64,000 nucleotides of DNA. It comes from a candidate division WOR-3 bacterium (GTDB lineage Bacteria > Hydrothermota > Tepidihabitantia > Tepidihabitantales > Tepidihabitantaceae). This document shows, piece by piece, positions 1 through 64,000 of the stretch (position 1 is its first letter; every line of letters begins with the position of its first letter). The stretch covers positions 112,603-176,602 of the forward strand of contig CBFGJX010000003.1 in the NCBI GenBank assembly GCA_965649225.1, given 5' to 3'. The notes beneath the pieces are model-generated. The model made no database searches. It worked only from the letters and a program-made list of their open reading frames with translations, and was not told where the DNA came from. Made by a program: the position numbers and the translations under genes.

Positions 1-428
1 CGACCGGCATCAGCCCGGCGGTCCTCAAACCACCGCCGCAGCACGCTCTCGATCCCCTTCCGGGTATCCAGTCCCGGCTGACTTCCCGACTGCGGTGCGG
101 TCAGGTTTGCCACGATGCCCTTATAAACCAGCTCCAGCCGGTCAAACGGACATTCAGTCGGATTCAGGCTGACGTAGGCAACACAGTAACCGTGACGGAA
201 CGCCAGATCCCGGACGACATAAAGAAAGTGCGTCTTGCCGCCGCCGTAGTTGCCGGTTACCAGTTTAAAACTCGAAAGATTGAATTTAAGAATGCCATTG
301 AGGTACTCTTCCTCCAGCGGTCGGATGTAGCTGTCCAGTCCAACCGTGAAACTTTCGATACCGAACTCGGGCGGGGTGCCGGTCGAACCGAGCTTGGTGA
401 TTACTGCCTTGGCGAGCTGCCGATCCAT
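1..428 (-). CDS. P-loop NTPase, 3' end truncated by window edge; N-terminal 142 aa with Walker A GNYGGGKTHFLYVV; ORC/archaeal-ATPase-like or BrxD(DUF2791)-like, family not assignable
   Basis: Reverse-strand translation of 428..1 gives MDRQLAKAVITKLGSTGTPPEFGIESFTVGLDSYIRPLEEEYLNGILKFNLSSFKLVTGNYGGGKTHFLYVVRDLAFRHGYCVAYVSL... A GGAGG Shine-Dalgarno sits between the stop of the upstream gene (441..439) and tandem ATGATG (431..426). This ORF is below the ORF-track length cut because it runs off the window. Confidence 0.6.
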   Translation of the reverse strand, partial: MDRQLAKAVITKLGSTGTPPEFGIESFTVGLDSYIRPLEEEYLNGILKFNLSSFKLVTGNYGGGKTHFLYVVRDLAFRHGYCVAYVSLNPTECPFDRLELVYKGIVANLTAPQSGSQPGLDTRKGIESVLRRWFEDRRADAG

Positions 429-438
429 CATCCCCTCC

Positions 439-1287
439 TCAGTCCCTGCCGGCGAAGGACAGGTAAGAGTAGTAGGTCCCTTCGCCATCCTCGTTGTCCG
501 GCACCCAGATTGCGCGTGACTTCTCTGTCGTTGCATCAAAATTGGCCACATGCAGCTTCAGCACCCATCCGGCATGTTCAAACTGCCCGGATTCTTTCAG
601 TCGAAACAAGTCATAGGAAAATCGCACGCGCGGATACTCGACGAATTTCTGCTGAACCGGATCAACCCGGAATGCCGGCGGCTGCATCAGCATCACCAGC
701 TCCGCAAGAATGTCGGTCAGAAACACTCTGGTGCCCGGCGGCAGGTTGCCCAACAGCAACTGACGCTGATATGCGCGGTGCAGCAGCTCGATCATTCTCG
801 CTGGCGGCACCGCCTTCTCGGCCAGTCGTTCCTGCCAGGTCTGCAACATTGCCACCAGCGCACCCGGGTCGAGGCTCAACCCTGTTTTCAGTCGCTCAAC
901 CCGTGGTCCCCAGAAGATGCTTGCCTTGCCCGCCGCAAAATCAACCTCCAGTCCGAACAGCCCGACCCGCAACTGCGGCAACTGGCCCTTCACCGTCATA
1001 CCAGTTCCCTCGAGCGCTGCGCTCAGACTCCGGCCAAACTGGTAGCGGAGCTCATCCTTCTGTACCGCCACCGCATTCTGCTCGGTTGCCAGCCACACTT
1101 TCAGTTCCTCTTTCATGGTGGTGTCGGCAAAACCTTCCGCCGCCTGCGCCAGCCGCGCCAACGCGGTCTCTCGGACAAATGCGTTTTTCTGCGGTTCGGC
1201 GAGCAGGGACTGGTATTCTTCAAGACCGCGGGCAAGTTTCGTTGCTGCCGCTCCAAGCGCCTTCAACCGGGCAACTAGTCCTTCCAT
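439..1287 (-). CDS. hypothetical 282-aa protein with coiled-coil-like N-terminus; first gene of a coupled pair with the downstream P-loop NTPase
   Basis: ORF track; ATG at 1287..1285 preceded by GAGG; stop TGA at 441..439 lies 7 nt before the NTPase start; no catalytic motif recognised. Confidence 0.55.
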   Translation of the reverse strand: MEGLVARLKALGAAATKLARGLEEYQSLLAEPQKNAFVRETALARLAQAAEGFADTTMKEELKVWLATEQNAVAVQKDELRYQFGRSLSAALEGTGMTVKGQLPQLRVGLFGLEVDFAAGKASIFWGPRVERLKTGLSLDPGALVAMLQTWQERLAEKAVPPARMIELLHRAYQRQLLLGNLPPGTRVFLTDILAELVMLMQPPAFRVDPVQQKFVEYPRVRFSYDLFRLKESGQFEHAGWVLKLHVANFDATTEKSRAIWVPDNEDGEGTYYSYLSFAGRD

Positions 1288-1295
1288 AACCCCTC

Positions 1296-1323
1296 AGTAT
1301 AACTCTGAGCTGACCGGGGTCAA
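1296..1323 (-). promoter_or_regulatory. putative sigma70-like promoter TTGACC-16-TATACT ending 9 nt upstream of the ATG at 1287 (near-leaderless)
   Basis: Minus-strand reading: cgattgaccCCGGTCAGCTCAGAGTtatactGAGGGGTTatg. Confidence 0.35.
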
Positions 1324-1444
1324 TCGGCGTCCGGTTCTGCTGTCATTGTTCTCCGCCCTCCATCGCGGGCATGGTCGTTGCCGGTCAGTGCCGTCGCTCA
1401 CACCGTTCGATCCATTCAAACCTGACCCGGCTGCCGGCGGCCGC

Positions 1445-1473
1445 TTGACACACCTCTGGGCCGAACCCACAAT
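1445..1473 (+). promoter_or_regulatory. putative promoter TTGACA-17-CACAAT upstream of the BNR-protein gene
   Basis: Perfect -35 hexamer at 1445-1450; weak -10; gene has strong RBS gtAAGGAGGcaacATG at 1540. Confidence 0.3.
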
Positions 1474-1539
1474 TTTCCCGGGACAAACGCAGGACAACGA
1501 GTCACTGGCTCGCTCATGCTCTCACCGTAAGGAGGCAAC

Positions 1540-3138
1540 ATGATCGCCAGACTGCTGCTGAACCTGCTGACAACAGGCGGATTGCTGACTACTGATTACA
1601 TCGGCCGGGTGGACACCATCGGCGGCACGGTCTACGACTGGCAGCTGGGCGGACCCCAGTACCGGTTTCTTGTCTGTTCCGAGCCGTACGGGCTGCACGC
1701 TGCCTGGCTGTATTCCTCAAACCCGAACAACTATCCCGACCGCAACGAGCGTTACAACTTCTATGACTTCGCGACTCGGCGGTGGAACTGGATTGACTCC
1801 AACTTCATGCAGTCGGGCATGGGCGTGTTCGGGGCACGGTCCGGCTTCGGCACTTTGGGCGCCGACCCTGTCTCGGGCGGGGCCGTGCTCTCCACGCATC
1901 AGGGTATCATTTACCCGGCCGTTGCCCGTGACGTCGCGCCCGGGGCCGGGATATTCGATTACTGCACCGGCCAGCCGCAGCTGGAGGGATACCTGGGGCC
2001 GGTGCTGGCCGTCAGCGGAACAGGCACGCTGCACCTGGCGCTGCTGGACGACTCGACGCGCGACCGGCTCTACTACTCACGCGCCGCCACCTGGTGCAAC
2101 TGGGACCCGCCCGTCGCGCTTCCTCCGCCGCTGCCTGCCCCGATGTTTCCGTGCCACAACATCGCGGCGTCGCGCTACGGCACCAGGGTCGCCGTTACTT
2201 GGGTATTCTCCGATGAAGCCGGGCCGGTCAACCCGGGGTTCTACCGCGAATCACCCGATGATGGCGTGACTTGGGGCCCGCCCGAGGAACTGCCGATTCC
2301 TAACCCGTACGGGCCGGACACGATCGCTTCGTTTCACATCAGTTCGCTGTATCCGTACTACGACTCGGACAACAACCTTCACATCGTGGCGAGCGTGAGG
2401 CCGATCGTGCGCGATACAGCCTACGTGCTGCCTGCGGCAGTCTACCACTGGTGCTCGGCCAACACCCCACGCTGGAACATCGTGCACCGCACTGATTGCG
2501 ACAGCCTCGCTGGCAGTATCGGCTACAACGCGCTGTACGCGACCCGACCGAGCATCGGCCAGGACGGCCGCGGCCGACTGTTCATTGCGTGGGAGCAGTT
2601 CCACCCGCGGAATGTCGAGCCGCGAACCGGCCAGTTGCGCGCCGGCGTTTGGATGGCGGCCTCCACCGATCGGGGACTGACCTGGACCCCCGGCCTCTGC
2701 ATTACCGACTCAAACACGGTTTCGCACCGGTTCCCGTCGATGGTCGACGTGGTGATGCCCGGCGATACCGTGGCAGTGCATTACCTGATGGACCTCGAAG
2801 CCGGATTCGTGGTACAGGGCCAGGGCCGGCATACCGAGAACCCGGTTGTGGTGCAGTTCGTGCACGCAGAACTGCTGGGTGTGAAGGCTGACGAACAGAC
2901 TCAGGCGGCCGGAACGAGGCTCGGGCCGACTATCGTTTGCGGAACGCTGCGGACAGAACGGCAGTCCGAAGGCACCCTGCGGCCAGAGCTCGTGAATGCA
3001 ACCGGGCGAAGGGTAATGAAACTCAAGGCCGGCGAGAACGACTTGACCCGGCTTGCGCCCGGCGTCTACTTTCTGATGGAATCAGGACCGGTCACCGGGG
3101 CCCGCAAGACGAACCGGAAAATAATCATCGCGCGCTAG
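1540..3138 (+). CDS. secreted BNR/Asp-box repeat (sialidase/glycosyl-hydrolase-like) protein with T9SS C-terminal sorting domain
   Basis: Asp-box motifs SPDDGVTWGPP and ASTDRGLTWTPG; N-terminal hydrophobic signal MIARLLLNLLTTGGLL; C-terminal ...LAPGVYFLMESGPVTGARKTNRKIIIAR. Confidence 0.8.
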   Translation: MIARLLLNLLTTGGLLTTDYIGRVDTIGGTVYDWQLGGPQYRFLVCSEPYGLHAAWLYSSNPNNYPDRNERYNFYDFATRRWNWIDSNFMQSGMGVFGARSGFGTLGADPVSGGAVLSTHQGIIYPAVARDVAPGAGIFDYCTGQPQLEGYLGPVLAVSGTGTLHLALLDDSTRDRLYYSRAATWCNWDPPVALPPPLPAPMFPCHNIAASRYGTRVAVTWVFSDEAGPVNPGFYRESPDDGVTWGPPEELPIPNPYGPDTIASFHISSLYPYYDSDNNLHIVASVRPIVRDTAYVLPAAVYHWCSANTPRWNIVHRTDCDSLAGSIGYNALYATRPSIGQDGRGRLFIAWEQFHPRNVEPRTGQLRAGVWMAASTDRGLTWTPGLCITDSNTVSHRFPSMVDVVMPGDTVAVHYLMDLEAGFVVQGQGRHTENPVVVQFVHAELLGVKADEQTQAAGTRLGPTIVCGTLRTERQSEGTLRPELVNATGRRVMKLKAGENDLTRLAPGVYFLMESGPVTGARKTNRKIIIAR

Positions 3139-3168
3139 CACGACTGTCACAGCTGCACCTGCCGGCGG

Positions 3169-3783
3169 TCAACCGCCCGATCCAGACTTGCTATGCGACG
3201 AACGGGCGCGAGAAAACTCACAACCGCAGTAGTGCTGACGGTAGATTCCCATTTCCCGGGAAACAACCACACTCTGCTGTTGTCCGCCCTGCTTTTTCCA
3301 GTCTCCCTCGAGAAAATGCAGACCGTATCGCGCACAGGAGGCCCGCCCGATTGAGTTTATCACCTCGGCTCGCTTGTTGCGGCCAACCGTCAGCGTCGAT
3401 GCCACAACACTGCAGCCATTGGCAATCGCCGCCGCCGCTGCCGACTCGAGTCGCAACCGAAAACAGGTCAGACAACGTGACCCGCCCTCGGGTTCAGCTT
3501 CCTGCCCGGATACGGCAGCCAGAAATCGCCCGTGGTCGTAGGGAGCGACATCCAGCTGCAGATGCCACAACGCACTCAGCTGCTCGGCCGCCAGCAGCCG
3601 CCGGCTGTACTCGTCTTCCGGCCAGATATTGGGATTGTCAAACCAGCCAACGATATCATAGCCATCACGCAGCCGCAGCAGCACCGCAGTCGCACAGGGG
3701 GCACAGCAGATGTGCAGCAGCAGTTTCGGCCGCAGACTGTCGGCGGCAGCTCCGGTGTCAGCTCGAGCCATCGGTATCGACAT
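3169..3783 (-). CDS. queH: epoxyqueuosine reductase QueH (DUF208 family)
   Basis: Motifs KLLLHICCAPCAT, RCLTCFRLRLE, YRQHYCGCEFS; start moved to ATG at 3783 (MSIPMARAD...) which has SD GAGGGG 6 nt upstream; the ORF-track start at 3843 lacks an RBS. Confidence 0.85.
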   Translation of the reverse strand: MSIPMARADTGAAADSLRPKLLLHICCAPCATAVLLRLRDGYDIVGWFDNPNIWPEDEYSRRLLAAEQLSALWHLQLDVAPYDHGRFLAAVSGQEAEPEGGSRCLTCFRLRLESAAAAAIANGCSVVASTLTVGRNKRAEVINSIGRASCARYGLHFLEGDWKKQGGQQQSVVVSREMGIYRQHYCGCEFSRARSSHSKSGSGG

Positions 3784-3825
3784 TATCCGCCCCTCACTGC
3801 CGGTCAAGCGGATTGATTCTGTGAA

Positions 3826-4599
3826 TTGACTGCTGTGCTCCAACCGCTAGTCTTGACCGTGCCGCTCGTCCATGACCGAGAAAGACTCCGTGGCTGGCTC
3901 CAGTCGCTGGGCGCCCGCACGGCGTCGGTTCGAAACCTGGTGTTTGGCACTGCCGGCCTGCGCGCACGCTGGGTACGGGTTGACCATCTGGAACGACCCC
4001 GGGCAATCGTCTGCCGTGGCCGCAGATTCTGTCTTTGGGCCCGGGACTCAGCCCACGCCCAAGCCCTGCTGGGTGAAATACCAAACCACTTCCGGCCCCA
4101 GTTCGGCGCCACTCCCACCCGGCTGCTGGCTGCCTGCCGAGCACGTTTTTCTGACCGAAACCAGGCCCGGTTCTGGCATGAACCTTGCTGGCTTTACGAA
4201 TTTGCTGGCAAGATACCGGCCCGGCCAGCCGTCAAGGTCGGCGTGCTCCGTCAAGCTGATGCTGCAACCGTTGCCCGGTTCTGGCCCCACGGTCGTCGGC
4301 CCGAATATATTCGCTCTCGTATTGCCGCTTGGCCGTCAGCAGCCATTCGTCGCCAGGGCCAGCTGGTAGCGTGGGGTCTGACTCATGACGACGGCTCGAT
4401 GGGATTTCTCCACGTCCGTGAAGAATGGCGCGGCCTGGGGCTGGCTCGCGCAATCACCACCGCCCTTGTACGCCGCCTGCTGCGCCTGGGCATCCGACCT
4501 CATCTGTATATCGTGCGCAACAATCTTCCCTCAATTGAGCTGAGCGAAAGCATGGGCTTTCGCCGTGTTGAATCCTATTCCTGGTTTGGTTGGGGCTAA
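3826..4599 (+). CDS. putative GNAT-family N-acetyltransferase (C-terminal acetyl-CoA-binding motif); start uncertain (TTG in track)
   Basis: C-terminal RGLGLARAITTALVRRLLRLGIRPHLYIV resembles GNAT motif A (R/Q-x-x-G-x-G/A); no clear RBS; 4-nt convergent overlap with the next gene. Confidence 0.45.
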   Translation: MTAVLQPLVLTVPLVHDRERLRGWLQSLGARTASVRNLVFGTAGLRARWVRVDHLERPRAIVCRGRRFCLWARDSAHAQALLGEIPNHFRPQFGATPTRLLAACRARFSDRNQARFWHEPCWLYEFAGKIPARPAVKVGVLRQADAATVARFWPHGRRPEYIRSRIAAWPSAAIRRQGQLVAWGLTHDDGSMGFLHVREEWRGLGLARAITTALVRRLLRLGIRPHLYIVRNNLPSIELSESMGFRRVESYSWFGWG

Positions 4600-5795
4600 C
4601 GCAATCCTGACGCGGCCAGCTCTCTCAATGCTTTCAGCTCATTGACAATCTGACCCGCCTCGTTGACGCTGGTCGCCAGCAGCAGTACCGCACCTTTGTG
4701 TTCTTTACGCTGTGCCCGGCGCAACGAACCAAGGAAATCCTCGATCTCGTTAGCCGGCGTATCGAGCCAGCCGCCCAGCAGGTCACTGCGAACGACCACA
4801 ATCACCTCGTCCCGCCCCGGAGTCGGCCAGCGGTCAGCCTGTACCGAGACGACGATGGCAGCCTCAGCGGTACCGGACTCGAGACTACCCGGCACATAGT
4901 AGCCGAAACCACGCCGCACCAGACCAAGCACGTCGAGCTCGGTGAGCCTGTCGAGTATCTCCTTCTGTCGTTCGCTCCAGTCGCCGTTCGGAAACGGCTC
5001 ACCGCGCTTGATCTGACTGGTGGTGGCTCCACCAAAAGCCGTCGCCGAAACATGCTCCTCCACGAACCGACGCTGCGCCGGTGCCGCCGGCTCCACCGGC
5101 CGGTCGGAAATTTGCCCGGACTTGGGTTGAACCGGTGCCGGCCCCGTCGGCTTGGCTGGCGAGGCAGCGGCCGGTTGCCGAACCGCCAGCAGACGCGGCC
5201 GGACGACCTCGTTGCCACCGAAGCGCCAACAATCCCAGGAGCACAGGCGAACCTCAAGATTCATGTTTACCAGAAAGGCAACCGCCTCTTTGACTATCGG
5301 ATCTTCCTTCTCGACGAAAAGAACCACCGGGAACCGCCCGCCGAGCAGAGAGTTTTCGGTGCCCTTTCTGAAAGCATCGGCCGACCAGTCGGGGCCCACC
5401 CGACGGCTGATCCAGTCAACCAGACTCATGCCGAGGAATCGCTCGAACGGGTCGGCAAGTCGCTCGTACGACTGCCGCCAGAGCCAACCATTGGCCGCCA
5501 GCACCTCGCTGACCAGCGTGTTCATCGGAGTTGCGGCATCAGGGCACGCCACAACCATCACTCCGCCGGTCTCGGTCACCGCCAACAACACATGGCCGGA
5601 TTCGGCCTGCGGGGCCGGTGCCGCAGCGCGCGGCAGCGGCTCACCGGCAAGAAACAACCCGAGAAACTCCGGTGCCTCAATGACAAGCCGGACAGTGTCC
5701 AGCTCTCGCGACGCGCCCGAACCCGAAAACTCACGCCAGTTGTCGCCCGAATGAGCCACGCGCAGACAGAATGGTGCGAAACCCTGTTTCATCAC
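4596..5795 (-). CDS. hypothetical protein, paralog of upstream gene, with Pro/Ala-rich linker and extra C-terminal domain
   Basis: Shares two blocks with the 5792..6886 product. Block 1: GHVLLAVTETGGVMVVACPD...WLWRQSYERLADPF versus GFWTAVDENGNVIIVAIAGDG...RLWRMSVEEYTKHF. Block 2: FRKGTENSLLGGRFPVVLFVEKED...LEVRLCSWDCWRFGGNEVVRP versus FRSGLEQSLARGHFAVRLVAPDEND...LDVVGLVPEHYECCGVEVVVARP. ATGA overlap with the upstream gene. Confidence 0.6.
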   Translation of the reverse strand: MMKQGFAPFCLRVAHSGDNWREFSGSGASRELDTVRLVIEAPEFLGLFLAGEPLPRAAAPAPQAESGHVLLAVTETGGVMVVACPDAATPMNTLVSEVLAANGWLWRQSYERLADPFERFLGMSLVDWISRRVGPDWSADAFRKGTENSLLGGRFPVVLFVEKEDPIVKEAVAFLVNMNLEVRLCSWDCWRFGGNEVVRPRLLAVRQPAAASPAKPTGPAPVQPKSGQISDRPVEPAAPAQRRFVEEHVSATAFGGATTSQIKRGEPFPNGDWSERQKEILDRLTELDVLGLVRRGFGYYVPGSLESGTAEAAIVVSVQADRWPTPGRDEVIVVVRSDLLGGWLDTPANEIEDFLGSLRRAQRKEHKGAVLLLATSVNEAGQIVNELKALRELAASGLR

Positions 5796-6886
5796 CGCTT
5801 GCTGCCGAGACCGCCCCAGCCGGACTTGGGTGGACGCTTGTTGGACATGATTCCCGGCAAAGTGCCGGGCCCGGGACCCTTGCCTTGTTCCGGTGGCGGT
5901 GAAACCGGCCTGGTAGAAAGTGGCGAACGTGTCGCCGACTGTGGACCACTGCCGCCGGCCGGTTCGCTCACCGGCGGCTCATCCAACCCGCCCAGCTTCG
6001 GCCAGTTCCGCTCGATTTTGCCTTCCTTGGCATCGTCGGAACCACCCGGTGCCGACCCGGTTCCAAAGCTTGCCTGACGGGGCTCGGTTGCCAGTGTCGG
6101 TGGACGCTGAGATTGCCAGCCTCCTGCCGGACCCGTGCTGGCTGCGGGCTTGACACCAGCCTCTGTCGGCTGCGGTATTGGCTTCGCCGCCGGTTTTGGC
6201 CGCTCAATCGGCACTGCCCTAGGCTCAGGATGCACAATGACCGGTCGAGCAACAACAACCTCGACTCCGCAGCACTCGTAATGCTCCGGTACCAGGCCGA
6301 CTACATCCAGACCCAGCATCGCCAGATGTCCGATTGCCTGCCGGCATTCGTCATTCTCGTCCGGTGCTACCAATCGCACTGCAAAGTGCCCGCGAGCCAG
6401 ACTCTGCTCCAGTCCGGACCGGAACTTGTCACCGCTCTTGGCCGCCGGAAGAACAGCTGCGGCAATCTCCCACAAAGGCAAACCGCCGACACTGGCAAAA
6501 TGTTTGGTGTACTCTTCAACCGACATCCGCCACAATCTTCCCAGCAGAACCATTGTCTCACGAACAAGTTCAGTCCAGTCTTGGCGCGAACCGTCGCCGG
6601 CGATGGCGACGATAATCACGTTACCGTTCTCGTCAACCGCCGTCCAGAATCCGGCCTGAGCGGCTCTCCCTGACGACAAGGGCGCCAGTGCGACAATCCG
6701 CGGTCCGCTCGGCAGATGGAAATTGAGAAACTGAGGGGTATCACGCAGCAGTGCCGGAAGGTCCAAAACCCCCTCGGCAGGCACCGGCAGCACGACATTC
6801 CAAGTCCCGGCATCACCGCCGCTCACGCGGAAGGAAAAATGCTCAGCCGGGCCGACGGCTGACTGCGTGTCCGACTCGGATGCCAC
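5792..6886 (-). CDS. hypothetical protein (paralog family, no signal peptide), long Pro/Gly-rich C-terminal tail; GTG start
   Basis: ORF track; start codon plus-strand cac at 6884-6886 = GTG; sits immediately after a consensus promoter. Confidence 0.6.
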   Translation of the reverse strand: MASESDTQSAVGPAEHFSFRVSGGDAGTWNVVLPVPAEGVLDLPALLRDTPQFLNFHLPSGPRIVALAPLSSGRAAQAGFWTAVDENGNVIIVAIAGDGSRQDWTELVRETMVLLGRLWRMSVEEYTKHFASVGGLPLWEIAAAVLPAAKSGDKFRSGLEQSLARGHFAVRLVAPDENDECRQAIGHLAMLGLDVVGLVPEHYECCGVEVVVARPVIVHPEPRAVPIERPKPAAKPIPQPTEAGVKPAASTGPAGGWQSQRPPTLATEPRQASFGTGSAPGGSDDAKEGKIERNWPKLGGLDEPPVSEPAGGSGPQSATRSPLSTRPVSPPPEQGKGPGPGTLPGIMSNKRPPKSGWGGLGSKR

Positions 6887-6891
6887 GCTAA

Positions 6892-6920
6892 ATTATAGCG
6901 GGCAATCTTGTAACTGTCAA
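6892..6920 (-). promoter_or_regulatory. perfect consensus sigma70 promoter TTGACA-17-TATAAT; -10 ends 5 nt before the GTG at 6886
   Basis: Minus strand: aaacaTTGACAgttacaagattgcccgcTATAATttagcGTGgcatcc. Confidence 0.6.
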
Positions 6921-6934
6921 TGTTTCAGAAGCTT

Positions 6935-6962
6935 GGCGGCGGCAGTCGATCCTGCCGCCGCC
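6935..6962 (-). terminator. GC-rich hairpin GGCGGCGGCAG-tcgatc-CTGCCGCCGCC immediately downstream of the porB stop
   Basis: Perfect 11-bp stem, 6-nt loop, 16 nt after the stop at 6979; no U-tract. Confidence 0.55.
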
Positions 6963-6978
6963 GGTAGCTTGTTGACTA

Positions 6979-7911
6979 TTAGGCGCTGAAGGCAGCCTGA
7001 CGCCGATGCAGCAGCTCCCACTGGCGATCAACCTGTCGCTGCAGTTCTGCTATCACCGCCTTGCCTTCATCGCCCTTGAACAGGTGGCTGAACCGCCCCT
7101 GCGGCCGCAAGAACTCCTCAATCGGTTTCTTCTCTTTGGGCTCGTAGTTAATCCGGTATCCGCCGTTCTCGTACTCGTAGATTGGCCAGAAACAGGTGTC
7201 GGCCGCCAGTTTTGACACCTCAATGGTCTGGCTGCCCGGATGACCCCAGCCCAGTGGACACGGCACCAGCACGTTGAGGAACGCCGGCCCGTCCGCAGCC
7301 AGCGCCTTCTGGACCTTGGTGACGAGGTCGTTCCACAGCGCCACGGTCGTCTGGGCGGCGTAGGCAGCGTTATGGGCGATCATTATCTCGACGATATCCT
7401 TGCGGTGTACGAGCTTCCCCGGCACTACCTTGCCGGCAGGCGAGGTCGTCGTGTGCGCGCCATAGGGCGTGGCCGACGACCGCTGGATACCGGTATTCAT
7501 ATAGCCCTCGTTGTCGGTGCAAACGTAAAGAAACTTGTGCCGACGCTCGAATGCGCCCGACAGAGCCTGGAAGCCGATGTCGTAGGTACCACCGTCACCA
7601 CCGAAGGCGATAAACTTGACGTCTTCCGTCATTCGGCCGGTCTTCTTCTTGAACCGATAGGCAGCCTCGACACCCGAAGCGGTGGAAGCCGCTGTCTCAA
7701 ACGCAGTGTGGATCATCGGTATCTGCCATGCGCTGTGCGGGTAGATTGACGAGAAAATCTCGGTGCAGCCGGTTGGCATTATTCCCACCACCGGTTGCGG
7801 CGCGGCCAGCAGAACCTGTCTTACCGCCAGTGCTTCGCCACAGCCGGCGCAGGCGCGATGACCGCTCGAAAACAATTCGGGATTCTGACAGAGGTCCTTG
7901 AGTCTTGCCAT
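6979..7911 (-). CDS. porB: pyruvate:ferredoxin (2-oxoacid) oxidoreductase, beta subunit (TPP-binding)
   Basis: CAGCGEALAVRQVL, FGGDGGTYDIGFQAL, VCTDNEGYMNTGIQRS motifs; last gene of the por cluster. Confidence 0.9.
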   Translation of the reverse strand: MARLKDLCQNPELFSSGHRACAGCGEALAVRQVLLAAPQPVVGIMPTGCTEIFSSIYPHSAWQIPMIHTAFETAASTASGVEAAYRFKKKTGRMTEDVKFIAFGGDGGTYDIGFQALSGAFERRHKFLYVCTDNEGYMNTGIQRSSATPYGAHTTTSPAGKVVPGKLVHRKDIVEIMIAHNAAYAAQTTVALWNDLVTKVQKALAADGPAFLNVLVPCPLGWGHPGSQTIEVSKLAADTCFWPIYEYENGGYRINYEPKEKKPIEEFLRPQGRFSHLFKGDEGKAVIAELQRQVDRQWELLHRRQAAFSA

Positions 7912-7914
7912 TGC

Positions 7915-9069
7915 CTACCTCACTCCAATGTAGGTCACGAGCTCATCCTTGGTACCGGCCAGTGCGCCTTCGAGAGCTGTTGCCGCATCGACAAGCGAAA
8001 ACTCCTTGCCGCCCAGCCCGTAAACATAGGAAAGCACCGCCGGGCGCCGGTCCAGTTCATACAGCGCTGCTCTGGTCTCGGTGTAGAGCGGGCCGCCGAA
8101 TGAATTGACGGAGTCGGCACGATCAAGCACGGCCACGGTACGGTAACGAGCCAGCTTCTCCTTCAGCAGCCGGTGTGGCAGCGGACGAAACACGCGTAAT
8201 TTGACCATACCCACTTTCCTGCCTTCGTTGCGCATTGCGTCTACGGCATCGCGCATCGTGCCGCAAGCCGAACCCATCAACAGCACTACCGCTTCGGCGT
8301 CGTCAGTACGGTACTCCTCGATAACACCGTAGCCGCGACCAAACCGCGTCTGAAACGCACGCTGGACCTCTTCGATCACCGGCAGTGCCTTGTTCATCCC
8401 CTCGATCTGCGAGCGCTTGAACTCGAAATAGTAGTCCTGCATAGTTGCCGGGCCGACGAGAATCGGCTTCCTGATGTTGAGCAGGTCCCAGTTTGGCTGC
8501 CAGCGGCCCAGCCAGTCCCTTACCGCCTTGTCTTCCAGCGTTTCCATCCGCTCCATGCAGTGAGACAGGATAAAGCCGTCGACGCAGCACATCGCCGGCA
8601 GCGAGGTCCGCTCGGCAATCTTCACACACTGAATCAGCGTATCGTACCCCTCCTGCACCGACTCGCAGAAGAACTGCAACCAGCCCGAATCACGCGAAGC
8701 CAGCGAATCGGAATGGTCACCGTGGATGTTCAGCGGCGAAGAAAGCGAGCGCGATGCAACCGCCATGACAATCGGCAGCCGCAGCCCGCCGGCGATAAAC
8801 AGCATTTCATGCATCAGCGCGAGCCCTTGGGACGCGGTCGCTGTCATCGTCCGGCAACCCGCCGCCGCCGCACCGATGCACGCCGCCATCGCCGAGTGTT
8901 CGCTCTCGACAGCGACGAACTCGGAGTCCACGATGCCGTCGCTGACGTAGCTGGCAAATATCTGAACGATTTCGGTCGAAGGCGTTATCGGATAGGCAGC
9001 AACGACGTCGGGATTGATCTGCTTCATCGCATAGGCCAGCGCTTCGTTCCCGGTCTTGGCAATAATCAT
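7915..9069 (-). CDS. porA: pyruvate:ferredoxin oxidoreductase, alpha subunit
   Basis: MIIAKTGNEALAYAMKQINPDVVAAYPITPSTEIV... typical PorA N-terminus; 384 aa. Confidence 0.9.
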   Translation of the reverse strand: MIIAKTGNEALAYAMKQINPDVVAAYPITPSTEIVQIFASYVSDGIVDSEFVAVESEHSAMAACIGAAAAGCRTMTATASQGLALMHEMLFIAGGLRLPIVMAVASRSLSSPLNIHGDHSDSLASRDSGWLQFFCESVQEGYDTLIQCVKIAERTSLPAMCCVDGFILSHCMERMETLEDKAVRDWLGRWQPNWDLLNIRKPILVGPATMQDYYFEFKRSQIEGMNKALPVIEEVQRAFQTRFGRGYGVIEEYRTDDAEAVVLLMGSACGTMRDAVDAMRNEGRKVGMVKLRVFRPLPHRLLKEKLARYRTVAVLDRADSVNSFGGPLYTETRAALYELDRRPAVLSYVYGLGGKEFSLVDAATALEGALAGTKDELVTYIGVR

Positions 9070-9356
9070 TTCCGCTCCGTTTCCATCGTTATCGCCTGCA
9101 CCTTTTTCGGGCAGACACTGGCGCAGATGCCACAGCCCTTGCAGTAGTCGTAGTTAATGCCCGCTACTTTCCCGTCAACAATCAGAATCGATGCATCCGG
9201 GCAGTATATCCAGCAGGTGTAGCAGTTGATGCACTTTTCCTTGTTCCACACCGGCCGCTGTGATCGCCAGGCCCCGGTTTTGTTTTCCAGTACCGCCTTG
9301 GGATCGTCGATAATCGCCCCGCAGGGCAGTTCCTTCCAGCTCAACAGCCTTGCCAT
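9066..9356 (-). CDS. porD: pyruvate:ferredoxin oxidoreductase, delta subunit (2x[4Fe-4S] ferredoxin)
   Basis: CINCYTCWIYCP and CKGCGICASVCP cysteine motifs; 96 aa; ATGA overlap with porA. Confidence 0.85.
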   Translation of the reverse strand: MARLLSWKELPCGAIIDDPKAVLENKTGAWRSQRPVWNKEKCINCYTCWIYCPDASILIVDGKVAGINYDYCKGCGICASVCPKKVQAITMETERK

Positions 9357-9357
9357 T

Positions 9358-9969
9358 CTAGCACCTCACCTCTTCGTAGGCCCGACGGATGCTGACAAGA
9401 TTAGGCGCGATAAACTTCTCTTTACCACCCCGGAATTTCTCCGCCAGCTTGCCTTCGATCGCCTTCATCATTGACTCGAATTCCAGCACGCCGGTAACCT
9501 TGACCAATGCTCCCAGCATCGGGGTATTGGGCACGTTCTTGCCCACGGTCTCCATTGCGATTCGCGAAGCATCAACGACATACAATTTGATGTGGTCCGG
9601 AAGTCGCATCCTCGCCCGCAGCACCGCAGGGTCCTCGGTGGAGTTGACAAGCAGAATCCCGCCGTCCTGCAGGCCATCGGTGACCCGCGCCGGCTCGATC
9701 AGCGAAGCATCAAGCACAACCACAATCCGCGGCGTCTTCACACCGGCATGCGAACGAATCGGTCGGTCAGAGAGCCGGTTGAATGCCTGTACCGGTGCGC
9801 CCATTCGCTCCGGCCCGTACTCTGGGAACGCTTGAATGTACATCCCGGTGTCCAGTGCCGCTTCACCAAACAACAGCGCCGCGGTTTTGGCACCCTGACC
9901 ACCACGACCGTGCCAGCGTATTTCCAGCACCTGGCCGGCGAGGTTGATGCAGACATCTGATACAGCCAT
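9358..9969 (-). CDS. porG: pyruvate:ferredoxin oxidoreductase, gamma subunit
   Basis: WHGRGGQGAKTAALLFGEAA motif; RBS aaATGGAGGcaagATG at 9969. Confidence 0.85.
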   Translation of the reverse strand: MAVSDVCINLAGQVLEIRWHGRGGQGAKTAALLFGEAALDTGMYIQAFPEYGPERMGAPVQAFNRLSDRPIRSHAGVKTPRIVVVLDASLIEPARVTDGLQDGGILLVNSTEDPAVLRARMRLPDHIKLYVVDASRIAMETVGKNVPNTPMLGALVKVTGVLEFESMMKAIEGKLAEKFRGGKEKFIAPNLVSIRRAYEEVRC

Positions 9970-10097
9970 CTTGCCTCCATTTTGAAGCCCGGCCCGGATG
10001 CAGTCCGCAGCACTGACAGCGAATCAGGACCGCCTGCTGGCTTCCGGCCTGCCGCCCGGTCGGGCATCTTGTTCGAAATTGTCCTTAGCGGCCGACA

Positions 10098-10125
10098 ATG
10101 TTACTCCTGACAGGAGTAAAGTCAA
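10098..10125 (-). promoter_or_regulatory. putative por promoter TTGACT-16-TAACAT whose spacer is filled by a 19-bp palindrome TTACTCCTG-a-CAGGAGTAA (10101-10119), a candidate operator
   Basis: Minus strand: ggTTGACTttactcctgtcaggagTAACATtgtcgg; palindrome is perfect except for the central base. Confidence 0.4.
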
Positions 10126-10165
10126 CCGCCTGAATCAGACTCTGGAAAGGAAAATTGGCTGTCGG

Positions 10166-10194
10166 TTGACCGTACCGGCAGGCGAAACTATGAT
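10166..10194 (+). promoter_or_regulatory. putative promoter TTGACC-17-TATGAT ending 5 nt before the fpg ATG (leaderless mRNA predicted)
   Basis: ggTTGACCgtaccggcaggcgaaacTATGATttgccATG. Confidence 0.45.
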
Positions 10195-10199
10195 TTGCC

Positions 10200-11042
10200 A
10201 TGCTCGAGTTGCCCGAGATCGAGGTCATCCGGGAACGGCTGCGCCTCTCGCTTGTCGGCCGGCGAATCATATCGGTTGACGCCTTAGAACGCCGGGCGCT
10301 GGTGACCCGTCGGATACCGCCGGCCGCTCTCGTCGGGACTCATCTCGGCTCGATCATCAGACGAGGACGCCTGCTGGTGTTTGAAACCGACGCCGGCACG
10401 GCGTTCTGCGCCCGCCTTGGCCGCACCGGCTTTTACAGCCTGCGCCCCAACGCCGCTCCGGTTTCACCCCGTGCAGTACTGGGTTTCACCACTGCCGAGG
10501 CGGGACTGGACATAATTGAAGGCGGCCGCCGTCTCCGCGTCGAACTGGCAATCGCTGACAAAACAACCAATCTGCCCTGGCTGGGCCGCACCGGCCTTGA
10601 TCCGCTTGACCCTGCGTTCACCCTTACCGCGCTGCGCTCAAGGCTGTCGCGGTGCGACTGCACTCTGCGACTGGCCCTGTCCGACAACCACGTTATCGCC
10701 GGACTCGGCGACGCCTTTGCCGACGAGGTCCTTTTTGAGGCCCGGCTTTCTCCGTTTGAACCCAGCGCACTGCTTGGCCCCGCCGAAGCAGTCCGGCTTC
10801 ACCTTGCCATCAAGAAGACCGTTTCCAGTGCTGTGGTTCGCTACCGAACACTGCCAGCCGGCACTTTGCCGGACGAAACCCATCGCGACTTCCTGCGCAT
10901 TCATCAGCGAGCCGGTCAACCGTGTCAGGTCTGCGGTACGCTCATCAAAACCGTACGCGAAGGCAGTCTGACCTCATTTTACTGCCCGACCTGCCAGACC
11001 CACGGCATCGAACTTGCTGACCGCAACGCCCCGCTCCGCTGA
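10200..11042 (+). CDS. Fpg/Nei-family DNA glycosylase/AP lyase with C-terminal zinc finger
   Basis: N-terminus MLELPEIEVIRERL (compare Fpg MPELPEVE); C-terminal CQVCGTLIKTV...FYCPTCQ zinc finger; 280 aa. Confidence 0.8.
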   Translation: MLELPEIEVIRERLRLSLVGRRIISVDALERRALVTRRIPPAALVGTHLGSIIRRGRLLVFETDAGTAFCARLGRTGFYSLRPNAAPVSPRAVLGFTTAEAGLDIIEGGRRLRVELAIADKTTNLPWLGRTGLDPLDPAFTLTALRSRLSRCDCTLRLALSDNHVIAGLGDAFADEVLFEARLSPFEPSALLGPAEAVRLHLAIKKTVSSAVVRYRTLPAGTLPDETHRDFLRIHQRAGQPCQVCGTLIKTVREGSLTSFYCPTCQTHGIELADRNAPLR

Positions 11043-11181
11043 GCCGTTCGCAGACCCCACCCTCAACGCAATCGGCTGATAACAGCTGATCGTTAGGCTG
11101 TCGCAGCTGCCTGCAAACTGGCTCCAACGGCAGCGGCGGGCGACCAGCCGGTCACCCGCCGCTTTTCTCCGACTGAACGGA

Positions 11182-14100
11182 CTACCGCTCGACCACGACC
11201 TTGGTGGCGGCAGTCAGGTCCCGGCTCTCGAGCCGGACCAGATAGACGCCGGCGGCAATTCCGCGCAGGTCAAGGTCAATCCTGCCGGTACGCACCGCAA
11301 CAAACGCCCGCCGCATCACGATTCGGCCGGCAGCGTCAAACACACTCACTACCACCGGCCCGCCTCTCGGCAGGCTGTAATGCAGCGTCGTCCGTCCTGC
11401 TGCCAGCGGATTAGGCGCCAGCGCGACACTGCCCGACGGCATCGTTGTCGCTCCCTGGACACCCGAACGCGGAGCCTGACTGAACACACCCGGCAGCTGA
11501 TAGTACCGCCAGAACTCGAGCGTCTTGTTGCCCTTCGCAGTGAAGAAGCCACCGTTGCCGAACGAGACAACATCGGCGCCGGCCTTGACACGCTTCTTCT
11601 TGTTGGTGGAGCCAAAAGCCGGCATCGTGTCCAGCTCTTCCCAGACATTGGCGGCAATGTCATAGCGATACCAGTCCTGGGTATTGCCGCCCTTCAGCGC
11701 CCAGATTCCACCGGCGAAGTACGCTGCCGAACCACCGTCCTTGCTCTTCTTGCTCTTGCCGGTCTGGCGATTGAGCAACGTCATACCCACCAGTGGTTGA
11801 GTATTCCACGTGCCGGTACTGAGGTCGAAGGTGTAGAACTCGTGATACTTCGCCTTGTGCACATACAGCCGATTGCCGCCGTCATGCACGAGCCAGGAAC
11901 CTTTGTCGTACTTTGGCCTGGTGCCGGCCGGGGCATCGGGCAGGGTCTCCCAAACCCCGGTCGCCACATTGTAACGATAGAACTCGTTCTTGTAACCCTT
12001 CAGCAGGTAAACATAGCCTGAGTCGCCACGCTGAACATATACCAGATCGGTCCCGCCTTTGACCTTCTTGTTCGAGGCGCCGGCAGGAACATCGGCCAGC
12101 TGGTAGAACGAGTCGCGCTGGACGTCGTAGCGCCAGAAACCAAGGGTGTTATTGCCCTTGGTGAAATAGACATAGCGATTACCATCGGCTGTCCCGGCCG
12201 CACCCTTCTTGGGCAGCTTGTTTTCCGTTCCAGCCGGGATCTCCCGCTTGAGACTCCAGCGATTTGCCAAGGGCTCGTAGCCGTAGAAGTCTCCGGTCTT
12301 GTTACCCTTCGCCACGTAGATCGTCTGATTGCCGGTCATCATCGCGGCCCAGCCACCGTCCTTGACCGCCTTGCCCGATGGCCCGACCGGTACCCCGGCA
12401 ACCTCGTGCCAGCCGGCCGGCCACTGCGGGCCGGTCGCAACCAGGAACCGCGATTCGAGCACGTCGTTGGCCGGATTCGGGTCGCCGGAGGCATAGGTCG
12501 AACAGCGGGCGGTCCAGTAACCGGTATCCATGCCGACATTGTGCGTCGGAAAACTGATGACGGTGTCGCGGCCACCGGCAAGACCCTCGACGTTCACCGA
12601 CCGGTTATAGACCCGGCTGCCGCCCGGACTGGTGAGCGCAAAGAACGCCCGGAAACTGGCCGGCACGGTGCCGTTGTTGCGCCAGCGGCCCTGCGGTGTC
12701 ACGGTGGCATTGGTGTCGACCACGCCGGTCGGCGCAACGACAGCAGCCACGGCAATATCCGCAGTCTGACGGGTGACAGTGAAAGTACCGGTGACGAGGT
12801 CGTTGGTGGTGTTCTGGTCACCGGCGAGGAAGGTTGAGCAGCGCGCCGAATAGCCGCCACTCACCGGGAAGCTCGTCGGCGTGAACTCCACCGTGTCAAC
12901 TGCCCCGGCAGGCAATGCAACAACCTGAACCGAATCGAGATACCGGGTAACGCCACCGGGAGTGCTGACACAGCGGAACCAGGTCCAGAACGTCTCCGGT
13001 TCGGCGCCCAGATTGGCCACGACTGCCTGCGGTGTTACCACCACCGAAGTGTCGAACGTACCGGTTGGTGCCAGAATCGTCCTCGCCGCGACGTCATGGG
13101 CGATCGTGCCGACAACCCAGAAGGTATCGAACTTGATATTGTTGGCCGGATTGAGATCGGTCATCAGCAGTTCAGCCCGGTCCAGCCACATGCCGGGTTG
13201 TGAGAACAGCGAATCCCGGAATTGAACTGAAGTGAAGCTGCCCGGGGCAAGACCGAACACGGTCTCTTCGTCCGCCCACGCACCAATCGTGAAGCGGACC
13301 GGCACCACCGGCTCGGTCGTGTTGCCGTAGTTGCGGATAACACATTCAGGATGCAGCCAGGTTGAATCCGGCACTGTGTCCACCGGCGCGACAATCCGGC
13401 TGATACCGATATCCCGGACGGCTACAAAGAACGAATCGCGCCGGCTGTCGTTCCAGTTCGTCGAGTCAAGCGCAAACTCAGTCGAGCAGGATACCGGGTG
13501 CCAGCCACGGGTGGTAAGCGTCAGTTCCGGGAAAACCAGCTCCCGCCGCTCGCCACTCGGCTGGGCGGCAACCTGCATCACCTCGTTGTAGCTCGTGCCA
13601 ATCTTCATCCGCACCTGGTACGTGGCAGTCTGGGTCCCGAAGTTCTCAACCGTGCACACCGGCGCAACCACCGTACCCGAGTCAATCTGTCCGACCGGCG
13701 CCAGCAGCGCGTGGACACCGACATCATAGGGAACCCGGACGATAACCGTGTCGGTCAGTTTGTCATTGGCATGATAGACGTCGGTGCCAAGTCGGGTCGA
13801 GCAGGCGACGACGTGAACCCCGCCCTGGTTGTTGCCGACAATCCAGTCCTGCGGGAAAGTCACATACCGGCTCGTCCCGGGAACGTGGTTTATCACCATG
13901 CCGAGCTGGTCATAGAAGGAACCGATCTGCATCCGGACCGAGTAGGAAACCGTCTCGGTGCCGTAGTTGAAGGTCGAGCAGGCCGGTGCAATCGTGTCGC
14001 CCGGATTGGCATAACGACCGGGAGCGATAATCCGGGTGCAGCCGACGTCGATACCGACGACTTCAAACGGCTCGGTCCAGGTGTCGTTCGCCGGGAAAGC

Positions 14101-15303
14101 ATCACCGGCCAGCCCCAGCGAACACCGAACTGTGTAGGAACCGGCGGGCGAGGCAATCCAGATGCCAAAATTGATCGTATCCTCGCGGCCAGGCCCGAGC
14201 GTCTTGGTGCGGGTGAACGTGTGCGACCCGAACCGCATCGTGGCGGGGAAAGTCCGACTCTGCAGAGTGTCGTAGTTCCGGGCGGTGATGCGCAGACGCA
14301 CGGTATCGCCGACGTTGTAGGTCGCGCGGGGCGCAATCACGCCGGTAATCCCGACATCGGACGGGAGCAGCCGATGCCAGCCGTCGAGCTTGTAGATCAT
14401 GTTTTCGGGATTCTGCATTATCCCGATCCAGTAGTCGCCCGAGCGCGGGTCCCAGGCTACACCACGAACGTTGTTGACATAACCCGAGAGATCGGGCAGG
14501 CGCTGACGGTTGATGATTGAAAAGTCATTGCGGTTCAGCTCAAACAGCACACAGGAATCCAGTATCCCCGAACCCGAAAAGAAGCTGTAAATCATCAGCA
14601 GCGAGGGCATGTTCGGGTTGGTGGTCGAATAGTCAAAGTCGATACACCTCGCTCCCGCGTAGGAGTATCCTAAATGGTCCAGCCCGGCCCGCTGCAGTAC
14701 CGTACCCATCGTGTCCATCACGTAGATTGAACAGGGGAAAACGCCCTCGCCCATCCGGTCAACGACGTAGAGCCGTTTGTTGCGTTCATCAAATGCGATA
14801 CCGGTGGGATAGTTAACCGCCGGCGACTGAAAACTGCGCGTGACTCCACCGCCGGCGGCATCAACCTTGTAAACCCGCTTGTACTTCGACGAATGAACCC
14901 AGATTGAATTGTCGTAGCGGCAGTAAGCGATATCCTGGAACGAGTCGTTCACCGGCCCCGGAATCGAGGTAATCGCAATCGTGTCCTTGAGCATCGGATT
15001 GGTCGAGTCGTCTGAACGGTAGCGGTGAAAAACGCTCTGCCAGAAATAAACCCCCAGCAGTTTGTCGCTCAGGCCGTTGTAGGCCATCCCGTAGTGACCC
15101 CACTGCAAACCAGCCAGGTCACTCAGGCGGGCCGGTCCCCACAACACTGTCGGTGGCGGGTCCTGCTCCGGCACCTTCACCGGCGCGGCCCACTCGCCCC
15201 CGCCCAGGAACTCTCCATCCGGTGCGGGCGCGGCGGCATAAGCGACGGTAACCGTCAGTGCCGCGAGCAGCACGGCCATCGTTGTCACTCTACTGACGTG
15301 CAT
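11182..15303 (-). CDS. 1373-aa secreted modular protein with signal peptide, NHL/SMP30-like propeller, ~6 CARDB-like Ig repeats, 7 'KGN-x-T' propeller repeats and T9SS CTD
   Basis: RBS AAGGAGGctaagATG; signal MHVSRVTTMAVLLAALTVTVAYAAAP; CARDB-type blocks ending ...HANDKLTDTV, ...PANDTWTEPF; repeats ...KGNKTGDFYGY, KGNNTLGFWRY, KGYKNEFYRY, KGGNTQDWYRY, KGNKTLEFWRY; CTD ...AAGVYLVRLESRDLTAATKVVVER. Confidence 0.8.
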   Translation of the reverse strand: MHVSRVTTMAVLLAALTVTVAYAAAPAPDGEFLGGGEWAAPVKVPEQDPPPTVLWGPARLSDLAGLQWGHYGMAYNGLSDKLLGVYFWQSVFHRYRSDDSTNPMLKDTIAITSIPGPVNDSFQDIAYCRYDNSIWVHSSKYKRVYKVDAAGGGVTRSFQSPAVNYPTGIAFDERNKRLYVVDRMGEGVFPCSIYVMDTMGTVLQRAGLDHLGYSYAGARCIDFDYSTTNPNMPSLLMIYSFFSGSGILDSCVLFELNRNDFSIINRQRLPDLSGYVNNVRGVAWDPRSGDYWIGIMQNPENMIYKLDGWHRLLPSDVGITGVIAPRATYNVGDTVRLRITARNYDTLQSRTFPATMRFGSHTFTRTKTLGPGREDTINFGIWIASPAGSYTVRCSLGLAGDAFPANDTWTEPFEVVGIDVGCTRIIAPGRYANPGDTIAPACSTFNYGTETVSYSVRMQIGSFYDQLGMVINHVPGTSRYVTFPQDWIVGNNQGGVHVVACSTRLGTDVYHANDKLTDTVIVRVPYDVGVHALLAPVGQIDSGTVVAPVCTVENFGTQTATYQVRMKIGTSYNEVMQVAAQPSGERRELVFPELTLTTRGWHPVSCSTEFALDSTNWNDSRRDSFFVAVRDIGISRIVAPVDTVPDSTWLHPECVIRNYGNTTEPVVPVRFTIGAWADEETVFGLAPGSFTSVQFRDSLFSQPGMWLDRAELLMTDLNPANNIKFDTFWVVGTIAHDVAARTILAPTGTFDTSVVVTPQAVVANLGAEPETFWTWFRCVSTPGGVTRYLDSVQVVALPAGAVDTVEFTPTSFPVSGGYSARCSTFLAGDQNTTNDLVTGTFTVTRQTADIAVAAVVAPTGVVDTNATVTPQGRWRNNGTVPASFRAFFALTSPGGSRVYNRSVNVEGLAGGRDTVISFPTHNVGMDTGYWTARCSTYASGDPNPANDVLESRFLVATGPQWPAGWHEVAGVPVGPSGKAVKDGGWAAMMTGNQTIYVAKGNKTGDFYGYEPLANRWSLKREIPAGTENKLPKKGAAGTADGNRYVYFTKGNNTLGFWRYDVQRDSFYQLADVPAGASNKKVKGGTDLVYVQRGDSGYVYLLKGYKNEFYRYNVATGVWETLPDAPAGTRPKYDKGSWLVHDGGNRLYVHKAKYHEFYTFDLSTGTWNTQPLVGMTLLNRQTGKSKKSKDGGSAAYFAGGIWALKGGNTQDWYRYDIAANVWEELDTMPAFGSTNKKKRVKAGADVVSFGNGGFFTAKGNKTLEFWRYYQLPGVFSQAPRSGVQGATTMPSGSVALAPNPLAAGRTTLHYSLPRGGPVVVSVFDAAGRIVMRRAFVAVRTGRIDLDLRGIAAGVYLVRLESRDLTAATKVVVER

Positions 15304-15416
15304 CTTAGCCTCCTTGCTAAGGATAAGTTTCTTTGTCTTGGTGGATTGTTCCGGCTGAGCAGACTTTTGAGTGCAGACAGAACCAACCCACCAGGCTTAA
15401 GTCTGAGCCCCTTATC

Positions 15417-15442
15417 GGTGCGGCCGTAGCCCTTGCCGCACC
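15417..15442 (-). terminator. hairpin GGTGCGGC-N10-GCCGCACC about 60 nt downstream of the LVIVD-protein gene stop
   Basis: 8-bp perfect stem; no U-tract. Confidence 0.3.
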
Positions 15443-15501
15443 GCTGCAATACTATTCAGCCCTGACCGGCTGTCAAGCTTTGTTGAAAGACCGCATGCAG
15501 C

Positions 15502-17661
15502 CTAGTCGGTGACCGTCAACCGAATCCGAACGCCGGTGCCGGTGACTGCCGCCGTGTAAACCCCGGCCGGAAGGCCGTCGATGCGCAGTTCGCCTGCCAA
15601 GCCGCTGCTGTCAACGTTACGGCGGAAAATCAGCCGCCCCGAAGCGTCACAGATCATCAGTGCCGAACCCCGCGGCAGCGATCCGTTCAAGCGAATTATG
15701 GCCTGGCCGCGGCTCGGGTTACCGGCGGCCCACATTTGAACGTCCGCTCCGCTTCCCGGAACCGGCAGTGTCGGTTCCGCAATGCCAATAGCAAGTTTCT
15801 CGTATATTTCCAGGCCGACCATGCCTTTAGAGACGTAGGCATAGGGTCGTGCTGTGACGACATCGCCGCAAAACGGCGGGGTGAAATAGTAACCCAGTTC
15901 TGCCGGGCTGGTCGGCCGGGATATCAGAACCAGCCGCAGCCCCCGGTCACCATCAGCCACCCAGGCCACCGAATCAGCCAGTGCGATACTGCGCGCTGAA
16001 CCCGGGGTGTCAAACCAGCCCGTCTCAACCGGCCGGGTGGGGTCACTGACATTGACAATCCTCAGGCCGGCGTTGTCGGCGGCGACATAGGCATAGCTGC
16101 CGCTCACGGCCACACCATAGGCAGTGCCCTGGGTGTCAATCGAACCCCGCTCAACCGGATTGGCCGGATTGGAGACATCAATTATCCGCAGACCGGCGAA
16201 GGCATCGGTCAGGTAGAGATAATTGCCGGCGATTGCGGCGGCAGTTGCGTAGCCGGGACTGTCGTAGAAACCGACCTCGGTCGGGTTACTTGGATCACCA
16301 CAGTCAAAAATCCGCACGCCTAGCGCTTCGTCGCAGACATAGGCATAGCGCCCGGCAACTGCCACCTGATAAGCGACCCCCGGCGTATTGGCAGTTGCCA
16401 CCAGTCGCATCTGGGCTGGATTCGAAACGTCAACAATGTGAAATCCGGCGGTGTCGGCAGCAACATAGGCCAGTGTACCGGCAACTGTCACGTCGCGGGC
16501 GAAACCAGTCAGTGCCAGCCGACCTGCTTCCGACGGGCCGTATGGGTCGGACACATTGATCGCCCACAAACCGGAACGCCCGGTGGCACAATAGGCATAA
16601 GAGCCCTGAATTCCGATTCCGTTGGTCACATTCGGCACGGCAAAAGAACCCAGCTCGGTTGGATTGAACGGATCAATCGTCTCGATTGCCCGCAGTCCAC
16701 CGGTGTAGGCGGCAACGAAAACTCTGGTTCCGGCCGCCGCTGCCTTGTAGGCCGGCCCGACAGTCCGGTAAAAACCCAGCTCCTGCGGGCTGGCCGGGTC
16801 CTGAATGTAAATAATCCGCAGCCCCGAGCCCAGGTCAGTGACGTAAGCATAGGCACCGGCCAGCACCACGCTGTAAGCGGTACCGGGAGTATCGACAAAT
16901 CCAACCTCGAACGGGCTGGCCGGATTGGCGATGTTGACAACCCGCAAACCGGCATCGCCATCGGCAACGTAGCCATAAGTTCCGGAAACCGCGACTCCGT
17001 AGGCAAAACCGGGCGAGTTGTAGACACCGACGCCAACCGGATTCTGGGGATTGGCAACATTTACCACGTGCATACCGCTCGTCCCGTCGGCGACATAGGC
17101 GTAGCTGCCGGCAACTGCAACTCCGAAAGCATAGTCCGGCGTATCATAGCGACCGACCAGCACCGGCCGCGCCGGGTCCGAAACATCAACCACCGCCAGG
17201 CCAAGAGCTTCCTCGGCGACGTAGGCATAGCCGCCGGCCACTGCCACATCCAGGGCCAGACCCTGAGCATCGTAGTAGCCCAGTCTCACTGGACTGGTCG
17301 GAACTGCCATGTCCCATATCTCCAGTCCCTCCTCACCGTTGGCGATGTAGAGCCGGCGACTGGCATTATCGTAACGAAGCGCCTGGATTACCGCGCGGGT
17401 GTGAATCCGTTCCGACACCTTCACCGGCGCCGAAGGATTCTGAATGTTCAAAACGTAAACCCCGCCCCCGGAACCGAGATAAAGCAGATTGCGGGGGATA
17501 TCCAGTGCTACGGCATAGCTGAGCCCGAAAGGCCAGTTACCGATGAATTTGACGCCAACCGAATCCGCTGCCAGCGAAGCCGGCAGCATACCTGACCCGG
17601 CGGCCAGCGCTGAAATCGCCAGAACCAACACAACACAACTGCGCAATTTTCCTCCTTGCAT
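15502..17661 (-). CDS. secreted LVIVD-repeat beta-propeller protein with T9SS CTD
   Basis: About 12 repeats of ...GGYAYVAEEALGLAVVDVSDPARPVLVG... (LVIVD-type); CTD ...LPAGVYTAAVTGTGVRIRLTVTD; start taken as ATG 17661 (MQGGKLRSCVVLVLAISALAAGSG signal) rather than the track GTG at 17712; a TTG at 17646 with AAGGAGG 4 nt upstream is an alternative. Confidence 0.75.
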   Translation of the reverse strand: MQGGKLRSCVVLVLAISALAAGSGMLPASLAADSVGVKFIGNWPFGLSYAVALDIPRNLLYLGSGGGVYVLNIQNPSAPVKVSERIHTRAVIQALRYDNASRRLYIANGEEGLEIWDMAVPTSPVRLGYYDAQGLALDVAVAGGYAYVAEEALGLAVVDVSDPARPVLVGRYDTPDYAFGVAVAGSYAYVADGTSGMHVVNVANPQNPVGVGVYNSPGFAYGVAVSGTYGYVADGDAGLRVVNIANPASPFEVGFVDTPGTAYSVVLAGAYAYVTDLGSGLRIIYIQDPASPQELGFYRTVGPAYKAAAAGTRVFVAAYTGGLRAIETIDPFNPTELGSFAVPNVTNGIGIQGSYAYCATGRSGLWAINVSDPYGPSEAGRLALTGFARDVTVAGTLAYVAADTAGFHIVDVSNPAQMRLVATANTPGVAYQVAVAGRYAYVCDEALGVRIFDCGDPSNPTEVGFYDSPGYATAAAIAGNYLYLTDAFAGLRIIDVSNPANPVERGSIDTQGTAYGVAVSGSYAYVAADNAGLRIVNVSDPTRPVETGWFDTPGSARSIALADSVAWVADGDRGLRLVLISRPTSPAELGYYFTPPFCGDVVTARPYAYVSKGMVGLEIYEKLAIGIAEPTLPVPGSGADVQMWAAGNPSRGQAIIRLNGSLPRGSALMICDASGRLIFRRNVDSSGLAGELRIDGLPAGVYTAAVTGTGVRIRLTVTD

Positions 17662-17697
17662 TCTGAAAATGCACCCTGACAGAAACTGACAAAATAA

Positions 17698-17725
17698 ATT
17701 ATACCCCGTCACTGGTGAAAGTGAA
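17698..17725 (-). promoter_or_regulatory. putative promoter TTCACT-16-TATAAT in the AT-rich spacer upstream of the LVIVD-protein gene
   Basis: Minus strand: agcTTCACTttcaccagtgacggggTATAATttattttgtcag; perfect -10. Confidence 0.45.
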
Positions 17726-17739
17726 GCTTGACCGAGAAC

Positions 17740-19215
17740 TCAGCTCAACCGACGTTGAGCCGCACCACTGACAAGCACCACAAGCATAACCAGCATCACC
17801 GGCTCAGTCATTGAACGGAAACGCATGTTCTCGCCCACCTCGAGCAGGATGCCGGTTACCAGCACATACCCGAGCAACAGCCCGATGAATGCACCGGTGG
17901 CGGCAACGGCGGCAGCCCGCCGGCGCAGTCGCAACGCAAGCAGAATCGAACCAAGAAGTGTCAGCAGATACATCACCGGCAGCAGCAGCCCGGCGTTACA
18001 AAGCTTCTGCCGGTAGAACCGGGCGAGGTCACATCGCTGCAGCTCCGGGTCAACGTAGTACATCAGCCGCCCCTGCAGCAGCTCACCGGCCAGCACTGCC
18101 GGTTTTATCCGGTCGCGATTTCCCTGCAGCAACCGGTTGGCGGTCACCGGCATAAAGAAAATCAAAGCGGCATCCAGCACACTGCGCCAGTACGCTGCGG
18201 GCCGGTTCCGCAGTAACCAGACCGCATCCCGCCGATACAATCGCGCCACCGCGATGTAATCCCGGTGGTTGTAGTTTGGCATTCCGCTTTCCCGCAACGG
18301 CTGTTCCAGCACCGGGATACCGGCCGGCACCCGCAGCACCGGCGGCACATACCGTCCCCGATATGCTGCCAGCGGGCTGAACGGTGCGATTTCCGAAACC
18401 GACGAAAGCCTGCCCGAAAGGACCAGTGAACGCCGCTCCGCCATCGGCACAAAGGTGTGGGTCATCCGGGCCAGATTCATACCAAACCAGCTTGAACCGG
18501 AGAAGGAACCGAACATGATCCAGTTCCGGGCATACCATCCCAGCACAACTGCCAGCGCCACTGCCAGCGCCACTGTACCGCGGCGACGTGCCACCGGCGC
18601 CATCAAAAGCATCGGCAGGATGGCCAGCACCAGCAACACCGGATGGAACATGCTCACTGTCAGACACAACAGGGTCAGCGCAGTTCCCAGCAACACCGCC
18701 CAGCCGCGACCCGCTGTCGCCCCCAGCCGTTCCACTGCCAGAGCCGCGACGGTGAGCAGAAAGGCTGCCGGCAATGCGTAGGACAACCAGTTTTCATAAA
18801 GCACCGGCGTCGGGCTGATGGCATAAAGCCCAAGAAGAACCAGCGCTGGCAATCGTCCAGCGCCAAGCCGTCTTGCCAAAACCCAAGCGGCAGCGACAGT
18901 CAACGCACCTAGGGCAAGACTTGCGCCGGCGAAGGCGGCCGTGGGGGAGTCAAAACCACGCACCACCAGTCCCAGATAAATATATAACGGCGGCTGGCTG
19001 TGCAGGAACCAGATACTGCGCCAGAGGTCGTTGCGCAGCAACTGGGCGTCGATGTACTGCCAGAAGGTTGCCAGCGGCGTCAGGTCAAAGCGCACGCCGG
19101 CAAGCCGGTAGCCGAACCTTGCTCCGGCATACGCCCCGGCCAGGACCAGTAACCCGGCCAGCTCCCTCCAGGCCGTCAAGGGCCGTGCCCTGACAACCGG
19201 TCGCCGGCTTCTCAC
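17740..19215 (-). CDS. polytopic inner-membrane protein (>=10 predicted TM helices), function unknown
   Basis: Hydrophobic segments throughout (LVLAGAYAGARFGY, LYIYLGLVVRGF, GALTVAAAWVLA, LLLPVMYLLTLLGSILLAL ...); ATGA-type overlap with the upstream gene. Confidence 0.6.
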   Translation of the reverse strand: MRSRRPVVRARPLTAWRELAGLLVLAGAYAGARFGYRLAGVRFDLTPLATFWQYIDAQLLRNDLWRSIWFLHSQPPLYIYLGLVVRGFDSPTAAFAGASLALGALTVAAAWVLARRLGAGRLPALVLLGLYAISPTPVLYENWLSYALPAAFLLTVAALAVERLGATAGRGWAVLLGTALTLLCLTVSMFHPVLLVLAILPMLLMAPVARRRGTVALAVALAVVLGWYARNWIMFGSFSGSSWFGMNLARMTHTFVPMAERRSLVLSGRLSSVSEIAPFSPLAAYRGRYVPPVLRVPAGIPVLEQPLRESGMPNYNHRDYIAVARLYRRDAVWLLRNRPAAYWRSVLDAALIFFMPVTANRLLQGNRDRIKPAVLAGELLQGRLMYYVDPELQRCDLARFYRQKLCNAGLLLPVMYLLTLLGSILLALRLRRRAAAVAATGAFIGLLLGYVLVTGILLEVGENMRFRSMTEPVMLVMLVVLVSGAAQRRLS

Positions 19216-21425
19216 CGTTCCCTCACCGGTCTGATGTCAAACACCCTGCCCCCCGGCACTCGCCCCAGCTCCCGGAAATCAACTCCGGCTGCTTCGTAGT
19301 AGCGTGACTTCTCCAGATAGCCGAGCCCGGCCGGCAGCGGCCGAGGGTCACCGTCCACCCACAGTGCCAGAGCTGGCAGCCAGTCCTCCAGCCGACGCCG
19401 GCCCGACCAGATTTCAGCAGCGACCGTGTGGTAATCAACCGCACGACTGCGCACACTGCTGTCCTTGGGCAACTGCGCGTGCAGCGGCCAGAAGACGCTG
19501 CGATAGCCGGTCGATCGCCGCCCCGCCGCCCGTTCCAGACTGTCCAGTGTCGCCGAAAGCGCCGATTCGGCGAACCCGGTCACTGATGAACGAACCAGCC
19601 TGCCATCGCGCACCAGCCAGCATTCCCGTCCGGGTCGGGCAACGGTCAGCGCTGAGTTCAACGGCCCCAGATCTCGACAGTAAACCACCGGACCGGCCAA
19701 ATCCAGCCGATTGAGGTTGAAGACTGCGCCAATTTCGGGGGAAAACACCAGCGCGTTGTCGAGCCTTCTCGAAGCAATCTCACGCTGCAGTCGTCCATTC
19801 ACTCCCCAGTAACCGCGGTACCAGCGCACTAGTGGCGGCAGCCCGACGGCCAGTGCAAATACCAGTGCCAGCGGCAGTGTCCGGGCGGCAACAGCGGCAG
19901 TCTGACGCCGGTCGGCAGTCAGCACTGGTGTGGTCAGTCCCCGCGTGACCAGCACCAGTGCCGGACCGAGTCCTTCAAACAAAAACCGCGGGCCGAAAGC
20001 AACCCCGTGGGCCCAGTAAAAGAAATAAGCCAGTGGCAGCACCAGCAGACAGAGCAACAGCACCCGGTCGTAGCGCCGGGGAGTTGGACCCAGCAATGGC
20101 AATAATACCAGCAGCAGCGCAGGCACCGGCCACTCCAGCAGAAACCGGTTAAACATGTTGAGGTCGTGTCCAACATTCACCAGCCCGCGCAGCGGAGTGT
20201 GCGCCGCTCCCCAGCCGCTGTGTCCGAAACCGATTTCATGCCCCCGGCCATACCGGGCGACATAGCCGAACAGCAGCGGGTCACCGTGAACCAGCCAGTT
20301 CCAGCCCAGCAGCAGGCTGCCGCCCAGCACCATACCGCCCATCAGTGCCAGAGCACTGCCCGCGGCCCGGCGTCGGAACAACTCAGGCAGAACAAACACC
20401 GTCGCCGGCAGTGCGAACGCCAATGCGGTATAGGGCCGGACGCAGGCGGCCAGCCCGAGCAGCAGTCCGGCCGTGAAACCTTCCAGCCGGCCCAGCGTGC
20501 GGCGACTGCGCAGCGCCAAGACCAGAAATCCAGTCAAAAGCACCAAAGCGCTGGCATGGTTCATATACTCGCCCGACATCGCCCACAGCCACGGCGAAAC
20601 CACTGCCAGCAATGCCGCTCCCCGCCCGGTTGTTTCATCATGTGCCTCGCGACCGAGCAGAAACACCAGCGGCACAAAAGCCGCCCCCAGCAGCGGATTC
20701 ACCAGCCACGGCGCCCCGACCAGCACGCCCGCCGTCAGCAACAGCGAATGAAAGAACGGATACACCGAAACCCAGCGGCCGTGGTTCATCACGGTGAAGC
20801 TCAGGTCAAAAAACTCGGGAAATTCAGGAGCCGGCAACCACAACCGGCCGGCGGCAAAAATCCGCGCCTGAAAAAGCTGAGCAATCGAATCGGGCAGATG
20901 CGGAATTCCCTCGAAGACCAAAAGCGACCAGAGCAGGGCAATCACCAGCACCAGACCGGAACAGAGCAACAGGAACGAGGCTCGATTCAGTCCGACCAGC
21001 CAGCCCCAGACCCTTTGAGCGCCGCGCGCCGGCAAGGCAAGCCACCTCCAGCTGCCGATGACCAGCAGAACAAAACCGAGACCGGCCAGCATGACATAAA
21101 GAACCAGTTGCGAACGGCTCGGACGCACCCAGGAGTATTCCCAAGGGACAAGACTGAAAGCCAGCAGCAGCAGAACCGCAGCGGTTCGGAGTCGCCGGCC
21201 GGCCACAAACATCGCCTGCACCGCCCGCCGCCCTTCGCCGGTAACCCCCAGCATCACCCCCAGACACCCGATGCAGCCGAGCAGGACAACCCACACCGAC
21301 AGTATCGGCTGCCCGCCCACCCGGATCAAACCGGCATCGGCGTAGCACCAGTTCGTATCCTGACGCAATAGGCCCGCCGCTGCCAGCAGCACCGCGCCGG
21401 CCACCGCAGCGATGGTTCGTTTCAA
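19212..21425 (-). CDS. 737-aa polytopic membrane protein with ~220-aa C-terminal soluble domain; possibly a GT-C-fold (PMT/ArnT-like) glycosyltransferase, unproven
   Basis: N-terminal 500 aa is a run of TM helices with basic loops; C-terminal domain WYRGYWGVNGRLQREI...; divergent from the S8-peptidase cargo gene. Confidence 0.6.
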   Translation of the reverse strand: MKRTIAAVAGAVLLAAAGLLRQDTNWCYADAGLIRVGGQPILSVWVVLLGCIGCLGVMLGVTGEGRRAVQAMFVAGRRLRTAAVLLLLAFSLVPWEYSWVRPSRSQLVLYVMLAGLGFVLLVIGSWRWLALPARGAQRVWGWLVGLNRASFLLLCSGLVLVIALLWSLLVFEGIPHLPDSIAQLFQARIFAAGRLWLPAPEFPEFFDLSFTVMNHGRWVSVYPFFHSLLLTAGVLVGAPWLVNPLLGAAFVPLVFLLGREAHDETTGRGAALLAVVSPWLWAMSGEYMNHASALVLLTGFLVLALRSRRTLGRLEGFTAGLLLGLAACVRPYTALAFALPATVFVLPELFRRRAAGSALALMGGMVLGGSLLLGWNWLVHGDPLLFGYVARYGRGHEIGFGHSGWGAAHTPLRGLVNVGHDLNMFNRFLLEWPVPALLLVLLPLLGPTPRRYDRVLLLCLLVLPLAYFFYWAHGVAFGPRFLFEGLGPALVLVTRGLTTPVLTADRRQTAAVAARTLPLALVFALAVGLPPLVRWYRGYWGVNGRLQREIASRRLDNALVFSPEIGAVFNLNRLDLAGPVVYCRDLGPLNSALTVARPGRECWLVRDGRLVRSSVTGFAESALSATLDSLERAAGRRSTGYRSVFWPLHAQLPKDSSVRSRAVDYHTVAAEIWSGRRRLEDWLPALALWVDGDPRPLPAGLGYLEKSRYYEAAGVDFRELGRVPGGRVFDIRPVRER

Positions 21426-21561
21426 GCCGTCACCATCGGCAGAAGTATCGAACCGGCGTCTTCGGAGTCAAGCCAGGACGGCTCTTGCCCGAACGCCGGC
21501 AGCGGTTACAATCAACTGCCAGTGCCGACTATTATCAGCCACAGCTCTCCCGGGAGGCGCG

Positions 21562-24500
21562 ATGTCAACCGTAACCGTTCTGGTCTGTGTCCTGCTCCAA
21601 GTCCTGCCCGCCGCAGCGGAAAATGACGGCCGTGCTTGCCTGATTCCCCTGCGATTTGTCCAGAATTACAGCTACGACCCCCTCCTCCAGCCCGCTGACC
21701 TGCCGCCGGAACTGACTTTTGACCAGGAGCAGGCAACGGTTGACGGCCGCTGCTACTGTATCATTCAGTTTCACGGTCCGATTCGCCCCGAACAGAAACA
21801 TGCCGTGGAGCAGGCCGGAGCGGAGCTGCTCTGGTACATTCCCGACTACGCCTTTGTCGGCCGGATTCCTCTTGACAGAATTGCCGTTGTCCGCAACCGG
21901 CCGGAAGTACGCTGGCTCGGCCCCGACCAGCCGGCATTCAAGTTCTGCCCCGGTCTTGACCGACTGGCGCTGTCCGCCGGCCGCTCCGGGCTGGACTTCC
22001 CACTGCGCCTGATTGTGGTATTTTTCCCCAACGAGGACGCTGTCTCGCTGCTGCGCCAGATCAACGCGCTTGGCGCCACCGACATCGCCACCAGTTTCAA
22101 CCGCTGGAACCAGAGTATCCGAATCACTCTGCCTGCCTCCCGGCTGATTGACCTTGCCCGGCTGCCGGGCGTCTTCTGGATCGAGCCCTACGGCGAACTC
22201 ACTCCGGACAACCAGGACGTTCAGTGGGTTGATCAGCATGGCTACTCGGCCAGCGACACGACCCGGACAATCTGGCGCCGGGGTCTGACCGGCCGGCGGG
22301 TCCTGGTTGGCATCACCGATACCCCGCTCTGGCTCGGTCACGACCTGTTCCGTGACCCGACAAACAACACTCCCGGCCCCAATCACCGCAAGATCGTCCG
22401 CTATGTCGGAACTCAGGGTGCCGATGTTCACGGCACCCACACCGTCGGCACCCTCTGCGGCAACGACGCACCGGTCGGTGGCAGCTCCTGGCACGATGGA
22501 CTGGCCTGCGATGCCCGGGCCTATTTTCAGAACTACGAAGCGCTGAGCGGCAACTGGGACATGAACAACTGGTTTGCCGGCCCTGACTCCGGACTCAACA
22601 TTGCCGTGGACTCGTTGCGCGCGCTCAACCACTCGATGAGCCTGTCACGCAAGGACACGTTCAACATCTACATATTCACTGATATGACCGCCGACCAGTT
22701 TGTCTGGAACCACCGCCGCTTCCTGCACTGCAATTCGATGGGCAACTACGGCAACAACACAATGGGCCACCCGGTCATCGCCAAGAACATCATCTCGACC
22801 GGCGGCACCCGCAACGGCACTGCCTGCCGCAGCATCTACACCGCATCCTCCCGCGGCCCCACTGCCGACGGACGCCGCAAACCCCAGCTCGTCGCACCGG
22901 GCGAAAACGTCTATTCGGCCAGCAACACCAGCGCCTCCGACTATGTCGCATTGTCCGGCACTTCAATGGCCACTCCCAACATGACCGCTGCCACTGCGCT
23001 CATTCGCGAGTACTTCCGCAAAGGTTTCTATCCCACCGGCGACACCACCACCGGCACACCAATGGAAATCACCGCCGCGCTCAACAAGGCAGTGGCAATC
23101 GTCGGAGCCGACAACGACATCACCGGCTACACCGTCCCCGACAACAACATCGGCTGGGGCCGGATTGACCTCGACTCGTCGCTCTACTTCGCCGGCGACT
23201 CATCCCGTCTGTGGGTATTTGATGACACCGTCGGTCTGACCACCGGGGACTCGGCTCTTTTCCCAATCACGGTGAACTCGTCTTCCCGCCCCCTGCGGGT
23301 AGCCCTCTGCTGGACCGACTATCCCGGCACAATGCGGGCCGCCCGGATTCTCGTCAACGACCTTGACCTCGTTCTGGTCTCGCCGGCCGGCACTGAATAC
23401 AAGGGCAATGTCTGGTCCGGCGGCCAGTCGCAGACCGGCGGCAGCCACGACAGCCTCAATGTCGAGGAATGCTGCCGGATCAACGCGCCGGCGGTGGGCA
23501 CCTGGACCGTCAAGGTTCGTGCCCGCCATACGCCGCAGGGCCCCCAGCCCTATGCGCTCGCGGTCATTGGCGGCCTCGGCACCGGCGCCGGCAGCGATGT
23601 CGGCGTGACGCGGATAATCGCTCCGGTCGGTATCATTGACTCGACCCAGAACATCACGCCCGCCTGCTCGACCTGGAACTGGGGAACTCAGACCGTCAGC
23701 TACTCGGTCTTGATGCGGATTGGCAGTGGCTATTCGCAACTGGTCACCGTCAACGGTCACACGCCCGGTACTGCCCGGCTGGTGCAGTTTCCGCCGGCAG
23801 CGGCGTGGCCCCGCGGCACCCTTGACGTCTCCTGCTCCACCCGGCTCGCCGGTGATGTCAACCCGGACAACAACCGCCGTTACGACTCCTGCTTTGTGCG
23901 CGTTCTTGATGTTGGCATCCGGCGACTGCTGCTGCCATCAGCCGGCATAGACTCCGGAACCGTTTTCACGCCGGCCTGCACCCTGTTCAACCGTGGCAAT
24001 GTCGCCGCCAGCTATCCTGTCCGGTTGACCATCGGCACCTTCTATGACCGTACCACACCAGTCGTTGCCCATTCGCCCGGCACTCTTCATTTTTTGCCGT
24101 TTCCTCCCTGCACTGCCCGGCTGCGCGGTGGCCATCCGGTCGTCTGTTCAACCCGGCTGGGCGGTGATATGGACAACTCCAATGACCGTGCCAGCGGCAT
24201 GCTGGTCGTCGACGTCGGCGATGTCTCGGTCAGCGCCATCATCGCGCCGAGCGGCACTGTTGACTCCTGTACAGTGGTGACGCCAGCCTGTTCGCTGCGC
24301 AACAACGGCACGGTGAACGCCAGTTGTCTGGTCCGCATGCGGATTGGGGCAGGCTACGAGCAGACAACCGCAGTCAACAACCTGCCACCCGGCGCCGCGA
24401 CACTGGTCAGCTTCCCTCAGTGGCAGGCCGAGATCCGCGGCCAGCTCACGGCCGCCTGTTCGGTTGCCTTCAGTCTCGACCGCATCCCGGCCAACGACAC

Positions 24501-26055
24501 CATGTCTCGACCGGTTTTCGTACGGGTTCTCGATGCCTCAGCGCTGGCAATCATCGCTCCGACCGGCACTGTCGCACCGGGTGAGCGCATCACACCCCGG
24601 GTCAGAGTTCGCAACCTTGGCAATGCCGTTGTCAGCTTTCCGACGCTGCTGCGGATTGGTGCCGAATACACCGACACCCGAACCGTCAATGGACTGCCGC
24701 CCGGTGCCGAAACCGAGCTTGCCTTCTCGGTCTGGACTGTGCTGTCCGGCACCCGAACGGTTCTCTGTTCGGTTGGGCTTGCCGGCGACATGGTGCCGGC
24801 CAACGACACCATCAGCCGCCGCGTCACCGGCGCCCGGACTGGCTGGGTTGAACTCGCCTCGATACCAGGCCTGCCTTCGGGCAAACCGGTAAAGGACGGC
24901 GGGGCAATTGCCTTCGATCCGTCGGGTGAACGGTGCTTCGTTCTGAAAGGCAACAAGACCGGCGACTGCTATCTCGGTCGGCCCGGTTCGTTCACCGCAC
25001 TGCCGCTGGTGCCGCCCGGCGGCAGCGCCCGGCTGCCGGGCAAGGGCGCGGCGGTCTGCGCCGGTGACGATGGCACCTTCTACCTGGTCAAAGGCAACAA
25101 CACCGCTGAGTTCTGGCGTTTCGCATCTGACGTCTGGACTCGGCTTGCCGACATTCCCCTCGGTACTTCGGGCAAGAAACCGAAGGGCGGGACTGACATC
25201 TGTTTCGTCCCTGACAGCGGCGGCTGGGTTTATCTGCTTAAAGGCGGCACCGCCGAATTCATGCGCTACAGTGTCGCCGGTTCATCCTGGCAGATTCTCG
25301 CCGACGCGCCGGCCGGAATCCGGCCGCGTTACGATAACGGCTCCTGGCTGACTCTCGACCAGGACCGCCGGCGCCTGCTCTGTCACAAAGCCCGCTACCA
25401 CGAGCTCTACACGTGGAATCTCTCCACCGGCACCTGGACCAGTCTGCCCGTCGGCATGCCGCTTTTCTGCTCTCAGACCGGCCGGCTCAAACGCAGCCGG
25501 GACGGCTCGGACGGAATTGTGCTTGGCGACCGGCTCTGGGCCATCAAGGGCGCCAACACCCCGGATTTCTATTCCCTCGACCTCAACAGCCTACAATGGT
25601 ACGAGCAGGAAACAATCCCGTCGGTCGGCTCAACCGGCAGACGCAAGCGGGTCAAAGGAGGCGGCAGCATCACCACCGATGGCAATGTCATTTTTGCCCT
25701 CAAGGGCAACAAGACTCTCGAACTGTGGCAGTACACTCCCGCCGCCGAACCTGATAAGCCCACCGACCTCCTGCCGGCAAGACAAACACTCTCGTCCGAC
25801 CCTGCCCAACCGCCGGCCACCGAACTGCGGATTCCGACTCATATTCGCCGTCACACACCCATCAGGCTCCGGATTGAATCAGCAACCCGGCCGGCTCAGT
25901 TGACGGTCTGCGACGCTTCGGGCCGACTGATTCTCGCCCGCTCTGTCAGCCCGTCGGCCCGTCAGACAGTCGTCCTGCCCGGACTGCCGCCGGGAGTTTA
26001 TCTGCTGCGTTTTACCGGCGGCCCGGAAGCAAAGTACAAGCTCGTTATCGAATGA
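21562..26055 (+). CDS. about 1497-aa secreted subtilisin-family (S8) serine peptidase fused to CARDB-like repeats, 'KGN-x-T' propeller repeats and T9SS CTD
   Basis: RBS GGGAGGcgcgATG at 21562; signal MSTVTVLVCVLLQVLPAAA; catalytic motifs VLVGITDTPL (Asp), DVHGTHTVGTLCG (His), SGTSMATPNMTAATALI (Ser); repeats KGNKTGDCY, KGNNTAEFWRF, KGGTAEFMRY, KGANTPDFYSL, KGNKTLELWQY; CTD ...PPGVYLLRFTGGPEAKYKLVIE. Confidence 0.8.
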   Translation: MSTVTVLVCVLLQVLPAAAENDGRACLIPLRFVQNYSYDPLLQPADLPPELTFDQEQATVDGRCYCIIQFHGPIRPEQKHAVEQAGAELLWYIPDYAFVGRIPLDRIAVVRNRPEVRWLGPDQPAFKFCPGLDRLALSAGRSGLDFPLRLIVVFFPNEDAVSLLRQINALGATDIATSFNRWNQSIRITLPASRLIDLARLPGVFWIEPYGELTPDNQDVQWVDQHGYSASDTTRTIWRRGLTGRRVLVGITDTPLWLGHDLFRDPTNNTPGPNHRKIVRYVGTQGADVHGTHTVGTLCGNDAPVGGSSWHDGLACDARAYFQNYEALSGNWDMNNWFAGPDSGLNIAVDSLRALNHSMSLSRKDTFNIYIFTDMTADQFVWNHRRFLHCNSMGNYGNNTMGHPVIAKNIISTGGTRNGTACRSIYTASSRGPTADGRRKPQLVAPGENVYSASNTSASDYVALSGTSMATPNMTAATALIREYFRKGFYPTGDTTTGTPMEITAALNKAVAIVGADNDITGYTVPDNNIGWGRIDLDSSLYFAGDSSRLWVFDDTVGLTTGDSALFPITVNSSSRPLRVALCWTDYPGTMRAARILVNDLDLVLVSPAGTEYKGNVWSGGQSQTGGSHDSLNVEECCRINAPAVGTWTVKVRARHTPQGPQPYALAVIGGLGTGAGSDVGVTRIIAPVGIIDSTQNITPACSTWNWGTQTVSYSVLMRIGSGYSQLVTVNGHTPGTARLVQFPPAAAWPRGTLDVSCSTRLAGDVNPDNNRRYDSCFVRVLDVGIRRLLLPSAGIDSGTVFTPACTLFNRGNVAASYPVRLTIGTFYDRTTPVVAHSPGTLHFLPFPPCTARLRGGHPVVCSTRLGGDMDNSNDRASGMLVVDVGDVSVSAIIAPSGTVDSCTVVTPACSLRNNGTVNASCLVRMRIGAGYEQTTAVNNLPPGAATLVSFPQWQAEIRGQLTAACSVAFSLDRIPANDTMSRPVFVRVLDASALAIIAPTGTVAPGERITPRVRVRNLGNAVVSFPTLLRIGAEYTDTRTVNGLPPGAETELAFSVWTVLSGTRTVLCSVGLAGDMVPANDTISRRVTGARTGWVELASIPGLPSGKPVKDGGAIAFDPSGERCFVLKGNKTGDCYLGRPGSFTALPLVPPGGSARLPGKGAAVCAGDDGTFYLVKGNNTAEFWRFASDVWTRLADIPLGTSGKKPKGGTDICFVPDSGGWVYLLKGGTAEFMRYSVAGSSWQILADAPAGIRPRYDNGSWLTLDQDRRRLLCHKARYHELYTWNLSTGTWTSLPVGMPLFCSQTGRLKRSRDGSDGIVLGDRLWAIKGANTPDFYSLDLNSLQWYEQETIPSVGSTGRRKRVKGGGSITTDGNVIFALKGNKTLELWQYTPAAEPDKPTDLLPARQTLSSDPAQPPATELRIPTHIRRHTPIRLRIESATRPAQLTVCDASGRLILARSVSPSARQTVVLPGLPPGVYLLRFTGGPEAKYKLVIE

Positions 26056-26105
26056 CGGACTGAAAACACCGCGCCGGTTACTGCCGACGAACGCCCTGCC
26101 GGTTC

Positions 26106-26125
26106 CCGGCGACAATTGTCACCGG
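26106..26125. repeat. 20-bp near-perfect palindrome CCGGcGACAATTGTCaCCGG between convergent gene ends
   Basis: Core GACAATTGTC is a perfect 10-bp palindrome; the same GACAAT/ATTGTC half-sites recur at 10078-10099. Confidence 0.3.
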
Positions 26126-26424
26126 GCGTCGGGCCGGCCGGCGCGCTGCCGGCAACGCAACAATCTACCTGTCAGTGAGTTACCGTCTCGGGACAACATG
26201 CCGGCATCAAACCGGAAAGTTTTTTCACCCTCCCGGAACCGTTCCCCTTGCGGCGCTGTAGCCTGCCGCTTTGCTTGCTTCAAGGTGACGCTGGTGTGTC
26301 GGTATTGGTCAACAGCCGCTGCCACCGGCCGACTTACCCGTTGCCGGGCTGCAGTCGTTGCCGCAGCACTGCCGGAGAACCCGCGTTTGTCAGTTCTGAA
26401 TCAGCGGAAACCTTGCGGCGGTCG

Positions 26425-27207
26425 TCAGTGGCCGGACCGGCTGTCACTGCCGACAGCAATCTGCAACACCGCGGCCGGATCAGCCGGCTTGCCATTCTGA
26501 CGGATTTCCAGATGAAGATGGGGCGCCGAAGAACGGCCGGTCGAGCCGACCCAGCCGATTGTGGCGCCAATGCGAACTGTGTCACCGCGGTCAACATTGT
26601 GGTCCTGCAGATGGCCGTAGTAGCTCTCATAGCCGCCGCCGTGGCGAAGCAGAATGAAATTACCAAACACCCGGTCCCGACCCGCGGCAACCACCACACC
26701 ATCGGCAACCGCCCGTACCGGCGTGCCCTCCTGAGCGGCAAGGTCAACACCCGGATGCGTCTCATCGGCAACCCGGGAAACGACAAACCGCTCCAGCGGT
26801 TGCAGGGCGGGCACGGCATTCGGGTCCCAGGTGGTCCGTCCCACCCACTCCGGCAGCTCGCCGGCCTCGGGGTCACCCGCGTCCCAGTCAACCGGTGGCG
26901 GCTCACGGTCGATGCCGAGCATCGCCGCCATCCGCGCCGCCTGCCCCTCCAGCTCGCGCAACCGCCCGCGCAGCTCCTGCACCTGTGCCACCTCTGCCTC
27001 CAGTCGCCGGTTGCGCGCCAGCAGCGACACCAGCTGAGCGGTCCGAATCACGCCCGACAAACCGAATGCCAGCGCGGCAATATTGGCAACCGTCAGACTG
27101 GCGGCGACCACTGCCGCCAGTCGCGCCACCCAGAGCGGTATCGAAAGCCGCCACGATTCCGGGCTCCAGCTGTTGGTGACGATCAGCGATATTACGCGAC
27201 GAGGCAT
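26425..27207 (-). CDS. membrane-anchored M23-family metallopeptidase with coiled-coil (EnvC/NlpD-like)
   Basis: N-terminal TM segment; coiled coil LEAEVAQVQELRGRLRELEGQAARMAA; M23 motifs HPGVDLAAQEGTPVRA and GWVGSTGRSSAPHLHLEI. Confidence 0.8.
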   Translation of the reverse strand: MPRRVISLIVTNSWSPESWRLSIPLWVARLAAVVAASLTVANIAALAFGLSGVIRTAQLVSLLARNRRLEAEVAQVQELRGRLRELEGQAARMAAMLGIDREPPPVDWDAGDPEAGELPEWVGRTTWDPNAVPALQPLERFVVSRVADETHPGVDLAAQEGTPVRAVADGVVVAAGRDRVFGNFILLRHGGGYESYYGHLQDHNVDRGDTVRIGATIGWVGSTGRSSAPHLHLEIRQNGKPADPAAVLQIAVGSDSRSGH

Positions 27208-27222
27208 CTCGGCAGAACTGCG

Positions 27223-28080
27223 CTACTGACTGCGCCGACCGCGAATCTGGTCGGCAATGCGGTTGAGATCATCGGTGGACAGATAGACAATCGCCACCTC
27301 GCCCGGCGCCCCGGCGCGCTTCGGCTCCCGGATTACCACCCGGGTACCCAGCGCCTCCTGCAGGCTTTCTTCGAGTTGCTTCAGAAAAACGTCTTTTTCC
27401 GGCCTGGCCGGCGGATTGCGCCGCGCGCGACTGCCGGCGCACAACCGTTCGACCGCACGCACCGACAACCCCTCGCGGACTATCCGCTCACACAACTCGA
27501 CCTGCTCCCGCCGGCTCTCGAGCTGCAAAAGCGCCCGGGCATGACCGGCGGTAATCTGGCCCGCGGCCAGCGCATCGCGCACCTTGAACGGCAGGCTGAG
27601 CAGCCGCAGCGAATTGCTGACCGTCGAGCGGTCCTTGCCGACCCGCCGGGCGATATCCTCGTGGGTCAGACCGAAGTCGGCCGCCAGTCGCTGATAGGCC
27701 AGCGCCTCTTCCATCGGGTTCAGGTCGCGGCGCTGAACATTTTCCACCAGCGCCATCTCCAGCATTGAGGCGTCATCCACCGACCGCACCACTGCTGGAA
27801 TCTCGGTCAGCCCGGCGAGTCCGGCGGCACGGAACCGCCGCTCGCCCATCACCAGCTCATAGCCGTCGCGGCGGCGTCTGACCACCACCGGTTGCAGTAC
27901 GCCGTGCTCGCGGATTGAGTTCACCAGTTCATCGAGATTCTCTTTGGCGTCCTGGCGCGGCTGAAACGGATTGGGCCGGATTTCGTCCAGCCGGATCGGC
28001 CGCGCTTCGGCGGCCAGCGCCTGCTGCGTTTCTTCCGGAATAATCGCATGAATGCCCTTGCCCAGTGCCTTGCGGCTCAC
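27223..28080 (-). CDS. parB: chromosome partitioning protein ParB/Spo0J
   Basis: LQPVVVRRRRDGYELVMGERRFRAAGLAG and HTH region; ATGA-type overlap with parA. Confidence 0.9.
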   Translation of the reverse strand: MSRKALGKGIHAIIPEETQQALAAEARPIRLDEIRPNPFQPRQDAKENLDELVNSIREHGVLQPVVVRRRRDGYELVMGERRFRAAGLAGLTEIPAVVRSVDDASMLEMALVENVQRRDLNPMEEALAYQRLAADFGLTHEDIARRVGKDRSTVSNSLRLLSLPFKVRDALAAGQITAGHARALLQLESRREQVELCERIVREGLSVRAVERLCAGSRARRNPPARPEKDVFLKQLEESLQEALGTRVVIREPKRAGAPGEVAIVYLSTDDLNRIADQIRGRRSQ

Positions 28081-28880
28081 ACCGCCTCCTCACCCGTTGC
28101 TATGGCTCTTGGCTGTCCCAGCCGCCCGAGCAGTTCGTCCGCCGCCGCCAGATAAGCCTGAGCCCCGGCCGATTGCCCGTCATATTCAAACACTGTCTTG
28201 CCGAAACTCGGTGCCTCGGCCAGCCGCACCGAACGCGGGATAACCGTATCGAAGACCAGTTCGCGGAAGAAACTGCGAACTTCGGCCGCCACCTGCTGGG
28301 CCAGGCTCAACCGGCTCGAGTACATCGTCAACAGCACTCCCATGATTGCCAGCCCGGGATTGACGCTGCGACGGACAAGCTCGATTGTCTCCAGCAATCG
28401 CGCCATTCCTTCCAGCGCCAGATACTCAGCCTGCACCGGCACCAGCACCCCGCGGGCCGCAGTCAGGCCGTTGATTGTCAGCAGCCCCAGCGACGGCGGG
28501 CAGTCGATAATGATAAAATCGTAGTGCGGCTCGACCAGTGCCAGCGCCTTGGCCAGCCGGAACTCCCGCTCCTCGGCATCGACCAGTTCAACTTCTCCGC
28601 CGGCGAGATTGGTCGATGCCGGCAGCAGATCAAGCCCCTGAGCCCGGCCGCGAATGATGGCGTCATCAACCCGCTGCGCTTCAACCATCGCCTCATACAC
28701 GCACAACCGGACCGCCTTCCGGTCAACGCCCAGCGCCAGCGTGGCATGACCCTGCGGGTCAATATCCACCAGCAGCGTCTGGCTGCCGGACCGCAACGCC
28801 AGTGCCGCCGCCAGGTTCACCGCGGTCGTAGTCTTACCCACGCCGCCCTTCTGATTACAGATTGCTACCGTCCGGGTCAC
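28077..28880 (-). CDS. parA: chromosome partitioning ATPase ParA/Soj; GTG start
   Basis: VTRTVAICNQKGGVGKTTTAVNLAAALA deviant Walker A; GTG at 28880 preceded by GAGGA 7 nt upstream; the track's upstream ATG adds a 107-aa non-homologous extension. Confidence 0.85.
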   Translation of the reverse strand: MTRTVAICNQKGGVGKTTTAVNLAAALALRSGSQTLLVDIDPQGHATLALGVDRKAVRLCVYEAMVEAQRVDDAIIRGRAQGLDLLPASTNLAGGEVELVDAEEREFRLAKALALVEPHYDFIIIDCPPSLGLLTINGLTAARGVLVPVQAEYLALEGMARLLETIELVRRSVNPGLAIMGVLLTMYSSRLSLAQQVAAEVRSFFRELVFDTVIPRSVRLAEAPSFGKTVFEYDGQSAGAQAYLAAADELLGRLGQPRAIATGEEAV

Positions 28881-28984
28881 GGCTGCATCCTCGTCATCGC
28901 GGCGCCGCCAATCGCAGCGCCAGAGTGACCAATCACTGGAGCAGAACCCAATAGCGGCCGCCTGCTGGTCTTCGCCACTGCTGT

Positions 28985-29488
28985 CTAATCGGTGCGGTGA
29001 ATCAACTGATTGCGGGCCCGCACCAGCCACGAAGAATCGCCCCGCACCACCAGTGCGACAACATCGACGGTGACTCCCGGTCCCCATTTCGGTCCGCCGG
29101 TCGCTGTGCGGTCGGTCTGCCAGCTTGTGCTTGCCGGTTCCTCCAGCGGCCGGTCTGCTCGCGGCACTGCCTCCCATAACTGCCGGCCATTGACAACCCA
29201 CCAGCGCTCGATCGCCAGCCCGTCCGGCACCCGCTCGCCCGGTTTGCTCATCAGCCGGACATTGGCCATCAGCGACTCGCCGTCCGGCGGAGCAACCGGC
29301 TGGAAGTCACGCCAGAGATAGGTCTCGAGGAAGAGCCGGACGCCGTCAATCTCGAGCGTGTCGACGGCACTGGCCAACCGGCTCATCGTCGCCGCCGCCG
29401 CGCGGTCAGTACGGTTTCGGCAGACACCGCTGCAGCCGGCAACAAGACCGGCCACTGCAACAACGAAAATTGTCTTTCGCAGCAACAT
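28985..29488 (-). CDS. hypothetical lipoprotein
   Basis: Signal plus lipobox MLLRKTIFVVAVAGLVAGCSG; 167 aa. Confidence 0.6.
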   Translation of the reverse strand: MLLRKTIFVVAVAGLVAGCSGVCRNRTDRAAAATMSRLASAVDTLEIDGVRLFLETYLWRDFQPVAPPDGESLMANVRLMSKPGERVPDGLAIERWWVVNGRQLWEAVPRADRPLEEPASTSWQTDRTATGGPKWGPGVTVDVVALVVRGDSSWLVRARNQLIHRTD

Positions 29489-29560
29489 TGACGGATTGTA
29501 ACCAACGCGGGCGGCTTGTCCAATCGCCGCGACCGCAAGTCCTGCCTGCAGAAATCGAAA

Positions 29561-30553
29561 CTATTCCCGCGTCGGGCCGGCGCCCTTGCGTTCGAAAAGG
29601 TCGAGAAACCGGTCTTCGTACAGGCCGAAAAGTCCCCAGCGGTCCAGTTCCCGTTTCAGGCGCAGCGCGGCAGCCCGGTCATTCTGGGCCGCCTCAAACA
29701 ACCGTTCAATCCGCTCCATCAACACATGCGGCTCGGGTCGCTCTTCGCCTTCTGATTCGCCTTCCGCCGGCCCCTCTTCGTTCGGTTCCGGCTGATTCTC
29801 GGGCTCGGCCCTTTCCACCCGCAGCCGCAGCGACTGCACCGCTTCGCTGACACGTTCTTCAAACTCACCCAGTACCCGGTCGCTTTCGCGGATTGCCTCA
29901 TCCAGCTCCGCCATGTCCACGGTGGTATTCAGAATCCGCTCGTAGACCTGAACCACCGCCTTGACGGCACGGGGATTGGGACTCTCGACCGCATATTGCG
30001 GCATCGTCGCGAGAAAACACGCTGCCGAAAGCCCCCGCTGCCGGGCAAGCCCGAGCAGAATTCCATTCAGACCGGTAATCCGGCCCTCGGCCATTGGCTC
30101 GACCTTGAGGCTGGCAAAGCTGTTGCGGGTTATCTCGTCCGCCGCGACGCCGTAAACCTGGGTCGGGTGGCGAAAACTTACCGGAATCGCGTAGGCGGCA
30201 CCGGTGTAGACCCGCTCGGTGCCGTGGCTGATGACAAAATCGAGCAACTCACTGGCAACGCGGGTGCCGGCAATGCCGGGCAGTTGTGCCTCAGCCTGAA
30301 AAACGAACAGCGGCGGCTGCTCGCACAAATACACCAGCTGAACCGGCGGCTCGGGGAAAGCACCCAGCCCGTTCTCGACAATAATACCATCCGGCGCACT
30401 TGCATCCGGCACATCAATCCGGGCAACGAGTCGGGCACCGAGCTTACGCCGGAGATAATCGGCCGCGCCAACGCCAACCTGGCCCATTCCGGGCCAGCCG
30501 GCAATCGTAACCGGTACTTTCGCCGGAATGTCCTTACCTAGTTCTGTGAGCAT
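29561..30553 (-). CDS. PAC2 (proteasome-assembly-chaperone-like) family protein with acidic C-terminal tail
   Basis: N-terminal IAGWPGMGQVGVGAADYL... and RITGLNGILLGLARQRGLSAACFLA resemble bacterial PAC2-family proteins; assignment from memory of the family, moderate. Confidence 0.55.
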   Translation of the reverse strand: MLTELGKDIPAKVPVTIAGWPGMGQVGVGAADYLRRKLGARLVARIDVPDASAPDGIIVENGLGAFPEPPVQLVYLCEQPPLFVFQAEAQLPGIAGTRVASELLDFVISHGTERVYTGAAYAIPVSFRHPTQVYGVAADEITRNSFASLKVEPMAEGRITGLNGILLGLARQRGLSAACFLATMPQYAVESPNPRAVKAVVQVYERILNTTVDMAELDEAIRESDRVLGEFEERVSEAVQSLRLRVERAEPENQPEPNEEGPAEGESEGEERPEPHVLMERIERLFEAAQNDRAAALRLKRELDRWGLFGLYEDRFLDLFERKGAGPTRE

Positions 30554-30611
30554 GATTCCTACTTTTTAGACTACCAATCCGGCCGGGCAGTTCAATAGTC
30601 TGTTTGACCGT

Positions 30612-32231
30612 TCAAACCCGCGCCGGTCGACGCCGGAGCATGTCGGCCAAAGCCCGTTCGAAATCCCTCAGGCCCAGCAGCCGACCGGCCAGCCAGTAAA
30701 CGACCGCTCCGGCGCTGCCGGCACAGAGAACTTCACCCGCCTGGACAATCAGGCCGGCAGTGCCGACAAATCTCTCCCACAGTCCGGCCGCAAACCACGC
30801 CGTTGCTCCCCCGGCACCCGCCGCCACCAGCGTCTCGAATGTCCGCCTCAGCAGTTGCCGGTCGCCCAGTCCGCCGATTCTCCGGCGCAGGGCAAGAAAC
30901 AGCACCCCAAAATTGAACAGCTGCGTAATCCCCGCCGCCAGCGGAAACGAACGAAAACCGATCCGCCCCATCAGCAGAAGATTGACAATGATGTTCGCCG
31001 CCACGGTCCCGACGGCAATCAGCGCCGGGGTCCGGGTATCGCCGGTCGAGTAGAACCCGGCGGCACAGTTGCGGCTTGCTGCCGCCGGCCAGATTCCCAG
31101 ACAGTACAACGCCAGCGCCTGCGCGGTGAGCAGGGTATCGGCCGGCGTGAAACGACCGTGCTGATAAATCAGCCGGACGACCGGCACCGCCAGCGCTGCC
31201 AGCAGCGCTGCGGCCGGCAGAGTCAAAACCGACACCAGTCCCATCGCATGCACCATTCGGCTGCGCAGGGCATCGAACCGCGCCCCGGCGGCTTCATGGG
31301 CATACTCGGCAATCGCCACCGACCCGATCGCGGCCCCGAACAGCCCGGCAGGCAGATGTTGAATGCGATAAGCATAATTGACCCAGGTAACCGAACCCTC
31401 GCGCAGAAAAGTCAGAAGGAAGGTGTTGACCAGAAAGTTCACCTGCCAGGTGGCGAACCCGAGAATCATCGGCAACCAGCGGCGAACCACCTGGCGCAGC
31501 TCCGCATCCCGCCAGTCCAGCACCGGCCGCCAGCGCAGCCCCATCTGCGCCAGTGACGGCACCTGAACCAGAAACTGGGCCGCCGCCCCCGCCGTGACAC
31601 CCCAGGCCATTCCAACAATCGGCTCGACCCCGCGGCTCCGCAGCCAGGCATAGGTCGCCAGCGGCAGCGCTGCCGAAACGACATTGAACGCGGCCGGTGC
31701 CGTCGCCGGTACAAAAAACCGCCCGCCGGCATTCAGCACCCCCATCGCCCAGGCTGCCATCGCCACCAGCACCAGAAACGGAAACATCAGCCGCGTCAGC
31801 GTAACGGTCAGGGCGAATTTCTCCGGCTGGCCGACAAAGCCCATCGCAATCACCCGCACCACTGCCGGCGCGAAGACGATCGCCAGCACCACTGCCGCCG
31901 ACAAAACCAGCACCAGCGTGTTGAGCGTGTTCGCGGCAAAACGCCAGCTCCGCTCCCGGTCACCCTGACGCAGACTCTGCACGAATGCCGGGACAAACGC
32001 CGCCGACAAGGCACTTTCGGCAAACAAATCGCGCAGAAAATTCGGAATCCGGAAGGCAACGTTAAACGCGTCGCTGGCCATGCCGGCGCCAAAAAGATAG
32101 GCAAAAACCGACTCGCGCACCACGCCCAGTATCCGCGAAAGCATCGTCCCGGCCGAGAAAAGGCCAACCCGGCGGGTGAAACGCTCGCCCGTACCGGTAT
32201 CAGCCGGCTCTGGCACTGCCTTGCTGGTCAC
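30612..32231 (-). CDS. murJ: lipid II flippase MurJ (MviN); start uncertain (GTG 32231 proposed, track gives 32366)
   Basis: MLSRILGVVRESVFAYLFGAGMASDAFNVAFRIPNFLRDLF signature; the shorter start avoids overlap with the divergent CofE-like gene. Confidence 0.8.
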   Translation of the reverse strand: MTSKAVPEPADTGTGERFTRRVGLFSAGTMLSRILGVVRESVFAYLFGAGMASDAFNVAFRIPNFLRDLFAESALSAAFVPAFVQSLRQGDRERSWRFAANTLNTLVLVLSAAVVLAIVFAPAVVRVIAMGFVGQPEKFALTVTLTRLMFPFLVLVAMAAWAMGVLNAGGRFFVPATAPAAFNVVSAALPLATYAWLRSRGVEPIVGMAWGVTAGAAAQFLVQVPSLAQMGLRWRPVLDWRDAELRQVVRRWLPMILGFATWQVNFLVNTFLLTFLREGSVTWVNYAYRIQHLPAGLFGAAIGSVAIAEYAHEAAGARFDALRSRMVHAMGLVSVLTLPAAALLAALAVPVVRLIYQHGRFTPADTLLTAQALALYCLGIWPAAASRNCAAGFYSTGDTRTPALIAVGTVAANIIVNLLLMGRIGFRSFPLAAGITQLFNFGVLFLALRRRIGGLGDRQLLRRTFETLVAAGAGGATAWFAAGLWERFVGTAGLIVQAGEVLCAGSAGAVVYWLAGRLLGLRDFERALADMLRRRPARV

Positions 32232-32295
32232 GCCGCAGTATAGGTTCTGCCTCCGGCCTGTAAAGACTGCCGCCGGCTTGACTGGCCGCCGAGTG

Positions 32296-32991
32296 ATGCT
32301 ATCGTTGCCCGTGCCCAGAGAAAAACCGCCCGTGATTGACGTCGCCGGCCGGCCGGTACGCCGCATTCCGGTTTACACCGGTTTGATTACCGAAAAAGAC
32401 GACATCGTCGAAGTCGTCCAACGGACTGCCGGGCCACTGCTTGAACCTCAGGACATCATCACCGTTGCTGAAAGCCCGGTCGCGGTCACTCAGGGCCGCG
32501 CCATCCCCATTGACCGCATCCGGCCCGGTTTCTGGGCCAACCTGCTCTGGCGATTCGTCAAGAAGGTACCATACGGCATCGGCCTGCGCAGCCCGTGGTC
32601 AATGCAGTGTGCCATCGACGAGGTCGGCGCGCCGCGGATTGTGCGCGCGGCAATTGCCGGCGGCTGGGGCAAGCTGCGCGGACGGTCAGGCGACTTCTAC
32701 CGGGTTGCCGGCGATGCGGTGGCAATGATTGATGCCGCCCACACTTCGGGCGTGAAGGAATTCTACAACTGCGTAATCATGGGACCGAAGGCACCGGATG
32801 AAGTCGCCGGTCGAATCGCTGCCGCCACCGGCCGACCGACAGCGATTGTTGATGCCAACGACATCTTCGGCTGCAAGGTTGTCGGTGCTTCCGCCGGACT
32901 TGACCGCGAGCTGGTTCAGAATGCGATGCGCGACAACCCGGCCGGGCAGGGCGGCGAGATGACCCCGATCGTCATACTCCGCCCCGAGTAA
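32296..32991 (+). CDS. CofE-like protein (F420-0:gamma-glutamyl ligase family domain)
   Basis: IPVYTGLITEKDDIVEVV...DIITVAESPVAVTQGRAI pattern as in CofE N-termini; start set at ATG 32296 (MLSLPVP...). Confidence 0.5.
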   Translation: MLSLPVPREKPPVIDVAGRPVRRIPVYTGLITEKDDIVEVVQRTAGPLLEPQDIITVAESPVAVTQGRAIPIDRIRPGFWANLLWRFVKKVPYGIGLRSPWSMQCAIDEVGAPRIVRAAIAGGWGKLRGRSGDFYRVAGDAVAMIDAAHTSGVKEFYNCVIMGPKAPDEVAGRIAAATGRPTAIVDANDIFGCKVVGASAGLDRELVQNAMRDNPAGQGGEMTPIVILRPE

Positions 32992-32993
32992 CT

Positions 32994-33854
32994 TCACCCC
33001 GGACCGCCAATACCAACCAGAACCAGCGCCAGCACAGCCAGCGCTATGCCGGCCACGCCAATCAAGCTGACGCGCTCACGCCAGATGAACACACCGGCGA
33101 GGGCCGAAAGCCCGACCTCACCCGCCGCGATTGTCGGATAGACCGCAACTGCCGGCAGTAACGCCAGTGCCAGAATGAGAAAAAGATAATTGCCCAGATT
33201 GGCTACCCCGACCAGAGCGCCCAGCTGCAGAGTGCTGCGGTCAACCCGCTCAGGCCGGCCAAAATACAAAACACTCGTCACCGCAAAGGCGGCAACAAAA
33301 AGCATCGCCTGAAACGGCAGCGCCTCGGTCGGCGGCAGCTGGTGGCGAAAAACCTGCGCCGCCGCCATCACCAGCCCGTCAACTGCAAAAAGCAGTCCAA
33401 GCCACAAAGCCGCAACGCTGCGGCGCGGCCGTTGGGTATCCCTGCCCCGGAGTACATCCAACAGCACCAGTACCAGCGCAACGACCGCCGCACCACCGCC
33501 GGCCAGTTCAAGTGCCGTCGGGCGTTCATGCCAGATGACCGCACCGGCCAGAACCGGCACGACAATCGCACTGCGCATCGCCGTGACTGAAAACGCCAGT
33601 CCGGCCTCCTGCATTGCCCGCAGCCACACCAAGAGACCGGCAACAAACAACGCTCCGGTCGCAACTGCAAACAGCGCCGTCGGCCGTGAAATCGTTGTCT
33701 GTCCGGTAGCCACTGCTGCCAGAAAGGCCAGCAGTGCGGCGACCGCGTAGTTGACCCGGACCAGCGGCAACCGGGGCAGACCGCGGGTCTCGGCATGACG
33801 CAGGGCCAGTCCCATTCCGACCGCCGCAACAATCTTCAACAGCAGAAAAAGCAC
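32994..33854 (-). CDS. EamA/DMT-superfamily transporter (10 TM)
   Basis: Two hydrophobic EamA-like halves; 286 aa. Confidence 0.7.
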   Translation of the reverse strand: MLFLLLKIVAAVGMGLALRHAETRGLPRLPLVRVNYAVAALLAFLAAVATGQTTISRPTALFAVATGALFVAGLLVWLRAMQEAGLAFSVTAMRSAIVVPVLAGAVIWHERPTALELAGGGAAVVALVLVLLDVLRGRDTQRPRRSVAALWLGLLFAVDGLVMAAAQVFRHQLPPTEALPFQAMLFVAAFAVTSVLYFGRPERVDRSTLQLGALVGVANLGNYLFLILALALLPAVAVYPTIAAGEVGLSALAGVFIWRERVSLIGVAGIALAVLALVLVGIGGPG

Positions 33855-33893
33855 CCGGGATTATCAACGCTGCCCGGCCGGCGTCAACCGAAC

Positions 33894-33923
33894 TCTGAAA
33901 CCAGTAGCCAGGAGACCAGTCTA
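33894..33923 (+). promoter_or_regulatory. weak sigma32-like element TCTGAAA-N15-CCAGTCTA upstream of hsp20
   Basis: Partial match to CTTGAAA-N13-15-CCCCATNT; speculative. Confidence 0.2.
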
Positions 33924-33962
33924 AGAAGGTGAAGACAGCAATATCGCAAAGGAGGTGGTGAT

Positions 33963-34412
33963 ATGGCTCGCAATCTGATGACTTGGGATCCGTTCCGTGA
34001 GGTCTCGCTGCTGCGTGATGAGATGGAACGATTCTTCGACAGCCTCAGTGGTCGCTATCCGCGTGAGCGGACAGAGGTGATTTGGGGTCCGCCGGTCGAT
34101 GTTGAGGAAACGGATGAGGAAATCATCGTCCGCGCGGAGCTGCCGGGCATGAACAAGGACGACATCAAAGTCAGCGTCATGGGCGATGTCCTGACCATCA
34201 ACGGTGAGCGCAAGCACGAATCGGAGCAGAAGGGCAAGACATTCCATCGCGTCGAGCGGCTCTACGGCAAGTTCCAGCGCAGTCTGACCTTGCCGTGTGA
34301 GGTCGAAAGCGAGAAGGCCAAAGCGTCCTACAAGAACGGCGTGCTTGAGCTGACACTGCCCAAGACCGCCCGGACCAAGTCCCGCGAGATCACCATCAAG
34401 GCCGAAGACTGA
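33963..34412 (+). CDS. Hsp20/alpha-crystallin family small heat-shock protein
   Basis: WDPFREVSLLRDEMERFFD...AELPGMNKDDIKVSV...GVLELTLPK; RBS AAGGAGGtggtgatATG. Confidence 0.9.
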   Translation: MARNLMTWDPFREVSLLRDEMERFFDSLSGRYPRERTEVIWGPPVDVEETDEEIIVRAELPGMNKDDIKVSVMGDVLTINGERKHESEQKGKTFHRVERLYGKFQRSLTLPCEVESEKAKASYKNGVLELTLPKTARTKSREITIKAED

Positions 34413-34427
34413 GGCTGATTCGAGCCT

Positions 34428-34460
34428 GGACCCGCCTTCGGGCGGGTCCTTGCTGTTTTC
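34428..34460 (+). terminator. rho-independent terminator GGACCCGCC-ttcg-GGCGGGTCC followed by TTGCTGTTTTC
   Basis: 9-bp perfect stem with UUCG tetraloop 16 nt after the hsp20 stop, then a T-run. Confidence 0.7.
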
Positions 34461-34470
34461 AACGGGACGA

Positions 34471-34499
34471 TTGACCGTTGTCCGCCGCCCTTCTATACT
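34471..34499 (+). promoter_or_regulatory. putative promoter TTGACC-17-TATACT for lepB (leader ~12 nt)
   Basis: gaTTGACCgttgtccgccgcccttcTATACTcgtagttaccgactactgATG. Confidence 0.45.
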
Positions 34500-34517
34500 C
34501 GTAGTTACCGACTACTG

Positions 34518-35327
34518 ATGAAGCGAATAATGAACTGGCTCCGCCGACAGGCTGCGGCCTGGTTACCGGTAATCGTTTCGGTATTGCTTATCCGGTCGTT
34601 TGTCGTCGAGTCGTTCGTGGTGCCGACCGGTTCGATGGAAGACACGATCGAAGCCGGTGACGCGATGCTGGTCAACAAGTTCATCTATGGCATCCGGCTG
34701 CCTTTTACCGAGCGGATAATCATCCCGGTCTCGGCCCCGAAACGCGGCGATATCATTGTTTTCCGCTATCCCCAGGACCCCGAAGTCCCGCCCGGCTGCT
34801 CGCGCATCTTCCCGGCCTGGCTGCCGCTGCTGCCGGTGTTCTGGGACAACACTACCGGCTTTCTTCGTTTTTACACGCCGACCAATCTGATCAAACGCTG
34901 TGTTGCTCTCGCCGGCGACACGGTCGAGTACCGGGAAAAACAGCTCTACATCAACGGCATTCTCCAGCATGAACCCTATGTCCGCCACAAAGACCCCCGC
35001 TTCCTGCCCGGGGTTCCCGCTCTGCGCGATTCCTGGCAGACACTGTGGGAGGCAGACCGGTTCTACCGCACCGGTTTCACGCCCTATGTCCGGGACAATT
35101 TCGGGCCGATTGTTGTCCCCGAAGGCCACCTCTTCATGATGGGCGACAATCGGGACAATTCCGAAGACGGTCGGTTCTGGGGGCCACTGCCACTGAACTG
35201 CATCCGGGGCCGGCCGCTGGTGCTTTATTTCTCCTCGTCCGCGGCAGTCCAGCCGGTCAACATTCTCCGGGTGCTCCTCTCACCCTGGGCAATCCGGCCC
35301 CAGCGCATCGGGCGCATTATCCGGTGA
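34518..35327 (+). CDS. lepB: signal peptidase I (S26 family)
   Basis: PTGSMEDTI (Ser box), GDAMLVNKFIYG, GDNRDNSEDGRFWGP boxes. Confidence 0.9.
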   Translation: MKRIMNWLRRQAAAWLPVIVSVLLIRSFVVESFVVPTGSMEDTIEAGDAMLVNKFIYGIRLPFTERIIIPVSAPKRGDIIVFRYPQDPEVPPGCSRIFPAWLPLLPVFWDNTTGFLRFYTPTNLIKRCVALAGDTVEYREKQLYINGILQHEPYVRHKDPRFLPGVPALRDSWQTLWEADRFYRTGFTPYVRDNFGPIVVPEGHLFMMGDNRDNSEDGRFWGPLPLNCIRGRPLVLYFSSSAAVQPVNILRVLLSPWAIRPQRIGRIIR

Positions 35328-36712
35328 CGTCGACCAGAAAGTTCACCGCTTTCCTTGCTGTCCTGATTATTGCCGGACTTGACTGCAGCCGCCGGCCCGC
35401 CCATCCCCAACCCTGGCTCTGGCCTGGCGCCAACTCCCACAACACGCTGCTGTTTTCCCAGCGTGGCACCCGTCCCGGCCGCCTGAACTACCGGCGTCTC
35501 TGGGATGCCGAACATCTACCGACGACGCCATTTCAGGCCGGCCCGGTTGTTGATGCTGCCCAGCCGTGGGTGGCCACTGCCGACCTTGACGCTGAACCGG
35601 AACTGGAAATCCTGCCTTCCGGCCCGCACCGGTCTCTCGACATCATTCTCGACCACACCGGAATTGCCACCCCGGATGCCCAGCCGTCCCGGCCGGTCTT
35701 TTCCCGGGTTCTGCTTGTCGACCGGCCCGGGCACACCGCTGTCCGGCAGTTCCAGCTGCAGCCGAATCGCAATCCGGTCGCCTGGCACTTTCGGCTCAAC
35801 GACCGACCGGTACTCACCGTTACCGATGTCGTGGACGGCGTCCCCGGCTACCGCTTTTCAGTTCTCGACAGCAACGGCAGCCGGGTCTGGTCGTTACAGC
35901 TCGCCCCGTTCCCGATGCTGTGGGCAGTTGCCGACCTGGACGCCGACGGTTCCGAAGACCTGCTGCTCGGCACCTATGGTGAAGAGCACGGCCAGCGCAT
36001 CAACGGCTTCACCGACAGCGAGAGTACCTATTGCATTGCCCTGAAATCAGACGGCAGCCTCTTGTGGCGGGCGGCCTTCGGCGGGTCAAATTTCCTCGGT
36101 TGCCGGGCCGCGCTCGCCGATATCGATGCTGACCAGCGGCTCGAGGTCTGCGTCGCACTCTATACCTGGCATAACCGCTTCGGCGGCCTGCGGGTGCTGG
36201 ACGCCGCCACCGGCCGACTGCGCGCCGGCGTCGAGGGACCAGCCGAACTGCCTGCCTCTCACACCTCGATCGGGCTGGCCGACCTCGACGACAACGGCCG
36301 GTGTGAAATCATCACTGCCACTGCCGGCCGCCAGGCCTGGGCTGCAGTCTGGCGGTTTTCCAACGATACGTTGAAACTGGAACAGCGCCAGCTGCTGGGC
36401 GAGTCGCGGGATTCAACCGGCCGGCGCTGGTCAGCATTGCAGGCAATCGGCGACCTGGATGGCGACGGCAGCTACGAACTGGTGTTTCTTTCCGAATTCC
36501 AGCGGCCGCTCTGTCCCGACCCGGTGTTCTACCCCACCCGCAATGAATCCTGCCGGGTAGAGATACTGAGCGGTGAGCTGCGACCGCTGCTCACGCTGCC
36601 GCTGTCGGCCCCCTGCCGTTCGCTGGTGCTTGGTGACATCGTCCCCGGCGGTAACCTCGAAATCCTGACCCGCTCCGACCGGCTGACGCTGTTCTCCGCC
36701 GACCGCCGCTAG
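35324..36712 (+). CDS. secreted FG-GAP/VCBS-repeat protein; GTG start overlapping the lepB stop (GTGA)
   Basis: VADLDADGSEDLLLGTY, LADIDADQRLEVCVAL, LADLDDNGRCEIITAT, IGDLDGDGSYELVFLS repeats; N-terminal signal VTSTRKFTAFLAVLIIAGLDCS. Confidence 0.65.
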   Translation: MTSTRKFTAFLAVLIIAGLDCSRRPAHPQPWLWPGANSHNTLLFSQRGTRPGRLNYRRLWDAEHLPTTPFQAGPVVDAAQPWVATADLDAEPELEILPSGPHRSLDIILDHTGIATPDAQPSRPVFSRVLLVDRPGHTAVRQFQLQPNRNPVAWHFRLNDRPVLTVTDVVDGVPGYRFSVLDSNGSRVWSLQLAPFPMLWAVADLDADGSEDLLLGTYGEEHGQRINGFTDSESTYCIALKSDGSLLWRAAFGGSNFLGCRAALADIDADQRLEVCVALYTWHNRFGGLRVLDAATGRLRAGVEGPAELPASHTSIGLADLDDNGRCEIITATAGRQAWAAVWRFSNDTLKLEQRQLLGESRDSTGRRWSALQAIGDLDGDGSYELVFLSEFQRPLCPDPVFYPTRNESCRVEILSGELRPLLTLPLSAPCRSLVLGDIVPGGNLEILTRSDRLTLFSADRR

Positions 36713-37501
36713 CTACCGGCGCCCGCGCCTCACCACCACCGGTCGTGCCTGGACCGCACAGCCGAATGTCCCCAGTGCACCGCTGACATTACCACCGGCG
36801 ATGAAAAGGTCGAGTCCGCTGCGGTTCCAGCCGCCATTGATTGCCGTGACACCGACGACGTACTCGCCGGGCTGGTATACCCCCAGCGAATCGGCGAAAG
36901 CTTCGACCGGGACCAGACAGGTGGTCTCCCGCACCACCCCGGTCCAGCCGAGGGCAGTCGACCCCGAATCGCGCGGAGTGACGCCGACGACATAGTTCTC
37001 GGCGCTGTCGGAACGGGTCCAGCTCACCCGCAGCGGCACAAATCCGCCCGAGTCTCCCGGCAGCGGCTCAACCAGCGTGAAGCTGTCGGGCAATGTCGCC
37101 CGCGCACTTATCGAGCGACCGTCGGCTGTGGTAATCGCCAGCGTGTAGCTCTGTCGGTATTGCAGCGTCAGCGTCGCGTCGAGATAGATTCCCGGCAGCC
37201 GCTCCGGCATCACTGCATTGTTCAACCGGACATCGGCACCGCCCAGCGGCACTACCCGGGCCGGAAAGACATAATCCCAGAATGTCGTATCCCCCGGTTC
37301 CGGCGTCTCCATCCAGTCATCGCGAAAGAGATTGGCCACACTCGCCCGACCCAGCAGCACCGTCGTACTGCTGCTTTGCGGTTCAAGCGTTCTGACAACC
37401 TGGCCGGTCACAACCAGCGTCGAAAACTCCGCCTGGTCACAGGCCAGACCAGCCAGCAGCACCAGCGGCAAAGTCGCGCCGGCAAGCGAACGCATCGTCA
37501 T
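36713..37501 (-). CDS. hypothetical secreted protein/lipoprotein, last gene of a lipoprotein operon
   Basis: Signal MTMRSLAGATLPLVLLAGLACDQ; overlaps the upstream gene by 4 nt. Confidence 0.5.
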   Translation of the reverse strand: MTMRSLAGATLPLVLLAGLACDQAEFSTLVVTGQVVRTLEPQSSSTTVLLGRASVANLFRDDWMETPEPGDTTFWDYVFPARVVPLGGADVRLNNAVMPERLPGIYLDATLTLQYRQSYTLAITTADGRSISARATLPDSFTLVEPLPGDSGGFVPLRVSWTRSDSAENYVVGVTPRDSGSTALGWTGVVRETTCLVPVEAFADSLGVYQPGEYVVGVTAINGGWNRSGLDLFIAGGNVSGALGTFGCAVQARPVVVRRGRR

Positions 37502-38781
37502 TCCTTCAGCCGAAGTTCGACCCGGTTACCCGCAAGCCCGAGCACCTCAAAGGGGACACCGAAGCTGGCGGTTCGCAGCCCGTTGACAACCTCACTGCTG
37601 GCGGTCTCGGAAATCACCTCCAGCGTCGCCGTTGCGCCGGTCAGGTCTCGAAACAGCACGTCCTTGACACCGCGCAGCTTCTGACTGATTTCCGACTTGA
37701 GCTGCTGGACCCGTTCGAAACTGGCATTACTGATGGTCAGCACCGTAACGTTCTCGCGCCGGCGCCAGCCACGCAGGATACCGCTGATCAACGCCGTTGC
37801 GGCCGAATCAATCGCCTCACGGCGGGCCTCGTCCTCGGAAAACGGCAGCTCGCGGACGACATTGCTGACCGCCAGCACTGCGCCATCGGCGACGTTGACC
37901 GCCCGCACCGAAAGCCGCATCCGAAACATCAGCATCTCCCCGCCGCCGTAAGGAATCTGCTTCACCTCGGTCTCGCGCTGAGCCAGACCGGTAACAAACA
38001 CCTCGGCACCGGCGCGCTGCCCCAGCTCGGCCGCCGCCCGGTTATCACCGGTCAGCACCGGTTTGAGCTGCTGCCGCTTCAGGTTCTCCTGGACCTGCCG
38101 GTAGTCAACTATCGGGAACCCGCGCCGGCCGAAAGCTTCCAGCAGCCCGGCCTCGGTCATCTCCTGGGCCATCATCCGGTCTTCTACCGAGAACTCCTGC
38201 CAGTTTTCCAGTTCCTTGACCAGCACCGCCACGCGCGGCCGCCCCTGCTCGGCAATCAGGATGCCGATTGCCGGCAGGTCGTTCTCCAATTTGTCGGTTT
38301 TCACCCGGGCACGGATGGTGACCCGGTACAGCTCTCCGTCCGGCCGCTCGGCGATGACCCGGTATGATGACACATAACCTTCGGCGACCGAATAGATCCG
38401 GTCCGACAGCAACTGAAAGTTCTGCACCCGGGTTTCCGAGCTCACCATTGTACCAACGCCCTGTTCGACCGCCTTGCGCAGGGCATCCCGCAACGCCGCA
38501 TCGCGGGCAATGTCCCAGCCGCCTCCGGTCCGGGCGGCAACACCTTCAACAATCACGTCGACACCGTCGCCACCCGCCATCATCACTTCTTCGCCGGCCG
38601 CCCCTGCTCCCGTCGGCCGCCAGTCGGTCGCTGTCTGAACCGGCGGTGGCTGACTTGGGGCGGTTGCCGGCGGAACCTGCGCCGGATAGAAACATCCAGC
38701 GGCCAGCAGAACGACAAACATCAGCGCTGGCCGTAACTCTCTTCTGAAAAAGGACACCGATTGCCTCTTCATTGCCGTCAC
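37498..38781 (-). CDS. multidomain envelope lipoprotein (LPP20/FlgP-like N-domain plus CsgG/LpoB-like middle region)
   Basis: Lipobox LLAAGCFYP; DVIVEGVAARTGGGWDIARDAALRDALRKAVEQGVGTMVSSETRVQNFQLLSDRIYSVAEGYVSSYRV (LPP20-like); RVAVLVKELEN...IVDYRQVQENL...AGAEVFVTG (CsgG-like). Confidence 0.6.
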   Translation of the reverse strand: MTAMKRQSVSFFRRELRPALMFVVLLAAGCFYPAQVPPATAPSQPPPVQTATDWRPTGAGAAGEEVMMAGGDGVDVIVEGVAARTGGGWDIARDAALRDALRKAVEQGVGTMVSSETRVQNFQLLSDRIYSVAEGYVSSYRVIAERPDGELYRVTIRARVKTDKLENDLPAIGILIAEQGRPRVAVLVKELENWQEFSVEDRMMAQEMTEAGLLEAFGRRGFPIVDYRQVQENLKRQQLKPVLTGDNRAAAELGQRAGAEVFVTGLAQRETEVKQIPYGGGEMLMFRMRLSVRAVNVADGAVLAVSNVVRELPFSEDEARREAIDSAATALISGILRGWRRRENVTVLTISNASFERVQQLKSEISQKLRGVKDVLFRDLTGATATLEVISETASSEVVNGLRTASFGVPFEVLGLAGNRVELRLKE

Positions 38782-39792
38782 CTACAACACCAGCCGGAGG
38801 ATGAAGCGACCGGCCGCGGCAAGGTAACGGAAACCCTCTTTCAGCCAGCGCACCTTTTCGGCATCCTCGGTCGAAAGCACGATATCCGTTCCCAGTCGGC
38901 CGGTAACTTGCCGGACTTTCAAAACCAGCGGCGAACGGGCGAACTCCGGCCGTGCCAGCACCTGGTCAAGCTTCTGAACGAACTGCAAACCATAGCCGCC
39001 GGCAGTGCCGAGATACTGCCGCGTATCCAGCAGCAGATTGCCGTTACTGTCGTAGATTTTCGGATACATTGCCGGCTTCAGCCCTGAAGCTCCGGCATCA
39101 AGCAGAATTCCCGAATACTGACGCAGAAACTCGCGCACCTGCGGCGCGACCGCGGCGCCGACTTCGCCGCCGTAGCCACCACCGGTCAGCACCGGTGCCA
39201 GCGCACTGCTGAGCGAAGTATCGCCGTACAGCGCAACCTCCAGCTCCACTTCAACCGTGCCGGCAACCGAATCGTACAGCGCCGGGCCACGCTGCCGCGC
39301 CCCTTTGACCACGCCTTCGACCGATGAGTAGATGACATCGTAGTCGGTCATGTAGTTCTGGACCCGGGTTTCCGCGTCCACCCGCACGCCTTTGATGATT
39401 TCCAGCAGATTGCGCTGGGCAACCACCGTCGCCGCCCGCTCGGCCATCACCCGGGCCTGAGCCCGGTTGGAATTGCCGGGGTCAAGCACACCGGTACCGC
39501 GGGCCCGCACCACCCGGCCCGACCAGTCAACCGCACCGCCCGGCATCCGTTCGACCAGTTCACCCGGCGCGGCAATCGGCCCGACCGGAGCTGGCGGCAC
39601 GAAAGCCCCGGTGTCGGCCTCGACGCCACCGCGTTCGGGTCGCGTCTGAGCGGGACCACCGACCGGCGTGGTCGTCTCGACACTCGACTGCCGCACTGTT
39701 GCCCGGCTGACGCAACCTGCCGCCAGCACCACCAGCAACAGAACCAGCACCAGTACCGTCCCGTGACTCCGCCGACCCCGAATTGCGCTCAT
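38782..39792 (-). CDS. LPP20/FlgP-family lipoprotein
   Basis: Lipobox VVLAAGCVS; RAQARVMAERAATVVAQRNLLEIIKGVRVDAETRVQNYMTDYDVIYSSVEGVVKGAR. Confidence 0.6.
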   Translation of the reverse strand: MSAIRGRRSHGTVLVLVLLLVVLAAGCVSRATVRQSSVETTTPVGGPAQTRPERGGVEADTGAFVPPAPVGPIAAPGELVERMPGGAVDWSGRVVRARGTGVLDPGNSNRAQARVMAERAATVVAQRNLLEIIKGVRVDAETRVQNYMTDYDVIYSSVEGVVKGARQRGPALYDSVAGTVEVELEVALYGDTSLSSALAPVLTGGGYGGEVGAAVAPQVREFLRQYSGILLDAGASGLKPAMYPKIYDSNGNLLLDTRQYLGTAGGYGLQFVQKLDQVLARPEFARSPLVLKVRQVTGRLGTDIVLSTEDAEKVRWLKEGFRYLAAAGRFILRLVL

Positions 39793-40391
39793 TTCCTGCC
39801 TCCTGCCTGCGCCAGCGGCGCCAGTGCCATCTGGACTGCTCCGGCCAGCGCTTCCTCGGCGCCGGCAAAACTGCTCGACTGTCCCTGGGAATAGTAAAGC
39901 ACTTCGGCTGTCTCGACCGCGACAATCTTGACAAACACCTCGGCATCACGCTGCTCCGGGCTGTCCGAGAAGAAATCGTCGTGCTTCAGTCGCGCCACGT
40001 TGACCAGCATCACCGCCTCGGCCCCCAGCATCCGTCCCAGCCGGGCAGCGCTGGCCGGGTCCACCAGTCCGGAGCGGGAAAACTCATGCTCGGCAAGCAA
40101 CCGTTCGACCTCCATACGGTCCACCAGCACCACCCGGCCGGTGCGCATCAGCGCCAGCTGGGCGGCATCGTAAAGATTGCCGAGCGGTACATCACCGGCG
40201 GTGGCGGTCGGCGGCAGAACCGCAATCCGCCAGGTCCGGCTCAAGTCAAAGTTTGGCGACAGCGAATGGGGCTGAGCGGCCGCTGCCGCCTGCTGCATGT
40301 GCTGCATCGCCTGCGGGCTGACCACGCAACCGGCTCCGGTTGCAAGCACTGTGACCGCCAGTGCGAGAGCTCTGGATAAGTAGTCTGTCAT
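39789..40391 (-). CDS. CsgG/LpoB-fold outer-membrane lipoprotein
   Basis: Lipobox ATGAGCVV; WRIAVLPPTATAGDVPLGNLYDAAQLALMRTGRVVLVDRMEVERLLAEHEFSRSGLVDPASAARLGRMLGAEAVMLVNVARL; RBS AAAGGAGAgtcaATG. Confidence 0.6.
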   Translation of the reverse strand: MTDYLSRALALAVTVLATGAGCVVSPQAMQHMQQAAAAAQPHSLSPNFDLSRTWRIAVLPPTATAGDVPLGNLYDAAQLALMRTGRVVLVDRMEVERLLAEHEFSRSGLVDPASAARLGRMLGAEAVMLVNVARLKHDDFFSDSPEQRDAEVFVKIVAVETAEVLYYSQGQSSSFAGAEEALAGAVQMALAPLAQAGGRK

Positions 40392-40420
40392 TGACTCTCC
40401 TTTTGAGGCAAGGCTGGCTG

Positions 40421-40448
40421 ATTATCTGTGCTCCTGCCGGATTGTCAA
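40421..40448 (-). promoter_or_regulatory. putative promoter TTGACA-16-GATAAT for the CsgG-like gene
   Basis: Minus strand: gtTTGACAatccggcaggagcacaGATAATcagcc. Confidence 0.4.
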
Positions 40449-40519
40449 ACAACCCTGCCCGATATACCCGCGGCTGCTGACTGCTATTCCCCGGCGCCCC
40501 GGATTTGTACGACGAGGCA

Positions 40520-40543
40520 GCGGGCCGGCAGAAGCCGGCCCGC
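40520..40543 (-). terminator. hairpin GCGGGCCGGC-agaa-GCCGGCCCGC about 30 nt after the small-lipoprotein gene stop
   Basis: Perfect 10-bp GC stem; no U-tract. Confidence 0.35.
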
Positions 40544-40574
40544 CGGAGGCTGAGATGCGTGTACCGAACGCGGC

Positions 40575-40796
40575 CTAACCACCCTGGCGCGACAGATACA
40601 GATTGTCGGTCCGCAGCATCCGTTCTGCCGCCCCCTTGCAGTTGCGGTAGTTCTTGGAGGCATCGTCGAGCCGAACCCGGTAGCGCGAACGCGGCACCTC
40701 GGCCCGGGGCTTCGACGTCATCAGGAACACACCGCTCCCCACCATGATGCAACCCAGCAGACCAATCAGCGCAGTCACAAATCTTGAACCCGCCAT
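40575..40796 (-). CDS. 73-aa small lipoprotein (start moved to ATG 40796)
   Basis: MAGSRFVTALIGLLGCIMVG lipobox LLGC; SD aaactGGAGGtttccATG; the longer track ORF from 40859 lacks an RBS. Confidence 0.45.
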   Translation of the reverse strand: MAGSRFVTALIGLLGCIMVGSGVFLMTSKPRAEVPRSRYRVRLDDASKNYRNCKGAAERMLRTDNLYLSRQGG

Positions 40797-40941
40797 GGAA
40801 ACCTCCAGTTTGTTTGCTGTCATCGTCTTTGCCGTCATCGCCCCTTCTATATGCAGCAACCGTGCCAGCTGGGCCCAAACCCGTAAGATGATTTTTTTTC
40901 ATGGCCTTACATATCAGCTCCTCGATTTCCGACCTAACGTC

Positions 40942-41054
40942 GTCTCATTATTGAGACATGAGACACGAAGCGCCTGAGAACAAGCGTAGAAATATCAACA
41001 TGTTATGCGGCTGAGGCGATTTCTCGCCGATGAGACAGTTTGAGAAATGAGACA
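40942..41054. promoter_or_regulatory. AT-rich island with four TGAGACA heptamers (40952, 40959, 41031, 41048) and a 16-bp palindrome GTCTCATTATTGAGAC (40942-40957)
   Basis: Local GC about 40% against a 65% background; two heptamers are in tandem and two are 10 nt apart; lies upstream of the lipoprotein operon. Confidence 0.4.
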
Positions 41055-41082
41055 CCGGGCACCGGATAAATCCGGTGCCCGG
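41055..41082 (-). terminator. hairpin CCGGGCACCGGA-taaa-TCCGGTGCCCGG 20 nt downstream of the giant cargo gene stop
   Basis: Perfect 12-bp stem; no U-tract on either side. Confidence 0.5.
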
Positions 41083-41102
41083 TGGGAAGAGAACGGTTCA
41101 GG

Positions 41103-44099
41103 CTAACGAACCATCAGCTTGCGGAAGGCTGATAATTCGTCCGACTCAATTCGGAGCAGGTACACCCCGGCTGCCAGACCGCGCAGGTCAAGCGCCGCGG
41201 TCGTGCCCCTGCCCAGCTGTACCGGCATCTGCACTATCAGTCGACCAGTGGCATCATAGAGCATTGCTCTGCCGAACGTTGTCGCCGGCAACTCCCAGCA
41301 GATTGTCGCCACACCCGAAACAACCGGATTGGGGACGACTCGCAAGACCCCGGTTGCAGCGATTGGCCGCGCCATCACGCCGGACCGCTCGGGCAAACTC
41401 AGCACCGTTGTCGCTCCCGGCGTGTACATCCAGAACTCCAGAGTCTTGTTACCCTTCAGGGCATAGAGGCGGTCATCGTACTCGACGATGTCCCCGCCGC
41501 CTTTAACCCGCTTTTTCTTCTGGCTCGAGCCAACCTGCGGCATCGTATCCAGCTCCAGCCACGAGTCGCCGCTGACATCATAGTACCAGAACTCGGCGGT
41601 ATTGCCGCCCTTCAACGCCCAGATGGCATCGTCGAAGTAAACCGCTGAACCGCCGTCCTTGCTCTTTTTGCTCTTGCCGGTCTTGTTCGACAAAAGCGGC
41701 ATTCCGGCGAGAGAAACACTCGACCAGGTCTTGGTCGTGGTGTTGTAGGTGAACAGCTCGTGGTACTTGGCCTTGTGGGCGTAAATCAGCGAACTGTCGT
41801 TGCCGAACCGGCGCGCGACAATCCATGACCCCTTGTCCCACTTCGGCTTGGCGCCGGCCGGCGCATCCGGCAGGCTGTCCCAGTGCAGACTCTGAGTGTT
41901 GAACCGGTAGAACTCCGACTTGTAGCCCTTGAGCAGATAGACGTAGTTCGAATCGCCGCCGCGGCCGCGCAGATAGAGCATGTCGGTACCGCCCTTGACC
42001 TTCTTGTTCGATGGCCCGAGCGGTACATCGGGCAGCTGTTCCCAGGTCTCAGCGCCGATATCGTAACGCCAGAAACCGGCGGTGTTGTTGCCCTTGGTAC
42101 AGTAGATGTAGTCGTCATCACCGCCGCAGGCTGCCGCTCCCTTGCCGGGCGCCTTGGCCTCAGCACCAAGCGGGATACCGGTAAGCTGATGCCAGACCAG
42201 CGAATCGGCATCGCAGAAATAGAAATCAGCGGTCTTGTTGCCCTTGGCGACAAAGAACCGCCCGCCCTTTTCCACCAGCCAGCCGCCGTCCTTGATTGCC
42301 TTGCCCGAAGGCGGCAGCGGCAGTTGTGATACCTCGGTCCAGGTGCCGGCGGTCACGACATTGACGTTAAAGCTCGCAGTGGCAGTGTCGTTGGCGGGGT
42401 TCTGGTCGCCGGCAAGTACGGTCCAGGCCACGGCCGTATAGGTCCCGACCGGATTTGCGGCCCAAGTGGCGAAACTGCGGTTGACCGTGCTGTTGCCGTT
42501 AAGCGTCAGGCCGAGCACCGAATCGCGGTAGACTTCGGCATTGGCCGCATCGCGGATGACATAGTAGGCGTTGAAAGTGGCGTTCTCGGCGGTGTGATTG
42601 CGGAAACGGGCGCGCGGGGTGACAACCGTTCCCGGTGTAATCAGACCCACTGGCGCCAGAATGTCATCGGTGCCGACATCGCCGCCGACCACCTCAACCG
42701 AACCCGACCGGGCATTATTGGCTGCCACCAGGTCTCCCGGTGCCCGGGTTGAACAGACCACGGCATAGTTGCCGGCCGGACTGGCAGTCCAGGTCGGGAA
42801 GGTTACATACAGGCTGGTCCCGGGGGCGTGATTGTTGACGGTGACGTCTTCACTGTAAGCCGTGCCAATCCGCATCCGCACCGGATACGACAGCGTCTGG
42901 TTGCCGTAGTTGTACACCGAACACGCCGGCGTCACATTTGTGCCGATCGTGACCGTCCCGGCCGGTGCCAGCAGATGACTGACTCCGACATCGGGAATCA
43001 CGCCGATATCGTAGCGCTCGGGCACGCCGACGATGTTGGCATCGGAGAGATGGCGGCCACCGAACACCCACAGACCCGGGATTCCGCTCTGCCCCGGGCT
43101 GCCCGGAATCAGTACGCCGGCATGATTGCGCCGGGCAGTATCCAGCGGGGGGAAACTAGACCAGGTATTGGTCGGCACATCATAGATGTAGCAGGCCGCG
43201 GTTTCTGCCGGCCAGGAACCGCCGCCGGCAACGATGACCTTGTTCTGGAAAATGTACGGCGCACTGGCGCCGATGCCAAAAGCCCGGCCCTCACCGCAGA
43301 CCTGCGGCAGTGCTGCAACCGCGGTCCAGCCTGCCGCCGGCGTGCGGGTGTCGAAGCGATGACAGGCATCCACCGCGTTCAAGGGCAGCGTCCCCTGGTT
43401 GACGGTATCGCCGCCCATCGCATAGATGACACTGTCCACCGCACACAGGTTGATGTAACAACGCGGGACCGGCAGGTCGGCCGTGGTCAGTTGCGTCCAG
43501 CGGGTCCCGGCCGGCGCCAGCGGATTGTAAACCCAGGTCCCCCGCACGACCGTGTAGGGCGTACCACTGAGATAAGCACCGCCGGTGAGATAAAGCTTGT
43601 TGTTCACCACGACGCAGTTGAACGCCGAATAGACCCGGCCCAGACTGTCACGTCCCGGGAAAGAGTCGGTCGTAACAACCCGCACTGTGTTGGAACGGGG
43701 ATAATACACCTGCACCGCCGCAGTGTTGACCCCGGCGGAGCCGCGGCCGCCGACGATATAGAGGCCGTAGGTATCACCAGCCGCCAGATTGTAGTTGTCC
43801 CGGAGCAGACAGATGTCGTAGTTGGAAACCGCCACCGGCATGTCAACACCCATGTCGGTAAACACGCCGGTTCTCGGGTTGAAGCGCCAGACGCTGGAAT
43901 CGGTGGCAAGCGTACTCAGCCGGCCGCCCAGAAAATACACCATACCGGTGTCACCGGACGGCGAATTGAGCGGGAAGTACTCGCCGTCGAAGCGGGTGTA
44001 GCGAAAATCAAGCGGCTGAGTCGGGCCATTCTGCCAGGCTTGGGCCAACGCACCGGCGGTCAGTGCCAGAAGCACTGCGCCAATCGTCAATCCTCGCAT
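41103..44099 (-). CDS. 998-aa secreted protein with signal, Kelch/galactose-oxidase-like propeller, 3 CARDB-like repeats, 7 'KGN-x-T' repeats and T9SS CTD
   Basis: Start ATG 44099 (MRGLTIGAVLLALTAGALAQA) with RBS AAGGGAGGcagtATG; Kelch-like LYIVGGRGSAG, LYLTGGAYLSG, IYAMGGDT, VIVAGGGSW; repeats KGNKTADFYF, KGNNTAGFWRY, KGYKSEFYRF, KGGNTAEFWYY, KGNKTLEFWMY; CTD ...AAGVYLLRIESDELSAFRKLMVR. Confidence 0.8.
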   Translation of the reverse strand: MRGLTIGAVLLALTAGALAQAWQNGPTQPLDFRYTRFDGEYFPLNSPSGDTGMVYFLGGRLSTLATDSSVWRFNPRTGVFTDMGVDMPVAVSNYDICLLRDNYNLAAGDTYGLYIVGGRGSAGVNTAAVQVYYPRSNTVRVVTTDSFPGRDSLGRVYSAFNCVVVNNKLYLTGGAYLSGTPYTVVRGTWVYNPLAPAGTRWTQLTTADLPVPRCYINLCAVDSVIYAMGGDTVNQGTLPLNAVDACHRFDTRTPAAGWTAVAALPQVCGEGRAFGIGASAPYIFQNKVIVAGGGSWPAETAACYIYDVPTNTWSSFPPLDTARRNHAGVLIPGSPGQSGIPGLWVFGGRHLSDANIVGVPERYDIGVIPDVGVSHLLAPAGTVTIGTNVTPACSVYNYGNQTLSYPVRMRIGTAYSEDVTVNNHAPGTSLYVTFPTWTASPAGNYAVVCSTRAPGDLVAANNARSGSVEVVGGDVGTDDILAPVGLITPGTVVTPRARFRNHTAENATFNAYYVIRDAANAEVYRDSVLGLTLNGNSTVNRSFATWAANPVGTYTAVAWTVLAGDQNPANDTATASFNVNVVTAGTWTEVSQLPLPPSGKAIKDGGWLVEKGGRFFVAKGNKTADFYFCDADSLVWHQLTGIPLGAEAKAPGKGAAACGGDDDYIYCTKGNNTAGFWRYDIGAETWEQLPDVPLGPSNKKVKGGTDMLYLRGRGGDSNYVYLLKGYKSEFYRFNTQSLHWDSLPDAPAGAKPKWDKGSWIVARRFGNDSSLIYAHKAKYHELFTYNTTTKTWSSVSLAGMPLLSNKTGKSKKSKDGGSAVYFDDAIWALKGGNTAEFWYYDVSGDSWLELDTMPQVGSSQKKKRVKGGGDIVEYDDRLYALKGNKTLEFWMYTPGATTVLSLPERSGVMARPIAATGVLRVVPNPVVSGVATICWELPATTFGRAMLYDATGRLIVQMPVQLGRGTTAALDLRGLAAGVYLLRIESDELSAFRKLMVR

Positions 44100-44109
44100 A
44101 CTGCCTCCC

Positions 44110-44183
44110 TTGGGCAATGCTGCTTCTGCCTTTCCTTTTGCCCAAAAAAGAAAAGGCCCCCCGGCTGCCCCTCGCCGCCGGGG
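44110..44183 (-). promoter_or_regulatory. structured 5' leader with a GC hairpin (CCCCGGC-N11-GCCGGGG, 44159-44183) plus U-rich tract (44141-44156) and a second hairpin TTGGGCAA-N20-TTGCCCAA (44110-44145) that abuts the RBS
   Basis: Minus strand: tgCCCCGGCggcgaggggcaGCCGGGGggccTTTTCTTTTTTGGGCAAaaggaaaggcagaagcagcaTTGCCCAAGGGAGGcagtATG. Confidence 0.35.
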
Positions 44184-44214
44184 CACGCTGCCTGTAACCC
44201 GAACGGGCACCACA

Positions 44215-44243
44215 ATACTAATTCTGCTGTCGAAAACTGTCAA
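44215..44243 (-). promoter_or_regulatory. putative promoter TTGACA-17-TAGTAT upstream of the structured leader
   Basis: Minus strand: gctgTTGACAgttttcgacagcagaatTAGTATtgtgg. Confidence 0.35.
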
Positions 44244-44587
44244 CAGCCAAACCGAAGCGCAACGAGAAAGCCGGGCTCATCTCAGGTTAGAGCCGGCAAC
44301 GGCTTTCCCGGCGACATCTGCCCGCTGTTTTCCAGAAGCCGCCAGCTCCACCCACCCGGCCAGGTTCAATCGGGTCAAACACTTGCGCTGCGGTTTCGAA
44401 GTTGGATGCTGGATTTCCGCGTGGTCATTGACCGTATCCGGACCGCTCTCCCCGCAGTATTGACTGCGGTAGAAGGCTGCAAAACCCAAAATCCCGACCC
44501 CGGCTGTCTTGTTTGAGCCGGGCCGGGCTGATACGGTCATTTATTTCACCGTCGGGCGCACGACATCGGATTGAGGCAGCCGGGCCG

Positions 44588-44623
44588 AAAAAGCTGCGGC
44601 GGGGAGTTTTCTCCCCGCCGCAG
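44588..44623 (-). terminator. rho-independent terminator CTGCGGCGGGGAG-aaaa-CTCCCCGCCGCAG followed by CTTTTT, 18 nt after the stop of the 44641..46473 gene
   Basis: Perfect 13-bp stem, 4-nt loop, U-tract on the minus strand. Confidence 0.7.
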
Positions 44624-44640
44624 ACAAAACACTGTTCGTG

Positions 44641-46473
44641 CTACCGGGCGATGACGACCTTCGCCACCGGCACAGTGCTGCCGATCGCCCGGGCAAAGTA
44701 GATGCCCTCGGGCAGCAGCCGGCCCCGGCTGTCGCGGCCATCAAACCGGGCACTGCCACGCTCCAGCTCGAGGGTACGGACGACCGTACCGGTCGCATCA
44801 TAGACCTCGACTCCGGTCGGATTGCCCGGCGCATTCTGCAGTTGCAGCAATGTCACGCTGCCGAACGGATTCGGGTTGACCTCAATCCGGGCCCGCGGCC
44901 GCACCGGCGCCGGCGCAAGCTCCATCAGCCCGACCGGTCCGGACACGGTCGCGTTGGCCATCACGTCCTGCCGCGGTGCATCACGACCGGGCGCCCAGAC
45001 GCCGGTGTACTCCCAGCCCTGATACGACAGCGGCGGCACCGAGTCCATGCCGAACGAAGGTGCCGAAGACACCGCCGACATCGCGCCGACAAAGAAGCCG
45101 CCCGAGGTGATGACCGCCGGGGTCGGCAGGGTCAGCGAATACCAGTTGGCGGCGCTGACATTGATGTCGCTGATGTAAAGCGTTTCGCCCGGCGAACCGC
45201 CCGGACCGTTATCCTTGAACAGACCGAGCGCGCAGGTCGTCGGGCTGGTCGCCTGAGCGTAGATTCGAATCGCGCTGATTGAACAAGGATACACCGGCGG
45301 ATAGAAGAAGTTGCCGAATCCGCCCGGCCCGTTCCACGACATTGACGCCGTCGGTGTGCCGCGGTCATAGGTCAGCGTTGCCGGCATCGTGATTACCCGG
45401 TACTCAATCTTGGCCGTGTCGTTGGTCGGCATCACGTCGCCGGTCAGCCGGGTATAGATTGACAGCACGTAGGTACCGGTGGCGGTTGGCGTGTAAACAT
45501 TCGGGAACACCACCGAGTCGCTTTCACCCGGATTCATCGCCCGGGCCGTGGCGGAATCAAAGAACACCACCGAGCCATTGGTGCGGGCCACCCGGGCATA
45601 GACCTTGAACGCCGGCTCAGGCTGATTGCCGAAATTGCGGAACACGCCCCAGAAACTCTGCGGGCGGTTGTTGATGCCGAAGAAAGCGGCGGTCTTCTCG
45701 TTCATCGCCTTGTGGGTGCCGACGTCGTGCACCTGATAGGTGGTCGACTCCGGCGGGAAGAACCGCACTGCCAGCGCCGGATGATACATGTTGCCCGGCG
45801 GAATCGTGCCCGACAGATAGTTCAGCCCGACGCTGCCCGAGACATTCTCGATGCCGGTCTGGTTGCTGGTCGGCGCCCAGCCCTGATACGGCGCGCCCGA
45901 CTGCTCCTTGTACTGGAAGGTAATCGCCGAGTCCGGCTTCGACAGGATAATCTGGAAACTGTTGTTGCCGCCGGTGCTCCAGAACGCGATGGAGTCGAAC
46001 TGAACGATGAAGGTGTCCTGGGCCGGGTTGGTCCAGTACCAGGCCGAACCGCGGGGCGAGCCGCCCGAACTCGGGTCGAGGTCACTCATCAGAATCGCCA
46101 GCGTATTGTTGGTGCGCAACGGCGAAGGCACCGGATTGAACGGCGAAGCGTTGAGACCGTTGTCGCCGAAGGTGATGTAGCCGTTGGAACCGACATAGAC
46201 CGAGTTGACGCGGTACCAGTAGTAGGGGAAGTTGAAACCGATCGGGAACGGCCCGACGACATTGTCGTCACCCAGACCGGTGATGCGGGTGCCGATACCC
46301 TTGATGTCAACCCAGTTGTAGGTCGGCGCACCCGGTGCGGTCGTGTCGGAATCGAGGTAGCGGTAACCGTAGGCATCCGGCCCGCCGCCGCCCGCGATTA
46401 CCGGCGCACTGACGCTGCCCGGATTGACCGGCGAGACAGCGACCAGCGCGATCGCAATAATGGACAGAATCAC
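44641..46473 (-). CDS. 610-aa secreted hypothetical protein with T9SS CTD; GTG start
   Basis: RBS AAAAGGAGGtcagaGTG; signal MILSIIAIALVAVSPV; CTD ...LPEGIYFARAIGSTVPVAKVVIAR; no catalytic motif recognised. Confidence 0.7.
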   Translation of the reverse strand: MILSIIAIALVAVSPVNPGSVSAPVIAGGGGPDAYGYRYLDSDTTAPGAPTYNWVDIKGIGTRITGLGDDNVVGPFPIGFNFPYYWYRVNSVYVGSNGYITFGDNGLNASPFNPVPSPLRTNNTLAILMSDLDPSSGGSPRGSAWYWTNPAQDTFIVQFDSIAFWSTGGNNSFQIILSKPDSAITFQYKEQSGAPYQGWAPTSNQTGIENVSGSVGLNYLSGTIPPGNMYHPALAVRFFPPESTTYQVHDVGTHKAMNEKTAAFFGINNRPQSFWGVFRNFGNQPEPAFKVYARVARTNGSVVFFDSATARAMNPGESDSVVFPNVYTPTATGTYVLSIYTRLTGDVMPTNDTAKIEYRVITMPATLTYDRGTPTASMSWNGPGGFGNFFYPPVYPCSISAIRIYAQATSPTTCALGLFKDNGPGGSPGETLYISDINVSAANWYSLTLPTPAVITSGGFFVGAMSAVSSAPSFGMDSVPPLSYQGWEYTGVWAPGRDAPRQDVMANATVSGPVGLMELAPAPVRPRARIEVNPNPFGSVTLLQLQNAPGNPTGVEVYDATGTVVRTLELERGSARFDGRDSRGRLLPEGIYFARAIGSTVPVAKVVIAR

Positions 46474-46623
46474 TCTGACCTCCTTTTGGCCCCTTGTCGT
46501 TCAGGGCCTTTACTGTTCTTGCTGACTGTGCCGGATTGTCCGGCGCGGCAACCACCGCCGCTTCCAGAATATATGCGCACCTGCTCCGGTGTCAAGCCGC
46601 TATCAGCATCGGCTGTCACTTGC

Positions 46624-46651
46624 TTGACTTGTCCGGTCGGTCGTCAACAAT
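46624..46651 (+). promoter_or_regulatory. putative promoter TTGACT-16-AACAAT ending 8 nt before the murA ATG (leaderless predicted)
   Basis: gcTTGACTtgtccggtcggtcgtcAACAATgtcccgtcATG. Confidence 0.35.
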
Positions 46652-46659
46652 GTCCCGTC

Positions 46660-47919
46660 ATGGACAAATTTCTCATCCGGGGTGGCCGGCGGCTTGAAGG
46701 CCGGGTTTCGGTCGCCGTGGCCAAGAACGCGGTTCTGCCGATACTGGCCGCCTGTCTGCTCACTGATGAACCCTGCACGATCCGGGGTGTACCCCAGCTC
46801 GAAGACGTCGCGACGATGCTGCGGCTCTTGACATCGATGGGAGCGCAGGTGACCCGTCGCGGCGGCACGGTCACGATCACCGCCGCCGGCAGAATTGACC
46901 GCACCGCTCCCTACGACATCGTCCGCAAAATGCGCGCCTCCTATTACGTGCTCGGCCCGCTGTTGGCGCGCTTCGGCGACTGCCGGGTATCGCTGCCCGG
47001 CGGCTGCGCAATCGGTCCGCGGCCGGTTGATCTCCATCTCAAAGGCATCGGTGCGCTCGGCGCCCGGATTGCGGTCGAACACGGCTATATCCACGCCACC
47101 GGCCGGCAACTGCAGGGCAGCCCGATGGTACTGGAAGGAGCCAACGGCCCCTCGGTCGGCGCAACCTGCAATGTGATAATGGCCGCCGCGCTCGCCCGGG
47201 GCGAAACCGTCATCGAAGGCGCGGCCGCCGAACCGGAAGTCGCCGACCTCGCCGACTTCATCAACTGCCTCGGTGGCCGGGTCGAAGGCGGCGGCAGTTC
47301 CACTGTCCGCATCCGCGGCGTCCGCCGGCTGCACGGCGCCGAATACCGGCCGATACCCGACCGCATCGAAGCCGGCACCTTTGCCGCGGCGGCGGCCATC
47401 ACCCGCGGCCGGGTCGAAATCACCAACTGCAACCCGGCACATCTGGTTGCGGTCATCGCCAAACTCCGCGAAGCCGGCATCACGGTGGAAACCGACCGCA
47501 ACACCCTGATTGTCTCGGCCCAGGACCGCCCCGAACCGGTGCGGATCAGCACCATGCCTTACCCCGGCTTTCCCACCGACCTGCAGGCCCAGTTCACCGC
47601 CCTGCTCTGTCTCGGCAAAGGCACCAGCGTCGTCACCGAAAACATCTTCGAATCACGGTTTCTCCACGCGCTGGAGCTCAACCGGATGGGTGCCCGCATC
47701 GACATCACCGGCAACATGGCGGTGATTCTGGGCATCGAGTCGCTCAGCTCGGCACAGGTGATGGCTTCTGATTTGCGGGCCTCGGCCGCACTGGTACTGG
47801 CCGGCTTGGCGGCACGGGGCACGACCGAAGTACTGCGCATCTACCACCTCGACCGCGGCTACGAAAAACTGGAAGCCAAGCTCAACGCACTCGGTGCGCG
47901 GATTGAGCGGGTGCGCTGA
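46660..47919 (+). CDS. murA: UDP-N-acetylglucosamine 1-carboxyvinyltransferase
   Basis: MDKFLIRGGRRLEGRVSVAVAKNAVLPIL...; active-site Cys in LPGGCAIGPRPVDLH; 419 aa; the track ORF is extended 5' through non-homologous sequence. Confidence 0.9.
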   Translation: MDKFLIRGGRRLEGRVSVAVAKNAVLPILAACLLTDEPCTIRGVPQLEDVATMLRLLTSMGAQVTRRGGTVTITAAGRIDRTAPYDIVRKMRASYYVLGPLLARFGDCRVSLPGGCAIGPRPVDLHLKGIGALGARIAVEHGYIHATGRQLQGSPMVLEGANGPSVGATCNVIMAAALARGETVIEGAAAEPEVADLADFINCLGGRVEGGGSSTVRIRGVRRLHGAEYRPIPDRIEAGTFAAAAAITRGRVEITNCNPAHLVAVIAKLREAGITVETDRNTLIVSAQDRPEPVRISTMPYPGFPTDLQAQFTALLCLGKGTSVVTENIFESRFLHALELNRMGARIDITGNMAVILGIESLSSAQVMASDLRASAALVLAGLAARGTTEVLRIYHLDRGYEKLEAKLNALGARIERVR

Positions 47920-47920
47920 A

Positions 47921-48961
47921 ATGACCCAGCGCCGGGCAGTGACCGTCGGCCCGCTTGTCATCGGCGGCGGTGCGCCGGTGGTTGTCCAGTCAATGACCAA
48001 CACCCGCACCGACGATGTCGCCGCTACCCTGCGGCAGATCCGCCGGCTCGAACGTGCCGGCTGTGAACTGGTGCGCCTGGCCGTTCCCGACCACGCCGCT
48101 GCCGCTGCCCTGCCGGCCATCCGCGCCCGCACCCGCCTGCCGCTGTGTGCCGACATCCATTTCGATTACCGTCTCGCCCTTGCCGCCATCGCTGCCGGCG
48201 TTGACAAAATCCGCATCAACCCGGGCAACATTGGCAGCACCGTCCGGGTAAGGGAAGTCATCCGTGCCGCGGCTGACCGGCACACCGCCATCCGGGTTGG
48301 CGTCAACTCCGGTTCCCTGCCCAAAGCGGTCCTGCGTTGTCACGGCCGGCCGACCCCGGCCGCGCTGATCGAAAGTCTCAACCGCTCGCTCGAACCCTTT
48401 CAGGTGCTGAACTTTCACGACATCGTCCTTTCGGCCAAAACCACCGCCGTGTCCGACACCATCGCCGTCTATCGCGAACTGGCCCGCGTCCTGCCCTATC
48501 CGCTCCATCTGGGGCTGACCGAAGCCGGCCTCCCCCTCGAAGGGGCAATCCGCTCGACCGCGGCCCTGGCCCCGCTGCTGCTTGATGGCATCGGCGACAC
48601 CATCCGCATCTCACTCACCGGTGACCCGGTGCTGGAAGTTCACGCCGCCTGGCAGCTGCTGGCCGCGCTCGACCTGCGCCGGCGCGGCCCGCTGGTCTAC
48701 GCCTGCCCCACCTGCGGTCGCACCGGCATTGACGTTGCCGGACTCACCCGGCAGGTACAGCGCGCCCTCGCCGGCTCGAACCGGCTGGTGAAGATTGCGG
48801 TCATGGGCTGCGTCGTCAACGGGCCGGGCGAAGCCCGCGAAGCCGACTACGGCATTGCCGGCGGCCGCGGCCGCGGCGTCATCTTCGCCCGCGGGCAGGT
48901 GGTCAAGACCTGTCCGGAAAAGATGCTTGTCCCGGAATTGTTGCGTATAATGTCCCAATGA
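47921..48961 (+). CDS. ispG: 4-hydroxy-3-methylbut-2-enyl diphosphate synthase (GcpE)
   Basis: MTQRRAVTVGPLVIGGGAPVVVQSMTNTRTDDV...; C-terminal CPTCGRTG...GCVVNGPGE cluster cysteines; starts 1 nt after the murA stop. Confidence 0.9.
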   Translation: MTQRRAVTVGPLVIGGGAPVVVQSMTNTRTDDVAATLRQIRRLERAGCELVRLAVPDHAAAAALPAIRARTRLPLCADIHFDYRLALAAIAAGVDKIRINPGNIGSTVRVREVIRAAADRHTAIRVGVNSGSLPKAVLRCHGRPTPAALIESLNRSLEPFQVLNFHDIVLSAKTTAVSDTIAVYRELARVLPYPLHLGLTEAGLPLEGAIRSTAALAPLLLDGIGDTIRISLTGDPVLEVHAAWQLLAALDLRRRGPLVYACPTCGRTGIDVAGLTRQVQRALAGSNRLVKIAVMGCVVNGPGEAREADYGIAGGRGRGVIFARGQVVKTCPEKMLVPELLRIMSQ

Positions 48962-50436
48962 GCCGCACGGTCTGCTGCCGGATGCTGTTCGTCCTGCTCG
49001 TCTCGCTCGCCGGTGCTGCCACCGCTGCCGCCTGCACCATCGGTGCGTTCAGTGGCCGGGCAACCGCCGACGGCCGGCCGGTACTGTGGAAAAACCGCGA
49101 CGTCGACAATCAGAATCAGGAACTGCGTTTCTGGCTCGGCGGCCGCTACCGCTTCGTGTCCAACGCCTACGCCGACGACACTCTCAACGCCTGGGGCGGC
49201 ATCAACGAAGTCGGGTTTGGCATCATGAATTCCAACGCCTACAACCTCGGCCCCAAGCTCAAACGCAAGGGTCCCGATGACGGCAACATCATGGCGCTGG
49301 CTCTGGCCACCTGTGCGACGCTGGCCGATTTCGAGAAACTGCTCGACTCGTTCAACTTCATCGGTCGAACCACCCCGGCCAACTTCGGTGTCCTCGACTC
49401 CACCGGTGCCGCCGCCATTTACGAAGCGTCCAACACCTGGTATGTCCGCTGTGACGCCGCCGCCGACACTCTCGGCTATACCCTGCGCGCCAATTATTCG
49501 TTCTCCGGCGACTCGATCCGGCTGCGCGGTCACAACCGTTTCCTGCGTGCCTTCGCCGTCTGCTCCACCCGTCACCGCTCCCGGCCGATCGACGTCCGCT
49601 TCATCATGGGCCGCCTCGCCCGTGACCTGGGACAACCCGGCTTCGACCCCTACCCGCTGCCCTTCGGCGGTACTTTCGGCAGTCTGCCGGTCGGCTATCT
49701 GCCCACCGACACAACTATCTGCCGGCTGAAAACCCGCTCGGTGGAAGTAATCGTCGGCGCCCGCCCGGGTGCCGGACCCGGCACGGCGATGATGTGGTAC
49801 TATCCCGGCTCACCGCTTACCAGTCTGCCGATTCCGGCCTGGCCGGCGGCGGAAAGCGTCCCGTCGGTACTCGACGGTCCAGACCGCGCCGTGCTCTGCG
49901 ACGAGGCGATCCGGCTGCGCGACTACCTGCTGTCCGAACCCGGATTTCCGACCGCCGTCAACACCCGCACGCTGGCGGTGGTGCTGGAGTTTTTCGCGCC
50001 GGTTGAATCGGTTATCTACCAGCTGGTTGACAGCTGCGAAGCGGTCTGGGGCGACAACGGCCCGTCACCGCTGCAGGCCTGGCAGACAACCAGCCGCTGC
50101 TGTTCCCTCGCGCTGGCGGCCTACCGCGGGGTCTGGGACCGCCTGCTCTGGGAAAGACTGGCTCGTTTCAGCATTCCGGTGGTCGATTCGACCCTGCCGA
50201 TTCTGCACGGCCCGAGCCGGCTGCGGTTGCCGACAGACTTTCCGGCCGGTCAGGTCGCCGTGCTTGACGCCGCGGGTCGCCACGTCGCCGAACTGCTCGT
50301 CCCTTACGGTCATTCGGTTGTCCAGTGGCCGCCGGCACCGCTCGGCACCGGCACCTACTATCTGGTCGCCGGTGATGGCCGCAACATCAGACGGCTGCGG
50401 CTGATATATCTGCTGCCGCCAGCGCCGCGCCGGTAG
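48958..50436 (+). CDS. secreted peptidase-C69-like Ntn-hydrolase with T9SS CTD
   Basis: Signal then AAACTIGAFSGRATADGRPVLWKNRDVD (compare C69 [23 protein letters not shown]: Cys nucleophile, ATADG, N..D); CTD ...GTGTYYLVAGDGRNIRRLRLIYLL; ATGA overlap with ispG. Confidence 0.65.
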   Translation: MSRTVCCRMLFVLLVSLAGAATAAACTIGAFSGRATADGRPVLWKNRDVDNQNQELRFWLGGRYRFVSNAYADDTLNAWGGINEVGFGIMNSNAYNLGPKLKRKGPDDGNIMALALATCATLADFEKLLDSFNFIGRTTPANFGVLDSTGAAAIYEASNTWYVRCDAAADTLGYTLRANYSFSGDSIRLRGHNRFLRAFAVCSTRHRSRPIDVRFIMGRLARDLGQPGFDPYPLPFGGTFGSLPVGYLPTDTTICRLKTRSVEVIVGARPGAGPGTAMMWYYPGSPLTSLPIPAWPAAESVPSVLDGPDRAVLCDEAIRLRDYLLSEPGFPTAVNTRTLAVVLEFFAPVESVIYQLVDSCEAVWGDNGPSPLQAWQTTSRCCSLALAAYRGVWDRLLWERLARFSIPVVDSTLPILHGPSRLRLPTDFPAGQVAVLDAAGRHVAELLVPYGHSVVQWPPAPLGTGTYYLVAGDGRNIRRLRLIYLLPPAPRR

Positions 50437-51175
50437 CCGCTGCCAGCAGTGGCTTGGCCGCCACTGCCACCGGCAGACCGATGGCTCTTGCCAGTGCTGC
50501 CCGCATGCCCTCGTCCTGCGCCACGCCGCCGGTGAAGACGACCGGGCCGACCAGCCGCAGTCGGGCCGCCATGTTGGCCACCCGCCGCGCCAGCGCCTCG
50601 TGCAGACCGGCAATGATATCTGCCACCGGCGTGTCTGCGGCCAGCAGCGACAGAATCTCCGATTCCGCCATCACCACGCAGAGGCTGGACACCGGCACCG
50701 GCCGCCGGGCCGAAAGCCCCAGCTGACCAAAGCTCTCCAGCGGCACCGAGAGCGTCCGGGCAAGAACCGAAAGAAACTGACCGGTACCGGCCGCGCAACG
50801 GTCATTCATTGCAAAATCGCTGACCCGCCCTGACTCGTCCAGAGTCAGCACCTTGGAGTCCTGTCCGCCAATATCAACAATTGTTCGACAATCGGGATGC
50901 CAGAACCTGATGCCAAGGGCGGCGGCTTTGATCTCGGTTATCTGCTCGGCCGCTCCTTCGACCACGCCCCGCGCGTAGCCGGTCGCGACCAGCACTCCCC
51001 CCTGACCGTGCAGCTCCGGATGTTCGCGCCGGCAGTCTTCCAGCAGCATCCGGACCGTATCCCGCGGCCGCGGCCCGGTCGATTCAACCCGCTCGCACAA
51101 CACTCTCCGACTGGCCGGCTCAATCACCACCAGCTTGGTATTCACCGAGCCAACATCAATCCCCGCCGCCGTCAA
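50387..51175 (-). CDS. HgdC/BcrAD-type ATPase activator ([4Fe-4S] activase of 2-hydroxyacyl-CoA dehydratase-like enzymes)
   Basis: GIDVGSVNTKLVV; NDRCAAGTGQFL and SSLCVVMAESE (cluster-bridging Cys motifs as in HgdC); 3' end overlaps the convergent C69-like gene by 50 nt. Confidence 0.8.
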   Translation of the reverse strand: MTAAGIDVGSVNTKLVVIEPASRRVLCERVESTGPRPRDTVRMLLEDCRREHPELHGQGGVLVATGYARGVVEGAAEQITEIKAAALGIRFWHPDCRTIVDIGGQDSKVLTLDESGRVSDFAMNDRCAAGTGQFLSVLARTLSVPLESFGQLGLSARRPVPVSSLCVVMAESEILSLLAADTPVADIIAGLHEALARRVANMAARLRLVGPVVFTGGVAQDEGMRAALARAIGLPVAVAAKPLLAAATGAALAAADISAAAV

Positions 51176-52269
51176 CTGCTTTGCCTCCTGTCGGTCTGCC
51201 GGGCTCGACCGGTGCCAAAACCGGGATTGGTCCCGGCCTGCCGCGCCGCCCGCACGAATGCCCGGACATTCTCCTCCGGCGTGTCAATCGGCACCTCGCA
51301 GCCGGTCGCGGCAACAAAACCGCGCGGACAACCCTGCCCGGCCATCACCATCTGGGCCGTGCTGCGTTCGATTTCACCCGGTGCGGCCAGCAGCAGTGTC
51401 GAGGTGTCGAAATTACCCACAATCCGGCACTGCCCGCCGGCAGCGGCAATCGCCCGTTCCAGCTCGAGCCGGTCGATGCTCAAAAGGTCTGCCCCGCTCT
51501 GGGGCATCAGTTCGACGATTGAATCGGTATCACCACAGATGTGCAGCACAATGTCCAGGTCAAAGCGGTGCAGATAGCTGATTACCGTTGTTTCTGCCGG
51601 CAGTGCGAACTGCCGGTAATGGTCGGCCGAAATCACGCTGCCTGATGCCAGCGGGTCAACCAGTATCGGCAGCCCACCGGCACCGATTATCGCCCGGCAG
51701 AAACGGATTGTCGAACTGCCTGCCCAGTCCAGCAGCCGCATAACCAGTTCCGGCCACTCAACCAGCCCGGTGAGAAAAGCTTCCGGGTCAACCAGCTGCT
51801 GAGCGGTAGTGAACGGTGCCGGCACATACGCCAGAATCGGGACCGTATCGCCACGCGCCTCCCAGGCATCGGCGATTGCATCCAGATAAACTCTGAGTCG
51901 GCCGTCGCGCACCGGGTCAACAGTCAGTTCACCCTGCCGGTTCAGTGCCGCGGCCGCTTCGTCCAGTTTCTGCCACCGCGGCCGCGCCAGCATCGGCAGG
52001 TCATCCTCAGGGTAGCTGTACTCGGAACCCAGCGCTTCTGCCAGCAGACCGACTTCAGAGAAGAACGAGATGAAATCGGTTCCGTAGTGCTCCTGTGCCA
52101 CCAGTTGACTGTGCGCCATTGCCCGGCCGTCGGTGTAGTAGTCGCGCAGGCTGATTCCGGCCACCCGCGCGGCATGAGCAGTAATCAACGGGAAAACCGG
52201 CACCCGGTCCTGTGGCTCATCGATCACCAGCAGTCCGAAGCGTTCTCTGGGAGTAAGCCGGTCTTTCAT
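51172..52269 (-). CDS. UroD/MtaA-CmuA-family methylcobamide methyltransferase-like protein (copy 2)
   Basis: Zn motif DIVLHICGDTDS and downstream VAATGCEVPIDTPEENV. Confidence 0.75.
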   Translation of the reverse strand: MKDRLTPRERFGLLVIDEPQDRVPVFPLITAHAARVAGISLRDYYTDGRAMAHSQLVAQEHYGTDFISFFSEVGLLAEALGSEYSYPEDDLPMLARPRWQKLDEAAAALNRQGELTVDPVRDGRLRVYLDAIADAWEARGDTVPILAYVPAPFTTAQQLVDPEAFLTGLVEWPELVMRLLDWAGSSTIRFCRAIIGAGGLPILVDPLASGSVISADHYRQFALPAETTVISYLHRFDLDIVLHICGDTDSIVELMPQSGADLLSIDRLELERAIAAAGGQCRIVGNFDTSTLLLAAPGEIERSTAQMVMAGQGCPRGFVAATGCEVPIDTPEENVRAFVRAARQAGTNPGFGTGRARQTDRRQSS

Positions 52270-52360
52270 CTATGCCCGGCCCTTGGCCAACCACCCGTTC
52301 TGGCCCGAACGTCAATCAACATGCCCACTGGGAGCAGAATCACCTGCATCTGACCGCCCT

Positions 52361-53851
52361 TTAACTCTGCCGGCGTCCGCGGACGACTTCAAGAAAAGCC
52401 GCTATCCGGGTCTCAATCTGCCGGTTGAGTTCCCGGGCCGGTGCCAGCACATCAAACTCCAGCACCGGCAAATCGAGGGCGGCCCGCACCTCCTCGGCAA
52501 TCGGCCGCGACTCCATCGCACAGTGAGAACCGCCCAGTACGCCCGAAACGATGACCCCTTCGGCATCGTACTGCCGGGCACGAACAATCAAAGCCTGCGC
52601 GCGCTGACGGCTGGAACCAATCAGCGAGGCTGCCATGAACGACTCGGCAATATCGCTCAGCCGTGCATCGCAGGCTTCAGCCTCACCCTTGTCACCGCTG
52701 CCGATAATCTCCAGTGCCTGATTGATCAGATACTCGGTTGCAACGACCCGGCAGCCGCGGTCCTCAACCGCGCAGAGCAGCAGCGGGTCGGCCGGTGGTG
52801 AACACCAGGCAATCCGCAGCGCGTCAGCAGCCAGCGGCAGGTCGCCACGCTCGACCCGTTGCTGCGCCGTGTCCAGCAGCTGCTCGAGGATATCGGCCCA
52901 TTCGACCATGTCCGAGTAGCCGTGCAGACAACCAAACTCGACCACCATCATCTCCAGCGCCGGCAGCGCCCCCCTGCCATAGGCCAGTGCGGCAAGCTCC
53001 CGTGTCAACCGGCGCACCCGATTGGCCTGGGCAATGCTCCGCTCCAAGTCCGCCGGGGTCAACCGGTGACCGGTGATTGACTCCAGCCGCGCCACAATCC
53101 GCCGGTACTCGTTCACCAGCAGGTCACGCGCTGCCGGGTCATAGACCGTCCGGCTGTCGCCCGTCGCCGCCGGCCGCCCGAGACACCCGCGGCACGCCTC
53201 CGGGTCGCTGCGCATCGGCACCTCGACCCAGAGCGTTTCCGGCACCAGGGTTGCCACGCGCGACTCAACCCCGGAAAAATCATCGCAGGTCGCGCCGGTC
53301 GAGGCAATCACCAGGTCCGGGTCGGGAAAGTAGCTGTGCTTGAAGAACGCGCCCAGTGCCGCACGCGAAAAGCAGGTCGCCTCGCCGATGCCCAGCTCGG
53401 CCGCGGCGTCAAACAGCACGTTTGACTCCATCACGAACGGCGTCCACCAGATACAATCAGGATAGAACGCGACGCAGCCGGGAAACGCATTGACAACTAC
53501 CGGCACGGCGCCAAGGTCACCCATCACCGCAACAACCTTCAGCCCGAGCTGGCGGGCCCGAAACAGCCGTTCCGTTTCGTTCTGAACAAAACCCCACAGC
53601 CGCAGTGCGGCCAGTGAATTGTCAAACCGCAGCCGCTTCAGATGCCGGCAGCCGTAGATGGCAAAAGTCTGGGGTGGAAAAAGATAGGCCGACCACTGTG
53701 CCGGCACTGGCTGATGCTGCCGGTAGTAATGGTAACGCCCGATCGTCTCGTCCGGCACCAGTTCGAACAGGTTCAACCATTCGTCAAACCCGACCCGGGC
53801 CGCTTTCGGGTCAACCCAACCCCTGCCTGCCGGCCCGCTGTCACCCTTCAC
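52361..53851 (-). CDS. 2-hydroxyacyl-CoA dehydratase / benzoyl-CoA-reductase BcrBC / DCCP family (HGD-D) subunit, HgdA-like
   Basis: 496 aa; conserved Cys pattern (GCVAFYPDCIWW, ATCFSRA, CAVEDRGCRVVATEY); 4-nt overlap with the upstream HgdB-like gene. Confidence 0.7.
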   Translation of the reverse strand: MKGDSGPAGRGWVDPKAARVGFDEWLNLFELVPDETIGRYHYYRQHQPVPAQWSAYLFPPQTFAIYGCRHLKRLRFDNSLAALRLWGFVQNETERLFRARQLGLKVVAVMGDLGAVPVVVNAFPGCVAFYPDCIWWTPFVMESNVLFDAAAELGIGEATCFSRAALGAFFKHSYFPDPDLVIASTGATCDDFSGVESRVATLVPETLWVEVPMRSDPEACRGCLGRPAATGDSRTVYDPAARDLLVNEYRRIVARLESITGHRLTPADLERSIAQANRVRRLTRELAALAYGRGALPALEMMVVEFGCLHGYSDMVEWADILEQLLDTAQQRVERGDLPLAADALRIAWCSPPADPLLLCAVEDRGCRVVATEYLINQALEIIGSGDKGEAEACDARLSDIAESFMAASLIGSSRQRAQALIVRARQYDAEGVIVSGVLGGSHCAMESRPIAEEVRAALDLPVLEFDVLAPARELNRQIETRIAAFLEVVRGRRQS

Positions 53852-54963
53852 AGGTTCTCCAGAAATGCCTCGAGCCGGGTGCGCACCTGCTCCCGGTTTT
53901 CGACCGAGTAGGTACTGTCGATATGCAACACCGGCAAACCCAGTTCACTGCCCAGCCGGGTGCGTTCCAGCGCCCAGGGGTCACAGTAAAGCAGGGTTTT
54001 GTAAACCAGCCCTTGCACCGCGAAATCCCGCACCCGCGTCCGGGCGTAGTCAAAGAAAGCGTCGTTCGGCCTTCGATGGGCACACGGCACCCGGCCGAAG
54101 TAGTACCGCGCCAGCCCGGCATAACCGTTGTCCGCCACCAGCGGACCGACGTCTTCGGCAAACCACCGCGTCCCCGTGCAGAGAAAATCGGTAACGATGT
54201 CCGCCTTGGCCTCGACCAGTCGCACGAACCAGCGGTCATCATCGGCAACAATACTGCCCCCCAGTGCCAGCCGCGGGCGCTGCACCCGAATCATCTCCCG
54301 CTGTGGCTGACTGGCTGCGGCTGTTGCGAGTTCACTGCCTGCCTCCGGGCCGATGAGGTTCGCCACCGCCACCAGGTCCAGCACCGCACTGCCGGCGATG
54401 CCGGGTGGCACCTCCCGCCGCCTTTCGTCAGCCGAACGCAGCGCCTGGCGCAGCCGGTCATAACGGGCGGCGGCCGCATTCAACTGCGCTGCCGTCACTG
54501 CAATTCCCGTCAGCGCTCCCAGTTCACTGGCCAGCCAGCGCAGCTGTCGTTCGAACTCCGCAATCCGGTGCGGCAACGGCTCGGCCGTGCGCGGCAGATA
54601 AAGGCTGAAGGCCGGAATGCCAAAGTTGCGCTGAATCAGTTCCGGCAACCGCCGCATCATATCGCAAGTACTGACACCAATCACCGCATCACACAGCCGG
54701 TACAGCCGGTCGGACTCGAAGTTGCCCAGACAGCTCTTGCAGAACGAACAGGCGTCGCTGCGAACGTACTTCTCGCCTGACTGCTCGGCCGTGAACCCGC
54801 CCCGCTGCAGCCGTACCGGAATCGCACCAGCTGCGGCAATCAGCTCAATCGGGGTGTACAGACAGAAATAGCCTACGACTCTGCTGCCCGCAGCCCGCAG
54901 CTCGGCCAGTTCCTCAATCAACCCTGACCGCAGCAGCTCCGGCAGCCCCGTTCCTGTCAACAC
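53848..54963 (-). CDS. HGD-D family subunit, HgdB-like
   Basis: N-terminal VVGYFCLYTPIELIAAAGAIPVRL characteristic of the family; CDAVIGVSTCDMMRR. Confidence 0.7.
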   Translation of the reverse strand: MLTGTGLPELLRSGLIEELAELRAAGSRVVGYFCLYTPIELIAAAGAIPVRLQRGGFTAEQSGEKYVRSDACSFCKSCLGNFESDRLYRLCDAVIGVSTCDMMRRLPELIQRNFGIPAFSLYLPRTAEPLPHRIAEFERQLRWLASELGALTGIAVTAAQLNAAAARYDRLRQALRSADERRREVPPGIAGSAVLDLVAVANLIGPEAGSELATAAASQPQREMIRVQRPRLALGGSIVADDDRWFVRLVEAKADIVTDFLCTGTRWFAEDVGPLVADNGYAGLARYYFGRVPCAHRRPNDAFFDYARTRVRDFAVQGLVYKTLLYCDPWALERTRLGSELGLPVLHIDSTYSVENREQVRTRLEAFLENL

Positions 54964-56339
54964 CAGTCGGCCAGCTCCATTCGGGAAACAAACTGCCGCT
55001 CGAAATCAGGATGCTCGCTCAATCGAACCTCCCGGCAACGCAAACCCAGTTCTGCCGCCTCTTCCCGGGCCGCCCGATTGGTCAGTCTCACTGCCCCGGC
55101 CAGCGCCAGATTGCCGTGCTGACGCACCTGCCGGGCCGCGATTGCCGGCACCAGTCCAATCGCCGCCGCTGCCGCAATATCCAGCGCCGCCCCGAATCGG
55201 CCGGTCAAATGCACCCGCCCGATATCTTTCGGCTTCGCCGGCCACTCATCCAGCAGCACCGCGATGCCGGCGGCAATCGCTGCCTTGGCCAGCTGTATCT
55301 CACGGACATCGGCCTGAGAAAGATAAACGCCATCGGCCAGGTTCATCTTGCCGTCCCGGACTCGGCCGCCCGGCTCAATCAATCCAGCCGCCAGCCCGGC
55401 CGCAACTGCCGACAGCACGCCGGAGCCACAGATACCTGTCGGCCGCCCATTGCCAACCGTCGTCAACTGCCAGTCCTTGCCGACACGACGCACCGCCGTG
55501 ATTGCCCCGCGCCGGGCAAACGAACCGCACTCCAGCGTTGCGCCCTCAAACGCCGGCCCGGCCGCAGTCGAACAGACAAGAATCCGCTCGCGGTTGCCCA
55601 GCGCGATTTCGCCATTCGTACCGGCATCGACGAGCAGACTCAGCTCCGCGCGTCGGTGCATCCCGCTGGCGACAATCGCCGCACTGCAATCACTGCCGAC
55701 AAAACTGCCCAGCAGCGGTGGTGACCACAGTCTCAGTCGCGGGCTGAAGGCAAAACGTCCGGCCAGCGGTACTTTCAGCGGCAGCCGTGACCGGTACGGA
55801 TAACTCCCCAGTCCGGCCGGCGTCCGGCCGAAAACAAAATGCATCATCGCCGTGTTGCCCACCGCGACCGCGGCTCGTGTTGGCGGTATGCCGGCCGTGA
55901 ACACGAATTGCCGTACCACTGCCCCAAGGTCAACCCGTCGGACCAGCCGGGCTGCACCAATCCGGCTCATGACATCTGCCCCCAGCACCGCCTGCGGATT
56001 GAGCCTGGCTCCCTGCCGCACAATCCGTCCGGTATGGCGGTCAACTGCCGCCAGCGATACCGTCGTTGTCCCGAAATCAACCGCCAGCAGTCTTTCTCGC
56101 AGAACGACACGCCGTGTTGGCGGCAGTCTGCCGGCATCGGCCACCCGCACCCACACCGGTCCCGTCGGCACATAGCGACAGGCGAGAACCTCCTCGCAGC
56201 CCTCGGCAGTTACAATCTGAACCCGACACCGACCGCAGCGCCCGACACCGCCGCAGTCCGCCGCCACCATTGCCCCGCTGACCGCCAGCAGCTGCAACAG
56301 ATTCAGCCCGGGACGAGGGCGAATCAGCAATTCGCTCAA
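54957..56339 (-). CDS. RACo-type reductive activator of corrinoid proteins ([2Fe-2S] ferredoxin domain plus ASKHA ATPase)
   Basis: ADCGGVGRCGRCRV...C cysteines; ASKHA phosphate motifs VDFGTTTVSLAAV and LLVDAGTNGEIALG; 460 aa. Confidence 0.7.
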   Translation of the reverse strand: MSELLIRPRPGLNLLQLLAVSGAMVAADCGGVGRCGRCRVQIVTAEGCEEVLACRYVPTGPVWVRVADAGRLPPTRRVVLRERLLAVDFGTTTVSLAAVDRHTGRIVRQGARLNPQAVLGADVMSRIGAARLVRRVDLGAVVRQFVFTAGIPPTRAAVAVGNTAMMHFVFGRTPAGLGSYPYRSRLPLKVPLAGRFAFSPRLRLWSPPLLGSFVGSDCSAAIVASGMHRRAELSLLVDAGTNGEIALGNRERILVCSTAAGPAFEGATLECGSFARRGAITAVRRVGKDWQLTTVGNGRPTGICGSGVLSAVAAGLAAGLIEPGGRVRDGKMNLADGVYLSQADVREIQLAKAAIAAGIAVLLDEWPAKPKDIGRVHLTGRFGAALDIAAAAAIGLVPAIAARQVRQHGNLALAGAVRLTNRAAREEAAELGLRCREVRLSEHPDFERQFVSRMELADWC

Positions 56340-57340
56340 ACCAGACCCCTCCCGGCGTTCACCAGCGCCGCGACATTCTCGGGCGGACTGGCGGCCGGCA
56401 CATCACAGCTGGTCGAAAGTATCAGGCGCGGGCCGGCTGCAGCCAGACACGCGTGCGCCGCCGCCGCAACTTCCTCCGGCCGGCCTTCCAGCATCAACTG
56501 CGTCGAAACATTGCCCATCAGCGCAACACTGGTACCGGTCCGCATACTGCGCAGGTCGCCCTCGTCAACACTCAGCACCGCTGCACCGCTGCAGACCATG
56601 TCAGGCAGAATCTGGCGCGTGTCGCCGCAGATGTGCAAAACTGCCGGTGCGCCAAGCTCCCGAATCCAATCCACCAGCTGCTTCAAACCCGGCAGCGCAA
56701 ACTCGCGAAACATCGCCGCACTGATCATCGAACCCGACGCCACCGGGTCGCCGATAAACGGAATTGCCCCGGCCCGGACAACTGCCTCGGCATAACGCAA
56801 CTGATTATCCAGCGCCGCAGCAAGGTAATTGCGCGCCCGTGCCGGGTCGGCCAGCAGGTCTTCGAAAAAACTCCCGATGCCGCGCAGGAATGCCGCCAGC
56901 GAAAACGGCCCTTTGATGCCGACCAGTACCGGCACTTCACCCTCAAGCAGCTTCACCAGCCGCCGGGTCGCCTCCAGCACCACCGGCATCCGACCATCGC
57001 TTTCGGGGTCGGCCGGTTCGAGACGGGATACCCGCGCCGGCCCGATGACAAAAGGATTGTCTTCCTCAGGAATGACGACCTGCGCGCCCATTGCCTCGGC
57101 CTCGACCGTCGTGTCGGCAAACACCAGCACGAGGTCATAACCGTAGCGCCGGTACGCCGAATACAGCACCCGCGCCAGCGTATCGCCCTGCGTCACGGCT
57201 TCGGAAACTGAATAGCCCTCCAGCCGCGCCGCGTGGTCTGCGACCACCATCGGAAACACGACCGGCTGCTCGGGAGCGCCGCCGCGCACGAGCTCGCGCA
57301 GTCGCTCAACCCGCTGTCCCGGCCCGCGCCTCTCGGTCAT
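56336..57340 (-). CDS. UroD/MtaA-CmuA-family methylcobamide methyltransferase-like protein (copy 1)
   Basis: Zn motif AVLHICGDTRQ and LSTSCDVPAASPPENV. Confidence 0.75.
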   Translation of the reverse strand: MTERRGPGQRVERLRELVRGGAPEQPVVFPMVVADHAARLEGYSVSEAVTQGDTLARVLYSAYRRYGYDLVLVFADTTVEAEAMGAQVVIPEEDNPFVIGPARVSRLEPADPESDGRMPVVLEATRRLVKLLEGEVPVLVGIKGPFSLAAFLRGIGSFFEDLLADPARARNYLAAALDNQLRYAEAVVRAGAIPFIGDPVASGSMISAAMFREFALPGLKQLVDWIRELGAPAVLHICGDTRQILPDMVCSGAAVLSVDEGDLRSMRTGTSVALMGNVSTQLMLEGRPEEVAAAAHACLAAAGPRLILSTSCDVPAASPPENVAALVNAGRGLV

Positions 57341-57348
57341 TCTCTGGG

Positions 57349-58041
57349 TTATTGCCGCTGGGTCCGCTGACCAGTCAACCTTTCCGTTTCCAGCACCGCG
57401 CCGTGCGCGTCGGCGGCCCAGCCGTCGGCGCCAATCCGCCGGGCAAACTCCGCCGTCACCGGTGCACCGCCGACTATCACCTTCACACCCGGGCGCAGCC
57501 CGCGCCGGTCCAGCGCCTCGATGACCTTGCCCATCCGCGGCATCGTCGTGGTCATCAGCGACGAGATACCCAGCACCGCCGGCCCGTCCTCGGCTGCGCG
57601 CAAAAAATCCTCGACCGCTACGTTCCGACCGAGGTCAACCACCGTAAACCCCGCCGCCTGAATCATTACCTTGACGATGTTTTTACCGATGTCGTGGATA
57701 TCGCCCTGCACCACACCGAGAATGACGCGACCCCGGCCAGCCGCATCGGCCGTACCCAACGCGTCCTTGAGAATGTCGAACCCGGCGTACATCGCTTTCG
57801 AGGCCAGCAGCACTTCGGGCACGAAACACTCTTTCGCCGCAAACTTCTCGCCCATTCGGCGCATTCCCGCTGCCAGCCCTTCGGTGATTGCCGTCTGCGC
57901 GCTCAACCCTTCGGCCAGCACTCTGCGCGCCAGCTCGGCCACGAGCTCCGGCTTCAGCGCCACGACCGCATCGGCCAACTCTCGATACAGCTTGTCCACA
58001 GCAGCTATCCTATCCGCGCCAGAACCACGCTGCAACATCAA
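57349..58041 (-). CDS. corrinoid (B12-binding) protein, methyltransferase-cognate type
   Basis: GVVQGDIHDIGKNIV (DxHxxG), ISSLMTTTM (SxL), VIVGGAP (GG); helical cap domain N-terminal. Confidence 0.8.
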   Translation of the reverse strand: MMLQRGSGADRIAAVDKLYRELADAVVALKPELVAELARRVLAEGLSAQTAITEGLAAGMRRMGEKFAAKECFVPEVLLASKAMYAGFDILKDALGTADAAGRGRVILGVVQGDIHDIGKNIVKVMIQAAGFTVVDLGRNVAVEDFLRAAEDGPAVLGISSLMTTTMPRMGKVIEALDRRGLRPGVKVIVGGAPVTAEFARRIGADGWAADAHGAVLETERLTGQRTQRQ

Positions 58042-58060
58042 CCTTTGTGGCGCCCGTTGG

Positions 58061-58714
58061 TTATCTGAGTATGACCTTCTGCGTACCAGCGCTCTTGGGC
58101 CGAATCAGCAGGTACACACCCGGGGCTACTCCGCGCAGACTGTTGACACCCGGAGTCAGCCATCTCAGCCGACGTCCGACACCATCAACCAGACACGCCC
58201 CGTCTGACCAGTGTATCGTGACCACGCTGTGGACAACTGTCGACCGCGATACCCAGACACCGACTGCCGGCTGCACTGTTTCAAACACGCCCGAGCCAGT
58301 CCGGGTGACGACCGTGATTGAATCCGTCAGCATTGTGTCGCCGAGCGAGGTCACTTTCAGGTTAACGCGCTGAACCCCCTGCCGGCTTCCGGCATAGACC
58401 GTGACATCAATAGTTGAATCCGACTCGCCGGGGGCGAGTGTGTCAAAAAGCGGCGACCCGGGCTCAACGCAACGGCCATGCGCACACACCACCACCACCC
58501 AGCCAGGGACGCTTTCAAGCACGCGACTGTCCAGACGGAAGATATCGGGCACGCTGGCGGTGTTCGTGAGCGTGAAATGAAACTCGGCTATCCCACCCGG
58601 TTCGATCTGCCGCACCGTGTCATCGCGACAGACAAAATTGAAGCCGAAGCCGGCCCAGGCAATTCCCCCACCGAGCAGAATCAGTACAAGCACAATCCTG
58701 AACCTGTCCTTCAT
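58061..58714 (-). CDS. small secreted protein with T9SS CTD
   Basis: Start ATG 58714 (MKDRFRIVLVLILLGGGIAWA) in ATGA overlap with the upstream stop; CTD ...APGVYLLIRPKSAGTQKVILR. Confidence 0.55.
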   Translation of the reverse strand: MKDRFRIVLVLILLGGGIAWAGFGFNFVCRDDTVRQIEPGGIAEFHFTLTNTASVPDIFRLDSRVLESVPGWVVVVCAHGRCVEPGSPLFDTLAPGESDSTIDVTVYAGSRQGVQRVNLKVTSLGDTMLTDSITVVTRTGSGVFETVQPAVGVWVSRSTVVHSVVTIHWSDGACLVDGVGRRLRWLTPGVNSLRGVAPGVYLLIRPKSAGTQKVILR

Positions 58715-59496
58715 CGGCAACCTCGGATGTTCTGTTGCAGTCTTTTCAAACCACACGCCTGCAAGACGCGGTTCGTGACCGGATGCTGGACGAACGCCAC
58801 TGCGCCGAGTCGCCTCGGGTTCCAGCCTGGCGCAAGGCCGAAGCTCTCACTGAACTCCAGCGTATCCCGCCGCGCCAGCAGAAAGTCCCGTCCCCGGCAA
58901 CCGGGCAGCATCTGTCGCATCACGCGGTTAAATACGCTGTCCGTCGCGCCTGGCTGGGTCGCGCGCACGCTGTCCTCGACCAGCACCACATACAACCGCA
59001 GGCTTTCGGCCGGAGTTGAGTCAACACCGCTGACCTGCACAGTTAGCGTACCACCGGAAGAATCAAGCCGGGCGGCCATGTCGAGCTGAACCCCGGGCGG
59101 CACACCCTTGGCCGCAATAATGAAGTTCCGAAAAGTCGGGTAGTTGTATTCTGGCCCGGGCGTGCGCACCGGTGTCCCGCCATCGAAAACCGTTGCCGGT
59201 TCGCCGCCGGTCTCGTAGTAAAGCCCCCGCCGCTCTTCAACATACTCCGGCGACAGCGTGTCGCCCGCCACACGCCGATGATAGGCAATCACCACGACGC
59301 TGTCGTGCAACTCCATTGCCAGACTGTCCAGGGCCCGCGCCGCGTACGGGCAGTAAGAACATCGCTGCCAGGTGAACATTTCCGCCAGCACGACGCGGTT
59401 GGTCGGCACGAGCGGCACATCTGGAGCAACTGAGCAGGCAGTTGCGGCGAGGCCGGCAGAAGCCAGCCCCGCCGCAAAAGCACGCAACAGACCCAT
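58711..59496 (-). CDS. thioredoxin-fold lipoprotein with WxxCSYCP motif (Omp28-like N-domain), start set at ATG 59496
   Basis: MGLLRAFAAGLASAGLAATACS lipobox; VVLAEMFTWQRCSYCPYAARALDSL; the track's TTG at 59715 adds a compositionally odd N-terminal extension. Confidence 0.5.
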   Translation of the reverse strand: MGLLRAFAAGLASAGLAATACSVAPDVPLVPTNRVVLAEMFTWQRCSYCPYAARALDSLAMELHDSVVVIAYHRRVAGDTLSPEYVEERRGLYYETGGEPATVFDGGTPVRTPGPEYNYPTFRNFIIAAKGVPPGVQLDMAARLDSSGGTLTVQVSGVDSTPAESLRLYVVLVEDSVRATQPGATDSVFNRVMRQMLPGCRGRDFLLARRDTLEFSESFGLAPGWNPRRLGAVAFVQHPVTNRVLQACGLKRLQQNIRGCR

Positions 59497-59497
59497 G

Positions 59498-61276
59498 CTA
59501 CCGACCGACCACCAGCTTGACCGACCGGGTCCCGGCCGCCGAACTGAGCCGGCAGAAGTAGGCGCCGGCGCCGACTCTCCGGCCGCTGCCGTCGTCGAGC
59601 TGCCACACCGCTTGGCCCGACCCGGCAAGACCACAGGCCAGCACCTGTACCTGCCGCCCGCCGGCGTCGAACACCACAAGGTCGCCGCGCGCGTTTGGCG
59701 GTAACGAATACTCAAAGGCGACCGGCGTATTCACGATGGTTCGCGTTGCGGCCGCGCGCAGCCCGACTGCCGCTGGCGGCTCAGCGAGGGCCGAAGCATA
59801 CGGGCTGACAACGATGTCGTCCACCGACCAGCCATCGTCGGTAACGCTGCCGTCGGACAGGAAACGAAACCGCACCTGCAGCGTTGCTCCGGCAAACTCG
59901 GTCAGGCTGAAGCTCTGCCTTGCCCAGTTGCGCGCCGCCCCGGTCCACGTTCCAAGCGTGTGCCAGAACGGCCCGCCCGGGCTGACGTCCACCATGCAGT
60001 AGTCCCAGCCCTGCTCGACCGCGTACCATTGCCAGAAATCGAGCGTGGCACCGTCGCCGACCAGAAAACGTGGACTGGTCAGGCGCATGTCGGTCTGGTT
60101 GGGGTACTGACCGCTGCTGGTCGTTGTCCATGACCTTGTCGGCGAATGCGAACGGACCGTGCTGAGCGCCCACTGGCAGTTGATACCGGTGCGGGACCAG
60201 CCACCGACACCGCTCTCGCAGTCGTCGCTGAACCCGGTGCCGGCTGTCACCAGCATCGGGATCGTGAAACGGCCGCCGCTGCTGACATCCAGCGTCAGCG
60301 TCACGACCCGGTCCGACGGGCAGTTCGCAGCGATGGTCAAAGCGAACGGGGTGTTGGGCCCAAGGGTTCCGGCAACACCGATGTCCGGATAAGCCGCACC
60401 GGGTGTTGTGACAGTGACATAGGGATCGGTCGTGGACAGCGAGCCGGTCACGCCGGTCGCTGTCGCCGAACCGAGGTTGCGCAGCATCGGTCGCAACTGC
60501 ACACTGCCACCCGGCCGCGCCGGCGACCCGACAAAACCGTAGTACTCAAGCGTCGGCCGCTGCACCACGTCGCACCAGGCTCCCTGATGGATCGCCCGCG
60601 AGGAGTTGTTCTGGACGAACACTATGAACCGGCAGTTCCGTGCCACCCAGGACGGGTTGATTGTGAAACTGCGGGTCCGCACTACTGAATCACCCACCGG
60701 CACCGAAATCGCCTCGCCGGACGCCGACGGCAGCATCGTGCGCTCGACATCATGCAGGCTGTCCATTCCCTGCCAGTAGTATGGGATGTGGCTCTCGGTG
60801 AGCGCAGTGTGCAGTTGCCCGTTGATCGGGACAGAGCCGGTGTTGCGCACGACAATGGTCAACACACCGCTTCGGGCAACTGAGTCATAGGTTGTCGAGA
60901 GGTCAATATCCAGCGGACTCGGATTGGCGGCGTGGCTGCGCCAGTAGTCCCAGTAAATCGGAAACATCGTGCCGCTGTGAATACCCCCCACCACGGTCGA
61001 ATCGCCATCGAGTATAACGGTCGGGTAACCGGACACCCCGTAATAACTCATGCGCGCGGCAGCGGTCGCGGTGTAGAACGGGTCGCTGCTCGATGAATGG
61101 TAGGCGATGGCCACGACCGAATCGAACGCCCGGAACTGCAGTTCCTCGATGCCCCGCGCCGCACCCGGGCAATAAGTGCACCACGTCGCGGTGAAATCCT
61201 CTATCACGGTCACAAGCTGGCTCGCCGGCAACGCGACCGGCACGAGCATCAGCACGATCAGTACGGCTCTTCTCAT
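59498..61276 (-). CDS. secreted protein with thioredoxin-like WCTYCP N-domain, Ig-like middle, MAM/InhA-like beta-sandwich and T9SS CTD
   Basis: RBS AAAGGAGAaggacgATG; VTVIEDFTATWCTYCPGAARGIEEL; ...GWSVDDIVVSPY; CTD ...GAYFCRLSSAAGTRSVKLVVGR. Confidence 0.7.
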   Translation of the reverse strand: MRRAVLIVLMLVPVALPASQLVTVIEDFTATWCTYCPGAARGIEELQFRAFDSVVAIAYHSSSSDPFYTATAAARMSYYGVSGYPTVILDGDSTVVGGIHSGTMFPIYWDYWRSHAANPSPLDIDLSTTYDSVARSGVLTIVVRNTGSVPINGQLHTALTESHIPYYWQGMDSLHDVERTMLPSASGEAISVPVGDSVVRTRSFTINPSWVARNCRFIVFVQNNSSRAIHQGAWCDVVQRPTLEYYGFVGSPARPGGSVQLRPMLRNLGSATATGVTGSLSTTDPYVTVTTPGAAYPDIGVAGTLGPNTPFALTIAANCPSDRVVTLTLDVSSGGRFTIPMLVTAGTGFSDDCESGVGGWSRTGINCQWALSTVRSHSPTRSWTTTSSGQYPNQTDMRLTSPRFLVGDGATLDFWQWYAVEQGWDYCMVDVSPGGPFWHTLGTWTGAARNWARQSFSLTEFAGATLQVRFRFLSDGSVTDDGWSVDDIVVSPYASALAEPPAAVGLRAAATRTIVNTPVAFEYSLPPNARGDLVVFDAGGRQVQVLACGLAGSGQAVWQLDDGSGRRVGAGAYFCRLSSAAGTRSVKLVVGR

Positions 61277-61343
61277 CGTCCTTCTCCTTTTTCCAGACCA
61301 TGCGCAAGGCCGTGCGGGCCTAGACCAGGCCCATGCACGACAG

Positions 61344-61457
61344 TCATATCTGCGAACTGAACTGGTAGATGCGCTCCCAGTCGCGGAGCGCTATGCCCGC
61401 CACCACTGCTGCCAGACCGGCGGCAAGCAGCAGCCCAAAGGCGACGCGTCGCGCCAT
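61344..61457 (-). CDS. 37-aa hydrophobic small protein (MARRVAFGLLLAAGLAAVVAGIALRDWERIYQFSSQI), absent from the ORF track (60-aa floor)
   Basis: ATG 61457 preceded by ccaggAAAGGAGGccgaactATG (7-nt spacing); single predicted TM helix; lies upstream of the cargo operon. Confidence 0.4.
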   Translation of the reverse strand: MARRVAFGLLLAAGLAAVVAGIALRDWERIYQFSSQI

Positions 61458-61690
61458 AGTTCGGCCTCCTTTCCTGGGGTCCGTTGTTTTGAAAGCTTGA
61501 CATGAATGGACGAATCCGGTCCGCAGGACAGACTGTCCCGCTGGTGGAGCCAGTCACGACTTCCACCTCCGACCCAGCGCCAGCAGGTGGCTCAATCGGA
61601 CTCCCGATCCGGCCGAACCAATCCAGCGGCCGCCGTTGCCCGTCGCCGTGTCCCACTTCTGCGGTCGGTCACAACCAACGCTACTCCTCG

Positions 61691-61723
61691 GCAGGGGCGG
61701 CAGACTGACCCTGCCGCCCCTGC
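61691..61723 (-). terminator. hairpin GCAGGGGCGGCAG-actgacc-CTGCCGCCCCTGC 14 nt after the stop of the small secreted-peptide ORF
   Basis: Perfect 13-bp stem; no U-tract. Confidence 0.4.
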
Positions 61724-61736
61724 GGTCTCGTTCTAC

Positions 61737-61931
61737 TCACTTGCCGCCGCCCCCGGCGTGTAGTACAGCCGGCAGAAGCAGTGGCCATCCCGCGCGAGTT
61801 CCTGTTTGAGAGTCGGACACCGACAAACCACGTCTGTCTCGGGATCGAGCGGCTTGGACTGCTTGCACGGACAGCGGCCTGGCCGCGAAAGCGACTGCGG
61901 CCAGACACACCAGCAGTGCGGGCTTCTTCAC
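61737..61931 (-). CDS. 64-aa secreted small protein (Sec signal with AFA cleavage site; mature ~47 aa ending GGGGK); GTG start
   Basis: GAGAGGAGAGcgagGTG; VKKPALLVCLAAVAFAARPLSV...; followed by the hairpin. Confidence 0.35.
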   Translation of the reverse strand: MKKPALLVCLAAVAFAARPLSVQAVQAARSRDRRGLSVSDSQTGTRAGWPLLLPAVLHAGGGGK

Positions 61932-62056
61932 CTCGCTCTCCTCTCGTTGCCCTTCCACGGACTTCTGCGGTCCGGGCACCGGGCAGCGGTGACTTCACCG
62001 CTGCCCAGTGCCTCGTGGTCTTCCCAACCAGCCCCTGGTCGGCAGGCTGAAAGGGG

Positions 62057-62860
62057 CTATCCCCTTGGTTTTTCTGCCTGATACCAGCCCCGTCCGACCT
62101 GATGTCTGTGCGCGGCATCCCGCCACAGATTCACCAGGCCCTCGGCGAAAGCGTAAAGCTCCGGTCCGAAGTTCTTTTCGATCGTCGGCCTCAGGTCAAC
62201 CTCGACCATTTTCTTGTACTCGTCAAAGCACTTCGCGTATTCGTCGGTCTGGTCTTTAACCTCCAGCACCTTGAAACCGGCTTTCTTCAGCACTTCGGCC
62301 CAGCCGTTCAGGGTTTCCATGTACGGAAATGCCATTGATTCGTACAGCTTCGCCAGCAGCGACTCCTCAATCTCACCGGTGATAACCCAGTCGGTAAAAA
62401 TCAGCTTGCCGCCGGGCTTGAGTACGCGGAACGCCTCGCGTGCCAGCTCGTCCTTGTTGGTGACGTAGCACCACGCCTCCTGACCCCAGACCACGTCGAA
62501 GGTGTCCTTCTTGAACGGCATATCCATCGCGTTGCCCTCGACAAAGGTCACCAGATGCTCCAGCCCGGCATCCCGCGTCCGCTGGCGCGCCTTTTCCAGC
62601 ATCGTCTTGGTGAAGTCGAGGCCGGTCACCTTCACCCCGTACTTCTTGGCGATATGCCGGGCCGGTGCGCCCAGTGCTGAACAGACATCAAGCACATGCA
62701 TCCCGGGTTTGAGCCCGACCGCTACCGCCATCCGGTCGGTCACCTCAGCACCGCCGGAATGAATCTGCTCGCTCATCACTGCTTCCCAGAGCAGCCCACC
62801 CGGCCCGTCATAAACGTCCTGCACGTCCTTGCCGGTATAGTCGTAACGCTTCGGCATCAT
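62057..62860 (-). CDS. class I SAM-dependent methyltransferase (Methyltransf_11-like)
   Basis: VLDVCSALGAPARHIA (motif I) and LKPGGKLIFTDW; start taken at MMPKRYDY. Confidence 0.75.
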   Translation of the reverse strand: MMPKRYDYTGKDVQDVYDGPGGLLWEAVMSEQIHSGGAEVTDRMAVAVGLKPGMHVLDVCSALGAPARHIAKKYGVKVTGLDFTKTMLEKARQRTRDAGLEHLVTFVEGNAMDMPFKKDTFDVVWGQEAWCYVTNKDELAREAFRVLKPGGKLIFTDWVITGEIEESLLAKLYESMAFPYMETLNGWAEVLKKAGFKVLEVKDQTDEYAKCFDEYKKMVEVDLRPTIEKNFGPELYAFAEGLVNLWRDAAHRHQVGRGWYQAEKPRG

Positions 62861-63084
62861 TCCTCCTGTTTTTGGGGTATCGTTGTCGAATCGCCCGGCC
62901 GACGCTCTAGCGACCGGTCCGGGCGGATTGTTGTTGCTATCTTGTCGGCCGGCAGACTGCCGGCACAATGCCGGACAGTCACCTGCCGCACCTCTTTTTT
63001 ACTGCAAAAATGGTCTGACTGCTGCCGGACTGCGTGATTAGTCCCGTCCGGTTCATCAGTCCTGAATTAATCGGCATCGCCCCA

Positions 63085-63465
63085 CTACCGACTCAGCAGC
63101 AATACCGCCAGTGCCGCGCAGACCAGCCCCGCCGCATGCGGCAGACTCAACCGCTCCCGAAGCAGGACAAAGCCAAACACGGCCGGCACGACAATGTACA
63201 TCCCGGAAAGCGGCACCACCACCGAAGCCGGCCCCCGGCGCAGCGCGAGAAAAAAACACACCAGTGCGACCCCGTAGGCCAGCCCCGAACCGACTGCCAG
63301 CGGGTGTGGCTTCAACCAGCGGCCACCGTCCTCGGTGAAAGCGAATGCGGTGACCGGAACGATTGTCGCCACTGTGCTCCAGAACGCCAGCGACTGCGGC
63401 GAGATGGAGCCGGCAACCAGCTTGGCGAGAAAACTCCACGCGCCCCAGAACACCAGGGCCAGCAC
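63085..63465 (-). CDS. small EamA-like (DMT half-transporter) membrane protein
   Basis: 126 aa, four hydrophobic helices. Confidence 0.5.
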   Translation of the reverse strand: MLALVFWGAWSFLAKLVAGSISPQSLAFWSTVATIVPVTAFAFTEDGGRWLKPHPLAVGSGLAYGVALVCFFLALRRGPASVVVPLSGMYIVVPAVFGFVLLRERLSLPHAAGLVCAALAVLLLSR

Positions 63466-63510
63466 TGCCAGCAGGCGATAGTCTGGTGCTGCGGTCAGTC
63501 TGCCTCCACT

Positions 63511-63762
63511 TCAGGCCGACGGCGCCTTGTAGATTACCACCTCGCGCAGGCTCTCAACCTGCTGGCCGGCGCGCTGGAACATATCTTCGACGGTTTTCCG
63601 GTCCGGAGCGTCCCAGCAGCAGATCGGCTGATTGGTGGCCCGGTCAACATAGGCCCAGTCCATTGTTGCGCCGGTCCCGGCTGAAGCGTTCAGCACCGAC
63701 AGGCAGGCGGGCTTGACCGCCTCAGCCGCCATTGGTTTCAGGACGATGATATACTTGGCCAT
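63511..63762 (-). CDS. DUF4242-like small protein (SCO4226/nickel-binding-like)
   Basis: MAKYIIVLKP...WAYVDRATNQPICCWDAPDRKTVEDMFQRAGQQVESLREVVIY matches the family's general pattern from memory; SD GAGGA. Confidence 0.45.
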   Translation of the reverse strand: MAKYIIVLKPMAAEAVKPACLSVLNASAGTGATMDWAYVDRATNQPICCWDAPDRKTVEDMFQRAGQQVESLREVVIYKAPSA

Positions 63763-64000
63763 CGTTCCTCACTCTCTGGATTGTTGACTTGGATATCAAA
63801 CGGCAGGTCGGCTCCGGTCATCGGTCGGCGGGGCGCCCGGCCCCGGCTCATCGCCGAAGTCACGGCACCCGCCTCACGTGGTCGCGGACCGGTGTCTTCA
63901 TCACCAGAATCCTAACCGTCACCCGGCCGGCGTCAAGTCAGCACGAGCACAACTCGCCCGACCGGACGGTCTCGACGCCTTCCTTCACCAGCCACGCCGC

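Follow-up and report, generated by a model that had tools for sequence, protein, structure and literature searches.

A conserved gene pair of candidate division WOR-3 with a predicted pseudo-nuclease domain related to NucS-like PD-(D/E)xK enzymes

The two adjacent genes described here (gA and gB) encode proteins that share an N-terminal domain with a nuclease fold in which the residues of the active site have been replaced and, judging from their sequences, both are probably non-enzymatic adaptor proteins. They were found in a 64-kb stretch of DNA from a candidate division WOR-3 bacterium, the whole of which is referred to below as the window. WOR-3 is an uncultured bacterial phylum; to our knowledge none of its members has been characterised, and many of the genes conserved in it lack annotation. 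Taken as a whole, the pair is best explained as a dead-nuclease, coupled two-gene unit acting as a non-enzymatic adaptor complex, an explanation to which we give about an even chance of being correct.

Both genes lie on the minus strand (Table 1), a detail on which the first-pass annotation was silent. That annotation had described them as tandem paralogs with two conserved blocks in common, and both descriptions hold: BLASTP aligns the two proteins with 29% identity over 214 aa (E=2e-12), an N-domain HMM built solely from gB orthologs matches gA at 4e-26, and the two blocks are present in each protein. The stop codon of gA and the start codon of gB overlap, here and in orthologs, and translational coupling of gB is therefore likely. 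The overlap itself had been reported correctly but its sequence, given as ATGA, had not, since the junction reads GTGATG and the overlap is either GTGA (4 nt) or TGATG (1 nt). By eye, neither protein has an apparent signal peptide.

An initial doubt, that the two reading frames might lack homologs and show atypical codon usage, is dispelled by the following: a word search recovers 33 orthologs of gB (36-99% identity) and six of gA (45-96% identity); codon usage is ordinary; dN/dS is 0.053 for gB and 0.155 for gA versus the locus L018; and the AlphaFold models are confident (for gB, the mean pLDDT of the AF2 model is 82.6, with values mostly >90 in both domains). On these patterns of conservation and substitution, gA and gB are judged to be real genes that candidate division WOR-3 has inherited vertically.

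Table 1. Features of the gA-gB region, with positions in the window.
Feature	Position	Strand	Remarks
GC-rich hairpin after porB stop	6962..6935	minus	11-bp stem, 6-nt loop; dG -32.8 kcal/mol, z -6.35
Sigma-70-type promoter	6920..6892	minus	TTGACA 6920..6915, 17-nt spacer, TATAAT 6897..6892; 12/12 positions match
gA	6886..5792	minus	ORF of 364 aa, GTG start; N-terminal pseudo-nuclease domain (predicted) and disordered basic Pro/Gly-rich tail ending in conserved peptide
gA N-domain (aa 13-220)	6850..6227	minus	NucS/RecB-like PD-(D/E)xK fold, predicted to be catalytically dead
gA strand VIIVAIAG (aa 90-97)	6619..6596	minus	At position of (D/E)xK catalytic strand; AIA for ECK, from alignments
gA disordered tail (aa 221-364)	6226..5795	minus	pI 10.2; motifs WQSQRPPTL (6092-6118) and EGKIERNWPKLGG (5987-6025)
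gA C-terminal peptide GTLPGIMSNKRPP (aa 341-353)	5866..5828	minus	Family consensus (W)xGTxPGVM(A/S)GKRPP
gB	5795..4596	minus	399 aa from GTG, or 398 aa from ATG at 5792; N-terminal pseudo-nuclease domain (predicted), Pro/Ala-rich linker and C-terminal alpha/beta domain
gB N-domain (aa 4-206)	5786..5178	minus	Predicted pseudo-nuclease; confidently modelled part from about aa 30
gB strand VMVVACP (aa 79-85)	5561..5541	minus	ACP in place of catalytic ECK, from alignments
gB disordered Pro/Ala-rich linker (aa 207-268)	5177..4992	minus	pLDDT <50 for aa 226-261
gB C-terminal alpha/beta domain (aa 269-399)	4991..4599	minus	130 aa, family-specific

The promoter in front of gA had been singled out as the only perfect TTGACA-17-TATAAT of the window, and this is borne out: it is the sole match even when one mismatch is allowed, and none of 100 shuffles contains a match. 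The GTG of gA starts 5 nt past the -10 element, and the arrangement TTGACA-17-TAnnAT-5nt-GTG is kept in 13 of 14 orthologous loci; in consequence, the gA mRNA is predicted to be leaderless. gA and gB would form a two-gene unit whose transcription, driven by a strong promoter, is predicted to yield a leaderless mRNA starting at the gA GTG. Upstream of the promoter, a hairpin indeed follows porB, with equivalents of differing sequence behind porB in five other loci (L005, L006, L009, L011 and L018). It had been called the porB terminator but, as the U-tract of a canonical intrinsic terminator is absent, it is better described as terminator-like. An Rfam search of positions 3000-10300 found no RNA element.

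No known domain had been recognised in either protein, and standard libraries agree: gA and gB have no match in Pfam, NCBIfam or PADLOC at E<=1 or in PHROGs at E<=0.01, and none in a direct search against PDB sequences. The suggestion to look for a PD-(D/E)xK or other nuclease-like fold was nonetheless well aimed, as the shared N-domain (about 200 aa) has the alpha-beta-beta-beta-alpha-beta core of the PD-(D/E)xK superfamily, though its catalytic residues are all lost. At the level of sequence profiles, this domain is shown to descend from a widespread family of NucS-like PD-(D/E)xK nucleases of about 360 aa with the site D...ECK...QxxxY (the ECK family): hhalign aligns the WOR-3 N-domain profile with that family at 99.9% probability (E=8e-32 over 200 columns). 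The ECK family profile, in turn, aligns with NucS (2vld) at E=0.0066 across the D...ExK site, and ECK members score 22-23 bits against NucS_C, for which the cut-off is 24. The homology of the N-domain to established PD-(D/E)xK members, seen through the ECK family, is indirect yet strong; compared with PDB sequences, the WOR-3 N-domain profile gives noise only, and a Foldseek search of the gB model against the PDB returns nothing below E=0.1. The link to NucS, remote and running via an uncharacterised intermediate family, falls short of a clear match to a characterised one.

The catalytic D...(D/E)xK and the NucS-like Q...Y are found in neither protein. At the active-site positions, gB has V69, A83-C84-P85, E97 and A101, and gA has F..A-I-A..E..L, versus D..E-C-K..Q..Y in the ECK family. 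Across the representatives the split is sharp: P0001-P0099 read V/L..[AGV]-C-P..[ED]..[ATL], while nearly all of P0100-P0206 read D..E-C-K..Q..Y. Because the five conserved positions are replaced (V...ACP...E...A) in all of the approximately 99 WOR-3-type cluster representatives that an exhaustive search yielded, gA and gB are taken as putative pseudo-nucleases, and canonical PD-(D/E)xK cleavage by them looks impossible. Also gone from the WOR-3 clade are the basic residues located after the ExK strand. Some polar residues stay conserved (D33, R12, R56 and the Cys left over from the ECK motif) and might allow an unconventional activity. Elsewhere in the 64-kb window, neither domain recurs and no active ECK nuclease is encoded.

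Outside the shared domain, each protein had been credited with a Pro/Ala/Gly-rich low-complexity segment, in agreement with the composition of the gA tail (19.5% Pro and 15.4% Gly in residues 216-364) and of the gB linker (16% Pro and 18% Ala), whose length differs among orthologs. Conservation extends to the motifs of the gA tail, of which some close orthologs (P0035-P0039) have repeated copies; dN/dS of the disordered tail is 0.146. Its terminal peptide is exact in 25 gA-type cluster representatives and occurs as a near-variant in seven, the conserved module comprising 13-15 residues and then a few basic ones. This peptide is restricted to the gA type, being found neither in gB-type proteins nor in active nucleases, and a search of the other proteins of the window and of the loci did not find it. 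The C-domain, for its part, is found in the gB type only. A comparison with the C-terminal half of the ECK-family proteins, from which it might have derived, gives no support for such an origin (hhalign probability 2%).

Nuclease-fold domains commonly pair. In the proposed complex, the N-domains of gA and gB would do so to form a non-enzymatic adaptor, whose partner molecules would be brought in or held by the flexible Pro-rich arms. The partner may, by a weaker inference, be connected with QueH or tRNA, since queH lies near the pair across the phylum and, in five lineages (L001, L003, L013, L021 and L022), is the immediate neighbour of gB. A fuller history can be sketched, though we hold it to be doubtful: a defence-type nuclease would have been domesticated early in WOR-3 into a dead, highly expressed core pair, that is, an adaptor of a new, flexible-armed kind which docks by means of the gA peptide and the gB C-domain and either works with QueH on tRNA or organises some other essential process.

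The gA-gB pair occurs in at least 16 distinct candidate division WOR-3 loci, usually in the order porB - gA - gB - (GNAT) - queH, and the 13 genome matches are MAGs that carry the title candidate division WOR-3 or, where unclassified, "bacterium" or "uncultured bacterium". Most loci have a gA-like gene upstream of gB; in three lineages (L010, L011 and L015) gB has no gA beside it and so apparently functions on its own. Downstream, queH is found within 3 kb in 13 of 15 loci. This neighbourhood invites a more specific adaptor role, in which gA-gB would be an accessory of queuosine tRNA modification whose scaffold binds tRNA or QueH and presents the substrate to the adjacent epoxyqueuosine reductase. 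Such a role seems unlikely to us, considering that (i) queH and the GNAT gene form a separate divergent unit with its own promoter-like site, both in many other loci and in this window, where the GNAT gene lies between queH and gB on the opposite strand; (ii) no queH was found downstream in L007 and L015; (iii) the active ECK relatives are not adjacent to queH; (iv) synteny inside one phylum is weak evidence, and the adjacency may be inherited synteny; and (v) the surroundings of the old active site have lost their basic residues.

The non-enzymatic adaptor also has to be weighed against a structural role in which gA and gB would be abundant nucleic-acid-binding proteins (nucleoid-associated ones, for instance), with binding by the fold or by the gB C-domain and added affinity from basic tails. 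A perfect consensus promoter would suit such proteins, and loss of catalysis in a nuclease fold often leaves its nucleic-acid binding in place. With a pI of 10.2 the gA tail is basic, and basic residues are also conserved in the gB C-domain (R294, R322, R360 and the RKEHKG loop); the best fold matches of this domain are with the DNA-binding MotA C-terminal domain and with YjbR-like proteins, at low scores and 9-10% identity. The folded domains of gA and gB are acidic (pI 5.0-5.3), which speaks more for contacts with other proteins than for a generic coating of DNA, and on balance we regard the nucleic-acid-binding role as improbable.

It is very unlikely that gA and gB act through a non-canonical active site, whether as nucleases or as a PDC-S11-type module of anti-phage defence. 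The idea draws on their closest relatives outside WOR-3, since ECK members, whose nuclease site is intact, match PADLOC PDC-S11 models at about 1e-15 (PDLC04916, 1e-11 to 1e-16). By contrast, the PDC-S11 profile HMMs give no match to gA or gB at E<=1, and every WOR-3-type sequence has 5/5 active-site positions replaced. Nor is the context that of PDC-S11, which would be a variable defence island or a mobile element: the pair sits in a fixed core-genome setting by por and queH throughout the phylum, under strong purifying selection and with vertical inheritance. Searches of the literature for PDC-S11, DUF4268 and the neighbourhoods of QueH turned up nothing on function, and cluster look-ups returned "hypothetical protein" as the only name. 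Finally, the notion that gA and gB are spurious ORFs in GC-rich DNA, or that the true gene is the 459-aa antisense ORF at 4698..6077 (plus strand), which is long and has similar codon statistics, is refuted by orthologs whose minus-strand protein is conserved down to 36% identity, by the dominance of synonymous changes (dN/dS 0.05-0.16), by the confident AF2 models and by the conserved promoter and start codon.

With the dead-nuclease adaptor as the preferred reading, two "hypothetical proteins" become a defined family, namely a phylum-wide pair of predicted pseudo-nucleases with a clear domain plan and a conserved, predicted leaderless promoter, whose origin can be traced to a family of active NucS-like enzymes with the score of a defence candidate. 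The conserved gA peptide, a putative docking element, can be used as bait. For annotation, a simple rule follows: proteins with ACP in the place of ECK should not be called nucleases. The pair would be a clean example of enzyme-to-scaffold exaptation; no long-standing question is resolved by it.

Among known systems, the nearest is the ECK family itself (hypothetical proteins such as Armatimonadota UCH36307.1, some members with DUF4268), to which gA and gB are homologous over the whole N-domain of about 200 aa. The homology takes in the helical insertion as well as the Trp, Phe and Gly positions that are conserved in both; of the ECK motif, the WOR-3 type keeps the Cys, as ACP or GCP. They differ in that (i) the active site is intact in the ECK family and replaced in the WOR-3 type; (ii) ECK genes are single and in variable contexts, whereas gA-gB is a pair in a fixed context; and (iii) the ECK family differs in its C-terminal half and is devoid of Pro-rich linkers, gB C-domain and gA peptide.

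More distant is NucS/EndoMS, the mismatch-specific endonuclease of archaea and actinobacteria (PDB 2vld and 5gke; NucS_C, PF01939). NucS has an N-terminal domain that gA and gB do not have, and the two-domain NucS_N plus NucS_C architecture is not matched (no Pfam or NCBIfam match at E<=1). Compared with NucS, the catalytic D, E, K, Q and Y are all replaced in gA and gB, a helical insertion of about 45 residues lies behind the catalytic core, and the gA tail peptide is unlike clamp-binding motifs. As regards the gB C-domain, its likeness to the "double-wing" C-terminal domain of phage T4 MotA and to YjbR/YdhG-like alpha/beta sandwiches comes with no sequence-profile link and may be only topological.

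The RecC nuclease-like domain and the non-catalytic subunits of heteromeric tRNA-splicing endonucleases are inactivated nuclease-fold structural partners. Unlike in those cases, both gA and gB appear to be dead and the window encodes no active partner; the likeness is that the nuclease fold is kept, catalysis is lost (by prediction, for gA-gB) and the paralogous subunits are encoded together.

The adjacent minus-strand genes gA and gB, located behind the PFOR subunit gene porB, are real genes. Homologs were found for both (gB: n = 33, identity 36-99%; gA: n = 6, by word search) and their codon usage lies inside the range of the other window genes, which speaks against the spurious ORFs that the first-pass annotation had contemplated. 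Versus L018, the orthologous locus of a close relative, dN/dS is 0.053 for gB, 0.155 for gA and 0.146 for the disordered tail of gA alone. AlphaFold2 models full gB with a mean pLDDT of 82.6 (mostly >90 in both folded domains, <50 in the linker) and its C-domain alone with a pLDDT of 90.2 and a pTM of 0.86. A 459-aa antisense ORF spanning both genes (4698..6077, plus strand), whose codon statistics resemble those of real genes, was rejected: it merely shadows the minus-strand frames, which both homology and dN/dS favour. Values of dS versus L018 are very uneven (porB 0.47, gA 0.13, gB 0.064) and the promoter region is identical (window 4596-7911 versus L018 1001-4316); gA-gB may have undergone a sweep or recombination not long ago, or else be under unusual synonymous constraint.

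Features of the gA-gB locus (window positions)
Feature	Position	Strand	Description
gA	6886..5792	minus	364 aa, GTG start
gB	5795..4596	minus	399 aa (GTG start) or 398 aa (ATG at 5792)
Promoter TTGACA-17-TATAAT	6920..6892	minus	sole match in the 64-kb window, even at one mismatch
Hairpin after porB	6962..6935	minus	fold -32.8 kcal/mol, z -6.35, GC-rich

The tandem paralogy initially proposed is borne out by BLASTP (E=2e-12, 29% identity) over the first ~210 residues of each protein, and a profile of gB orthologs only scores gA at 4e-26; the two conserved blocks described in the first-pass annotation were found in both proteins. Its low-complexity segments are also genuine, as seen from the composition of (i) the gA tail (aa 216-364: Pro 19.5%, Gly 15.4%, pI 10.2); and (ii) the gB linker (aa 207-268: Pro 16%, Ala 18%). 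As for the ATGA overlap, stop and start codons do overlap but the junction reads GTGATG, the gA stop TGA and the gB start sharing 4 nt (GTGA) or 1 nt (TGATG). At the other end of gB, its stop codon (TAG, minus) and that of the convergent GNAT gene (TAA, plus) overlap inside CTAA (window 4596-4599).

In keeping with the first-pass annotation, which recognised no known domain, standard libraries (Pfam, NCBIfam, PADLOC, PDB sequences, PHROGs) give no match to gA or gB. When 1.84 billion representatives were searched exhaustively with a profile, 819 proteins reached E<=1e-3 and 321 of them E<=1e-10; the best ~99 are of the WOR-3 type (gA-like or gB-like). Ranking below them are many proteins of ~350-370 aa whose match, at about 1e-20, is confined to the shared N-domain and which have a textbook nuclease site (e.g., P0100, '...TDLVGVDTNGGVYIVECKL...VVGQVLEYA'). 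Members of this active family fall just below threshold against Pfam NucS_C, match NCBIfam NucS weakly and PDC-S11, a phage-defence candidate in PADLOC, at 1e-11 to 1e-16, and some contain DUF4268. Their profile aligns with NucS (2vld) at E=0.0066 across the D...ExK site. The nuclease-like fold raised for checking is thus supported by homology, the WOR-3 N-domain matching the active family in profile-profile comparison with a probability of 99.9% (E=8e-32, 200 columns). The nearest relatives of gA and gB are themselves uncharacterised hypothetical proteins, for instance from Armatimonadota. These identity claims are made with high confidence.

At five conserved active-site positions, nearly all active-family representatives (P0100-P0206) have D...E-C-K...Q...Y, whereas every WOR-3-type protein has [V/L]...[A/G/V]-C-P...[E/D]...[A/T/L] or something more degenerate: V69, A83-C84-P85, E97 and A101 in gB; F, A-I-A, E and L in gA. 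The basic stretch NPEIRR that follows the ExK strand is absent from WOR-3-type proteins, and the positions that the two families have both conserved hold mainly hydrophobic or structural residues (W, F, G, L, P). Judging from this alignment, with catalytic positions replaced and the basic stretch lost, gA and gB are predicted to be pseudo-nucleases. No active nuclease copy was found in the window.

The C-terminal ends of the two proteins are distinct. Proteins of the gA type have no C-domain and carry a basic, Pro-rich tail with the motif (W)xGTxPGVM(A/S)GKRPP 7-22 residues before the C-terminus. Of the gA-type representatives, 25 have this motif exactly and 7 others carry a near-variant; it was seen in no gB-type or active protein and in no other protein of the window or of the loci. 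Close gA orthologs also have in common WQSxRPPTL, together with EGKxERNWPKLGG in single or double copy. These conserved Trp-bearing tail motifs (window 5987-6025 and 6092-6118, minus) are doubled in some orthologs (P0035, P0037-P0039), which is consistent with repeated docking sites. The gB orthologs of one sub-lineage (P0013, P0016, P0018), 572-582 aa in length, have two C-terminal domains in tandem.

The promoter is, as had been stated, the only perfect TTGACA-17-TATAAT of the window, and none of 100 shuffles matched. In 13 of 14 orthologous loci, TTGAC(A)-17-TAnnAT, exactly 5 nt and then GTG precede the first gene of the pair; the start codon coincides with the expected transcription start, so that the mRNA would be leaderless and GUG-initiated. 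Since the same arrangement precedes the Fpg-like gene at 10200, the 1035-aa gene at 44210, queH and the GNAT gene, leaderless transcription is apparently a habit of this genome, in which leaderless mRNAs, GUG-initiated ones included, may be common; what sets the gA-gB locus apart is the perfect consensus alone. Promoter-like -35/-10 hexamers lie 3-9 nt ahead of the start codons of these four genes (10200, plus; 44210, minus; 3771, minus; 3859, plus) and of a 282-aa gene (1287, minus), the pair's own site being at 6884-6920 (minus). The hairpin after porB is strong but has no U-tract. Hairpins with different stem sequences occupy the same position in L005, L006, L009, L011 and L018, suggesting that a non-canonical terminator or processing signal is conserved here at the level of structure.

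Scanning a single genome of each species gave 13 loci; the titles of most name candidate division WOR-3, and the others come from unclassified MAGs ('bacterium' or 'uncultured bacterium'). Neighbourhood conservation was surveyed across these loci and further metagenomic contigs, and the order porB, gA-like, gB-like, (GNAT, opposite strand), queH recurs. The gA-like gene lies ahead of gB in most loci (in L010, L011 and L015, gB directly follows porB), and the upstream neighbour is variable: mostly porB, a type II secretion F gene in L001, others elsewhere. The most constant neighbour is queH, found <=3 kb downstream in 13 of the 15 loci long enough to tell, and directly abutting or overlapping the gB stop in L001, L003, L013, L021 and L022. 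In the window, four PFOR subunits, the GNAT/FR47 acetyltransferase and QueH were confirmed. The GNAT gene separates gB from queH in many WOR-3 loci and is missing in others; here, it diverges (plus) from queH (minus) at 3771-3859, with interleaved candidate starts and promoter-like sites. Neither of two sizeable adjoining ORFs, 1540-3138 (plus, 532 aa) and 442-1287 (minus, 282 aa), matches Pfam at E<=0.001, and a homolog of the 532-aa protein lies at the same position in L018.

Both genes are predicted to be co-transcribed; their stop and start codons overlap, and their products have flexible linkers and end in different modules. The pair is under strong purifying selection, in a fixed core-genome context, behind a conserved, strong predicted leaderless promoter. 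The mechanism that ranks first, although at low confidence, is that the N-domains of gA and gB would associate, as nuclease-fold domains often do, into a non-enzymatic adaptor whose partners would be tethered through the gA peptide and the C-domain of gB. In a rival version of this adaptor, the pair would work with tRNA/QueH: the recurrent adjacency of queH is the sole functional hint, but it could instead be inherited synteny. Nucleic-acid-binding structural proteins are a further alternative; nevertheless, the folded domains are acidic (pI 5.0-5.3) and the basic active-site residues are gone, which favours protein-protein roles over generic DNA coating. An unconventional nuclease is a further, unlikely rival in view of the replaced catalytic positions.

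The gA-gB genes are best regarded as a pair of pseudo-nucleases that is specific to the phylum and was probably domesticated there; this is useful for annotation and neatly illustrates exaptation, though it is no major surprise. They share fold and ancestry with the NucS-like PD-(D/E)xK nucleases but fail their defining catalytic motif, as well as both the NucS and the PDC-S11 profile tests and, hence, they should not be filed in either family.

Follow-up and report, generated by a model that had tools for sequence, protein, structure and literature searches.

Seven minus-strand open reading frames lie between positions 58041 and 50387 of the window (the whole 64-kb stretch of DNA that was analysed, from a candidate division WOR-3 bacterium), exactly where the original prediction had placed them, in the order CoP-MlpA-RACE-HgdS-HgdL-MlpB-activase (table 1). 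In a Pfam profile search each was found to match the family predicted for it, well over the curated cut-offs, and a search for frameshifts or internal stops in the seven frames found none. The junctions, taken in order, are an 8-nt gap, a 4-nt overlap, a 7-nt overlap, a 4-nt overlap, a 91-nt gap and a 4-nt overlap, and re-measurement returned the four overlaps out of six that had been reported. From these overlaps and the conserved gene order we infer that the seven genes are co-transcribed. The neighbourhood survey that had been proposed found the same order in approximately 65 independent genomes (WOR-3, KSB1, LCP-89, Calditrichota and Planctomycetota); the arrangement, conserved in several uncultured phyla, is therefore not due to chance, and the seven-gene operon is confirmed as real. 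In it, two ATP-dependent low-potential electron systems, RACE and the archerase, are interleaved with a corrinoid methyl-transfer set.

Table 1. Genes of the operon and of its surroundings in the window.
Feature	Position	Strand	Evidence
CoP, corrinoid (cobalamin-binding) methyl-carrier protein, 230 aa	57349..58041	-	Pfam B12-binding_2 + B12-binding, E 2e-27
MlpA, MtaA-like zinc methyltransferase, 334 aa	56336..57340	-	Pfam URO-D, 236 bits, E 8e-70
RACE/RACo-type ATP-dependent corrinoid reductive activase, 460 aa	54957..56339	-	Pfam Raco_middle + RACo_C_ter, E 1.5e-60
HgdS, small HGD-D subunit, 371 aa	53848..54963	-	Pfam HGD-D, 227 bits, E 7e-67
HgdL, large HGD-D subunit, 496 aa	52361..53851	-	Pfam HGD-D, 125 bits, E 6e-36
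MlpB, MtaA-like zinc methyltransferase, 365 aa	51172..52269	-	Pfam URO-D, 206 bits, E 1e-60
HgdC-type ATP-dependent activase (Act; archerase ATPase), 262 aa	50387..51175	-	Pfam BcrAD_BadFG, 165 bits, E 3e-48
ArsM/UbiE-like SAM-dependent methyltransferase	62057..62860	-	Pfam Methyltransf_11/25/31 + Ubie_methyltran
Small EamA/DMT-like membrane protein	63085..63465	-	tblastn match to cluster c23
Ferredoxin:thioredoxin-reductase-B-like C-terminal remnant	61733..61927	-	motifs CPC...CxC...CxC
Three secreted proteins	58061..61276	-	Pfam Omp28, DUF1223, InhA-like_MAM, FlgD_ig

Methyl-transfer and reductase modules

The D114-x-H116-x-x-G119 signature of CoP, along with S160-x-L and G191-G192, is invariant in all 59 orthologues; its top NCBIfam matches are methyltransferase-cognate corrinoid proteins, every one under the equivalog cut-off. 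For both MlpA and MlpB the nearest solved structure is that of MtaA (4AY7; E 7e-28 and 7e-25, respectively), and the zinc ligands expected of them are present: H236, C238 and C312 are invariant in MlpA (55/55 orthologues), and H243, C245 and C324 in MlpB (H-x-C...C in 63-64 of 64). A His-Cys-Cys zinc site is the mark of S/Se-methyltransferases and not of O-demethylases (PMC10418091), whose zinc sites are carboxylate-substituted. Because of this invariant site and the proximity to MtaA, both proteins are read as thiol/selenol-type enzymes. In the tree each forms a separate clade (bootstrap 100 for MlpA, 99 for MlpB), and neither groups with Mlps from the single type 1 MGC that was included. MlpA is missing from some orthologous clusters; MlpB always adjoins HgdL, and no cluster with CoP lacks it where the MlpB side is complete. 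The RACE protein has an N-terminal 2Fe-2S ferredoxin-like domain with conserved cysteines C29/C35/C38/C54, and its gene is missing from approximately 15 orthologous clusters.

HgdS is predicted to be the electron-storage subunit, with an [8Fe-9S] double-cubane cluster. In the PDB it comes nearest to DCCP (6ENO, E 5e-32) and then to BzdN, with whose ligands 36/73/100/263/293/327 its cysteines C34/72/100/262/294/327 align. It belongs to a distinct subfamily, since its score against NF040772 is 170 bits, under the cut-off of 350. HgdL is predicted to be the catalytic subunit, holding a three-cysteine [4Fe-4S] cluster with an open iron site: all 75 orthologues retain C160, C189 and C444, and an hhalign comparison with HgdS (99.6% probability) puts D112/Y374/G412 at the distal-cubane ligand positions. 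The HGD-D fold of HgdL was confirmed on an AF2 model (pLDDT 88), for which Foldseek returned DCCP, HadB, BzdN/O and MbdN with TM scores of 0.70-0.79 at an identity of only 14-18%. Its family counts just 191 representatives among 1.84 billion. Natural L+S fusion proteins occur, which shows that HgdL and HgdS work together. The activase scores 209 bits against TIGR00241 (cut-off 125), and all 68 orthologues have both of the cluster-bridging cysteines ascribed to it, C127 and C166. The heterodimeric HgdSL subfamily and its fixed seven-gene operon are uncharacterised.

Accessory genes and distribution of the cluster

The SAM methyltransferase gene found 4 kb upstream of the operon encodes a protein 67% identical to the copy that immediately precedes CoP in another locus (L018), and orthologues are present in 46 of approximately 75 loci, including Lentisphaerae loci without CoP and Mlp; the gene is conserved as an accessory member of the extended cluster. 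Its top NCBIfam matches, all under cut-off, are the DVU_1556 family, arsenite methyltransferases and ArsM-type selenoproteins. The small membrane protein recurs in 12 loci immediately upstream of CoP, in other phyla between the SAM methyltransferase and CoP; its NCBIfam likeness to DMT transporters is weak. The FtrB-like remnant shares 73% identity with the FeThRed_B gene of locus L001 across 41 aa (tblastn), and the surviving frame of 64 codons only indicates a gene apparently truncated in the window. In many loci an intact FeThRed_B gene separates selD from the SAM methyltransferase, and the top NCBIfam match of the remnant, under cut-off, is the 'FtrB family double-selenoprotein'. Inserted between these accessory genes and CoP are the three secreted proteins, namely an Omp28-related thioredoxin-like protein (CxxC, T9SS-type C-terminus), an Omp28/DUF1223-like lipoprotein and a member of cluster c24; the top NCBIfam match among them, under cut-off, is the 'Omp28-related selenoprotein' (72 bits). 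In WOR-3 group A loci the same trio (clusters c19 and c24) precedes selD-CoP, and it probably stands outside the enzyme system.

The invariant core of the cluster consists of CoP, HgdS, HgdL, MlpB and Act. Within WOR-3 the cluster is close to universal. Its synteny there is inherited in part, so that the WOR-3 loci are not independent. Many genomes with the operon have selD upstream, selA-selB downstream and the ArsM/UbiE-like SAM methyltransferase nearby. Of the approximately 75 loci, 25 contain selD, 17 selA and 10 selB, every one over the NCBIfam equivalog cut-offs; no fewer than five different arrangements of these genes occur across WOR-3 groups, Lentisphaerae, Planctomycetia and other lineages. 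Bona fide pairs of DCCP and activase (460 and 451 bits) also occur in the same neighbourhoods, and some loci have FtrB-like genes and SaoX/SaoP-like ABC transporter genes, the latter with matches far under the curated cut-offs. The Lentisphaerae loci keep HgdL, HgdS, DCCP, Act, selD and the SAM methyltransferase while CoP and Mlp are absent; the reductase is therefore not strictly dependent on the corrinoid system. None of the core proteins of any orthologue contains a Sec codon. In the 64-kb window itself tblastn found no selD, selA or selB, so that the link to selenium rests on the relatives.

A possible role in selenium salvage

There are several precedents for such a link. Kountz and Balskus (2023) described mlp gene clusters made of MtaA-like proteins, a corrinoid protein and Ram/RACE, some of which include DCCP, DCCPR and selenium genes (their Fig. 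5), and ClMlp2 methylates selenide with a Km of 80 uM (PMC10418091). Haft and Gwadz found 955 of 970 double-cubane proteins in SelD-encoding genomes (bioRxiv 10.1101/2022.07.06.499078). SdmABC, a corrinoid protein with two UroD-like methyltransferases, is induced under selenium starvation and genetically required for dimethylselenide use, and in Slackia HGD-D and activase genes adjoin selD/YedE/YedF. The original prediction, which is partly supported overall, had held that an operon of this kind was undescribed. Its gene content and translational coupling hold, the pairing is indeed unusual and no member is characterised, but Mlp/corrinoid/RACE clusters with DCCP/DCCPR had been drawn, and the double-cubane proteins linked to SelD, in the two studies just cited.

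About an even chance is given to the reading that the operon is the central part of a conserved gene cluster associated with selenium in anaerobic bacteria of WOR-3 and several FCB/PVC-related phyla, and that it serves the salvage of selenium (less likely sulfur) from methylated and other organic compounds. In this scheme corrinoid-dependent demethylation and an ATP-driven reduction would feed SelD. MlpB, with a zinc site like that of MtaA/MtsA/SdmBC, would take the methyl group off a methyl-Se (or methyl-S) compound and load it on CoP in the Co(I) state, and MlpA would pass it from methyl-Co(III) to a thiol acceptor; in clusters without MlpA both half-reactions may be carried out by MlpB, as in MtsA. 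RACE, by using ATP and its 2Fe-2S centre, would return accidentally oxidized Co(II) to Co(I). In the other module, ATP hydrolysis by the activase would drive electrons of low potential first to the [8Fe-9S] cluster in HgdS and then to the three-cysteine [4Fe-4S] cluster of HgdL, where a small non-CoA substrate could be reduced in the pocket vacated by the lost second cubane. Most likely, a C-Se/C-S or Se-Se/Se-X bond would be cleaved reductively, yielding either methylselenol for demethylation by MlpB or, as the final step, selenide, which would pass to SelD. For methylselenides, demethylation by itself needs no strong reductant, so that the part given here to HgdSL is guesswork.

The conserved SAM methyltransferase is unaccounted for in this scheme and could indicate methylation instead of demethylation. 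Sequence does not tell selenium from sulfur or other metalloids, a point that counts against the selenium interpretation, as do the absence of Sec codons from the core proteins and the separation of MlpA and MlpB from the type 1 Mlps in the tree.

Alternatives and related systems

The cluster might serve methyl-sulfur metabolism or methionine salvage without selenium, with methanethiol or a methylthio compound as methyl donor, the Mlps moving the methyl group via CoP to homocysteine or another thiol, and HgdSL with Act cleaving a C-S bond to release methanethiol, as has been proposed for MarHDK beside 'non-selenium' Mlp clusters. The zinc site suits sulfur equally, such a role has been proposed for approximately 10% of type 1 clusters by Kountz and Balskus (PMC10418091), and the near-universal presence in WOR-3 is that of a housekeeping pathway; a sulfonate/taurine-type ABC transporter in some loci and the lack of sel genes in the window point the same way. 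Nevertheless, this is considered unlikely, given that selD, selA and selB are the recurrent neighbours in several independent arrangements, that these include no met, mtn or cys genes, and that double-cubane relatives track SelD. As substrate, a methylated compound of arsenic, tellurium or another metalloid, or a mercury-like organometallic, along the lines of the SAO 'selenocysteine-assisted organometallic' idea, is improbable. In such a case methyl groups would be added or removed by the SAM methyltransferase and the corrinoid system and the compound reduced by HgdSL, which would agree with the likeness of the former to arsenite methyltransferases and ArsM-type selenoproteins, with the SaoX/SaoP best matches of nearby ABC transporter genes and with the tie of double-cubane proteins to the SAO locus (bioRxiv 10.1101/2022.07.06.499078); judging from paper titles, no enzyme is known for the anaerobic demethylation of methylarsenicals. 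However, these family matches are all far under the curated cut-offs, no ars, mer or SaoL/MerB-like gene is a recurrent neighbour, and the strongest signal remains that of the sel genes.

It has also been considered that HgdSL and Act act on no separate small molecule, being instead a second, stronger activation system for CoP or a reductase discharging methyl-Co(III). HgdS, HgdL and Act persist in the clusters without RACE, each of the two systems is an ATP-driven single-electron pump, HgdL is constantly beside MlpB, and in the minimal cluster (CoP, HgdS, HgdL, MlpB, Act) there is no evident second methyltransferase that could take the methyl group off. Little probability is assigned to it, by taking into account that most clusters contain both systems, that Lentisphaerae have the reductase genes but no corrinoid protein, that a RACE gene could sit elsewhere in genomes without a local copy, and that the open-site cluster and pocket of HgdL, like those of BzdO and HadB, fit a small substrate. 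The methoxylated aromatic or hydroxy-acid substrates originally suggested are unsupported, and O-demethylation of such aromatics (or of a similar ether), linked to either an ATP-driven reduction of the ring or the dehydration of a 2-hydroxyacyl-CoA, is very improbable. Some O-demethylases do share the layout of CoP, two UroD-like methyltransferases and RACE, and HgdS has weak matches to BzdN and HadC. These are, however, far under the equivalog cut-offs (81 against 454 and 71 against 700, respectively), the zinc ligands are not carboxylate-substituted, the nearest structure is that of MtaA, the neighbours are selenium genes, and no pterin-type methyltransferase, CoA ligase/transferase or downstream ring-degradation gene was found among the recurrent neighbours in the approximately 75 loci. 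Moreover, a single homodimer-type activase is present, whereas benzoyl-CoA reductase (BCR) has a two-subunit ATPase module.

The HgdS-HgdL architecture itself copies that of the class I benzoyl-CoA reductase BzdNO, and all six [8Fe-9S]-binding cysteines of BzdN have their counterparts in HgdS. With selenium salvage as the preferred interpretation, the role of HgdSL would parallel the one proposed for the nitrogenase-like MarHDK beside other Mlp clusters.

Operon layout, surroundings and phyletic spread

The original prediction described a run of seven genes on the minus strand encoding a corrinoid protein (CoP), two UroD/MtaA-like methyltransferases (MlpA and MlpB), a RACE-type activase, a pair of HGD-D proteins (HgdS and HgdL) and an HgdC-type activase (Act). 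The ORF listing places seven consecutive ORFs exactly there, and Pfam and NCBIfam scans matched the families assigned to them. In order, the junctions are an 8-nt gap, overlaps of 4, 7 and 4 nt, a 91-nt gap and a 4-nt overlap; the 91-nt spacer is genuine because a stop codon sits immediately 5' of the MlpB ATG. A promoter and terminator consensus scan of the window was uninformative, with counts equal to those in shuffled sequence, and Rfam and tRNA scans of the window detected no cobalamin or SAM riboswitch, SECIS element or tRNA-Sec. No selenocysteine codons were present in the core genes across 81 loci, alignment stops being confined to the protein ends.

Coordinates of the operon genes and of the features surrounding them in the window
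Feature	Position	Strand	Remarks
ORF of 85 aa	63514-63768	-	no NCBIfam match
EamA-like gene	63085-63465	-	accessory gene
SAM methyltransferase	62057-62860	-	67% identity to the copy in locus L018
FTR-B-like remnant	61733-61927	-	C-terminal 64 codons only; motifs CPC, CRC, CFC
Three secreted Omp28/thioredoxin-like proteins	58061-61276	-	between accessory genes and CoP
CoP, corrinoid protein	57349-58041	-	230 aa; B12-binding_2 + B12-binding
MlpA, URO-D/MtaA-like	56336-57340	-	334 aa
RACE-type activase	54957-56339	-	460 aa; Raco_middle + RACo_C_ter, short 2Fe-2S N-terminus
HgdS, HGD-D	53848-54963	-	371 aa
HgdL, HGD-D	52361-53851	-	496 aa
MlpB, second URO-D/MtaA-like	51172-52269	-	365 aa
Act, HgdC-type activase	50387-51175	-	262 aa; TIGR00241 209 bits, above cut-off
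Convergent gene of 492 aa	48958-50436	+	overlaps the 3' end of Act by 50 nt; no Pfam match
ispG	47894-48961		
EPSP synthase ORF	45712-47919	+	longest frame 735 aa; domain in residues 323-724 only
ORF of 610 aa	44641-46473	-	no family match

The accessory genes lie upstream of the operon on the same strand, the 85-aa ORF coming immediately before the EamA-like gene. Intact copies of the FTR-B-like gene (106 aa) are found in relatives between selD and the SAM methyltransferase gene, and the remnant in the window is either a pseudogene or the product of an assembly frameshift. Of the three secreted proteins, one is Omp28-related and thioredoxin-like and has a WCxYCPG motif and a C-terminus of the T9SS type (top NCBIfam match 'Omp28-related selenoprotein', below cut-off), one is an Omp28/DUF1223-like lipoprotein, and one, of 231 aa, matches no family. 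The same trio precedes selD-CoP in a WOR-3 subgroup and may thus have a connection with selenium or sulfur redox chemistry outside the cell.

On the other side, the convergent 492-aa gene product carries a signal peptide followed by a Cys; its orthologues match PF03417 (AAT, Ntn-hydrolase), and its synteny with ispG and aroA is kept across WOR-3. The EPSP synthase ORF overlaps the 610-aa ORF, and its actual start probably lies much later. The remainder of the window consists of ordinary chromosomal genes (pyruvate:ferredoxin oxidoreductase, fpg, parAB, murJ, signal peptidase) and of large secreted Kelch/LVIVD/subtilase proteins. The AT skew reaches 0.20-0.28 at positions 16000-22000 and 30000-34000, where the minus strand carries long genes (murJ and those of secreted LVIVD/unknown proteins), and is about 0 elsewhere.

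An exact-sequence look-up returned no recorded sequence identical to the window HgdL. All named sources of its best 120 homologues are candidate division WOR-3 (54-98% identity), and contigs with orthologues at 55-59% identity retain both the seven-gene order and the convergent downstream genes (the Ntn-hydrolase-like gene, ispG and aroA). The family is small, since an exhaustive search of 1.84 billion representatives yielded just 191 relatives at E <= 0.001, 36 of them at E <= 1e-30. Its remoter members are named Planctomycetota, Victivallales/Lentisphaerota and Candidatus Sabulitectum; in the last of these HgdL and an HgdS-like domain are joined in a single 867-aa protein, a natural fusion which argues that HgdL and HgdS function jointly. 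Such fusions (P0131, P0143 and P0148, 656-867 aa, from Candidatus Sabulitectum and metagenomes) have an HgdL-like N-terminal and an HgdS-like C-terminal half, the reverse of the window gene order.

With a five-sequence alignment as the query, scanning a single genome of each GTDB species gave 75 loci, onto which the seven window proteins were mapped. A survey of other MAGs for the same order had been proposed with the original prediction, and the order CoP-MlpA-(RACE)-HgdS-HgdL-MlpB-Act does recur in WOR-3, Candidatus Stahlbacteria, KSB1, LCP-89, Calditrichaeota, Candidatus Tariuqbacter, Planctomycetota and further MAGs. CoP, HgdS, HgdL, MlpB and Act are found wherever the extent of the contig permits; MlpA is absent from about 7 clusters and RACE from about 15. 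One locus (L006) has HgdL-MlpB-Act only, and in the complete WOR-3 chromosome CP070680.1 (L078) the HgdL match ends after approximately 230 residues and MlpB and Act are lacking; decay or splitting of the cluster may explain both. Lentisphaerae loci contain HgdS, HgdL, an extra HGD-D gene and Act with neither CoP nor Mlp, and no concealed corrinoid or selenoprotein gene was found in their 660-nt HgdS-HgdL gap.

The methyltransferase and reductase components

Both domains of CoP score above the Pfam cut-offs, and the residues of its base-off/His-on motif, DxHxxG...SxL...GG, are invariant in 59 of 59 orthologues. MlpA and MlpB match URO-D with 236 and 206 bits, and the nearest solved structure of both is the methylcobalamin:CoM methyltransferase MtaA (4AY7; E 7e-28 and 7e-25, respectively). 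As originally predicted, they are not true uroporphyrinogen decarboxylases, whose E-values are higher by 14 orders of magnitude or more, and the predicted zinc ligands, His-x-Cys...Cys, are invariant among orthologues (55/55 for MlpA, 63-64/64 for MlpB). Such a His-Cys-Cys site marks S/Se-methyltransferases, one or both Cys being swapped for carboxylates or non-coordinating residues in O-demethylases (Kountz and Balskus, PMC10418091). An aromatic O-demethylase of the Odm/Vdm/Mto type was rejected, given that neither Mlp has the oxygen-type zinc site and that the operon and its recurrent neighbours are devoid of a pterin-binding methyltransferase.

Neighbour joining puts MlpA in one clade (bootstrap 100) and MlpB in another (bootstrap 99), each spanning phyla, so that the two are old paralogues with distinct roles. 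They also stand apart from the three Mlps of the Acetoanaerobium noterae type 1 mlp cluster (L082), the one reference cluster of that type compared, with deep nodes unsupported; the same cluster excepted, an MlpB search of a plasmid collection returned distant UroD-family genes only. RACE scores above cut-off for Raco_middle and RACo_C_ter, conserves four 2Fe-2S-type cysteines and, falling under both the AcsV and the RamA equivalog cut-offs, belongs to a different subfamily. By sequence, CoP, MlpA/MlpB and RACE would provide the components of a corrinoid methyltransferase system of the MtaABC/MtsAB/SdmABC type.

The nearest structure to HgdS is the double-cubane protein DCCP (6ENO, E 5e-32), followed by BzdN. 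Its cysteines 34/72/100/262/294/327 align with the [8Fe-9S] ligands 36/73/100/263/293/327 of BzdN, and would therefore be the putative ligands of a double cubane; C72, C100 and C327 are invariant, C34, C262 and C294 being present in the window protein and in approximately 90% of orthologues. In HgdL no more than three cysteines (160, 189 and 444) are universally invariant. In the profile-profile alignment with HgdS (99.6% probability), C160 and C189 fall exactly on C72 and C100, C444 lies in the same loop three positions off C327, and D112, Y374 and G412 occupy the positions of the distal-cubane ligands. BzdO and HadB are described as having this pattern, in which one cubane is lost and a three-Cys [4Fe-4S] cluster with an open iron remains, together with a substrate pocket. 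HgdS and HgdL together would thus reproduce the class I benzoyl-CoA reductase (BCR) heterodimer of a six-Cys [8Fe-9S] and a three-Cys [4Fe-4S] subunit. Act scores 209 bits against the TIGR00241 cut-off of 125, and C127 and C166, the two cysteines predicted to bridge a [4Fe-4S] cluster shared by the subunits, are invariant in 68 of 68 sequences.

HgdL is further distinguished by a conserved N-terminal extension of about 100 residues and by the family-specific motifs RLKFDNSLAALRLWGF and FYPDCxWWTPF. The Cys of FYPDC (C133) is kept in WOR-3 and is Ala or Phe in Lentisphaerae and Planctomycetota; the window protein also has an insertion at residues ~216-236 with an additional CxxC pair (C220, C223), lacking in approximately 85% of orthologues.

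The AlphaFold model of HgdL (pLDDT 88, pTM 0.91) matches DCCP, HadB/C, BzdN/O and MbdN/O about equally well (TM 0.70-0.79, identity 14-18%). Assignment to a true DCCP was rejected: against the NF040772 cut-off of 350 bits HgdS scores 170 and HgdL 59, true DCCPs in the neighbourhoods scoring 451-460, and of the DCCP seven-cysteine motif HgdS has 6/7 and HgdL three. So was identity with a BCR (BzdN model, 81 versus 454 bits; BcrC model, 54 versus 421), there being no two-subunit ATPase module and no CoA ligase or dienoyl-CoA hydratase recurring in ~75 loci, and with a 2-hydroxyacyl-CoA dehydratase of the HgdAB/HadBC/FldBC type (HadC model, 71 versus 700 bits), which HgdSL resembles in fold at the family level only and whose CoA-transferase neighbour is lacking. 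Since the fold matches are about equal and all curated equivalog models are widely missed, sequence and model point to HgdSL as a deep, separate and uncharacterised branch of the BCR-I/HAD/DCCP family with a predicted BzdNO-like cofactor architecture.

Selenium genes in the neighbourhood and a proposed pathway

When the flanking ORFs of all 75 loci were clustered and the recurrent clusters annotated with NCBIfam, the commonest neighbour was an ArsM/UbiE-like SAM methyltransferase (46 loci, below cut-off), followed by SelD (25 loci; 355 versus a cut-off of 125), SelA (17 loci; 554 versus 268) and SelB (10 loci; 354 versus 242), along with the FTR-B-like protein and the small EamA-like membrane protein. 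The common layout was reconstructed as selD-(ftr)-[DCCP-Act]-SAM-MT-(eamA)-CoP-MlpA-(RACE)-HgdS-HgdL-MlpB-Act-selA-selB. In one WOR-3 group selD is immediately upstream of CoP, and in another selD-ftr-SAM-MT lies upstream and selA-selB downstream; in Lentisphaerae a divergent selB-selA pair adjoins a selD-AhpD fusion, the SAM methyltransferase and HgdS, and further arrangements are seen in L017, L037 and L071. The association is thus not merely one inherited accident, the sel genes occurring in several differing arrangements. The 64-kb window itself is devoid of selD, selA and selB. Genes for a CoA ligase, a CoA transferase or a ring pathway are not among the recurrent neighbours of the ~75 loci, which makes a CoA-ester substrate unlikely. 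The idea that the SAM methyltransferase stands in for a missing RACE was rejected, the synteny table showing no anti-correlation.

The products of the extra HGD-D genes of some WOR-3 loci and of Lentisphaerae are genuine double-cubane proteins, scoring 460 and 451 bits. Four WOR-3 loci (L034, L043, L078 and L080) carry such a DCCP (460 bits) just upstream of the SAM methyltransferase/CoP genes, and, since it has its own activase, two archerase systems, as the ATP-driven members of this family are called, occur in one selenium neighbourhood. In the Lentisphaerae/Victivallales loci (L011-L014, L007), with the layout selB(-) selA(-) selD-AhpD, SAM-MT, HgdS, a separate unit HgdL-DCCP-Act and no corrinoid protein or Mlp, the AhpD-like domain is C-terminal to SelD and resembles the ArsM-AhpD selenoprotein tail. 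A NitT/TauT-type ABC transporter is present in seven loci (L005, L016, L017, L057, L058, L061 and L062). In L005 it is directly 3' of Act; the top matches of its permease and binding protein, both sub-threshold, are SaoP and SaoX from the 'selenocysteine-assisted organometallic' locus, and a conserved 289-aa protein with no family match is encoded just 3' of the transporter genes.

Given the observed components, cofactor ligands, conserved order and selenium neighbourhood, the likeliest scheme is one in which MlpB would transfer the methyl group of a methyl-selenium (or methyl-sulfur) compound to Co(I)-CoP, MlpA would pass it to a thiol and RACE would repair Co(II). Act, using ATP, would charge the double cubane of HgdS, and a small substrate would be reduced at the open-site cluster of HgdL, most plausibly by cleavage of a C-Se/C-S or Se-Se/Se-X bond, so as to make selenide available for SelD. 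The fixed adjacency of HgdL and MlpB suggests that the two act successively on the same small molecule. By analogy, HgdSL would take on the role that has been proposed for the methylthio-alkane reductase MarHDK next to other Mlp clusters.

In its boldest form, put forward only tentatively, HgdSL and Act would be a new class of archerase reductase of BCR-like build (double cubane to open-site [4Fe-4S]) acting on small organoselenium or methyl-cobalt substrates rather than CoA esters, and would with the corrinoid shuttle constitute an unrecognized selenium-assimilation pathway of WOR-3, KSB1, Calditrichota, Planctomycetota and Lentisphaerota. Were this true, it would be the first physiological role of a DCCP-like reductase outside aromatic metabolism. 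The weak points of the selenium scheme are that the window lacks sel genes, that the SAM methyltransferase is not accounted for, and that Lentisphaerae have the reductase but not the corrinoid system. Selenium and sulfur are not distinguishable by sequence, and a selenium-independent methyl-sulfur or methionine salvage is rather unlikely. It is improbable that the substrate is some other methylated metalloid or organometallic compound, and the chances are equally slender that HgdSL offers another way of activating the corrinoid, or discharges it. The methoxy-aromatic or hydroxy-acid substrates of the original prediction are scarcely credible, being contradicted by the zinc ligands, the affinity with MtaA, the lack of pterin and CoA enzymes, and the gene neighbourhood.

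The operon bears on the substrates of DCCP-type reductases and on why double-cubane proteins track SelD so closely. What is known of the release of selenide from methylated or organic selenium in anaerobes is genetic only and comes from the SdmABC system of Methanococcus. The operon offers a small and strongly conserved set of seven genes for tests, linking a BzdNO-like reductase firmly to a corrinoid methyl shuttle and, among relatives, to selD/selA/selB as well. Its expression could reveal the substrate of an entire enzyme subfamily and show if ATP-driven reduction belongs to selenium (or sulfur) salvage; it could also extend by one step the selenium cycle of sediments and groundwater, in which these uncultured phyla abound.

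Relation to known systems

Literature searches returned nothing relevant on WOR-3 corrinoid or selenocysteine systems, or joining 2-hydroxyacyl-CoA dehydratase, corrinoid protein and MtaA. Among the closest precedents are the mlp gene clusters defined by Kountz and Balskus (2023 preprint, PMC10418091), whose organism list includes none of the phyla of this operon. ClMlp2 methylates selenide with a Km of 80 uM, 87% of mlp-cluster carriers have the Sec machinery, and the roles proposed are methyl-selenide recycling and, for a minority beside MarHDK-like genes, methionine salvage (PMC10418091). Some type 1 clusters likewise carry a double-cubane protein with its ATPase, adjoin selABCD and have been proposed to act on methyl-selenide or methyl-sulfur compounds; however, they occur mostly in Firmicutes without conserved synteny and with a homodimer-type DCCP, whereas here the order is fixed across other phyla and two divergent HGD-D paralogues make up a heterodimeric reductase.

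SdmABC, also a corrinoid protein with two UroD-family methyltransferases that obtains selenium from methylated selenides, is required for dimethylselenide use in M. voltae and strongly induced by selenium starvation in M. maripaludis. It differs in being archaeal, in that no HGD-D reductase, HgdC activase or RACE is reported in the locus, and in its methyl acceptor, presumed to be coenzyme M.

For the reductase, BzdNO (PDB 8S02; PMC11971306) is likewise a heterodimer of homologous HGD-D subunits fed by an ASKHA-type ATPase, with a six-Cys [8Fe-9S] storage subunit and a three-Cys open-site [4Fe-4S] subunit such as those predicted in HgdSL. The latter differs in its low identity (14-18%), equivalog scores far below cut-off, single HgdC-type activase and lack of nearby CoA-ester genes. 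DCCP/DCCP-R of Carboxydothermus hydrogenoformans (PDB 6ENO, 7YZM), the nearest solved relative of HgdS, is an ATP-dependent low-potential reductase of small non-CoA molecules. It is a homodimer with a seven-Cys motif and the double cubane as active site, whereas in HgdSL the double-cubane ligands are on HgdS only and HgdL would be a single-cubane catalytic partner. A tie of such proteins to selenium has been noted before: 955 of 970 double-cubane proteins are in SelD genomes, often beside the SAO locus (Haft and Gwadz), and HGD-D and activase genes are among the selD/YedE/YedF neighbours (Lin et al.). MarHDK is also an ATP-driven complex-iron-sulfur reductase next to Mlp/corrinoid genes ('non-selenium' Mlp clusters), proposed to free by reductive C-S cleavage a methyl-chalcogen compound for the methyltransferases. 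It belongs to the nitrogenase superfamily, unrelated to the archerase family of HgdSL and Act; any likeness would be functional only.

The operon is real but not a wholly new kind of system, being akin to Mlp/corrinoid/RACE clusters that genomics and limited biochemistry had already tied to methyl-selenium metabolism and double-cubane reductases. The view that the interleaved operon was undescribed has to be narrowed accordingly, since mlp clusters with DCCP and DCCPR had been drawn (PMC10418091). What is new is the heterodimeric, BzdNO-like HgdSL subfamily, the fixed interleaving of its genes with those of the methyltransferases, and the breadth of the arrangement over uncultured phyla with selD/selA/selB alongside.
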